DNA of 32,000 bases from Bdellovibrionales bacterium (GTDB lineage Bacteria > Bdellovibrionota > Bdellovibrionia > Bdellovibrionales > UBA1609), in the NCBI GenBank assembly GCA_965247685.1, contig OZ252021.1, positions 870,001 to 902,000 of the forward strand. Reading direction: 5' to 3'. Within the stretch, counting starts at the first letter, position 1, and each line of letters begins with the position of its first letter. Below, in pieces: positions 1-32,000 of this stretch. The position numbers and the translations under genes are program-made. The notes under the pieces were generated by a model. It worked only from the letters and a program-made list of their open reading frames with translations. It was not told the origin of the DNA and ran no database searches.

Positions 1-609
1 TCTTTGCGGACTTTATGTGATCTTCATCATAAATCCTGCTTGCTTTCTTTTGATTTTAATCTCAACTCATCCACTCAATACACTAAAGTAAGAGGTCAAG
101 ATTCTGAACATTTAGCTATTCTTCAAGGTTTGAATGTGCTTCATGAAAAACAGCAAGTCCGCCAACGTATTGAGACTCAACATGAGGGTGAGAAAGGTTA
201 TGGTAGGCAAAGATTTTATAGTGTTCTTGGTGGAAAATCTAGAAGTCATGTTCACTCTAAAGTGATCATCAATGCGCAAGGGACAGACTCTCACCAGCTT
301 CTGAAAAATTTGATTTTAAATCCTTACGCTCAAGCGAAAAATCAACCTGAACTGGAAGTCTCAAAAGATCAAGTGAAGGCCTCTCATGGATCGACAACAG
401 GACAACCGAATCCATTGGAGATTTTTTATATGAATACTCGAGGAGTATCTTCAAAAAAAGCTTTGGAATTTTTAGTGCATGGTTGGGTGGAATCAGTTTT
501 TAATCTTGATGAAGATGAAGACATCATTTCAGATTCATTTGAAAACTTTGTTCAGCAAGTCCAACCTATTTATCCTTTTATTAAAAAGCATATTAATCGT
601 ATGCTCTAG
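1..609 (+). CDS. sufD: Fe-S cluster assembly protein SufD, C-terminal part (5' end lies outside the window)
   Basis: The ORF is open to the left edge; the track's 'M' at position 4 is only a TTG. The C-terminal SUF-family signature is present: ...QVKASHGSTTGQPNPLEIFYMNTRGVSSKKALEFLVHGW. The SHG(A/S)T form fits SufD rather than the HEAT form of SufB. Confidence 0.65.
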   Translation, partial: SLRTLCDLHHKSCLLSFDFNLNSSTQYTKVRGQDSEHLAILQGLNVLHEKQQVRQRIETQHEGEKGYGRQRFYSVLGGKSRSHVHSKVIINAQGTDSHQLLKNLILNPYAQAKNQPELEVSKDQVKASHGSTTGQPNPLEIFYMNTRGVSSKKALEFLVHGWVESVFNLDEDEDIISDSFENFVQQVQPIYPFIKKHINRML

Positions 610-613
610 CACC

Positions 614-979
614 TTAAAATTGGGTGGAAGTCAAAGAGAAGTCTTTCACGATGTCTTGAGCATCAAAAGTAATAACAGCATCAAAAGATGAAGTTGTCGT
701 TTGATGAGAGGCTGAGCCTCTTCCAAAAATAATGATAGAGCCGGCAGAGGCTTCATTTTTAGAATCAAAAGATTGTTTAGAGTATGTCCATACTGCTTCA
801 CCATTAGATTTTTGAGTGACAATATTAGGAGAACCCCAAGTTTTTAGAATTTGAGCTTGAGTAGTTTCCCCTTTTACCAGTAGTTTTTTTGCAATCCCAG
901 GAGTGAAGTTGGATTTTTGCAAGTGCATGGTTTGGCAGCTTATAGCTAAAAAAGCTACTATTAAGTAAATAAAACGCAT
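614..979 (-). CDS. small lipoprotein, BamE/SmpA-OmlA-like
   Basis: An ATG at 977-979 sits 9 nt downstream of GGAGG; the track's start at 997 is a TTG with no SD. Lipobox: MRFIYLIVAFLAISC. The core ...LLVKGETTQAQILKTWGSPN...GEAVWTY resembles the SmpA/OmlA (BamE) fold motif. The function call is tentative. Confidence 0.55.
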   Translation of the reverse strand: MRFIYLIVAFLAISCQTMHLQKSNFTPGIAKKLLVKGETTQAQILKTWGSPNIVTQKSNGEAVWTYSKQSFDSKNEASAGSIIIFGRGSASHQTTTSSFDAVITFDAQDIVKDFSLTSTQF

Positions 980-1198
980 AATTTGAGTCCTCCTCAAGTG
1001 AAATAAGATTGCATTATTCTATATTTAAAGTCTTTTGAGGTCAAAGGGGAGGTGACGGAAAGCTAGAGTTTTCTAAGATTGTTTTTATTTGAAGCACGAT
1101 CTGAAAACACTGCTCATGACAGAAACACACGGTTCAAAAGCCCTTCAAAGCCCTTCGTAGTATGAAAATTTTATCTCTAAAATCTATTAAAAGTGAGG

Positions 1199-1226
1199 TT
1201 GACCAATAGGATATTAAGAGTATAAT
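1199..1226 (+). promoter_or_regulatory. sigma70-type promoter for the 16S rRNA gene (TTGACC-16 nt-TATAAT)
   Basis: TTGACC lies at 1199-1204 and TATAAT at 1221-1226. The predicted TSS (~1233) is just upstream of the boxA-like element and of the leader half of the processing helix. Confidence 0.55.
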
Positions 1227-1239
1227 AACGAGTCTTTTC

Positions 1240-1252
1240 GTTCTTTGAAAAC
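1240..1252 (+). promoter_or_regulatory. boxA-like rRNA antitermination element (GTTCTTTGAAAAC)
   Basis: The sequence closely resembles the TGTTCTTTGAAAACT boxA form known from rrn leaders and spacers of low-GC bacteria. It lies in the 16S leader downstream of the predicted promoter. Confidence 0.45.
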
Positions 1253-1279
1253 TGAATAGTCACTTAAAAATGGTTTCGG
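1241..1279 (+). other. 5' half of the 16S leader/trailer processing helix (RNase III-type stem)
   Basis: ttctttgaaaactgaa (1241-1256) pairs with ttcagttttgagagaa (2982-2997): 14 Watson-Crick pairs, 1 G-U and 1 mismatch over 16 positions. ggtttcgg (1272-1279) pairs perfectly with ccgaaacc (2966-2973). The order of the two segments is correct for a nested antiparallel helix. Confidence 0.6.
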
Positions 1280-1404
1280 GAACCTGTCGAAGAGTTCTTT
1301 AGGGAGCTCCGAGATATTGGTTTTGATTTTTTTCACATATGTCTTTTTTTAAGACAATGTGATTGTTTTTTTATTATATTTAAGAGCTAGTTAAAGTTCT
1401 TCTT

Positions 1405-2916
<1,512 letters not shown>

Positions 2917-2965
2917 TTAAGGAGTAGGGTTTTCTTTCTGTAAAGAAGGAAAACTTTAGGTCAAA

Positions 2966-2997
2966 CCGAAACCGGTGGCTTTTCAGTTTTGAGAGAA
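2966..2997 (+). other. 3' half of the 16S leader/trailer processing helix
   Basis: This segment is complementary to 1241-1279 (see that feature). It ends about 100 nt before the next CDS. Confidence 0.6.
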
Positions 2998-3100
2998 TGC
3001 TTTTTGCATTTCCTATCAAACTTTATACAAATGTAAATTTATTTTTTAATAATAAAGATCTTTTCCTTTTTGTTCAAAAGATTCATAATAAAAAGGAAGT

Positions 3101-3670
3101 ATGAAGACTCTAAATAAATTTTTATTTTCTATTTTTTATCTTTCAATTATATTTTTGCTCACGAATTGTGCTTCCTCAGAAGATTGGAGAGATGCTTCGA
3201 GAGCATCTGCTAACATTGCTCCACTTCCTCAAGAAACAAAAGATGCTATTGTGCATGTGTATGCTGCAGCATTGTGGGGAATTAGAGGTCGTTTTGCGGA
3301 TCACACATGGATTGCTACAAAAAAAACTGGAGCTTCTAGTTATAAAGTCTACGAGGCAGTAGGTTGGAATAAAGACCGAGGAAAGAATGCTTTGAGTGTT
3401 TTGTATGATATACCGGATAGGCTGTGGTATGGGAATCAACCAAAACTTCTCTTTAAGTTGGAAGGTAAAGAAGCAGAACCTGTTGTGGACAGAATAGAAG
3501 AGCTGGCAAAGAGGTATCCTTACAAATCGGAATACACTATATTCCCTGGACCTAATAGTAATACTTTTACAGCTTGGATGATTTGTCAGATTCCGGAACT
3601 CGATCTGAAACTTTCTAAGAGAGCTATTGGTAAGAATTATTTAGAAGATTGTGAATTTTCCAAAAGGTAG
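3101..3670 (+). CDS. exported/lipoprotein, DUF3750-like
   Basis: ATG preceded by AAGGAAG. Signal peptide with Cys: ...IFLLTNCAS. The motifs DWRDASRASANIAP, VHVYAA..WG.RG.FA.HTWIA.K, WYGN.P and FPGPNSNTFTAW...IPEL......AIGKNYL match my recollection of the DUF3750 family. Confidence 0.6.
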   Translation: MKTLNKFLFSIFYLSIIFLLTNCASSEDWRDASRASANIAPLPQETKDAIVHVYAAALWGIRGRFADHTWIATKKTGASSYKVYEAVGWNKDRGKNALSVLYDIPDRLWYGNQPKLLFKLEGKEAEPVVDRIEELAKRYPYKSEYTIFPGPNSNTFTAWMICQIPELDLKLSKRAIGKNYLEDCEFSKR

Positions 3671-3709
3671 TTTTTTTGAAAGAAGTTCTCAAAAAGAGGA
3701 ATAAGGTCA

Positions 3710-4489
3710 ATGAAATATATTATTATATTGTTTTTGTGGATATGTTTATCTTGTGCTTCTCAAACGTCGCCTGATTCTCAAACGTCGGCTCATAAAGATG
3801 CAGAAGCTCAAGAAGTGAATCCAGAAGAAAAAGAAAAGGCCTCTTCTACTCAGAGTTCAAAAGATTCCTCTTCTTCACAAAAAACTTTTGTTGTCCCTTT
3901 TCAATCTGATCAGTGGCATTCTTTAGAGTATAGCTCCATTCCTTCTCATGAAGTTACATTTGCATCCGATCATATTCAAATTAAAGTACGAAGTTCAGCT
4001 TCTCCTTTGATTTATCCTATGAAGGATAACCCGCTCCTTGTGAAGCAAGTTTCTATAAAAGGAGTTGTGAGTCAGTTACTCAATATCTCACCTGCTGAAA
4101 AGCAAGGGGAGAAAGGGCTCGATGATTTTAATTTAAGAGTAGGTTTAGTTTTGCTAGGTGCAAAACGACTGGAGTGGTATCAAAAGCTTACGGCTGCAGA
4201 CTGGATTAAGCAAATGTTTGCACTAGCACCAAAAGATCAAGGTATTGATCATGTATATTTTCTTAATGGTGTTTTATCTCCTTCTTTAGTTAATAAAAAA
4301 CGCACACACCCATTATCCAAATATATTAAAGAACATTATGTTTGGTTGATGAATCAATCAGGAGTTTTTGATTATACCTATACTCTTGAGCAGCCTCGAA
4401 AGACGGTTGCCTTATGGATATCTGTAGATGGAGATGATACAGGCTCTAACTTCGACCTTAAAATCAATAATATCACCCTCTTTAAGTAA
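3710..4489 (+). CDS. lipoprotein of unknown function (faint DUF3047-like pattern, tentative)
   Basis: ATG preceded by AGAGGAA. Lipobox LWICLSCAS, followed by a low-complexity S/E/K linker and a globular C-terminal part. The central ...RSSASPL... motif is reminiscent of DUF3047, but I cannot verify this. Confidence 0.7.
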   Translation: MKYIIILFLWICLSCASQTSPDSQTSAHKDAEAQEVNPEEKEKASSTQSSKDSSSSQKTFVVPFQSDQWHSLEYSSIPSHEVTFASDHIQIKVRSSASPLIYPMKDNPLLVKQVSIKGVVSQLLNISPAEKQGEKGLDDFNLRVGLVLLGAKRLEWYQKLTAADWIKQMFALAPKDQGIDHVYFLNGVLSPSLVNKKRTHPLSKYIKEHYVWLMNQSGVFDYTYTLEQPRKTVALWISVDGDDTGSNFDLKINNITLFK

Positions 4490-4579
4490 GGGTCTTAAGG
4501 GGATTTTTTGATTGTAAAAGAGTTAAAAAAATCCTTTACTTGATCGAGATATATATTCATTATGTGAAACCGTAAATAC

Positions 4580-4656
<77 letters not shown>

Positions 4657-4838
4657 TTTCTTTTTTAAGTATTTAACATTACTGATGGTTTTTATCTGGT
4701 ATTCCGTTGTTTCGTTTCCTTATTAAATAGATTAAAAGCTTTTGTAGTTTTTTTGCTGTGTCTCTACTCAAGAGAGCTATCACTTTAGTATGCCTTTCTT
4801 TCAATTTAAAAGTTTAACAAAGTGAGAAGTCTTTGTTG

Positions 4839-4862
4839 CCTCTTCATAAGAAGGGACTTTTT
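4839..4862 (+). terminator. candidate intrinsic terminator downstream of tRNA-Ile
   Basis: Hairpin cctcttc-ataa-gaaggg (6 bp including one G-U), followed after 2 nt by TTTTT. The stem is weak. Confidence 0.3.
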
Positions 4863-5017
4863 ATTTATTGATCCTAGAGAACTTGGCGGATGATCGTTGT
4901 GTTGTAGTATGAAAATTTTACATGGATCATTCTTCATTCTTGACGTTAGAAGAGTATACTGTACATTATACAAAGTCTTATTAGGTTTTTTATATTTTCT
5001 TTACTAAGGGTGTTGAG

Positions 5018-6043
5018 ATGAAGTTTCTATTTATTGTTTTTGGTTTAATATTTATTTTTCAGACGTTCGCAGAGGGGCAGACTTCTGGCTCGGATACAAT
5101 GTTGAAGAAAGAGACTTTAGAATCTGAGGAGGAGTCGAAGGAATCTAAAGAAAAGACTGTAGAACCTGGAGAGGAGTCTGAAGAAGAAGTTTTGATGAGA
5201 TTTCTAATGGAAGAAGTTATTCCTGCATTTGGGGGATTTCAGGATTTATTTTTTTCAAATAAACCTTCTTTTGATATTCATTGGACGCCCCAAGGAATGC
5301 AAGTAAGAAATTGTTCCTTTAAATTTCAGCTCAAACAACTTAGAGCAGTACAATACAATCTGGCAGATATAAAACTTTATGGATTTCATTCGAATGCGGA
5401 AATTGGTGATCCTGGGTTTTTGTTTGTTCAAATGTCTTGTGGTGAAGCAGGGTATGTTGAAAATAAAATCCATTTTAATATTAAATTTTTTGTTACAGAT
5501 GAGGAGCTTACTCCTGCTTATTATAGTTTAAAAATTAAAACAATGGATAAAGAACAATTGGATATCAAATTGAAGTCTATTGACATGGATGTAGATATTG
5601 AAACTGCTGATTTTACTTTGATATTGGACCAATATGGTCATACTAAAATTCTACCTCATGAATCTCCTTTTTTAAAATTTTTTGATGAAGAAAAAGCTTA
5701 TATGGAGATTGTTGAAGATGATGGAGAAGATGAATCGAATGGAGATGATAAAGATAATGAGGAAGATGAACAGATTAAAAATATGTATGACATTCCTATA
5801 TCTATTTGGAATCAAATCAATGAAGTAGATAAAGTGTCTTCCGATGAAAATTCTCTAGTTCCTTTGAAAAAGGTCGCTGTGGAACAAACTATTCATTTAA
5901 AGGGTTCTGTCGAGATGTTTTTACCTATTTATAAAGGTGGGGTGAAGGAATACAATCGTGTTGTTGTTCCTATTGTTGGACGTATTTTTTCTCCTGTAAA
6001 AGGTGAAGTTATTCCAATTATTGATATATCTACAAGAAAATGA
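5018..6043 (+). CDS. secreted protein of unknown function (acidic tracts)
   Basis: ATG preceded by AAGGGTG. Signal peptide MKFLFIVFGLIFIFQTFAEG. It contains E/D-rich stretches such as EDDGEDESNGDDKDNEEDE. I recognise no family motif. Confidence 0.75.
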   Translation: MKFLFIVFGLIFIFQTFAEGQTSGSDTMLKKETLESEEESKESKEKTVEPGEESEEEVLMRFLMEEVIPAFGGFQDLFFSNKPSFDIHWTPQGMQVRNCSFKFQLKQLRAVQYNLADIKLYGFHSNAEIGDPGFLFVQMSCGEAGYVENKIHFNIKFFVTDEELTPAYYSLKIKTMDKEQLDIKLKSIDMDVDIETADFTLILDQYGHTKILPHESPFLKFFDEEKAYMEIVEDDGEDESNGDDKDNEEDEQIKNMYDIPISIWNQINEVDKVSSDENSLVPLKKVAVEQTIHLKGSVEMFLPIYKGGVKEYNRVVVPIVGRIFSPVKGEVIPIIDISTRK

Positions 6044-6795
6044 AATATTTAAGTTTTTTAATCTTTTTGTTTTTATTGACTGGAAAAGTGGAGAGTCAGT
6101 TATTGTCGTCTGAAGATTCTTCGTTGGATCCAAAAGTTTCATCTGAAATTTATGATAAACCTTCTATATATAGGTATTTATTGGAGCCTTTACTTTCCTT
6201 AGATGAAGCATGGGGTGATACAGTGACCCATTGTAGTGTTTTAGGAGAAGACTTATCTCAGGTGATTCAAATTTATGATGGCTTAGGATCTTGTATTTTT
6301 GAACAGGTTGATTTGTTTTCAGATGAAGAAGAAATTCAGAAAAATATTATTTTTCACATACAAGTAAAGAGTCGGTTATTTGATTTGTTGTTTCAGTGGA
6401 CAGATTTAAGTGTTCAGGACATATTTAATTCTTATTTAGAAAATAATCCTCACAAACTATCCAGCCAAATAACTCTTGAGTTACTTGGTGATGAGCAGTC
6501 TCTTTTTGATGATTTATCTTATTTTGTCTTATCTGAGATGTTTAAAACATCTCTTTCTAAAGATGAGCATAACCTTCAAAATGCATCTCCATTGTTATTG
6601 CAGAAAAAAATTGATACCATTCATCTGAATGTTGTTCCCTATGCAGATGGATTATTAAAAGTGACTTTGAGTTTTTTTGATTCACAGGATGTAGAGTTTT
6701 ATAAGTTAGGAGTTATTACTAATTATTATATTGGTGCAGATGAGTTTTTTGTGACTTCTATAGATCAATACCTAGAGGAAAAGAATGAAGAGTAG
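6040..6795 (+). CDS. secreted protein of unknown function
   Basis: The start shares an ATGA overlap with the upstream stop. Signal peptide MKYLSFLIFLFLLTGKVESQ. No recognisable motif. Confidence 0.75.
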   Translation: MKYLSFLIFLFLLTGKVESQLLSSEDSSLDPKVSSEIYDKPSIYRYLLEPLLSLDEAWGDTVTHCSVLGEDLSQVIQIYDGLGSCIFEQVDLFSDEEEIQKNIIFHIQVKSRLFDLLFQWTDLSVQDIFNSYLENNPHKLSSQITLELLGDEQSLFDDLSYFVLSEMFKTSLSKDEHNLQNASPLLLQKKIDTIHLNVVPYADGLLKVTLSFFDSQDVEFYKLGVITNYYIGADEFFVTSIDQYLEEKNEE

Positions 6796-7978
6796 AATTT
6801 ATATTCTATTATTTTTTTATCCCTCTTTTTTATTTGCTGGAGAATTTTGTAAATTACAGCCTGAGGATTTTGATGAAGATGCCAGGAGTTCTCTTTCGGT
6901 TTTTGAGGAGAATATTGAGAATAAGGTCTCTGATATTTATCGTACTCAATACCCGCATGTAATTAAAAAATTAAAAACTCTTGAAGAGTTGCAAAATAAG
7001 TTAACAAGAATTGAAAATCAGTATAGTCAAAAATACATCAGATCTCCAAATAGACATCCAAGGAATCGTGCGGTGGATCGTTTAAGCAAAAGAAGAAGAA
7101 AAAAGTTATTTTTGAAATTAGCAGAACAAAATATTCATTCTGAATCAGATTTGAGTGATTACTTGAAAAAAATAAAAGTGATTCGTCCTATGTCTTTTGA
7201 CGTATATCAGGATTATTCAAATACAGTGAATGATTTAAAGTCACAAATTGAGGAAGTGAATACGTTGTTATTGGAAATACAATCCTTTGGGTTTCTACAG
7301 TTCCCAGATTTTGGTTTCTCATTAAGAGGAGATAAATTTTATGGACATTTTAAAATGGAAGGATTGTTTCGTGTACCAAAAGATGATTTGTTAAGATTGC
7401 CTTTTTTAAAAATTGGTTTTGAAACAAGTCCTAATACGGTAATCTATTCTTGTGTTCATCTAGATGAGTTTAAACCAGATAACAATCGTATTTATATTTA
7501 CTTTTTAAATACAACAAAACTTGATATTTTGCGTAGGACAGATTTTATAATGCGTCCGATTTCGTCTATTCGTAATTTGTTAGGGCTTAGCCAAGAGCCT
7601 CAAGCTGTCATTTCTCATTTGCCTTTTGTATTGAATTCTGCAGCTGGTGAGGTTTCCGAGACGTTGAGTAACTTGGGTCAAGTTCAGCAGATTGGCAATC
7701 ATCCTTCTTTTAATCAAATTATGGATGAAGTTGGTAGATTAAAAATTTTGAATTTTGCAGCAAATCTTAATCCTATTCTTGCAGTGATTAATGATAATGT
7801 GCAGATCGGTGTTCAGGGCTTTGTTATTCATCCGGACAAACTGCAAATTCGATATGCTGGAACAACCTTATATGGTTTTATTAATTTTAATTTACCTACT
7901 CAAAATCAGAGTGTGGATTTTTCATCTTTTATGAATATTATAACTCTGGACTTAAATAGTGACAATGTTGATCTTTAG
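6785..7978 (+). CDS. secreted protein of unknown function with a strongly basic patch
   Basis: The start overlaps the upstream gene by 11 nt. Signal peptide MKSRIYILLFFYPSFLFAGE. Basic segment RSPNRHPRNRAVDRLSKRRRKK. No recognisable family motif. Confidence 0.75.
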   Translation: MKSRIYILLFFYPSFLFAGEFCKLQPEDFDEDARSSLSVFEENIENKVSDIYRTQYPHVIKKLKTLEELQNKLTRIENQYSQKYIRSPNRHPRNRAVDRLSKRRRKKLFLKLAEQNIHSESDLSDYLKKIKVIRPMSFDVYQDYSNTVNDLKSQIEEVNTLLLEIQSFGFLQFPDFGFSLRGDKFYGHFKMEGLFRVPKDDLLRLPFLKIGFETSPNTVIYSCVHLDEFKPDNNRIYIYFLNTTKLDILRRTDFIMRPISSIRNLLGLSQEPQAVISHLPFVLNSAAGEVSETLSNLGQVQQIGNHPSFNQIMDEVGRLKILNFAANLNPILAVINDNVQIGVQGFVIHPDKLQIRYAGTTLYGFINFNLPTQNQSVDFSSFMNIITLDLNSDNVDL

Positions 7979-8015
7979 TCAAACTCTGCTGGATATTCTT
8001 TTAATTGATGATATA

Positions 8016-8045
8016 GGTTACTCAACAGTAATCCACAAATTTTTT
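8016..8045 (+). terminator. candidate intrinsic terminator of the 5018-7978 operon
   Basis: Hairpin ggttac-tcaaca-gtaatcc (6 bp with a 1-nt bulge). A TTTTTT run starts 5 nt after the stem. Confidence 0.3.
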
Positions 8046-8177
8046 CAGCTTCCATGAATTAATTATTTTTATAATCCTTCAAAAACAGGTGCACCATGCA
8101 AAAACTAACCAAAAAAAGAGAACAATAAGTAACAAATTAGGATTAATAATCTCTACACAGGTCACTGTCAGGCTATA

Positions 8178-8199
8178 CTTCTTTTCTGCAGCAAAGAAG
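8178..8199 (-). terminator. conserved 3' hairpin of repeat-protein cassette 1 (possible terminator or stability element)
   Basis: cttcttt-tctgcagc-aaagaag: 7-bp stem and 8-nt loop, with no U tract. The same stem recurs at 9208-9229 and 11927-11948 with different loop bases. Confidence 0.3.
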
Positions 8200-8243
8200 A
8201 CTTTTATAAACTTTATACAATTAGTTGGGTTGTGACTTTTTTT

Positions 8244-9041
8244 TTAAAGCGAGAAAATAGGATTTTGTAAACTGTATTTTTCTAACATATTCTTCATTTT
8301 TTGTTTTCCCCATTCTTTTTCTTTCTGTTTAAGTTGATTGGGTGTGACTTTTGAAAAACCTTGGAGATCTTTTCTCATCTTGTCTTTGACTGCATTTTTT
8401 CCGATAAGGTCTTCTATAAATTGAACTATTTTTTTTAGTTCACTGAGATTGATTCTTGAAAAAGCTTGGAGATTTTTCTTCATTATTTCTCTGGTAGCCT
8501 CTTTTTCGATGTAGTTTTCTATAAATTGAACTACTTTTTTTAGTTCGCTGAGATTGGCTCTTGAAAAACCTTGGAGATCTTTTTCTATCCTTTCTCTGGT
8601 AGCCTCTTCTCCAATGTAGTCTTTTATAAATTGAATATTATCTTTTATATTCTTCACTGAGTTTTTATGAAAACCGCTCAAGGATTTTTTTAAACGTTCG
8701 TTCACCCCCTCTTTTTCTATATAATTCTCATAGAGCTTGACTCTTTCCAAAAAATTCTTAAATCGAAAGAGTTTAAAATAAGAGACTGCTCGGATTCTTT
8801 TTAAAGTTTCCTCTTCTCCGATTCGATTGATTAAAAAATTGAGGAATTCTTTCATTTCAGGTTCATCCCAAGACTTTGTAGTTTCTGTTACCTTAGTTTT
8901 CCAATTTTTAGGCATCTCAGAATTGAAGTTTTTTCCTATTTGATTTTTTGCAAACTGAATAAAGACATGCTCACATTTACCTTGAGCAAAAGAGTTAAGA
9001 GCAAAAAGTAAAGTAAATATATGTATGCGAAAAGAATGCAT
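8244..9041 (-). CDS. secreted 35-residue tandem-repeat protein, short paralog (5 repeats)
   Basis: The ORF runs 8244-9056 (270 aa). The second ATG (9039-9041) lies 8 nt after GGGAG, whereas the first ATG has no SD. Signal peptide MHSFRIHIFTLLFALNSFAQG. The body is made of 35-aa units such as NLSELKKVVQFIENYIEKEATREIMKKNLQAFS. The N- and C-terminal parts are near-identical to the 830-aa paralog. Confidence 0.85.
   Translation of the reverse strand: MHSFRIHIFTLLFALNSFAQGKCEHVFIQFAKNQIGKNFNSEMPKNWKTKVTETTKSWDEPEMKEFLNFLINRIGEEETLKRIRAVSYFKLFRFKNFLERVKLYENYIEKEGVNERLKKSLSGFHKNSVKNIKDNIQFIKDYIGEEATRERIEKDLQGFSRANLSELKKVVQFIENYIEKEATREIMKKNLQAFSRINLSELKKIVQFIEDLIGKNAVKDKMRKDLQGFSKVTPNQLKQKEKEWGKQKMKNMLEKYSLQNPIFSL
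8352..8666 (-). repeat. 3 canonical in-frame 105-bp (35-codon) repeats inside the 270-aa CDS
   Basis: Residues 131-235 of the ORF. The 'F-S' dipeptide recurs at residues 164-165, 199-200 and 234-235. Confidence 0.85.
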
Positions 9042-9097
9042 ATTTTTAACTCCCATTAATGAAGGGCCATTTGAAGGAAGTTAGAACATTTTAGCGT

Positions 9098-9127
9098 ATT
9101 AAAGTCTACATATTTTTTCATTGTAAA
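9098..9127 (-). promoter_or_regulatory. candidate promoter of cassette 1 (minus strand TTTACA-18 nt-TTTAAT)
   Basis: The reverse complement reads gaTTTACAatgaaaaaatatgtagacTTTAATacgc. The identical elements and spacing recur upstream of cassette 2 (11808-11837). Confidence 0.45.
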
Positions 9128-9207
9128 TCATATATGTGGTTTAAGTTTTTTGTAATTCTTAATAAGAGGCTATTTATTGCCTGAGAACAGGTCACTGTCA
9201 GGCTATA

Positions 9208-9229
9208 CTTCTTTTCTGCCGCAAAGAAG
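9208..9229 (-). terminator. conserved 3' hairpin of repeat-protein cassette 2
   Basis: cttcttt-tctgccgc-aaagaag: the same stem as at 8178-8199, with a loop that differs by one base. Confidence 0.3.
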
Positions 9230-9273
9230 ATTTTTATAAATTTTACAAAAGTAGTTGGATTTTAATCTTGTTT

Positions 9274-11751
9274 TTAAAGCAAGAAAACAGAATTTCGTAA
9301 ATTGTATTTTTCTAACATATCCTTCATTTTTTGTTTTCCCCATTCTTTTTCTTTTTCTTTAAGTTGATTGAGTGTAACTTCTAAAAAGCTTCCAAGATCT
9401 ATTTTTATTTTCTCTTTGACTGCCTCTTCTTCGATGTAGATTTCTATGTACTTAACTACTTGTTTTAATTCATTGAGTTTAGCGTCTGAAAACCCTCGAA
9501 GACCTTTCCTTATTTTCTCTCTGACTACATCTTCTTCGATGTAGATTTCTATAAATTGAACTACTTTTTTTAGTTCGCTGAGTTTAGTATTTAAAAAAGA
9601 TCGGAGATCTTTCTTCATTATCTTTCTGGTAGCCTCTTTTCCGGTATAGCTTTCTATATACTTAATTACTTGTTTTAATTCATTGAATTTAGCATATGAA
9701 AAAGCTTGAAGATTTTCCTTCATCATTTTTATTGTTGCCTCTTTTCCAATATAATTTTCTATATGCTTAATTACTTGTTTTAATTCATTGAGATTGGCAA
9801 TTGAAAAAGATCGGAGATCTTTTTTCATTATCTCTCTGGGTGCCTCTTCTTCAATGTAGCTTTTTATAAATTGAACTACTTTTTCTAGTTCACTGAGATT
9901 GGCTCTTGAAAAAGATCGGAGATCTTTCTTCATTATTTTTATTGTTGCCTCTTTTCCGAGATAGTTTTCAATATACTTAACTACTTTTTCTAGTTTGATG
10001 AGTTTGGCTATTGAGAAACTTTCAAGATTTTGTTTCATTATTTCTTTGATTGCCTCTTTTCCGATATAGTTTTCTATAAATTGAACTACTTTTTCTAGTT
10101 CGCTGAGTTTAGCATATGAAAGAGCTTGAAGATTTTTTTGTATTATTTTTATTGTTGCCTCTTTTCCGATATAGTTTTCTATAAATTGAATTACTTTTTC
10201 TAGTTCGTTGAGGTTGGCTATTGAAAAACCTTTGAGATTTTGTTTCATTCTTTCTTTGGTTGCCTCTTTTCCGATATAGTTTTCTATAAATTGAACTGCT
10301 TTTTCTAGTTTGCTGAGTTTAGCCCTTGAAAAAGCTTGAAGATTTTTTTTCATTATTTTTATTGTAGCCTCTTTTCCGATATAGTTTTCTATATACTTAA
10401 TTACTTGTTTTAATTCATTGAGTTTGACATATGAAAAAGCTTGAAGATCTTTTTTCATTCTTTCTTTGATTGCCTCTTTTCCGATATAGTTTTCTATATA
10501 CTTAATTACTTGTTTTAATTCATTGAGTTTGACATATGAAAAAGATCGGAGATCTTTTTTTATTATTTCTCTGGTAGCCTCTATTCCGATATAGTTTCCT
10601 ATATACATAATTATTTTTTTTAATTCATTGAGATTGGCGTCTGAAAATCCTCGAATACTTCTCCTTATTCTCTCTCTGATTGCCTCTTCTTCGATGTAGA
10701 TTTCTATAAATTGAACTGCTTTTTCTAGTTCGCTGAGATTGGCATTTGCAAAAGATCGGAGATCTTTTTTCATTCTTTCTTTGGTTGCATTTTTTCCGAT
10801 ATAGCTTTCTATATACTTAACTACTTTTTCTAGTTTGCTGAGTTTGGCTATTGAGAAACCTTCAAGATTTTGTTTCATTATTTCTTTGGTTGCCTCTTTT
10901 CCGAGATAGTTTTCTATAAATTGAACTACTTTTTCTAGTTCGCTGAGTTTAGCCTTTGCAAAAGCTTGAAGATCTTTTTTCATTCTTTCTTTGGTTGCCT
11001 CTTTTCCGATATAGTTTTCTATAAATGGAACTACTTTTTTTAGTTCGTTGAGGTTGGTTCTTGAAAAAGCTTGGAGATCTTTTTTCATCCTGTCTTTGAC
11101 TGCCTCTTCTCCGATGTAGTTTTTTATAAATTGAACTACTTTTTTTAGTTCACTGAGATTGGTATTTGAAAAAGCTTGAATATTTTTCTTCATTATTTCT
11201 CTGGTAGCTTCTTTTCCGAGATAGTTTTCTATAAATTGAACTACTTTTTTTAGTTCTCTGAGATTGGCTATTGAAAAACCTTGGAGATCTTTTTTTATCC
11301 TTTCTCTGGTAGCCTCTTCTCCGATGTAGTTTTCTATAAATTGAATATTATTTTTTATATTCTCCACTGAGTTTTTATGAAAACCGCTCAAAGATTTTTT
11401 TAAACGTTCGTTCACTCCATCTCTTTCTATATAATTCTCATAGAGATTGACTCTTTCCAAAAAATTCTCAAATCGAAAGGATTTAAAATAAGAAACTGCT
11501 CGGATTCTTTTTAAAGTTTCCTCTTCTCCGATTCGATTGATTAAAAAATTGAGGAATTCTTTCATTTCAGGTTTATCCCAAGACTTTGTAGTTTCTGTTA
11601 CCTTAGTTTTCCAATTTTTAGGCATCTCAGAATTGAAGTTTTTTCCTATTTTATTTTCTGCAAATTGAATAAATACATGCTCACATTTACCTTGAGTAAA
11701 AGAGTTAAGAGCAAAAAGTAAAGTAAATATATGTATGCGAAAAAAACGCAT
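9274..11751 (-). CDS. secreted 35-residue tandem-repeat protein, long paralog (21 repeats)
   Basis: The ORF runs 9274-11766 (830 aa). The SD-supported second ATG is at 11749-11751. Signal peptide MRFFRIHIFTLLFALNSFTQG. The F-[SAL] dipeptide recurs every 35 residues without any indel from residue 164 to 795. It is 560 aa longer than the 270-aa paralog, which is exactly 16 x 35. Confidence 0.9.
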   Translation of the reverse strand: MRFFRIHIFTLLFALNSFTQGKCEHVFIQFAENKIGKNFNSEMPKNWKTKVTETTKSWDKPEMKEFLNFLINRIGEEETLKRIRAVSYFKSFRFENFLERVNLYENYIERDGVNERLKKSLSGFHKNSVENIKNNIQFIENYIGEEATRERIKKDLQGFSIANLRELKKVVQFIENYLGKEATREIMKKNIQAFSNTNLSELKKVVQFIKNYIGEEAVKDRMKKDLQAFSRTNLNELKKVVPFIENYIGKEATKERMKKDLQAFAKAKLSELEKVVQFIENYLGKEATKEIMKQNLEGFSIAKLSKLEKVVKYIESYIGKNATKERMKKDLRSFANANLSELEKAVQFIEIYIEEEAIRERIRRSIRGFSDANLNELKKIIMYIGNYIGIEATREIIKKDLRSFSYVKLNELKQVIKYIENYIGKEAIKERMKKDLQAFSYVKLNELKQVIKYIENYIGKEATIKIMKKNLQAFSRAKLSKLEKAVQFIENYIGKEATKERMKQNLKGFSIANLNELEKVIQFIENYIGKEATIKIIQKNLQALSYAKLSELEKVVQFIENYIGKEAIKEIMKQNLESFSIAKLIKLEKVVKYIENYLGKEATIKIMKKDLRSFSRANLSELEKVVQFIKSYIEEEAPREIMKKDLRSFSIANLNELKQVIKHIENYIGKEATIKMMKENLQAFSYAKFNELKQVIKYIESYTGKEATRKIMKKDLRSFLNTKLSELKKVVQFIEIYIEEDVVREKIRKGLRGFSDAKLNELKQVVKYIEIYIEEEAVKEKIKIDLGSFLEVTLNQLKEKEKEWGKQKMKDMLEKYNLRNSVFLL
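9382..11376 (-). repeat. 19 canonical in-frame tandem 105-bp repeats (1995 bp) inside the 830-aa CDS
   Basis: Residues 131-795. Consensus roughly x-A-[NK]-L-[SN]-E-L-[EK]-K-V-V-Q-F-I-E-N-Y-I-G-K-E-A-T-[KR]-E-[IR]-M-K-K-[DN]-L-[QR]-[AS]-F-S. Confidence 0.95.
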
Positions 11752-11807
11752 GTTTTTAACTCCCATTAATGAAGGGCCATTTAAAGGAAGTTAGAGCATT
11801 GTAGCAT

Positions 11808-11837
11808 ATTAAAGTCTACATATTTTTTAATTGTAAA
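11808..11837 (-). promoter_or_regulatory. candidate promoter of cassette 2 (TTTACA-18 nt-TTTAAT)
   Basis: Same hexamers and spacing as at 9098-9127, within an upstream region of about 130 nt that is duplicated with the gene. Confidence 0.45.
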
Positions 11838-11926
11838 TTATATATGTGATTTAAGTTGTTTTAAGTTTTTTGTAATTCTTAATAAAAGGCTATTTATTGC
11901 CTGAGAACAGGTCCTGTCAAGCTATA

Positions 11927-11948
11927 CTTCTTTTCTGCAACAAAGAAG
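11927..11948 (-). terminator. conserved 3' hairpin of repeat-protein cassette 3
   Basis: cttcttt-tctgcaac-aaagaag: the stem is retained and the loop again differs. Confidence 0.3.
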
Positions 11949-11961
11949 ATTTTTATAAACT

Positions 11962-12492
11962 TTACAAAAGTAGTTGGATTTTAACTTTGTTTTTTAAAGC
12001 AAGAAAATAGAATTTCGTAAATTGTATTTTTCTACCATAATCCTTTATTTTTTGTTTTCTCCATTCTTTTTCTTTTTCTTTAAGTTGATTGAGTGTAACT
12101 TCTAAAAAGCTTCCAAGATCTATTTTTATTTTCTCTTTGACTGCCTCTTCTTCGATGTAGATTTCTATAAATTGAACTACTTTTTCTAGTTCACTGAGAT
12201 TGGCTCTTGAAAAAGATCGGAGATCTTTCTTCATTATTTCTCTGGTAGCCTCTTTTCCAATTCGACTGATTAAAAAATTGAGAAATTTTTTCATTTCAGA
12301 TCCATCCCAAGAATTTGTAGCTTTTGCTACCTTAGTTTCCCAATTTTTGGGCATCTTAGAACTGAAGTTTTTTCCTATTTTATTTTCTGCAAATTGAATA
12401 AATACATGTTTACATTTACCTTGAGCAAAAGAGTTAAAAAAAAGTAAAGTAAATATATGTATGCAAAAAGAATACGTATTTTGAATTCCCAT
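11962..12492 (-). CDS. degenerate short paralog of the 35-residue-repeat protein (2 repeats; possible pseudogene)
   Basis: The 176-aa ORF has the same N-terminal module and the same last repeat as the 830-aa gene. Three defects are visible. The SD-linked internal ATG is ACG here. A 1-nt indel near the 3' end reads through the ancestral stop (...KDYGRKIQFTKFYFLALKNKVKIQLLL versus ...KDMLEKYNLRNSVFLL). The conserved promoter hexamers are absent upstream. Confidence 0.6.
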   Translation of the reverse strand: MGIQNTYSFCIHIFTLLFFNSFAQGKCKHVFIQFAENKIGKNFSSKMPKNWETKVAKATNSWDGSEMKKFLNFLISRIGKEATREIMKKDLRSFSRANLSELEKVVQFIEIYIEEEAVKEKIKIDLGSFLEVTLNQLKEKEKEWRKQKIKDYGRKIQFTKFYFLALKNKVKIQLLL

Positions 12493-12796
12493 TAATGAAG
12501 GACTATTTAAAGAGAGTTAAGGCATTGTAGTATGTTTCAATGAACGAATGATGTATTTGTCAGTGTTTCATTTTTTAGTAGTTTGATATTGTTTTATTTT
12601 AAAACTTTATTTTTGATTCTTTAGCTAAATTTTCTTTATAATTGGCTCACTTAAACGCTTAAGATATGATTGTATTTTGCTCTGAGATAACTTATGTACT
12701 TAATTAAACTATATTTTATGTTAGATATAAATATAAAGTTGTTAAATTTTTTAAATAATGTTAAATGTTAAGAACAATGAATCAGATTGAAACAAT

Positions 12797-13291
12797 ATGA
12801 ATACAAAAAAACAGTCTATAAAAGATTATTTTTATTTTTCACCCATTGGCTGTCTGAAGATTCAAATGAAAGATAATAAAATTTATGCTCTTTCTAAAGA
12901 TTCTTCTCGAACTCCTAGAAGTTCTTCTTGGGGAACGGCTCCTTGTGTTGTTCAAAGTTTAAAATTGCAACTGGATCAGTATTTTGCAGGTCAAAAAATA
13001 AAAATGAAAAATTTATCTCTTTCTGCTCGAGGAACTTTTTTTCAAAACAAAGTTTGGAAGTGTTTGATGGATATTCCTTATGGAAAGACTCTGACTTATT
13101 CCGAGGTAGCTCAAAAAATTGGATCCTTTAAAGCATTTAGAGCTGTCGGTACAGCTTGTGGACAAAACCCTTGGTTATTGGTTGTTCCATGCCATCGTGT
13201 AGTCTCACAGAATGGACTTGGGGGCTTTGCTTTAGGTTTAAAAACGAAATCTTGGCTTCTCCATCGAGAAAATTCCACGGAGATTTTATGA
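12797..13291 (+). CDS. ogt: methylated-DNA--protein-cysteine methyltransferase
   Basis: Active-site motif VPCHRVV, together with the ...IPYGKTLTYSEVAQKIG...RAVGTACGQNP helix-turn-helix region typical of Ogt/MGMT. Confidence 0.9.
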   Translation: MNTKKQSIKDYFYFSPIGCLKIQMKDNKIYALSKDSSRTPRSSSWGTAPCVVQSLKLQLDQYFAGQKIKMKNLSLSARGTFFQNKVWKCLMDIPYGKTLTYSEVAQKIGSFKAFRAVGTACGQNPWLLVVPCHRVVSQNGLGGFALGLKTKSWLLHRENSTEIL

Positions 13292-13986
13292 TTTGTGTTG
13301 CTAATTGGAAAATGAATCATAATCTGGAAACAGCTCAAGATTTTTTGATGCAATTTAAAGATCAGATTGAAAAAAAAGATCAAAATTCTTTTATTTTTTT
13401 AGCACCAGCTCTTTTGTTTTCTGTTGTTAGTCAAGAACTTCAAGGTACAGATATTCAATGGGGAGGGCAAAATTGTTTCTTAAAAAAATCTGGAGCTTTT
13501 ACAGGAGAAAATTCACCAGCATTGATGCACGAAATGGGGGCAACTCACTGTCTTGTTGGGCATAGTGAGAGACGTTTATTGTTTGGTGAAAATCAAGATA
13601 TGATTGTAAAAAAAGTAGAATCTATTATTGAAAATAAAATGACTCCTATTCTTTGTGTGGGTGAGCAAAGGCAAAGTGATCAATGGAAAGAAGTTATAAA
13701 ATCTCAATTGAATGGTCTGCTTTCAATTCCGTCACTCATGATCGCTTACGAGCCTATATGGGCTGTTGGATCTAAAAATTCTGCTTGTGTGGAGCAAGTT
13801 CAAGAAGTCATAAATTATATTCTTCAAATGGTGTCTTCTCCAGTTCCAATTTTATATGGGGGAAGTGTGAGTGTATCTACTGCAAAAGAATGGAAATCTG
13901 CTCAAAACCTAAGTGGATTCCTGATAGGGAGAGCTTCTTTGCAAGTGGATTCTCTGCTCTCTATTTACAAACAGATCTATTCTTGA
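13288..13986 (+). CDS. tpiA: triose-phosphate isomerase
   Basis: The ATG at 13288 forms an ATGA overlap with the ogt stop. Motifs present: ANWKMN, VGHSERR, AYEPIWAVGS, YGGSV. The track ORF from 13156 is only an upstream in-frame extension overlapping ogt. Confidence 0.92.
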   Translation: MICVANWKMNHNLETAQDFLMQFKDQIEKKDQNSFIFLAPALLFSVVSQELQGTDIQWGGQNCFLKKSGAFTGENSPALMHEMGATHCLVGHSERRLLFGENQDMIVKKVESIIENKMTPILCVGEQRQSDQWKEVIKSQLNGLLSIPSLMIAYEPIWAVGSKNSACVEQVQEVINYILQMVSSPVPILYGGSVSVSTAKEWKSAQNLSGFLIGRASLQVDSLLSIYKQIYS

Positions 13987-15140
13987 GAAAACGGTTTATA
14001 TTTATAAAAAGTTAGGACTCCTTCTTCTAATTTGGTATTTTTAACGTCACTGTTTCTTTCGATTGAAGATTTATACATTTCCATAAATAGTAAAGTGCTA
14101 CTTTTTGTTTCTGCATCCATATGAACAGGTTCAACAATGTTGTAGTGTTCCCACAACAAGTAAGGAGTATAATTTGAATCGACAATACAATGAGTAAGAA
14201 TACTAGTGTTGAGTTTATTGTATATCTTAACCCATAACGATAAAAGCTGTAGGTTGTGCATGATATTAGGGAACTGCTCAAGAGATTTCATTTTGTCATC
14301 TTGGTACATATGGTCCATTAGTGTTTGAAGAAATGGAACTTTCATTTGAGACCAGTGATTCAAGTAAGATATTTCTGTATTATCAGATTTGATTTCTTGT
14401 AGTGTATATAGAAAGTATAAAAAATTCATCAACTCAGGTTCTTGTTGACTTAAATAAGTGTCCACTCGTTTTTGCAATATATCAAAAAAAGGTAAAAGGA
14501 TATGTTGAGAATCATCTGTGGATTGGCACAGAGCTTGGCTTCTTTCTGTTAAAAAAGTATATACTGTACCCTTGAGATTGACCCCATTGAATTCGAAATT
14601 ACTGTTCTGAACAGGAAATGATGAATGCTTTTGGTAAGGCGGGACTAGATTATGTACGAAAAACGGCTGAGTTCCCGTTGTCTGAATGAGTAGATCTTTC
14701 ATAAGTGTTTGTTCTGTGATTTTTTCTAATTGATTCAAAGATGGTTGAGAAATATTTTCAGAAATAAATTGTGTCAATGACAAGAAAGCCTTCCATACAT
14801 TTAAATTATTGATTTTTAAATTACCTTTGTGGTTGAGGGTGAGGTTTTTCAGGACAGTTGAATATAAAATATATTGATCGGCAATAGGACTTTCACATTG
14901 AGAAGAGTATTTTATAAATTGTCGAATATACTCCATCGGCTGAACAGGTTGTTTAATGTTATTCACAAATTTTTCTAATTCTAAACAGTAACTGATGTTT
15001 TGAGTGCTTTTTGTAGACTTTGTTGAATGAGAGGGAAGAGTTTCTACAACATCTGTATTCATTTTTTCTTCAGCTTGCAACAAGGGAGAGACCCATAAAC
15101 ATATTGCTAATAGAACAAGTTTACATCGATTGCTTTTCAT
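13977..15140 (-). CDS. exported protein of unknown function
   Basis: ATG preceded by GGAGG about 10 nt upstream. Signal peptide MKSNRCKLVLLAICLWVSPLLQAEE. The start lies 20 nt inside the 3' end of the kamA-family gene. No recognisable motif. Confidence 0.75.
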   Translation of the reverse strand: MKSNRCKLVLLAICLWVSPLLQAEEKMNTDVVETLPSHSTKSTKSTQNISYCLELEKFVNNIKQPVQPMEYIRQFIKYSSQCESPIADQYILYSTVLKNLTLNHKGNLKINNLNVWKAFLSLTQFISENISQPSLNQLEKITEQTLMKDLLIQTTGTQPFFVHNLVPPYQKHSSFPVQNSNFEFNGVNLKGTVYTFLTERSQALCQSTDDSQHILLPFFDILQKRVDTYLSQQEPELMNFLYFLYTLQEIKSDNTEISYLNHWSQMKVPFLQTLMDHMYQDDKMKSLEQFPNIMHNLQLLSLWVKIYNKLNTSILTHCIVDSNYTPYLLWEHYNIVEPVHMDAETKSSTLLFMEMYKSSIERNSDVKNTKLEEGVLTFYKYKPFSQE

Positions 15141-16326
15141 GACGGTTTGAACCTCCGTACGGCTGATTTTTAATTAGATTCCATTCTTTCAAGTAGGGCA
15201 TCATTGATTTTTCATCAGGTAACAGAGAAACTTCTGGGTTGCAATAAGTCGACTCTATTCCGTCAAATCCTTTGTGCGTGGATCCGCTTTTTGTTTTTTT
15301 AATCAAATGATCTGGAGTGAGCTCCACTTTTCCTCCCCCATCAGGCAAGTCCATACTGAGACGGGGAAGAGCTAATCCAGATAAAATTCCCCACAACTCT
15401 TTTTGAATCCATTTAGAGTTTTCTATTGTTGTACGAAAGTGATTCGTACCTAAAGATGGATCGCATTGGAACATATAGTAAGGGTGAGTGCGCAAAGAAA
15501 GAAGCCTTCGATTTAATGCTTGAACAAGGGCAGGGTGATTATTAATTCCATTAAGTAGAACCATTTGATTGTAGACGGAAATGCCGTTATTGGAAAACCT
15601 TAGAAGATGATCGGCGCATTCATAAGTGAGTTCATCGGGATGATTGAAATGTGTCATGATGAATACAGGCTGGTGTTGTTTGAGAATCTCCATCAGTTCC
15701 ACATCGAGTCGAAAGGGGCAGACCACTGGCATGCGGCTACCTATACGAATGATTTCAATATGTGGAATACTTCTAATATCTTTCAAAATACGATGAATTT
15801 TATTATTAGAAAGAGTCAAAGGATCTCCTCCAGATAAAATCACTTCTCGAATTCCTTTGTTATTTTTGATGTATTCCATTGCATTTTGATATTCATTTTT
15901 AGGAACTACATGGTGACCTTGAGCAGTAAAATATTTTCTTGTGCAGTACCTGCAGTAAATTCCACAAAAATCAGTAATCAAAAATAGAACTCGATCGGGA
16001 TAGCGGTGAATGATTCTAGAGGTTGGACTATGTGCATTTTCTCCTAAGGGATCTTTTTGATGAAAACCTTTAGAATCTAATTCTTTTAAATGAGGTAAGG
16101 CTATTTTTTGCAGAACGGAATTTTGTTGTATGACCTTTGCGTAATAGGGGGTAGATTGGACAGCGAACTTTTCTTGAATTAAAGAAAAAGAATTTTCTTC
16201 AAGATGGAAAAGAGATTTAAAATCTTTCTCTGATTTTAAAGAGTTTTGCATTTGCCAAGTCCAGTTTTCCCATTGATCTTGAGAAACTTTTAAAGGAGGT
16301 GTTATTTTTTTATAATCAAAAATCAC
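15121..16326 (-). CDS. KamA-family radical SAM aminomutase (lysine 2,3-aminomutase-like)
   Basis: CGIYCRYCTRK is a CxxxCxxC motif (Cys codons within 15943-15966). The N-terminal W..W.WQ..N motif is present, as are SGGDPL, NQMVLLNGIN, YYMFQCDPSLG..HFR and DLPDGGGK (PLP lysine). The start is a GTG overlapping the upstream stop (GTGA). Confidence 0.85.
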   Translation of the reverse strand: MIFDYKKITPPLKVSQDQWENWTWQMQNSLKSEKDFKSLFHLEENSFSLIQEKFAVQSTPYYAKVIQQNSVLQKIALPHLKELDSKGFHQKDPLGENAHSPTSRIIHRYPDRVLFLITDFCGIYCRYCTRKYFTAQGHHVVPKNEYQNAMEYIKNNKGIREVILSGGDPLTLSNNKIHRILKDIRSIPHIEIIRIGSRMPVVCPFRLDVELMEILKQHQPVFIMTHFNHPDELTYECADHLLRFSNNGISVYNQMVLLNGINNHPALVQALNRRLLSLRTHPYYMFQCDPSLGTNHFRTTIENSKWIQKELWGILSGLALPRLSMDLPDGGGKVELTPDHLIKKTKSGSTHKGFDGIESTYCNPEVSLLPDEKSMMPYLKEWNLIKNQPYGGSNRHEKQSM

Positions 16327-17603
16327 GGCTTGTTTCTCTGCGAAGGAGGATTCTTTTTGAAAGGAAGGGCAGTTCTAATGAAATTTCCGTTATATCTTCG
16401 ATTCAAATCATGATGAGTTAATTCTGAAAGCTGAATGGCAGATGTTTCGAAAACAGTATGTGGTTGCCGATACATATTGTGTAAAAATAGTAAGGGAGTG
16501 GTAAAGAGTTCATATTTGAAGGAAAGAGATCGAAGCTTATTGGTTTGTGAATCATCGTTTGCATAATTTTCTTCCTTTTGGGATAGGTAAGGCTGATAAT
16601 TCTGTACAGTGAGCTGTTCTTCAAAAGTATAAGGGTAACAAGAGCTCACTTCGTAGAGAAAACTTCGTAAAAAGGTCACATACTTAATGCTGCGTACAAG
16701 TAGACTTAGATCTTGTTGAAATTGCGGATCGATTAGTTGAAATAGAGAATCTGGAATCTCTATGATTTGGTAGTAGTTGAGGTTATTAATATCTAAGTGC
16801 TGATAAAAACTGTAATGGTCTTTCATAGAGCGAACAAGGTTGAGAGTAGTGATGTAAAAAATTCTTATATAGTTGTTTTGCTGAAGCCATTGAGTCAGCG
16901 ATTGTTGTTGTGTATTTACTTCTTCCCCTATCTCTTTATATTTCTCATAAAGGCTAGAGTTGCAAAATACGTACTGGGCTGGAGTCAGTTGAATATTTGT
17001 TCCAGCCGTTAACTGGGATAGCAGGTTGAGGTTAGAGGACTCTTCCTTATCAGAATCTTTAGGATTGGTAAATCTCAGTACTCGATTAATGTCTTTGTAT
17101 GGAGAGTTAAAATAATCATCTATTTGAATACTACTTCGGAATTGGGCAGTTTGAATATTTTCTTCAGTATGTTGAGGTTGAAGACCTATATTTTGTATTT
17201 TTTGCGTACTGTTTATGGGGATTTTTAACATTGTTTTAAAACCATGTTGTATTGCATACTCTACTAGAGATTGAGGAGGGTTGAGGGATTGTATGTTCCT
17301 TGCAACTCCTTTTTCAAGCAAGGTTTTGATGCGAAAAAGACTTTCAGTGGCAGTCATCTGAAATGTACTTGGAAGAGGTATGTCTTTGTGGTGATTGCTC
17401 AATTTCTCCATGGTAGAGAGTTTAAGTAATTCTAAACATGAGAAATCTATAGGAGTATTTAATGTAGATATTTTTCTAATTTTTCCTACTAAAGTGGACT
17501 CACCTTGAGTTGCGTTGTCACATAATGTAGTCGTCTCTTGCCCCCACAAACGAATTGGCAAATGAAGAACGACAAGGGCGATAAAAAAATAACATTTTTT
17601 CAT
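16323..17603 (-). CDS. exported protein of unknown function
   Basis: ATG start. Signal peptide MKKCYFFIALVVLHLPIRLWGQE. Q/N/Y-rich, with no recognisable motif. The stop overlaps the kamA-family start. Confidence 0.75.
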   Translation of the reverse strand: MKKCYFFIALVVLHLPIRLWGQETTTLCDNATQGESTLVGKIRKISTLNTPIDFSCLELLKLSTMEKLSNHHKDIPLPSTFQMTATESLFRIKTLLEKGVARNIQSLNPPQSLVEYAIQHGFKTMLKIPINSTQKIQNIGLQPQHTEENIQTAQFRSSIQIDDYFNSPYKDINRVLRFTNPKDSDKEESSNLNLLSQLTAGTNIQLTPAQYVFCNSSLYEKYKEIGEEVNTQQQSLTQWLQQNNYIRIFYITTLNLVRSMKDHYSFYQHLDINNLNYYQIIEIPDSLFQLIDPQFQQDLSLLVRSIKYVTFLRSFLYEVSSCYPYTFEEQLTVQNYQPYLSQKEENYANDDSQTNKLRSLSFKYELFTTPLLFLHNMYRQPHTVFETSAIQLSELTHHDLNRRYNGNFIRTALPFKKNPPSQRNKP

Positions 17604-17760
17604 AGGAGTAATTTTATATATAAAAATTCCATGTATGTAAACGACGTATTGTAAAATAATCTAGAATGCGAACAAGTATAACTAACAGGCTATATCTTTT
17701 TTTTACACATCGAGTTAACATGCTTTTCATATGAATTTAATCAATGGTAGAAGCTAGAGC

Positions 17761-18534
17761 ATGTATTGTTTAAGATTTTTTTTTATATTTTTAATTTTTT
17801 GTTCTACAGTTTCTCATGCCATGAGTTGGAAGGGGGAATGGCAAACTCGTTTTTATAGACCTATTCATTATTCTCAAAACGATTGGGATGATTTTACGGT
17901 TTATCATAGTTTACTTTTTGGGGTTCTTGCAGAAACATTTGAAGATACCCAAAACACATTACAATGGACTGTCAATATGAGCTACAATCATCCCTTAAAG
18001 AAAGTTCCGAAGGTGTACGGTTGGGGGCCTTTGCAATTTGGAGTTTCATATAAAATTTATCCTTCTTATCAATTATTTGTTCATCTCGCCACCTCATATT
18101 TAAAAGATTTTTATACGAGTCCTCTCTTATTTGGTTTTGAGTGGGGAGGTCGAAAGACTTTTGCTTTTAAGACTTTTTCTTTGGAATGGGATCATTTCAT
18201 ATCTTTTAACGCCCCCCGTTACCTTTTAAGAAGTTTTTTAGGGAGTTACTTTCATAATAATCTTTTATCTTTGGGTTCTTCTATTGACTGCTATACTTCG
18301 ATCTACAAGGGGTGGCAACTTTACTCTCGATGGGGTTTTTATACATTCTATACTTATTCAAAAAATCTTTACTATACATGGGATTCAGAATGGATTTTAT
18401 CGTATTCTATGCATCGATGGAGTGTCTTCTTCTCATTTATTAAGAACTTTAACAGCAGAGAGTTTTTAAATATGCAAAACTTTACTGCTTATGACAAAGC
18501 ATTACATACAGGTATAAAAATTAATTTTCTATAA
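17761..18534 (+). CDS. putative small outer-membrane beta-barrel protein
   Basis: Signal peptide MYCLRFFFIFLIFCSTVSHA. The sequence is very aromatic-rich (W/Y/F) with an alternating pattern and has a C-terminal ...GIKINFL. The assignment rests on composition only. Confidence 0.6.
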   Translation: MYCLRFFFIFLIFCSTVSHAMSWKGEWQTRFYRPIHYSQNDWDDFTVYHSLLFGVLAETFEDTQNTLQWTVNMSYNHPLKKVPKVYGWGPLQFGVSYKIYPSYQLFVHLATSYLKDFYTSPLLFGFEWGGRKTFAFKTFSLEWDHFISFNAPRYLLRSFLGSYFHNNLLSLGSSIDCYTSIYKGWQLYSRWGFYTFYTYSKNLYYTWDSEWILSYSMHRWSVFFSFIKNFNSREFLNMQNFTAYDKALHTGIKINFL

Positions 18535-18540
18535 ATTGAT

Positions 18541-21500
18541 ATGAATAGACTTGTGTTTTTGATCAAAATCTTGTTTATAGAGTCAGAAATGATGCAGATA
18601 TTATATAAAACTTTTTATTTTATCTTTTTGTGTGCCACGGGGTTGTCTTGTACATTAGAGCTCCCTCTTCAATTTTCTCCTAATAGTGATAAGCAAGATC
18701 AAGTTTTTTCCATTGAAGATATCCATCAGTTGGAATGTGGTATTCGAACTTTATCTGCTTTTGAAGAGAACAGCTTGGAGATTTCAGCCCAGCATTTAGT
18801 GATTGAGGCTAATCAACCGCCTTCGGTAGTTTTTCCTTCAGAGTCTTCTCTCGCGCCGCCTATTATTAACAATTTACCGTTTGTTCAGTATCAAGTGGAG
18901 GGTTCGTCCGTCTGCGAATTATTACTTGCTCAAAAAACAATTCGTCTGATAGCTCAGCCGAATGAATATTATAAAGTTCATTTTCAAATTGTGGGTTCTT
19001 ATTTAAGAGTGTTTATATCTGGAGATCTTCATCGTCTTCCTTATCAATGGCTTTCTCAAAGAGTAGTGATGAAAAATGGTCAGTATGCACTACCTATTGG
19101 AGTTTATTCTATTCTTCAAGGTCGTGTACAACCAATGAAAAATGTAGAAAATGAAGAAATCCACATTTTAGATTTTTTCCCCAACGAAGAACCTTTGGTT
19201 CGATTTGAAGATTCAAAAGGGCTGGTGCATTGGGTGCGTTCGGAGTCTCAAGATATTTTTATTGTCGATTTGAATAAAGGGCTGACTTCTTATCAATACC
19301 AAGAGAAGAAAAATATTTTACCTAAAAATTATTTTGATGGCGAGTGGTACTCTCAGGTGAGTTTACATTTAACAGAACCATTAAAGTCGCAAGGGGGATG
19401 GGGCTCTGGTGTAAGTGTCTCTGGTAACAACTATTCTGGAAAAATGTTGGGGCAAAAAATATACTTTAAATTTGAATTCCAAAATTTAAAGGCCCTAAAT
19501 TATAACTATGCCCATCAAACTCAATCTTTGAACTTAGGTGCAGAGGCTGAAGCTTTATCCATTCCTATTGAGCATTTGGACTATCGCAATGTTATAAATA
19601 AAAACGAGGATGTGTCTCAAGAAAAGCTGGACAAGTATACTTCATGGCAAGACAAGAAATATATTTCTGCTCATTTTGATAAAGTATCTGACTTTTTTAG
19701 AGATTGGGTGAAAAGAGTAGGGGTTCGATATGGCTATGACTTGTCTGATACGACGACTTTGAAAGAAATTCGTTTTGCTTCAAACTATTTTGACTTTGTA
19801 GTTTATGATGGGACTTTTGAATATCGCTTTTCTTTCTTCAAAAAAGAAAAAGATTCTCACTATAAACCTAAAACTATAGCTGCCACAGATTTAAGGTTTG
19901 AGTTTTTTAATGTTCCTTATAATCAAGTTTTTTCTTCACCTTTAGACTCTTTTAATCGAGAGTATGAGGAAAAAATTAATCTTCTAAGACCTCAGCCTGA
20001 CAAAGATGGTAATATTCATATTCACTTTTCTCGTTTGACTCCAAAGAACGATAAAACTCGAAGTATTGGTCGTGAAGCAGTTTTCGTTTGGAATCAAGCT
20101 TTAGAAAAGGCAAGTCTTCCCTTAAAACTTGTATTGCATGAAGATAAGGATGTGAACCTTGGAGACAGTCGATATCATGTACTCCATATACCTGAGGAGC
20201 TGAAAAAAGCTTATGGAGGAATTGCTCAAACACTGGTGGATGACGAAACGGGTGAGGTGATTTCTTCAACTTCCACAGTTCTTTTAGATGATTATAAATT
20301 TTTTCTAGAGAAAAAAATTATTGATTATGTATACACCAAGTATAGTTTGATTAATTCTATAACGAGTCCCTTTGTTGATTATCCAAAAATAAAGAATAAT
20401 CGTTTTGCACATAGTTTTTCTCAAGAAAAGCTTCCTTTTTCCGTAGATACTTTAGAATATGTGTGGGTTCAACATACCATGAACCAGCATCAAAGTGTGA
20501 TTTTCCCTCGTTCTGTAAAGAATTCTTGGTACGATAGTATTCTTCAATATTTCGAATTTAAAAAAGATGTGCGAAAGAATTGGCTGCAAACACTTTCTAA
20601 TCCTACCATCTCAGACATTAGTCACTTACCTCCGGAACTGAAAGCGTGGTGGAATGATTTTAAACTGCAGTACGCTTTAATACATCAAAAGTTTGTGGAA
20701 GAGGAAAACTGGAATACTATTCTAGAAAATGTTCGGCAATGGGGAGCAACGAGTGAATATCGTTCAATAGCTTCTAGTAATTTACATCAAACCTTGTCTA
20801 AAGTGTGTCACTTCCTTCCTCATCCTCTCCAACAAGAAAAAGATGTTTTTAAAACAGCAGTTCGACAATGTGTCGAAGCTATTCTTCCTATATATGGTTT
20901 AGGAATAGCTGTTCATGAAATAGGGCATTCCATTTTTTCTCTTCGTCATAATTTTGCAGGAAGTACAGATGCTCATAATATTAAAAACTCCCCCTCTTAT
21001 CAATTGAAGCATCTTAAGTCTTATCTTTCTTACACTGATTCAAAAGGTCAAAAAACTTCTCTTGAAGATCAATTTAATCCTGTATCCTCTTCTGTCATGG
21101 AATATATTGCTGTTGCAGATGGAGATCAGTGGGGACCAGGTTCTTATGATATTGCAGCGATTGAATATTTATTCGCTGACTTTGGTGTTTCGTCCAAAGA
21201 GTCTGTTGAAAAAGATTCTGTTGAAAAATTTTCCAATCATTTTGAAAGATGCTCGGATTATGAAGTTAATACTTCTGCTTATTGTCTCACTCACGACAAA
21301 GGTGTGACTCCTCTGGAAATTACAAGAAATGAAGTACGCAATTTATTAGAATACTTGAATCAAAACTTTTATGATCTCGAATATTCGGTATCACCTCTTA
21401 AATATCATTTCACTTTATTCCGCCAGATTAAAAAGTTAGTGGTAATTTACAGTGACTGGAGGGCGAAGCTACGTAATCTATCTGTTCAATTTTTGAATGA

Positions 21501-23961
21501 AAGTCCTGAGAAATTGGATCAACAAGAATGGAAAAAACTAATTAATGAAGTCATTCTCAGAGGAAAGTCTGATATCGGAACTCCACAAGAAAAAGAACTC
21601 TATAGTTTTTATCAAGCTCGGAATTTAATTTATCATACTTTGACCTACCTCTCATTTTTACCCAATAGATATTGTGTGTTAGAAAAAAGATGGTCTCGAT
21701 TTAAAAATTTGGAGGATAAGAAATGGAAACCTTCAGTGAAGGTATTACTGGAGCTATCTAAAGTCATAGCTCATCAAAGAGTAGATGATAGTCAGCCACA
21801 ATTAAAACCTTTGCTTTCTTGCTGGGCAAGTGAAAAAAAGGCTCAACCTCATCCTGTTGTCGAGCGATACATGAAAACTTATTACCCTCACTACAAGCTC
21901 CAAGAAGAGGTGGGGCATTTCTTATACCCAGACTCTTTCCCTAAAAATGCTCCATATCGACATCTCTTTAGACCTTCTTCTTACAAAGGGAGTGTCTTAC
22001 TACGTCTTTTTGCTTTTGCTGCTTTATCTATGACACAGCCGATCTATCAGGCTTCTTCTCATAGACCTGCTTATTTCTCTATGATGAGTGAGCATGATAT
22101 TTCTGAAGGGGTCGAGCGTTTATTGATCACCCGTCTGACTCGAGGAGTCTTTTTATATCAAACAGACTTTTTTAAATCGTTGCAAAATATATCTTTTGAG
22201 GATCTCACTCCTGAAAAATCTGCACAAGCACTGTTTAAGTTCCCTTCTATCCGTAAAGGTCAGGACTTAGTTTTAAGAGATGAGTTTATTCAGCCTAGTA
22301 AATTAATAGATAAAGCCTCTCGCCCTTATATGCGGGATGATCAAAATAGATTAAAATTTTATCAAAATTTTTCAGAAGAGTCTTCTTTACTCAATATATT
22401 TAATATGTTCTTTCACATATCATATTCTTTATCCAGTGGATTTACTCATGAAATGGTCAGTAACAAAAGTGTCGAGTGGACCAAAGATTTAGATTTATTT
22501 CCAGCTCTCACATCCTTTGTCTTAGCTTCTAAAGCCAGAAACCACATTCCTTACAATATTTATCCTCAATTATCATCTTTATATTATTTTGAGTTGGATG
22601 ATATTTTAGTTTTACCTTCTTTTTCTATATCTTCTGATAATTTTGGCAATCACTTGCTCAGTGAGCTTTCTAAAAATTCTGTAAGGCAGTTGTGGACGCC
22701 TCTTCATAATAAGATGTTGCAAGGATCATCTCATCCTGTTTTTCAAAATAGTGGTTTGGTCGAAGGCTTATTCAGTTATCTTCAAAAATTAATCCAACAA
22801 TATCAAGGAACTCGATTAGGTCGTTTTTATTTTATGTATGCTTATCTTTCTATTCTAGGACAATTAGAAGCATACGAATATATATTAAAAATGGAGAGTC
22901 CTATTGACTTGCATAAGCAGACTAATAAATGGACTAGTCATTTTGAAAATACAATCAATGAACTCTTTTATTTTCGAAGATGTCAAATAGAAGATATCAA
23001 TAGTTATTTGAACAAGTTGTCTCAGATTGCACCTTCGTTTAGGCAAGTTGATGCTGAAGATAAGAGTGCAGCTCGATCTGTTTGGGGGGGGTTCAAGAAT
23101 TTTTTACAACAAAAAATACAAATCTCGTATAGCAAGTATTGTCCTTCTCCTCTAAAGGATAGAGGGAAAATGGTGGATATGTTTTATAAACAAGGTCTGA
23201 TTTTCAATACTCAAAGATCTCAAGAGTGGAATAGTACTTTGAGAGGAAATCAAAAAGGGCTGAATTATCCGTATCAAAAAATAACTACAGATTTCTTTTT
23301 TCAAGAGACTTTAAATTCTTTAGAGTCTCATCTTTCTTCTCAAGGAGGTGTGCCGGGTATTCACTTGTCTGTACAGATGCTTTTTCATGAGTTGTTTTCT
23401 ACTTCTGATGATGTTCCGTTGATGCAATCTAGAGTATCTATGCTGAGGCAGCTTATGATAGATGTCGTTCCTAAAATGATGTTGATGTATTCAGAGGATA
23501 GAATCTTTATAGGAGAAATGATGATTCTTATGTCTGTGATGCACCAATTTTGTTTTTATGGAGATCCTACAGGTAATTATTGTCGTCTTGCCACTGAAAA
23601 GATTGTAGGGAATTATTTTAAAGGTTCTAATTATGGAGAAGATGAAAAAATAAATAACATTTTCGGAAGAATGTTTGATGGATATCTAAATGATAGCAAC
23701 AAAATTCCTGTACAATTGTTTTTGAGTAAAAATGCTAAGAATTATTTTGACCGTTCGATTAACACTCTTCCTTTTGATTTAGAGGTGATCACGGACTACT
23801 TATTCTATGAAAGGGGATGGGATGCTTCCGATGTGAACAATCTAGAACTGAATGCTCAAAGACAGTTGTTGTTTTCTTTGCTCCCTTTAACTTCATTAAG
23901 AATGCTCAACTCTTCCTTGGTCTTCAAGTTAGCAAATTGGAATCCTATTTTGAATTTTTAA
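18541..23961 (+). CDS. very large (1806 aa) lipoprotein with a zinc-metalloprotease HExxH motif (DUF4953/'Met-zincin'-like core)
   Basis: AVHEIGHSIFSLRHNFAGS is present (HEIGH = 20914-20928, residues 792-796), followed by ...SSVMEY. These resemble the HE.GH..GLRHNF..S / SVMDY signature of the uncharacterised zinc-dependent metalloprotease family. The likely true start is the MM at 18589, which gives the lipoprotein signal MMQILYKTFYFIFLCATGLSC. Confidence 0.8.
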   Translation: MNRLVFLIKILFIESEMMQILYKTFYFIFLCATGLSCTLELPLQFSPNSDKQDQVFSIEDIHQLECGIRTLSAFEENSLEISAQHLVIEANQPPSVVFPSESSLAPPIINNLPFVQYQVEGSSVCELLLAQKTIRLIAQPNEYYKVHFQIVGSYLRVFISGDLHRLPYQWLSQRVVMKNGQYALPIGVYSILQGRVQPMKNVENEEIHILDFFPNEEPLVRFEDSKGLVHWVRSESQDIFIVDLNKGLTSYQYQEKKNILPKNYFDGEWYSQVSLHLTEPLKSQGGWGSGVSVSGNNYSGKMLGQKIYFKFEFQNLKALNYNYAHQTQSLNLGAEAEALSIPIEHLDYRNVINKNEDVSQEKLDKYTSWQDKKYISAHFDKVSDFFRDWVKRVGVRYGYDLSDTTTLKEIRFASNYFDFVVYDGTFEYRFSFFKKEKDSHYKPKTIAATDLRFEFFNVPYNQVFSSPLDSFNREYEEKINLLRPQPDKDGNIHIHFSRLTPKNDKTRSIGREAVFVWNQALEKASLPLKLVLHEDKDVNLGDSRYHVLHIPEELKKAYGGIAQTLVDDETGEVISSTSTVLLDDYKFFLEKKIIDYVYTKYSLINSITSPFVDYPKIKNNRFAHSFSQEKLPFSVDTLEYVWVQHTMNQHQSVIFPRSVKNSWYDSILQYFEFKKDVRKNWLQTLSNPTISDISHLPPELKAWWNDFKLQYALIHQKFVEEENWNTILENVRQWGATSEYRSIASSNLHQTLSKVCHFLPHPLQQEKDVFKTAVRQCVEAILPIYGLGIAVHEIGHSIFSLRHNFAGSTDAHNIKNSPSYQLKHLKSYLSYTDSKGQKTSLEDQFNPVSSSVMEYIAVADGDQWGPGSYDIAAIEYLFADFGVSSKESVEKDSVEKFSNHFERCSDYEVNTSAYCLTHDKGVTPLEITRNEVRNLLEYLNQNFYDLEYSVSPLKYHFTLFRQIKKLVVIYSDWRAKLRNLSVQFLNESPEKLDQQEWKKLINEVILRGKSDIGTPQEKELYSFYQARNLIYHTLTYLSFLPNRYCVLEKRWSRFKNLEDKKWKPSVKVLLELSKVIAHQRVDDSQPQLKPLLSCWASEKKAQPHPVVERYMKTYYPHYKLQEEVGHFLYPDSFPKNAPYRHLFRPSSYKGSVLLRLFAFAALSMTQPIYQASSHRPAYFSMMSEHDISEGVERLLITRLTRGVFLYQTDFFKSLQNISFEDLTPEKSAQALFKFPSIRKGQDLVLRDEFIQPSKLIDKASRPYMRDDQNRLKFYQNFSEESSLLNIFNMFFHISYSLSSGFTHEMVSNKSVEWTKDLDLFPALTSFVLASKARNHIPYNIYPQLSSLYYFELDDILVLPSFSISSDNFGNHLLSELSKNSVRQLWTPLHNKMLQGSSHPVFQNSGLVEGLFSYLQKLIQQYQGTRLGRFYFMYAYLSILGQLEAYEYILKMESPIDLHKQTNKWTSHFENTINELFYFRRCQIEDINSYLNKLSQIAPSFRQVDAEDKSAARSVWGGFKNFLQQKIQISYSKYCPSPLKDRGKMVDMFYKQGLIFNTQRSQEWNSTLRGNQKGLNYPYQKITTDFFFQETLNSLESHLSSQGGVPGIHLSVQMLFHELFSTSDDVPLMQSRVSMLRQLMIDVVPKMMLMYSEDRIFIGEMMILMSVMHQFCFYGDPTGNYCRLATEKIVGNYFKGSNYGEDEKINNIFGRMFDGYLNDSNKIPVQLFLSKNAKNYFDRSINTLPFDLEVITDYLFYERGWDASDVNNLELNAQRQLLFSLLPLTSLRMLNSSLVFKLANWNPILNF

Positions 23962-23998
23962 TCTTCATTTTGATATTAGAATTACATGATAAATAAAT

Positions 23999-24919
23999 TT
24001 ATCGTTTATCTTTAGAAGAAGGATCTAAGGCATCTTGTAAGCCGTCACCTAAAAGATTAAAGGCTAGACAAGTGAGGAATAAACATACGCCTGGTGCAAT
24101 CATTAAATGTGGGTAAACTCTGAATAATCTCCAACCTTCGTTAGATAAAATCCCCCAGCTGCTGTACGGAGGCTGCAATCCTAATCCTAAGAAGCTTAAA
24201 AAACTTTCACTCAAAATATTAAGAGGCATTTGCATTGTTAAAAGAACAATAATAGGCCCCATCATATTAGGTAGAATTTGTTTAAGAATAATTCTAGAAT
24301 GTTTTGCTCCTAACGCTCGCGCCGCCTCCACATACAAAGAGTTTTTCAACTGTAACACCTGACCTCTGACTACTCGTCCCAAAGTCATCCATCCAGAAAT
24401 GCTTAAAGCGATCAACATACCAATAACAGATCGAAGTTCGGGGTTATCAATATCCATGACAGATTCAAAAATAATTTTTATTATAATGATTAATACTAAT
24501 AAAGGAATGGAGTACATAATGTCTAAGACTCTCATCATGACAGCATCCACTCGCCCTCCAAACCATCCTGAAATAGACCCGTAAAAAGCTCCAAATATCA
24601 ATGCGAGTAAAGAAGACAATATACCAATGGCCATTGAAACACGAGAGCCATAGATGAGTCGAGAGAGTAGGTCTCGGCCGAGGTCATCCGTACCTAACCA
24701 GTGCTTCCAAGAAGGGGAGGAAAAAATCATATCTAGATTTTGCTGATCAAAAGGGTAGGGAGATATTTGATTTGCAAATAAGGATATCAGGATCATAAAT
24801 AAGAGAAAAACTCCACAACAAACAGCTAATTTGTTCTTGGATAATGTTTTAAATGATTCGTACCAAATATTTTTTTTAAAAGTAAAATAGACTAATTTTT
24901 CTTCGAGTTTCTTTTTCAT
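23999..24919 (-). CDS. peptide-type ABC transporter permease (OppC/DppC-like)
   Basis: N-terminal OppC-type segment (...NKLAVCCGVFLLFMILISLFANQISPYPFDQQ), multiple TM segments and an EAA-like loop (YVEAARALGAKHSRIILKQILPN). ATGA overlap with the upstream gene. Confidence 0.88.
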   Translation of the reverse strand: MKKKLEEKLVYFTFKKNIWYESFKTLSKNKLAVCCGVFLLFMILISLFANQISPYPFDQQNLDMIFSSPSWKHWLGTDDLGRDLLSRLIYGSRVSMAIGILSSLLALIFGAFYGSISGWFGGRVDAVMMRVLDIMYSIPLLVLIIIIKIIFESVMDIDNPELRSVIGMLIALSISGWMTLGRVVRGQVLQLKNSLYVEAARALGAKHSRIILKQILPNMMGPIIVLLTMQMPLNILSESFLSFLGLGLQPPYSSWGILSNEGWRLFRVYPHLMIAPGVCLFLTCLAFNLLGDGLQDALDPSSKDKR

Positions 24920-25983
24920 GAAAGTTTGATCCTTGGGTCAAAATAACTATAAAGTAAATCTACAATGAGATTAGCTAAAATTAAAATCAAGCAGTAAACT
25001 AGTGTTGCTCCAAGCACCAGAGGGTAGTCTCGATTAGTTACCGATAAAATAAGATGTTTACTCATCCCTGGAATGGCAAAAATTTGCTCAATGATAAATG
25101 AACCTGTGAGTAAGCCAGCCACTAACGGACCAGAGAAAGTTAATACAGGAAGAAAAGCATTTTTTAAAACATGCTTATATAGAATCACAAAGGGATGAAG
25201 ACCTTTAGATTTTGCTGTTCGAATATAATCGGAATAGATAATTTCTAACATACTTGAACGAACCAAACGGGCGATCACTGAAACAGGCCTGGTTCCTAAT
25301 ACGAGTACAGGTAAAATATAGTAAGAAGGACCCTCCCATAATGCGACTTCAAACCAATCTAGATAGAAGCAAAAGAATAAAATTCCAAGAGGCGCCACTA
25401 AAAAAGAAGGGACAGCTAAACCGCTTATGGCTATCACCATAGCAATTCTATCCCAAAGTGTATTATGCTTAAATGCGGCGAGTGCTCCTAAAGGAATACC
25501 TAAAAGATAAGAGAGAATCAGGGCGTAAAGACCAAGTTGAACAGATACAGGCAAGCTATCCTTAATAATGTCTGTGACATTTTGTTCTAAGTATTTGAAA
25601 GACTCTCCTAGGTCTCCTTTTAATAATTTTTTCATGTAGATAAAATACTGTTCGTACAAAGGAGCATCTAAATGATACTTAGCTTGAATGTTGGCTTTAA
25701 TTTCTGGAGGCAGACTTCTTTCTTCGTCAAAAGGTCCTCCCGGAAGAGTTCGCAGAAGTACAAACACTAAAGAGGCTATAACAAGTAACAAAACAATGAC
25801 TCCGACAAGCCTTTTAAGTACATAAGTAAGAAGGTTTTTATTTGAAATATAGATGATAATATTCACAAGTAGTGAACCGATAGCTAGTCCAATTAAGAAT
25901 GTGGGAAGCTTATAGTAAGCAAAGCTCAAAGAAATCAAAGCTAAGGATGAAAGGGCTAATGTTAAAACAGCTATAGATTTCAT
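24916..25983 (-). CDS. peptide-type ABC transporter permease (OppB/DppB-like) with N-terminal extension
   Basis: ...VLKRLVGVIVLLLVIASLVFVLLRTLPGGP is the usual N-terminus of the OppB family. The EAA loop is DYIRTAKSKGLHPFVILYKHVLKNA. About 48 additional hydrophobic residues precede the canonical start. Confidence 0.88.
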   Translation of the reverse strand: MKSIAVLTLALSSLALISLSFAYYKLPTFLIGLAIGSLLVNIIIYISNKNLLTYVLKRLVGVIVLLLVIASLVFVLLRTLPGGPFDEERSLPPEIKANIQAKYHLDAPLYEQYFIYMKKLLKGDLGESFKYLEQNVTDIIKDSLPVSVQLGLYALILSYLLGIPLGALAAFKHNTLWDRIAMVIAISGLAVPSFLVAPLGILFFCFYLDWFEVALWEGPSYYILPVLVLGTRPVSVIARLVRSSMLEIIYSDYIRTAKSKGLHPFVILYKHVLKNAFLPVLTFSGPLVAGLLTGSFIIEQIFAIPGMSKHLILSVTNRDYPLVLGATLVYCLILILANLIVDLLYSYFDPRIKLS

Positions 25984-27605
25984 TGTAAAATCACTTCTTT
26001 AAAAATGTATCTTTCCATTGAGTTGAAGGGGTATTTTTTTATGCGAGGTGAAATTAGAAAATGTCTGGAGCTTTGCCAGAAGGGAATGATAGGAGCATCC
26101 TTCAGAAGAACTCTTTGAGCTTGATTCAATATGGACTGTCTTTCTGGAGTATTTTTTAAAACGGAAGCTTTTAAAACTAAACGATCGTATTCGGAATTCT
26201 TCCAGCCTGTGTAATTGTTATCAGAATAAGATAAAAGAAGATTCATGTAAGTCATCGGATCAGGGTAATCAGGCACCCATCCCATTCGGTAAATGTAAAT
26301 TGCATTTTTCGGGTTTTCCTGAGATGCTTTATCTAAATTTTGAAGACGATTTAAGTAAGTTTTCCATTCTTCGTTTCGAACCTCTACATTTAAAGAAATA
26401 TTTTTTTTCAACTGTGCTTGAATATTTTCAGCAATTCTTTTGTGATCTTCAAAGGTGTTAAAAAATATAGATAATCTGGGTAAAGATTGAATCCCTCCTA
26501 TTTCTCTAATTAGTTGTTGAGCTTTTTTTGGATTAAAAGGAAGACCTAAAGAAGGATTGTACCCAAAAATAGAACTAGGAATCAAAGTGTTCAGAGGTTT
26601 TTCACCAGGAAGCAGTTTTGTAAACTCTTTTCGATCAATAGCCATACTTAAAGCATGGCGAAATTTGACATTCTTCATGGGAGAAATACGCGTATTTAAT
26701 CCATAGTAGTATATTATAGGTGTTGAAAAAGTGTGATAGTTGGATCGTTTCTTTAAAACAGGTATCATCTTCGAAGGCAGTGTATAGAGTATATCTAATC
26801 TTCCTGTTTCAAATAGATTAAGATTTGTGGAAAGCTCTGGGATGATGCGAATGCTGACATTTTCTACATTACCTGTAAAAGTATCGTGGTAAGAAGGGTT
26901 TTTTTTCAGTATAACAAGTTTATCATGTTTCCACATGTCCAGAAGATAAGGTCCAAGTGTTACAATGTTTTCTGGTTCTGTCCATTTTGGACCGTAGTTT
27001 TGAATCACATCTTTTCGGATAGGATAAGTTGTCGAATGCGTGAGGGTAAGAGGGAAAAAATATTTTGAACCTGTCAGTTCCACTTTGAGCTTTCCATTGC
27101 TAGTGATGCTCACTCCAACTTTGGAGAAATTTTTTATTTCGCCCCCATTATATTCCTTAGCATTTTTAATATGGTATAAAAAATAAGCGTAAGGGGATGC
27201 AGTTTTTGGATTGAGAACTCTTTCCCAACTATCTAAAACATGTTGAGCTTGAAAAGGGACTCCATCGCTCCAATATGCATCTTCTCTTAAAGTAAAAATC
27301 CATGTTTGACCATTATTTTGAGATTGAACCTCTTTGGCCAAAGCAGGTTTGTAAGAAATAGAGTTTTGAGAGAAATCATAATCGACTAAACCATCCATAA
27401 TATTCGTGAGAATCATATTGGAAGTAGTGTCACTTGCTTTATTCCAGTCGAGCGTTGGAGGTTCACTTACAGCATAAAAGAATAAGGTTTTATCCTTTGG
27501 AAGCTGCTGCAAAGGGTTTTTCTTTTTTTCACATGAGACGGTTAAACTGAGTGTTATAAAAAATAGTATAACGGTGTAAATATTCAGTTTAAAAAGACGC
27601 ATCAT
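25980..27605 (-). CDS. ABC transporter substrate-binding lipoprotein, family 5 (peptide/oligopeptide)
   Basis: Lipobox LSLTVSCEKK. The length (541 aa) and motifs such as WSDG.PF.A.HV..SWERVLNP and ...MGWVPDYPDP.TYMNLL are typical of OppA/DppA-type SBPs. Confidence 0.88.
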   Translation of the reverse strand: MMRLFKLNIYTVILFFITLSLTVSCEKKKNPLQQLPKDKTLFFYAVSEPPTLDWNKASDTTSNMILTNIMDGLVDYDFSQNSISYKPALAKEVQSQNNGQTWIFTLREDAYWSDGVPFQAQHVLDSWERVLNPKTASPYAYFLYHIKNAKEYNGGEIKNFSKVGVSITSNGKLKVELTGSKYFFPLTLTHSTTYPIRKDVIQNYGPKWTEPENIVTLGPYLLDMWKHDKLVILKKNPSYHDTFTGNVENVSIRIIPELSTNLNLFETGRLDILYTLPSKMIPVLKKRSNYHTFSTPIIYYYGLNTRISPMKNVKFRHALSMAIDRKEFTKLLPGEKPLNTLIPSSIFGYNPSLGLPFNPKKAQQLIREIGGIQSLPRLSIFFNTFEDHKRIAENIQAQLKKNISLNVEVRNEEWKTYLNRLQNLDKASQENPKNAIYIYRMGWVPDYPDPMTYMNLLLSYSDNNYTGWKNSEYDRLVLKASVLKNTPERQSILNQAQRVLLKDAPIIPFWQSSRHFLISPRIKKYPFNSMERYIFKEVILQ

Positions 27606-27691
27606 AAAACCTACTCAATAATGTATTTTATATCTTATTGATCAAAGATTGAAAAGTAAAAACTATGTTTATCTAAGAATAGATGAGTGAT

Positions 27692-28771
27692 TTAAGCATT
27701 AAGTCGAAAGTGTAATACATCTCCATCTTGAACGATATAATTCTTACCCTCTAAACGGTAAAGTCCTTTGCTTTTGAGAGTGGCAAGAGAGCCGTATTCA
27801 AGGAGTTGTTGACAGTCATAAGTTTCAGCTCGAATAAAACTTTTTTCGAAATCAGAATGAATCACACCTCCAGCTTTTGGAGCCAGTGAGCCTTTTTTGA
27901 TAGTCCATCCTCTAGTCTCCTGTTCTCCTGCCGTGAAAAAAGTAATAAGATCTAAAAGAGTATAAGCTTTTTGAATCAATCGGTTTAAAGCGGGCTCTTC
28001 CATATTCAAAGATTTGAGGTATTCTTTTTTTTCTTCTGTGTTGAGTTCTGCAAGCTCGGACTCTAATTGACCTGAAAGTCTTAAAACATGAGATTCTCCA
28101 ACTTTATTTTTTACAGATTCGACATATTGATCTTGTTGAGAATTTATGGAGTCATTGACATTACAAATATAGAGAATCTCTTTGGCCGTCAGTAAATGCA
28201 GAGATTGAACAAAAGGTAATTCATGTTTTTCTACAGAAAAAAGGAGAGCGGATTGTCCGTCATTAATAAAAGTGATTAATCTTTTAAGAACTTCTAATTC
28301 TTTTTGCATTTCTTTGTTGGATTTAGAGGGTTTTTCGATTTTGTTTATTCGATTTTGAACAGTCTCTATGTCTGAGAGAAGTAATTCAGATTCTACAATT
28401 TCAATATCTCGACAAGGATCGACATTAGAATAAACATGCCCGATATTCTTATCTTCAAAGCAACGTACAACATGAAGCAAAGCTTGGCTTTCTCGAATAT
28501 GAGAAAGAAATTTATATCCAAGCCCCTCTCCTTTATGAGCTCCTTTGATAAGACCTGCAATATCCACAAACTCAACAAAAGGATAAATTGTTTTTTTAGA
28601 TTTAAAAATTTGGGCTAATTTTTCAAGCCGTGAATCTGGTACTGTGACCACGCCCATATTGGGTTCAATAGTGCAGAAGGGGTAATTTTCTACATCCACT
28701 TTTTGAGCAGTGAGAGCTTTGAATAATGTGCTTTTTCCAGCATTGGGCAGTCCAACAATACCACACTTCAT
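27692..28771 (-). CDS. ychF: redox-regulated ATPase YchF (Obg-family)
   Basis: MKCGIVGLPNAGKSTLFKALT P-loop, FCTIEPN, DIAGLIKGAHKGEGLG, and a C-terminal TGS-like ...IHSDFEKSFIRAE... Confidence 0.95.
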   Translation of the reverse strand: MKCGIVGLPNAGKSTLFKALTAQKVDVENYPFCTIEPNMGVVTVPDSRLEKLAQIFKSKKTIYPFVEFVDIAGLIKGAHKGEGLGYKFLSHIRESQALLHVVRCFEDKNIGHVYSNVDPCRDIEIVESELLLSDIETVQNRINKIEKPSKSNKEMQKELEVLKRLITFINDGQSALLFSVEKHELPFVQSLHLLTAKEILYICNVNDSINSQQDQYVESVKNKVGESHVLRLSGQLESELAELNTEEKKEYLKSLNMEEPALNRLIQKAYTLLDLITFFTAGEQETRGWTIKKGSLAPKAGGVIHSDFEKSFIRAETYDCQQLLEYGSLATLKSKGLYRLEGKNYIVQDGDVLHFRLNA

Positions 28772-29382
28772 AAGGGGTCACTTTCTTGCTTTTGATTGTA
28801 AATATTTCTAGCGTTCTCTCCGCCATGAAGAACAAAGTGTCTCATTGCTTCAATACTTTGAATCAGAAATTTTTCCAGTGAACTCCATTGTTCTTCCGTA
28901 AAGGGGGATAGAACATAGGTGTCTGTGGGAACTTTAGGAATAATCGGGTGAGAATTTTTATTTTGTAGTGTGGATGGACAGTGGGAGCGTCCAATTCCAA
29001 GTTTTAAACGAAAATAATCAGAATGGCCTAAGCAATCATGAATATTTTGAACTCCATTATGACCTCCAGCTCCCCGGCCTGTTTGAAACTTCATTCTTAA
29101 AAAATCTAAATCGATATCGTCATGAACTACGAGTAGATCTTCTATATTTATTTTATAATAAGACAGAATCTGCTGTATTGCTTTTCCTGAAAGATTCATT
29201 TGAGTTTGAGGTTTAGCCAGCAAGACTGCTTGATTTTTAATATTAATTTTTTGTACTAAAGATAAATTAGATTTTTTAAAATGAGAGTTTTCACAGAGCG
29301 CATCTACAGCCATGAACCCAATATTATGCCGAGTCAAGCTATATGAAGCCCCAACATTTCCTAGGCCTGCAATGAGTTTCAT
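28768..29382 (-). CDS. pth: peptidyl-tRNA hydrolase
   Basis: MKLIAGLGNVGASYSLTRHNIGF, ...VHDDIDL, GGHNG motifs. Confidence 0.93.
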   Translation of the reverse strand: MKLIAGLGNVGASYSLTRHNIGFMAVDALCENSHFKKSNLSLVQKINIKNQAVLLAKPQTQMNLSGKAIQQILSYYKINIEDLLVVHDDIDLDFLRMKFQTGRGAGGHNGVQNIHDCLGHSDYFRLKLGIGRSHCPSTLQNKNSHPIIPKVPTDTYVLSPFTEEQWSSLEKFLIQSIEAMRHFVLHGGENARNIYNQKQESDPL

Positions 29383-29385
29383 TAT

Positions 29386-30063
29386 CTACTCTTTGTTTTC
29401 CGATTCTTCTTTTTTAGGCTGCTCTATGGTTTTTTCATCAGAAGGCGTATCTGCTGCTTCTTCAGTAGTAGTTGGAGTGGTAGCTACAACTTCTTCATGA
29501 GATTCGATAACAGAACAAAGAGCTTCTTCGCTAGGAGTGATCAACTTGATGTTCGAAGGGATTTGAATATCGGAAACATGGTAACTTTCACTTAAGTTCA
29601 ACTCGGAGATATCAATGTCAAATGAATTTGGGATTTCATGCGGGAGACATTCAACTTCAATATTTCTTTTTAAAATTTGGAAGACTCCTCCAGATTCTTT
29701 AACCCCTATTGCTTTTCCTGTAAAGAGGACTTCTACAGTCACTTTTATTCTTTGAGACATATTTAAAACTAGGAAATCCATATGTATTGGTGCTCGTGTG
29801 AGACGATGAATGTCCACTGATTTTTTCAGAACTTTTAAACCATTAATTTTTTTATCTGTATTTTGCAAAGTAAAAATTTTATTATCAAACTGGCTATTTG
29901 CATATTTTTTTGCAATAATATCTTTCACACTTAAACAAAGGTTTTGAGTTTGATTTCCATAGACCACAATAGGCACCTGTCCCAAACGTTTTAACTTTCG
30001 GGAAGAATTTTTTGCAGGAGTTCTTTTTTCAACTTGTAGTTCGAGAGGCTGTTCGTTGCTCAT
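29386..30063 (-). CDS. rplY: 50S ribosomal protein L25 / general stress protein Ctc (long form)
   Basis: ...RKLKRLGQVPIVVYG..., HMDF and GVKESGGV motifs, an acidic C-terminal tail, and the conserved position between prs and pth. Confidence 0.88.
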   Translation of the reverse strand: MSNEQPLELQVEKRTPAKNSSRKLKRLGQVPIVVYGNQTQNLCLSVKDIIAKKYANSQFDNKIFTLQNTDKKINGLKVLKKSVDIHRLTRAPIHMDFLVLNMSQRIKVTVEVLFTGKAIGVKESGGVFQILKRNIEVECLPHEIPNSFDIDISELNLSESYHVSDIQIPSNIKLITPSEEALCSVIESHEEVVATTPTTTEEAADTPSDEKTIEQPKKEESENKE

Positions 30064-30080
30064 GTTTTATCCTTTGCTAA

Positions 30081-30983
30081 TCAATTTCTGTTTTTTATTT
30101 CCTGAGCCAGCCACGAAGATATATCGATTTGTTTGATCTTCTGGCACTCTTTGGCTTGTTTACTTAATATCGTACTGTTTGTCACCCAAATTTCACGAAG
30201 AGGACTTTTTTCTATGCGTTCAATAGCTGGTGGTGAGAAGAGTCCGTGAACAGCTACGACAAATATATCTTTTGCTCCATTTTTCACTAAATTGTCAACA
30301 GCTGTACACAAAGTTCCTGCCGTATCAATCATATCATCCACTAAAATAACATTTTGGTTATGAACGTCTCCTTTGAGCTCGATTGCTTGAGCTTCGTTTG
30401 GCCGAGCTCTTTCTTTCTTTATGGATGCTATCTTGGAGTCTCCGATAGATTGTGCAAAGTTTTTTGTTCTTTCTAAGCCTCCTTTGTCGGGGCTGACACA
30501 GACGACTTTTAGAGAGGGATGATGGGTTTTCCATTCCTGAGCGAGAGTATCTAAAGCAGAAAGAGATTGAACAGGAATATCAAAAAAATCTGAGATCACT
30601 TTAGAATGAGGATCAATCAGAATAACTTCGGAGGCTCCGGCTGTAGAGCAGAGTTGAGCCATGCAAGAGGCAGAAATAGGGGAGTGGGGCATTAATTTTC
30701 TATCTTGCCGACTATAACCCATATAAGTGAGAAGAACTGTCACTTTTTTTGTATGAGTGTGCTTTAAAGCATCGAGTAAAATAAAAAGTTCCATATAATG
30801 TTGATTCACAGGGGGACAGGTGCTTTGAATCACAAAGATATGTTGATTTTCAGTGTCTTCATGGATTTCTACACGACACTCTCCATCTGCGAATTGAGAG
30901 TGTAGATGTTTCAAAATAGGAATTTGAGACTGCTCGCTGATCTTTTGAAGAAGTAAAGAAGGTGTTCCTATAAGCCGTTTCAT
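30081..30983 (-). CDS. prs: ribose-phosphate pyrophosphokinase
   Basis: FADGECRVEI, IFVIQST, YMGYSRQDRK, and the PRPP-binding loop VILVDDMIDTAGTL. Confidence 0.93.
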   Translation of the reverse strand: MKRLIGTPSLLLQKISEQSQIPILKHLHSQFADGECRVEIHEDTENQHIFVIQSTCPPVNQHYMELFILLDALKHTHTKKVTVLLTYMGYSRQDRKLMPHSPISASCMAQLCSTAGASEVILIDPHSKVISDFFDIPVQSLSALDTLAQEWKTHHPSLKVVCVSPDKGGLERTKNFAQSIGDSKIASIKKERARPNEAQAIELKGDVHNQNVILVDDMIDTAGTLCTAVDNLVKNGAKDIFVVAVHGLFSPPAIERIEKSPLREIWVTNSTILSKQAKECQKIKQIDISSWLAQEIKNRN

Positions 30984-31591
30984 TATTTTTCCCTATCATA
31001 AAAATATTCGCAGAAATACACTACATGGAAGCTTTATATTTGACAATGAAAAAATCATATAGGTTATTTTGATGTTCTATATATAGTAAGAGGGGGGGTA
31101 TTTTTGGTTATTAAAAATTTTAGAGAGATTTTTATCTTAAGAAATTTGTTGATTTTTGATGTATTGGGAGTTCAAGCAAAAAAATTCACTCACTCAACTT
31201 TTTTTAAATATTTTGACTCTAAACTTTTTCCGACCAGATATGATCTACATAAAATTTATATCAGTTTTATGGAAATGTATCCATTTACTTCAGACTTTCA
31301 GGCATCACTCTTTATTTTCTGCAAAAAAATATAAAATTTAATTCATGACAACTTAAGAAAGTTTTTGATGATAATATATAAAGGAATTGTTCTAAGCTTG
31401 TTTTTAAGTTTTTCTACGAAGAATCCCTCTTTTTTATATTGATTTTTTGTTGGATAAAATAATTTTTTTTTTAAAAATGAAAAGGGTTGATTTTATATTG
31501 ACTCTGTTTTTATCAGATGTTCAGCAGCATCAAAAAATTCAATATTTTCAGTTGCAATCGTTCTTGATTTATGTCATTTGTTTTTTTCTGT

Positions 31592-32000
31592 ATGAGAAAA
31601 GATGGAAGAGAAGCTTCAGATTTGAGAAAAATTGAGATCGTTCCTCATTGTTTTTCCTATGCGGAAGGAAGTGCAGAGATTTCCTTAGGAAAAACGAAGG
31701 TTTTATGTGCGGCTTCTGTGGATGAATATCTACCTAAATGGAGGCAACATAGCGGACAAGGCTGGATCACAGCAGAGTACAATATGCTTCCTCGCTCTAC
31801 ATCCTCTCGTATCCGAAGGGAGAAAGCTATTTCTTCTGGTCGCTCCAAAGAAATTTCTCGCTTAATTGGTCGAAGCCTTCGAGCTTGTTGTGATCTAAGT
31901 TTGCTGGGAGAAAGACAAATTTTTATCGATTGTGATGTATTGCAAGCTGACGGAGGAACCCGAGTCGCTTCTATTACAGGCGGTTTTGTCGCCTTAGCTT
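31592..32000 (+). CDS. rph: ribonuclease PH, N-terminal part (3' end outside the window)
   Basis: Absent from the ORF track because the ORF runs off the window. From ATG 31592 it reads [43 protein letters not shown]...[21 protein letters not shown]...[53 protein letters not shown], which contains the classic RNase PH motifs. Confidence 0.92.

What the first reader, a model, noticed from the sequence alone, without database searches (positions are those of the whole stretch)
8157..12545. Tandem array of three self-contained cassettes encoding an unrecognised family of secreted 35-residue-repeat proteins (5, 21 and 2 repeats)
**What repeats.** Three adjacent minus-strand genes share the following:
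- a nearly identical signal peptide and about 60-aa N-terminal module (…GKCEHVFIQFAENKIGKNFNSEMPKNWKTKVTETTKSWD);
- a body made entirely of tandem 35-aa units;
- a conserved 35-aa C-terminal cap (…LNQLKEKEKEWGKQKMKDMLEKY…).

The 5' flank (with TTTACA-18-TTTAAT) and the 3' flank (with a hairpin) are duplicated together with the gene. Each copy is therefore an autonomous expression cassette.

**Copy-number variation.** The 830-aa and 270-aa proteins differ by exactly 560 aa, which is 16 x 35. This indicates in-register expansion or contraction of the repeats.

**Novelty.** The unit (predicted helix, G-K-E turn, helix) does not match TPR, Sel1, ankyrin, HEAT, PPR, TALE or mTERF consensus as far as I can judge by eye.

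**Possible role.** A secreted, length-variable solenoid family with independent promoters is what a contingency, surface-variation or effector locus would look like.
Basis: partly seen in the sequence, partly recalled or inferred. Interest (0 to 1): 0.88.

Follow-up and report, generated by a model that had tools for sequence, protein, structure and literature searches.

The report
Secreted bacterial mTERF-like repeat protein genes
Three neighbouring genes in a small-genome Bdellovibrio-related bacterium encode exported, highly basic proteins made of 2, 5 and 21 copies of a 35-residue helical unit. The predicted fold is that of the mTERF nucleic-acid-binding proteins of mitochondria and chloroplasts, a family a recent survey reports as absent from bacteria.

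Summary
Three tandem minus-strand genes (270, 830 and 176 aa) share a signal peptide, an N-terminal module, in-register 35-aa repeats (5, 21, 2) and a C-terminal cap. Their flanks are duplicated.

The claim that the family is unrecognised and not mTERF is only half right:
- A confident AlphaFold model (pLDDT 88) has three helices per repeat. All 12 top PDB fold matches are MTERF1, MTERF3, MTERF4 or mitoribosome structures.
- At least 227 homologue clusters exist. Of 90 scanned, 9 hit Pfam mTERF (best E 5e-23).
- A profile of the window's repeats aligns in register with those mTERF-positive motifs.
- The window proteins themselves hit no Pfam, NCBIfam or PDB family. No source names the family, and a 2026 survey reports mTERF absent from bacteria.

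Most likely these are exported nucleic-acid-binding solenoids aimed at a host or prey. Supporting points are pI about 9.6, relatives fused to a nuclease-like domain, HRDC or ankyrin repeats, and hypervariable residues next to the position equivalent to MTERF1's groove-lining proline. This function is inferred, not shown.

The 176-aa copy is deleted and frameshifted. Autonomous promoters and contingency variation are unsupported. Verdict: a new variant of a known kind.

The parts
8244..9056 (-). Gene 1: 270-aa exported mTERF-like protein. It has a signal peptide (about residues 1-25), an N-terminal module, 5 units of 35 aa (nt 8340-8864) and a 31-aa cap (8247-8339).
   Evidence: AlphaFold model pLDDT 88, pTM 0.78. 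Foldseek top hits are MTERF1, MTERF3 and MTERF4.
9274..11766 (-). Gene 2: 830-aa paralogue with 21 units of 35 aa (nt 9370-11574). Canonical units 3-21 lie at 9370-11364 and the cap at 9277-9369.
   Evidence: pI 9.5, net charge +42. BLASTP to the Pfam-mTERF-positive homologue P0092 gives E 1e-20.
11962..12492 (-). Gene 3: 176-aa degraded paralogue. The first half of unit 1 is fused in register to the second half of a canonical unit, followed by one more unit.
9057..9273 (-). Spacer between gene 2 and gene 1. It is duplicated with the gene, being about 90% identical to 11767-11961. It contains the hairpin CTTCTTT-N8-AAAGAAG (about 9208-9229) and the hexamer TAAAAT (9088-9093).
11767..11961 (-). 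Spacer between gene 3 and gene 2, the second copy of the duplicated spacer. Hairpin at about 11927-11948; TACAAT at 11798-11803.
8157..8243 (-). The 3' flank of gene 1. It is shared with the first 87 nt of the spacers and contains the hairpin (about 8178-8199).
   Evidence: fold z-score 0.13, not significant.
12493..12540 (-). The 5' flank of gene 3. Only this proximal stretch of about 48 nt is shared with the other copies; it includes TACAAT at 12524-12529.

Best explanation
**What it is (about 0.85 confidence).** The locus is a tandem triplication of a gene for a Sec-exported, basic, all-alpha solenoid built from mTERF-type motifs. Each motif is two alpha-helices plus a short third helix, with a period of 35 aa.

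**How the array arose (largely read from the sequence).** The duplicated block ran from about 48 nt upstream to at least 87 nt downstream of the gene. Unequal recombination between 105-bp units then changed the unit number in register.
- Gene 1 corresponds to units 1-5 plus the cap of a gene-2-like copy.
- Gene 3 is a deletion derivative that is also frameshifted and is probably decaying.

**How it works (inferred, about 0.5 confidence).**
- After Sec export and cleavage around SFA|QG, the protein leaves the cytoplasm.
- It then binds nucleic acid of a host or prey cell, or extracellular nucleic acid, along a positively charged superhelical surface. [quoted passage not shown]
- The number of units would set the footprint. 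MTERF1 covers 22 bp with 8 motifs.
- The exposed residues of the third helix (positions 28, 29 and 32) would tune what is bound. They lie next to position 27, which aligns with the groove-lining proline of mTERF motifs.
For: **Fold**
- The model has pLDDT 88 and pTM 0.78, with helices of about 14, 10 and 4-6 residues in each unit.
- Of the 12 best Foldseek PDB matches, 11 are MTERF1, MTERF3 or MTERF4. The twelfth is a Tetrahymena mitoribosome chain.
- The first nine have probability 1.00, TM-score 0.45-0.58, 217-276 aligned columns and E-values from 5e-3 to 0.16.

**Homology**
- A profile search finds 227 representative proteins at E<1e-3 and 64 at E<1e-30.
- 9 of 90 scanned members hit Pfam PF02536 mTERF. 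Scores against a cut-off of 23.1 bits are P0092 81.9, P0043 64.6, P0115 49.2, P0103 41.4, P0151 31.9 and P0109 28.2.
- A profile of the P0092/P0115 motif hits human MTERF1 chains at E 1e-3.
- An HMM built only from the window's repeats scores P0092 at E 1.6e-16. It aligns in register with P0092's mTERF-positive motif at residues 638-675 (domain E 1e-3). Iterated, it finds 486 motifs in 144 of 148 family proteins, including those motifs.
- In that alignment KKN-L-QAFSR pairs with EKN-P-KPFSR. The close relative P0024 has both KNP and KNL at this position.

**Export**
- The N-terminus has a positively charged start, a hydrophobic stretch and an SFA/QG-type end, conserved across homologues.
- Residues 1-26 have pLDDT below 50.

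**Nucleic-acid link**
- pI is 9.5-9.8, with net charge +16, +42 and +14 for the three proteins.
- Some family members are fused to the MTES_1575 restriction-endonuclease-like domain (2 members, E 2.8e-25), to HRDC (1 member, E 1e-47) or to ankyrin repeats.
- MTERF1's conserved prolines line the DNA major groove (PMC4705650).
- The three most variable repeat positions (28, 29, 32) are the same in the window array and in the independently amplified 899-aa array of L003. The chance of this is 1 in 6545.

**Array history**.
Against: - The window proteins themselves give no mTERF hit at E<=10 in Pfam.
- Single-unit and multi-unit profile-profile comparisons with the mTERF-positive repeats are weak: probability 2-32% over only 11-18 columns.
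- The family-wide motif profile seeded from the window does not reach MTERF chains in the PDB. Nor does the window-repeat profile.
- Foldseek E-values are marginal.
- A second, single-sequence model of units 3-12 was poor (pLDDT 70) and matched only generic helical repeats.
- The signature proline is replaced by leucine in the window's units.
- A Sec signal takes a protein only to the periplasm. No dedicated delivery system, target nucleic acid, expression or host is known.
- Basic helical solenoids can also bind proteins or membranes.
Confidence: 0.5

Rival explanations
1. The proteins are exported protein-binding or envelope scaffolds. Like TPR, Sel1 or HEAT solenoids, they would act in the periplasm or on a host protein, and the mTERF-like fold would be reused without any nucleic-acid binding.
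For: - The proteins are extracytoplasmic, where nucleic acid is scarce. No nucleic-acid-binding test exists.
- One relative is fused to ankyrin repeats, a protein-binding module.
- The lower-confidence model matches generic helical repeats.
Against: - The best fold matches are specifically mTERF, not TPR or HEAT.
- Net positive charge is strong.
- Relatives are fused to nuclease-like and HRDC domains.
- Variable residues cluster next to the position equivalent to the groove-lining proline.
Confidence: 0.25
2. This is a contingency or antigenic-variation locus. Repeat number would switch frequently by slippage or recombination to vary an exposed surface protein.
For: - The paralogues differ by exact multiples of 35 aa.
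- Exact direct repeats of up to 73 bp lie at a 105-bp offset, and units 7 and 15 are 97% identical. Both could support recombination.
- Orthologues in other genomes have 4, 5 or about 23 units.
Against: - Units average only 77% DNA identity.
- No lipobox, sortase motif or beta-barrel anchor is visible.
- dN/dS between copies is 0.4-0.7, not above 1.
- No population-level length variants could be found. The collections searched hold only one contig with these genes.
Confidence: 0.1
3. The array is an assembly artefact, or a set of decaying pseudogenes with no function.
For: - Gene 3 is truncated in register and frameshifted.
- Repeat arrays are prone to misassembly.
- The 830-aa product is not on record as a called gene.
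Against: - Genes 1 and 2 are intact ORFs.
- The units are diverged enough to assemble uniquely.
- The 830-aa ORF is uninterrupted over 2.5 kb in AT-rich DNA.
- Comparable 899-aa and 236-267-aa orthologues exist in independent assemblies.
- dN/dS is below 1.
Confidence: 0.05

Closest known systems
mTERF family (human MTERF1, MTERF3 and MTERF4; plant mTERFs; Pfam PF02536)
   Same: - Tandem motifs of about 33-35 aa, each two helices plus a short third helix, form a superhelical solenoid.
- These are the best fold matches.
- Homologues with the same N-terminal module score above the Pfam mTERF threshold.
- The proteins are basic.
   Different: - These proteins are bacterial and carry a Sec signal peptide rather than an organelle transit peptide.
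- The signature proline is replaced by leucine.
- The units are near-identical with a strict 35-aa period, up to 21-23 copies. Eukaryotic mTERFs have about 6-10 degenerate motifs.
- They have their own conserved N-terminal module and C-terminal cap.
- The window proteins are not recognised by the Pfam model.
TALE and TALE-like effectors (AvrBs3; BurrH/Bat1 of Burkholderia rhizoxinica)
   Same: - Both are bacterial proteins with long arrays of near-identical 33-35-aa helical units, with variation concentrated at a few positions.
- Repeat numbers differ between paralogues.
- There are weak sequence echoes. The 830-aa protein hits NCBIfam AvrBs3 at E 7e-4. The P0092-type motif hits BurrH at a summed E of 2.6e-15, from 17 matches that are individually insignificant.
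   Different: - The AvrBs3 score is 17.5 bits against a cut-off of 1000.
- No TALE appears among the fold matches.
- The unit has three helices rather than a two-helix hairpin with an RVD loop.
- Export is through a Sec signal rather than a type III signal.
- No DNA code is known.
Pentatricopeptide repeat (PPR) proteins
   Same: - The period is 35 aa, the units are helical, and PPR proteins bind organellar RNA.
- There are weak sequence hits to designer PPR chains (E 2e-3 to 0.1).
   Different: - No Pfam PPR hit.
- No PPR structure among the fold matches.
- The unit has three helices, not two.

Membership tests
mTERF (PF02536 / SMART Mterf) | Tandem motifs of about 30-35 aa, each made of two alpha-helices followed by a short (3-10) helix | tested here: met
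   DSSP on the pLDDT-88 model gives H134-148/H150-159/H162-165, H169-182/H185-194/H196-201 and H204-218/H220-229/H231-235 for units 3-5. The motif definition comes from PMC4705650.
mTERF (PF02536 / SMART Mterf) | Overall superhelical solenoid superposable on solved MTERF structures | tested here: met
mTERF (PF02536 / SMART Mterf) | Significant match of the protein itself to the family profile | tested here: not met
   No PF02536 hit at E<=10 for any of the three window proteins or for an idealised five-unit consensus. No MTERF chain is reached by the window-repeat profile or the family-motif profile.
mTERF (PF02536 / SMART Mterf) | Homology to proteins that do match the family profile (transitive link) | tested here: met
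   9 of 90 homologues hit PF02536, best E 5.2e-23. An HMM built only from the window repeats scores P0092 at E 1.6e-16 and aligns in register with its mTERF-positive motifs. BLASTP gives E 1e-20.
mTERF (PF02536 / SMART Mterf) | Conserved proline capping the central helix (S-loop) | tested here: not met
   Position 27 is Leu in 17 of 19 canonical units and Ile in the other two. It aligns with Pro of the P0092 motifs. The relative P0024 has both KNP and KNL at this position.
mTERF (PF02536 / SMART Mterf) | Binds DNA or RNA | not testable with these tools
   Only indirect evidence: pI 9.5-9.8 and relatives fused to nuclease-like and HRDC domains.
mTERF (PF02536 / SMART Mterf) | Nuclear-encoded eukaryotic protein targeted to mitochondria or plastids | tested here: not met
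   The genes sit in a bacterial genome, between a bacterial 16S rRNA gene and housekeeping genes, and carry a Sec-type signal peptide. The nearest named YchF relatives are from Bdellovibrionales.
TALE / TALE-like | 33-35-aa two-helix repeats with an RVD loop, and a match to the AvrBs3 or TALE profile | tested here: not met
   NCBIfam AvrBs3 scores 17.5 bits against a cut-off of 1000. No TALE appears among the fold matches.
PPR | 35-aa helical-hairpin repeats matching the PPR profiles | tested here: not met
   No Pfam PPR hit. Only weak hits to designer PPR chains, E 2e-3 or worse. The fold search does not return PPR structures.
Saposin B (PF05184 SapB_1) | Saposin fold held by three conserved disulfides | tested here: not met
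   The Pfam score (67 bits) is the sum of nine 24-column partial matches. The mature protein has a single cysteine, and the fold is a solenoid. This is a false positive that public pipelines already carry: P0001 is tagged PF05184.

The most novel reading that the evidence does not exclude
The 35-aa units would form a modular recognition code. Each unit would read one or a few nucleotides through the exposed third-helix residues 28, 29 and 32, with position 22 toggling between Ile and Arg.

On this reading the proteins are naturally programmable DNA or RNA binders of the mTERF type. A reduced-genome Bdellovibrionota parasite would export them to act on a host organelle genome or a prey genome. 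This would be a third bacterial or organellar 'code' scaffold alongside TALE and PPR, and evidence that mTERF repeats are not confined to eukaryotes.
Probability: 0.1. Interest if true: 0.9.

Novelty: new variant of a known kind. Interest (0 to 1): 0.62.

Why it matters
- **mTERF outside eukaryotes.** mTERF proteins are treated as a eukaryotic, organelle-specific invention. A 2026 HMM survey states that they are absent from bacterial genomes (PMC12977773). Here a bacterial family of at least 227 sequence clusters has the mTERF fold and, in part, the mTERF sequence signature. It carries export signals and is sometimes fused to nuclease-like or ankyrin domains. This bears on the origin of the family: a bacterial ancestor, or capture from a host.
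- **A possible new effector class.** It suggests exported effectors that bind nucleic acid, in little-known small-genome relatives of Bdellovibrio.
- **A regular scaffold.** The arrays of 21-23 regular units, with variation confined to three exposed positions, are the kind of architecture that made TALE and PPR proteins engineerable.
- **An annotation error.** Automated pipelines currently label these proteins saposin-like, which is wrong.

Tried and rejected
**Profile and sequence tests that did not link the window proteins to mTERF**
- Direct Pfam, NCBIfam, PADLOC and PHROG scans gave only summed partial matches, such as SapB_1, StiP, pAgo and head-tail adaptor. None had a significant stretch.
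- Single-unit, two-unit and three-unit hhalign comparisons with the mTERF-positive repeats were underpowered.
- PDB sequence searches with the family profile, P0092, the window-repeat profile and the family-wide motif profile reached no MTERF chain.

**False lead**
- The N-terminal module hit PDB 9HSA 'X55' at E 4.6e-5. That entry is a de novo designed protein (PMC12405559), so the hit is irrelevant.

**Structure work that added nothing**
- The second AlphaFold job (units 3-12, single sequence) gave pLDDT 70, and its fold search returned only generic solenoids.
- A self-alignment meant to serve as a pseudo-MSA was simply staggered by MAFFT.

**Searches for more loci**
- No relatives were found in viral contigs or JGI metagenome contigs.
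- Exact look-ups of the window's own products found no record.

**Expression signals and literature**
- Promoter-like and terminator-like matches were not above chance.
- The fold energy of the hairpin regions was not significant in two of the three copies.
- Literature searches for mTERF together with Bdellovibrio, Legionella, or secreted/signal peptide found nothing relevant.
Full report
**1.
- Three minus-strand ORFs lie at 8244-9056 (270 aa), 9274-11766 (830 aa) and 11962-12492 (176 aa).
- Cutting each protein every 35 residues from residue 65 keeps all units in register. The counts are 5, 21 and 2 units plus a 31-residue cap.
- Tandem Repeats Finder reports 105-bp arrays, with 18.8 copies at 79% matches in the long gene.
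- Canonical units average 77% DNA identity, with a range of 64-97%. Units 7, 13 and 15 are 91-97% alike, which points to segmental duplication inside the array.
- Units 1-5 of the 270-aa gene are colinear with units 1-5 of the 830-aa gene, at 96% falling to 83% identity. The two genes therefore differ by an in-register gain or loss of 16 units.
- The two spacers are about 90% identical over about 200 nt. The 3' flank of gene 1 shares 87 nt with them, and the 5' flank of gene 3 shares only about 48 nt.
- No other copy lies in the window. Related genomes show single copies in the loci fetched.

**2. Gene 3 is a degraded copy.**
- The first half of unit 1 is fused in register to the second half of a canonical unit.
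- A 1-nt insertion near 12039 replaces the conserved cap ending with an unrelated tail.
- dN/dS between copies is 0.4-0.7 on small counts. This suggests relaxed or fast evolution, not demonstrable positive selection.

**3. The expression signals are not established.**
- Promoter-like and terminator-like matches in the region are not more frequent than in shuffled sequence.
- The conserved hairpin CUUCUUU-N8-AAAGAAG is AU-rich and lacks a U tract. Its region folds better than shuffles in only one of the three copies.
The TACAAT/TAAAAT hexamer about 32 nt before each ATG is the only shared promoter-like element.
- 'Autonomous cassette' is therefore an inference.

**4. What the proteins are: the fold.**
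- Curated libraries do not recognise them.
- The Pfam SapB_1 score of 67 bits is the sum of nine partial matches. The mature protein has one cysteine, so it cannot be a saposin.
- An AlphaFold model of the 270-aa protein, built from a five-sequence alignment, is confident: pLDDT 88 and pTM 0.78. Only the signal peptide is disordered.
- Each canonical unit has helices of about 14, 10 and 4-6 residues, and the cap repeats that pattern.
- Foldseek against the PDB returns MTERF1, MTERF3 and MTERF4 as ranks 1-11, followed by a Tetrahymena mitoribosome chain. The first nine have probability 1.00, TM-score 0.45-0.58 and 217-276 aligned columns. Their E-values are modest, from 5e-3 to 0.16.
- PMC4705650 describes the mterf motif as 33 residues forming three short helices in a triangular arrangement.

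**5. What the proteins are: the sequence link to mTERF is transitive.**
- A profile search of 1.84 billion representatives finds 227 proteins at E<1e-3 and 64 at E<1e-30.
- These share a conserved N-terminal module, roughly VFIxFAxxxLG...W...W...FLxFLxxRIG...SYF...YexYIGeeGV..RL..SL.GF, followed by variable numbers of helical motifs.
- Nine of 90 scanned members hit Pfam PF02536 mTERF. Scores against a cut-off of 23.1 bits:

| Protein | Bits |
|---|---|
| P0092 | 81.9 |
| P0043 | 64.6 |
| P0115 | 49.2 |
| P0103 | 41.4 |
| P0151 | 31.9 |
| P0109 | 28.2 |

- A profile of the P0092/P0115 motif reaches human MTERF1 chains at E about 1e-3.
- An HMM built only from the window's repeats scores P0092 at E 1.6e-16. 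It aligns in register with a Pfam-positive motif at residues 638-675 (domain E 1e-3).
- After iteration within the family, that HMM finds 486 motifs in 144 of 148 proteins, including those motifs.
- In the alignment, the window's KKN-L-QAFSR pairs with EKN-P-KPFSR. Position 27 is thus the equivalent of the mTERF proline. The close relative P0024 carries both KNP and KNL at that position.

**6. Caveats on the mTERF assignment.**
- The window proteins themselves do not hit the Pfam model.
- Short profile-profile tests are weak.
- Profiles seeded from the window do not reach MTERF chains in the PDB.
- I therefore describe this as a divergent bacterial branch of the mTERF superfamily, not as a canonical member.

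**7. Source organism.**
- The window carries a bacterial 16S rRNA gene with no 23S gene within 29 kb, ordinary housekeeping genes, and about 33% G+C.
- The YchF protein encoded in the window groups with proteins from a set of contigs of 1.08-1.60 Mb at 60-85% identity. The nearest named relatives, at about 53%, are from Bdellovibrionales, Pseudobdellovibrionaceae and Bdellovibrio MAGs.
- An 899-aa orthologue lies in a MAG labelled Bdellovibrionales bacterium.
- Other family-bearing contigs encode several ankyrin-repeat proteins. Such proteins are typically enriched in bacteria that live with eukaryotic hosts (my own background knowledge, not checked here).

**8. Likely mechanism (inferred).**
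- The proteins have a conserved Sec-type signal peptide.
- They are strongly basic: pI 9.5-9.8, and net charge +42 for the long protein.
- Some relatives are fused to a restriction-endonuclease-like MTES_1575 domain, an HRDC domain or ankyrin repeats.
- In MTERF1 the conserved prolines line the DNA major groove, and eight motifs cover 22 bp (PMC4705650).
- The three most variable positions of the unit (28, 29, 32) are the exposed residues of the third helix, right after the proline-equivalent position 27.
- The same three positions are the most variable in the independently amplified L003 array. The chance of this is 1 in 6545.
- The best reading is an exported solenoid that binds nucleic acid of a host or prey. 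Unit number would set the footprint, and the third-helix residues would tune specificity.
- Nothing here shows binding, secretion beyond the periplasm, expression or a target.

**9. Rival explanations.**
- A protein-binding or envelope scaffold is the main rival (0.25).
- Contingency variation is weakly supported (0.1). The units are diverged, no anchor is visible and no population data exist.
- Artefact or pseudogene status applies at most to gene 3 (0.05).

**10. Novelty.**
- The literature searched contains no bacterial or secreted mTERF.
- A 2026 survey reports mTERF absent from bacteria (PMC12977773).
- No source names any family member.
- The fold and repeat type are known. The bacterial, exported context is new, as are the dedicated N-terminal module and the highly regular 35-aa arrays.
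- Rating: new variant of a known kind. Interest 0.62.

Noticed in passing
window 1405-2916, 3101-4489, 4580-4656: The rRNA operon is split. A complete 16S rRNA gene is followed by two protein genes (a DUF3750 protein and an unknown one), then tRNA-Ile(GAT). No 23S gene lies in the remaining 27 kb. This is typical of reduced genomes.
   Followed up: partly
repeat positions 28, 29, 32 (and 22) in window 9370-11364 and L003:9959-12658: The same three positions are the most variable in two independently amplified arrays. Position 22 toggles between Ile and Arg in both. They flank the invariant L27, F30 and S31 on the short third helix.
   Followed up: yes
family members P0007-P0152 (N-termini); window proteins at residues 27-31: Many homologues carry a conserved C-x-x-x-F-S motif just after the signal peptide, about 9 residues before the N-terminal module. 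The residue before the Cys varies (P, A, F, S, T, D, K), so it is not a standard lipobox. It is the only cysteine of the mature window proteins. Its role is unknown; sorting, lipidation or dimerisation are possibilities.
   Followed up: partly
L003:13816-16236: Next to the 899-aa orthologue lies an 806-aa protein with a signal peptide. By eye it has repeated segments resembling the helix-hairpin-helix C-terminal domain of RNA polymerase alpha (LEELNLGARIEGALESAGIRTAGDLTARTRAELLDVPGVG...). It may be another exported DNA-binding-like protein.
   Followed up: no
P0092/P0115 repeat motif versus PDB 4cj9/4cja (BurrH): The classical mTERF-type motif of some family members (L.eRGLSQeeIIeLiEkN) resembles the BurrH TALE-like repeat (LreRGFSQ.DIVKIAgNN). 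The summed E-value is 2.6e-15, from 17 matches that are individually insignificant. This could reflect a distant relationship or convergence between mTERF and TALE-like repeats.
   Followed up: no
L003:9959-12658: The 899-aa array shows a higher-order period of three units (105 aa). The triplet IEAVKEI..EGFSNA / KDAVKER..LAFSRA / IEVVKEI..QAFSNA recurs, which indicates amplification in blocks of three units.
   Followed up: no
window 5018-7978 and 13977-15140: The genes flanking the array encode proteins with no Pfam match (341, 251, 397 and 387 aa). At least two begin with signal-peptide-like N-termini (MKSRIYILLFFYPSFLFAGEFC..., MKSNRCKLVLLAICLWVSPLLQAEE...). The neighbourhood may be rich in exported proteins of unknown function.
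   Followed up: no
window 18541-23961: An 1806-aa ORF has only a sub-threshold Met-zincin (DUF4953) match, at E 1.4e-4 and 21.6 bits against a cut-off of 24.2.
   Followed up: no
window 8244-9056 / P0001: The public gene call for gene 1 starts at Met6 (265 aa) and carries a precomputed PF05184 saposin tag. That tag is a false positive caused by summed partial repeat matches.
   Followed up: yes

Follow-up and report, generated by a model that had tools for sequence, protein, structure and literature searches.

Does a bacterial protein built largely of near-identical 35-residue repeats read its ligand through the few residues that vary from one repeat to the next? The question is raised by a stretch of Bdellovibrionales DNA of 32,000 nucleotides (the window, whose own numbering is used throughout), in which an earlier note had singled out 19 such repeats in an 830-residue protein, described them as a rigid scaffold with one hypervariable column in the loop between two-helix units, and proposed a modular recognition code on the architecture of TALE and PPR proteins. 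We examine below the locus and the family to which it belongs, the probable fold of the repeat, and the extent to which the variable columns can be understood as contact positions for nucleic acid.

The locus, the array and the family

The protein, here A830, is encoded on the minus strand at 9274..11766 (open reading frame list and translation), and is a predicted secreted mTERF-like repeat protein. A predicted Sec signal peptide read from the sequence, MGVKNMRFFRIHIFTLLFALNSFTQG (residues 1-25; 11692..11766, minus strand), is followed by Cys28, conserved family-wide, and by an N-terminal family-signature domain (residues 26-130; 11377..11691, minus strand). This domain holds two degenerate repeat units, 61-95 and 96-130, in the register of the array, and the corresponding region is helical in the model of a paralog, B270. 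Then come the 19 canonical 35-residue mTERF-like motifs (residues 131-795; 9382..11376, minus strand), delimited by their exact spacing and by TRF, and a C-terminal cap or tail, EVTLNQLKEKEKEWGKQKMKDMLEKYNLRNSVFLL, which with the stop codon occupies 9274..9381 (minus strand). The three tandem paralogs of 270, 830 and 176 residues noted earlier are indeed present among the translated reading frames, and translations together with a DNA alignment of the three 3′ ends indicate that the cap is common to all. B270 (8244..9056, minus strand, from its translation) comprises signal peptide, N-domain, three canonical repeats and cap, the typical family architecture, and is 100% identical to P0152, encoded on a public 1.28-Mb contig. 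C176 (11962..12492, minus strand, from its translation), with a single repeat closest to A830 unit 19 (88% nucleotide identity) and a tail frameshifted by a 1-nt insertion near the 3′ end relative to A830 and B270 in a DNA alignment, is by its sequence a deletion derivative. The genes around A830 are mostly secreted orphans. Genome GC content is 30%, which may account in part for the lysine richness of A830.

The array is as regular as had been described, both in its extent and in its lack of indels: 19 instances of the motif [FYH]I[EKG]..[YL] follow one another at a spacing of exactly 35 residues, and TRF returns a period of 105 nt with 18.8 copies, 79% matches and 1% indels. The scaffold is, however, less rigid than the earlier note had it: 25 of the 35 columns in A830 have at least two nonsynonymous codon variants. 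Two units, at residues 411 and 446, share identical first 22 residues; these are canonical repeats 9 and 10, or 11 and 12 in the numbering of the earlier note, provided that this numbering starts from the degenerate units at 61 and 96. Of the arrays compared, none is as long or as regular as that of A830, which has 19-21 units where the others have no more than 12.

A830, B270 and C176 form part of an unannotated family of predicted-exported, basic alpha-solenoid proteins. An exhaustive search retrieved 205 homolog cluster representatives at E<=1e-3, whereas a word-index search was very lossy (3, 10 and 1 matches), which restricted how deep an alignment could be built for structure prediction. 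Genome loci, sought with an alignment of 11 closer sequences, were recovered in six cases, all in Bdellovibrionales metagenome-assembled genomes (MAGs). The N-terminal region profile matches 128 of the 154 proteins of the family, aligned homologs conserve a hydrophobic segment at the N terminus together with the Cys, and a crude hydrophobic-stretch test was positive in 102 of the 153 members that start with Met; judged from sequence, family members typically carry a predicted signal peptide and are basic, mature A830 having a pI of 9.5 and a net charge of +42 (the pI of MTERF1 is 9.27). Most members have only three or four canonical repeats, a number that speaks against the recognition of long specific sites. 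Repeat number is variable, and tandem paralog clusters occur in several MAGs. A few members are fused to other domains: in P0116 the signal peptide, N-domain and repeats are joined to a REase_MTES_1575 nuclease domain and three HRDC domains, in P0044 the partner is REase/DUF559, and one member carries an ankyrin-repeat fusion.

Fold of the repeat and its register on MTERF1

The AlphaFold2 model of B270 (pLDDT 89, pTM 0.80) has three helices per repeat (134-148, 150-159, 162-166; 169-183, 185-194, 196-201; and so on); that of full-length A830 (pLDDT 61, pTM 0.35), for which Foldseek returned only generic solenoids at TM < 0.2, was not used. When the B270 model was compared with the PDB using Foldseek, ranks 1-11 were all MTERF1, MTERF3 or MTERF4 (TMq 0.35-0.56), with ranks 1-9 (MTERF1, MTERF3) at TMq 0.46-0.56 and probability 1.0, ranks 10-11 (MTERF4) at TMq 0.35-0.40 and probability 0.77-0.95, and modest E-values for the mTERF matches, 3e-3 to 1. 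The MTERF1-DNA complexes 5cky and 3mva matched at TMq 0.56, rmsd 5.0-5.7 and probability 1.0, and rank 13 was a Tetrahymena mitoribosome chain, 6z1p_BY (TM 0.56). Sequence profiles point the same way in part of the family. Pfam PF02536 (mTERF) matches 7 of 44 long members collected by phmmer with A830, among them P0125 (81.9 bits), P0042 (43.9) and P0129 (39.3) at a cut-off of 23.1; all three have the family N-domain, and the match in P0042 spans the stretch homologous to B270 residues ~100-235. A830, B270 and 32 short members have no Pfam mTERF match even at E<=1, and P0125 has no match among PDB sequences. A Pfam Saposin B match to A830 (PF05184 SapB_1, 67 bits) was rejected because the score is a sum over repeats and the repeats contain no cysteine; the mTERF-like fold also speaks against it.

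As modelled, each 35-residue unit represents a diverged mTERF motif with a long H1 (columns 4-18), a shorter H2 (columns 20-29) and a five-residue H3 made of columns 32-35 and column 1 of the next unit, the helix boundaries in A830 being transferred from equivalent repeats of the B270 model. H3 follows the pattern x32-[GAS]-F-[SA]-x1, and columns 32 and 1, its first and last residues, lie one helical turn apart. Column 1 is accordingly misplaced in the earlier description as a loop residue between two-helix repeats: in the B270 model it is the C-terminal residue of the third helix. The mTERF S-loop proline (motif position 8), which caps the short helix, is replaced by Leu or Ile in the repeats of A830 (column 31 is Leu in 17 units and Ile in two), while Pro occupies column 31 in 8 of 202 homolog repeats, as in the 'EKNPKPFS' of P0125. 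In that protein 'EKNPKPFSRGDLSE' stands where A830 has 'KKNLQAFSRANLSE', an alignment that identifies column 31 with the S-loop proline.

The register on MTERF1 rests on these proline-bearing homologs and on helix boundaries. An hhalign alignment in the same register (L31=P201, column 32=R202, F34=F204, S35=S205, column 1=N206; probability 0.4%, E 0.16) is not significant alone; the MTERF1 sequence used was validated against PDB chains. Columns 32 and 1 align in this register with MTERF1 positions P+1 and P+5. Among the residues at P+1 in MTERF1 are R202, R350 and F243, the last of which is one of three residues mutated in the PDB 'RFY' entries and has a role in stacking flipped bases. R202 and R350 form hydrogen bonds with guanines in the MTERF1 complex, and its S-loop prolines follow the DNA major groove (PMC4705650).

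The variable columns and their possible ligand

The column 1 string read from the array in the earlier note, K,I,N,R,K,I,N,D,Y,Y,R,I,Y,I,R,I,Y,N,D, was reproduced exactly, as was the restriction of its neighbors (column 2, A13 T3 V2 N1; column 3, K10 N8 S1). A per-column entropy check placed column 1, with six residue types, at the top of A830 (2.50 bits), ahead of columns 32 (1.85), 5 (1.72) and 26 (1.61); column 32, in the same short helix, is thus a second variable position. Other counts rank column 1 first as well: it has seven nonsynonymous codon variants in A830 (next columns 6, 5, 4, 4, 4 and 4) and 12 changes by parsimony on the repeat tree (next columns 9, 8 and 7). In each of three independent arrays, A830, L004 (OZ241840.1) and L007 (JANQSX01), both column 1 and column 32 are among the three most variable, and they rank high also in P0007, P0022 and P0008. 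The most variable residues are therefore found, as claimed, at the inter-repeat junction, and when aligned to MTERF1 that edge is the one that tracks the major groove. Since they fall at MTERF1 base-contact sites, a modular DNA-reading role of A830 is plausible from sequence; what survives of the modular recognition idea is an alpha-solenoid of modular build, from a class in which the proteins characterised so far are nucleic-acid binders, and not the analogy to TALE and PPR proteins.

The explanation that we put forward, and to which we give about as much credence as doubt, is that A830 is a predicted-exported mTERF-type superhelix whose H3 ridge lies on nucleic acid, with columns 32 and 1 as contact positions. 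The stacked motifs would form the superhelix and its H3 ridge would follow the major groove of a nucleic acid ligand, most likely double-stranded DNA. If columns 32 and 1, as counterparts of MTERF1 P+1 and P+5, were the contact positions, other residues there would shift the preferred sequences. A nucleic-acid context is plausible from the basic pI and the nuclease and HRDC fusions in relatives. The predicted Sec signal peptide would put A830 where DNA is normally no ligand, and implies one outside the cytoplasm, for which periplasmic, environmental, prey or host nucleic acid may be considered. Arrays would lengthen and shorten via unequal recombination between tandem paralogs. For a correspondence of one repeat to one base, as suggested earlier, we found no support, and MTERF1 is not known to have such a code.

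The most serious alternative, which we regard as possible though doubtful, is that at columns 1 and 32 we see no more than the exposed positions under least constraint in an array recently expanded by unequal crossing-over, their residue identity carrying no information; A830 might then be, again only tentatively, a non-specific binder of DNA or other polyanions, or a structural spacer in the envelope. The hypervariability ascribed to column 1 does hold in rank, but the contrast is moderate, since family-wide it barely exceeds columns 32, 5 and 16 (3.67 bits vs 3.50, 3.31 and 3.31), and the many columns with two or more nonsynonymous variants suit this alternative too. A codon-level check gave no nonsynonymous:synonymous ratio above the neutral expectation, and counts of distinct variants (A830, 85:15, p=0.10; L004, 23:3, p=0.18; L007, 45:24) are compatible with neutrality. 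Striking pairwise counts in L004 had hinted at positive selection, a candidate dropped when distinct-variant counting left no significant nonsynonymous excess; a three-nucleotide K-to-Y change between the 95%-identical units A5 and A13 was likewise set aside, as a duplication breakpoint at the unit border fits equally well. Block duplications (A5-A6 / A13-A14 and A7 / A18) account for part of the pattern, and C176 testifies to a locus in flux. In homologs an aliphatic residue (I, L, V, M) or R/K frequently occupies column 1, usage that would also fit a half-buried, tolerant surface position. Against an uninformative surface stand three observations: the same two columns lead in the three independent arrays, including L004, whose scaffold is almost invariant; the two share a face of H3 and correspond to positions at which MTERF1 contacts bases; and the residues they hold (R, K, N, Q, D, Y, I, T) span a wider chemical range than those of other exposed columns, which alternate among K/Q/E or S/N.

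It is unlikely, in our estimate, that the ligand of the solenoid is instead a peptide, a protein or a surface polymer of prey or host cells, with the variable H3 face diversifying in an arms race or through antigenic variation between the tandem paralogs. The signal peptide, the paralog clusters with their variable repeat number, the secreted orphans encoded nearby and the ankyrin-repeat fusion would all sit well with such a role, and mTERF folds can engage proteins, the MTERF4-NSUN4 complex being among the Foldseek matches. The fusions to REase-type nuclease and HRDC domains nevertheless point to DNA, A830 is strongly basic, and the mTERF and pTERF proteins described in the cited literature are binders of DNA or RNA.

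That each repeat, as a two-helix unit, reads one nucleotide through a single hypervariable residue, in the manner of TALE and PPR proteins, had in its favor the 35-residue period, a weak NCBIfam AvrBs3 match on A830, and phmmer matches of A830 to TALE chains (E 5e-8 to 1.5e-5) and designer PPRs (E ~1e-3) in the PDB, with only 1 of 200 column permutations reaching the TALE score and 8 of 200 the designer-PPR score. Yet single TALE stretches are insignificant (i-Evalue 0.17-5, ~11 bits per 150 residues), and repeat-versus-repeat scores add up in the permutation null too, to maxima of 45 bits for TALEs and 91 bits for designer PPRs. The phmmer register sets the RVD on columns 16-17, of which 17 is an invariant Tyr, and column 1 on TALE Q31, and a family profile search did not match TALEs. 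Structure agrees: the B270 model has three helices per repeat, Foldseek leads to mTERF, the best TALE (9jo8_A) reaches probability 0.25 and TMq 0.30, and no PPR protein was listed among the matches; nor did a Pfam scan of A830 return a PPR match. Homology to TALE or PPR proteins was rejected on these combined grounds, and a code of that type, by the modelled fold already largely refuted, is in our view very improbable.

On the mTERF-type reading, near-identical units that vary mainly at sites matching MTERF1 base contacts offer a good natural test of mTERF-type reprogrammability. A bolder extension, which we consider quite unlikely, would make A830 a naturally programmable secreted reader of double-stranded DNA, its 21 motifs wrapping several turns and its column 32/1 pairs setting local base preference, used with nuclease-fused relatives by predatory or host-associated Bdellovibrionales on prey or host, possibly organellar, DNA. 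If true, it would place beside TALEs a second modular scaffold for DNA recognition, one whose code could be deciphered. The lineage itself, with its ~205 cluster representatives, predicted export, own N-terminal domain and occasional nuclease fusion, prompts one to ask what purpose an exported solenoid that binds DNA would serve in a small-genome Bdellovibrionales bacterium, for which prey DNA handling, DNA uptake or host manipulation can be envisaged.

Comparison with known systems

Like A830, TALEs and TALE-like proteins (AvrBs3, Hax3, BurrH, MOrTL, STAR) are bacterial and secreted, consist of 33-35-residue tandem helical repeats and concentrate their variation at few positions, and the two share a weak summed sequence similarity. 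They differ in fold, A830 having three helices per repeat with variable residues off the RVD-equivalent position, in the far less invariant scaffold of A830, and in route, predicted Sec export as opposed to type III secretion.

mTERF proteins were long regarded as eukaryote-specific. The eukaryotic members MTERF1, MTERF3 and MTERF4 likewise stack a three-helix motif of about 30-35 residues, two alpha-helices and a short third helix of 3-10 or alpha type, into a superhelix; the x-x-F-S short helix of A830 corresponds to the helix after the S-loop proline, and a long helix ending in a Gly turn and a basic pI are further likenesses. A830, in contrast, is bacterial and predicted to be exported by Sec, whereas eukaryotic mTERFs are imported into organelles; its motifs are strictly tandem, near-identical and of fixed length 35, whereas theirs are degenerate and interspersed; and a conserved Cys belongs to an N-terminal signature domain of its own.

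A prokaryotic parallel is pTERF, the first prokaryotic mTERF relatives, reported only in 2024: tandem 35-residue mTERF-like repeats, exemplified by pTERF1 (MBQ3414883.1), that bind DNA tightly, at nanomolar Kd, with two homologs preferring different motifs, and for which reprogrammability was suggested (Nucleic Acids Res 2024; PMC11417379). Both families are prokaryotic, with strictly tandem three-helix units of period 35 (cluster TR_35_C32_2 for pTERF1; for A830, units taken from the B270 model) and low identity to eukaryotic mTERFs. Most pTERF proteins, which have 3-11 units, were recovered in Bacillota MAGs (a rumen Clostridia MAG in the case of pTERF1), whereas the genome matches of the A830 family are all Bdellovibrionales MAGs; a signal peptide and N-terminal signature domain are not described for pTERF; domain databases annotate mTERF motifs in pTERF1 and not in A830; and A830 has about twice the units (19-21). 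A prokaryotic 35-residue mTERF-like DNA-binding family had already been published, and the A830 family represents a second, apparently independent bacterial mTERF-like lineage.

The repeat array of A830 and its variable columns

A830, the 830-residue repeat protein encoded at 9274-11766 on the minus strand, carries a core motif 19 times at a spacing of exactly 35 residues. Counted from the residue after the conserved F-S, the canonical units span residues 131-795 (9382-11376, minus strand), bearing out the 35-residue register proposed in the earlier note. Two degenerate units (residues 61-95 and 96-130) lie upstream in the same register, and TRF describes the array as 18.8 copies of a 105-nt period with 79% matches and 1% indels. 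At 19-21 units it is the longest array found, all other family members having at most 12. Re-alignment reproduced the residues listed in that note for column 1 (K,I,N,R,K,I,N,D,Y,Y,R,I,Y,I,R,I,Y,N,D) and for columns 2 and 3, its mosaic of scaffold subtypes, and its duplicated pair (units at 411 and 446, identical over their first 22 residues), while translation of the ORFs confirmed three paralogs.

The further claim, that one hypervariable column stands out from a rigid scaffold, was overstated. Column 1 does have the highest entropy among A830 repeats (2.50 bits), followed by columns 32 (1.85), 5 (1.72) and 26 (1.61). Its codon varies at all three positions, changes 12 times by parsimony on a repeat tree that leaves it out (next columns 9, 8 and 7), accounts for 9-12% of the nucleotides that differ when closely related units are compared, against 2.9% expected, and holds seven distinct nonsynonymous variants (next columns 6, 5, 4, 4, 4 and 4). 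Yet column 32 is also variable and 25 of the 35 columns hold at least two nonsynonymous variants. Column 1 ranks first by a margin that is not wide; in 212 homolog repeats the entropies are 3.67 bits for column 1, 3.50 for column 32 and 3.31 each for columns 5 and 16. The reproducible feature is the pair, columns 1 and 32, both among the three most variable not only in A830 but also in L004 and L007 (eight units), independent arrays of other MAGs, with the same tendency in several metagenomic homologs. Among the nine canonical L004 units compared, R, T or N occupies column 1 and Y, Q, R or L column 32, the first unit having E at column 1. Nonsynonymous variants are not in significant excess over synonymous ones (85:15 in A830, p=0.10; 23:3 in L004, p=0.18; 45:24 in L007), and diversifying selection is therefore not demonstrated.

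Fold of the repeat unit and its register on MTERF1

The full-length A830 model was poor (pLDDT 61) and was set aside. The 270-residue paralog B270 (8244-9056, minus strand), modelled from a 15-sequence alignment (pLDDT 89, pTM 0.80), has three helices per repeat: H1 (columns 4-18), H2 (columns 20-29) and a five-residue H3 comprising columns 32-35 and the following unit's column 1. H3 thus begins with column 32 and ends, one turn on, with column 1; the conserved F34, between them in sequence, is presumably the buried anchor. In a Foldseek search of the PDB, ranks 1-11 were all mTERF proteins (MTERF1-DNA complexes, MTERF3, MTERF4), the MTERF1-DNA complexes with TMq 0.51-0.56, rmsd down to 4.6-5.7 and probability 1.0, followed by the mitoribosome chains 6z1p_BY (rank 13, TM 0.56) and 7pkt_N (rank 14). 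As modelled, the fold of the repeat protein is that of mTERF.

Neither A830 nor B270 matches Pfam mTERF (cut-off 23.1 bits). Among 44 long members of the family, seven pass it, of which three were traced to single proteins: P0125 (81.9 bits), P0042 (43.9) and P0129 (39.3). These three have the family N-domain, and the P0042 match spans a region directly homologous to the B270 repeats. In P0125, EKNPKPFSRGDLSE stands opposite KKNLQAFSRANLSE of A830, which makes column 31 the mTERF S-loop proline position. Our human MTERF1 sequence is 100% identical to PDB chains over residues 55-399, and the published residue numbers were confirmed. Aligned to it by hhalign, the family profile scores E 0.16, not significant alone, in the same register as from P0125: L31 at P201, column 32 at R202, F34 at F204, S35 at S205 and column 1 at N206. 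The S-loop prolines of MTERF1 track the major groove, and R202 and R350, both one residue past such a proline (P+1), form hydrogen bonds to guanines (PMC4705650). F243 is likewise P+1, R169 is P+5, and R387 lies four residues past W383, the proline equivalent. By this alignment-derived register columns 32 and 1, the most variable of the bacterial repeat, fall on the edge where MTERF1 contacts bases, and the pair, on the short predicted third helix, maps to its DNA-reading edge. To our knowledge, MTERF1 has no one-motif-one-base code.

The analogy with TALE and PPR proteins drawn in the earlier note was overstated, the fold being mTERF-like with three helices per unit. The phmmer E-values of 5e-8 (TALE chains) and 1e-3 (dPPR) are sums of stretches insignificant singly, a column-permutation null reached up to 45 bits (TALE) and 91 bits (dPPR), the family profile matched no TALE, and Foldseek gave TALE a probability of 0.25 and TM of 0.30, with no PPR among the matches. 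Two weak NCBIfam matches of A830, to the Wolbachia TomO 'host RNA manipulator' (residues 191-240, 25 bits against a cut-off of 350) and to AvrBs3 (17.5 bits against 1000), fall far under threshold. A saposin identity can be dismissed: A830 (67 bits) and B270 (25.9 bits) exceed the Pfam SapB_1 gathering score of 25.2, but on helices free of cysteines, as a repeat-summation artefact. This false positive would spread through automatic annotation; the homolog P0152 is already tagged PF05184 in a precomputed table.

The family, its paralogs and neighbouring genes

An exhaustive phmmer search returned 205 cluster representatives at E<=1e-3, 133 of these at E<=1e-10. The family signature, an N-terminal domain VFIxFA...W...W...FLxFLxxRIGxExTLKRI..SYF...F..RV.LYE.YIGeEGV..RL..SL.GF, occurs in 128 of 154 proteins and is preceded by a conserved Cys and a hydrophobic stretch that resembles a signal peptide; the usual member, like B270, has 220-330 residues and 3-4 canonical repeats. 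All six loci recovered from species-representative genomes belong to 'MAG: Bdellovibrionales bacterium' entries (contigs or chromosomes up to 1.0-2.2 Mb), and tandem paralog clusters are found on other contigs, with three genes each in L001 and L008. L004 (OZ241840.1, 5995-7554) has 10 nearly identical 35-residue units and L001 (2886-13213) three tandem genes of 1066-1228 residues with double units of roughly 80 residues; with each MAG holding its own arrays, expansion was repeated and independent within the family.

A Cys located 1-3 residues past the predicted signal-peptide cleavage site, in a C-E-x-x-F-S motif, is shared by A830 (Cys28, 11683-11685), P0011, P0023, P0025, P0032 and other homologs, and usually lacks a canonical lipobox. 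Many long homologs also end in C-x-x-x-[FL]; to judge from sequence, these features may point to a disulfide or an anchoring signal. The 176-residue paralog C176 (11962-12492, minus strand) appears to be a decaying copy, its N-domain 'RIG' fused straight to a late repeat's 'KEATREIM' by recombinational deletion and its C-terminal tail put out of frame by one inserted nucleotide close to the 3' end. The 3' flanks of the three genes share about 90% identity over more than 100 bp.

Elsewhere in the window, the 16S rRNA gene (1405-2916, plus strand) is followed not by a 23S gene but by genes for a DUF3750 protein (3101-3670), an orphan protein (3710-4489), tRNA-Ile(GAT) (4580-4656) and further secreted orphans; unlinked rRNA genes are compatible with a reduced or host-associated genome. 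An 1806-residue protein (18541-23961, plus strand) has an N-terminal hydrophobic segment, the zinc-metalloprotease motif HEIGHSIFSLRHNF and a weak Met-zincin DUF4953 match, and around it lie several orphans with signal-peptide-like N-termini (5018-7978, 13977-15140, 16323-18534).

Possible DNA ligands and comparison with pTERF

A830 is a bacterial mTERF-like tandem-repeat protein, secreted according to its predicted signal peptide, and by analogy a modular recognition surface in mTERF/pTERF form is plausible. Mature A830 is basic (pI 9.5, net charge +42), as are B270 (pI 9.66) and MTERF1 (pI 9.27). Some metagenomic homologs are fused to other domains: P0116 joins signal peptide, N-domain and repeats to an REase_MTES_1575 endonuclease-like domain and three HRDC domains, and REase/DUF559 domains occur in P0044 and one further member; P0073 is fused to ankyrin repeats. 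Against DNA reading, most proteins of the family lack the length to cover long specific sites, and column 1 across homologs is frequently aliphatic or R/K. With its predicted signal peptide A830 would be exported from the cytoplasm, and whatever DNA it bound would have to be that of the periplasm, the environment, prey or a host; for a Bdellovibrionales organism such a ligand is conceivable.

Our literature search found no paper connecting mTERF to Bdellovibrio and one directly relevant study, 'Systematic discovery of DNA-binding tandem repeat proteins' (NAR 2024, PMC11417379). It describes pTERF proteins as tandem arrays of 3-11 three-helix units, in a cluster of period 35, from MAGs mostly of Bacillota (pTERF1 from a rumen Clostridia MAG), and reports a Kd of 1.9 nM for the motif ACTNNNAGTC and a different motif bound by a second homolog, its authors suggesting reprogrammability (PMC11417379). 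A830 is a variant of this kind of protein, first described in prokaryotes in 2024: by the published description and the B270 model both are prokaryotic, with tandem 35-residue units of three helices, whereas pTERF has 3-11 units and A830 19-21.
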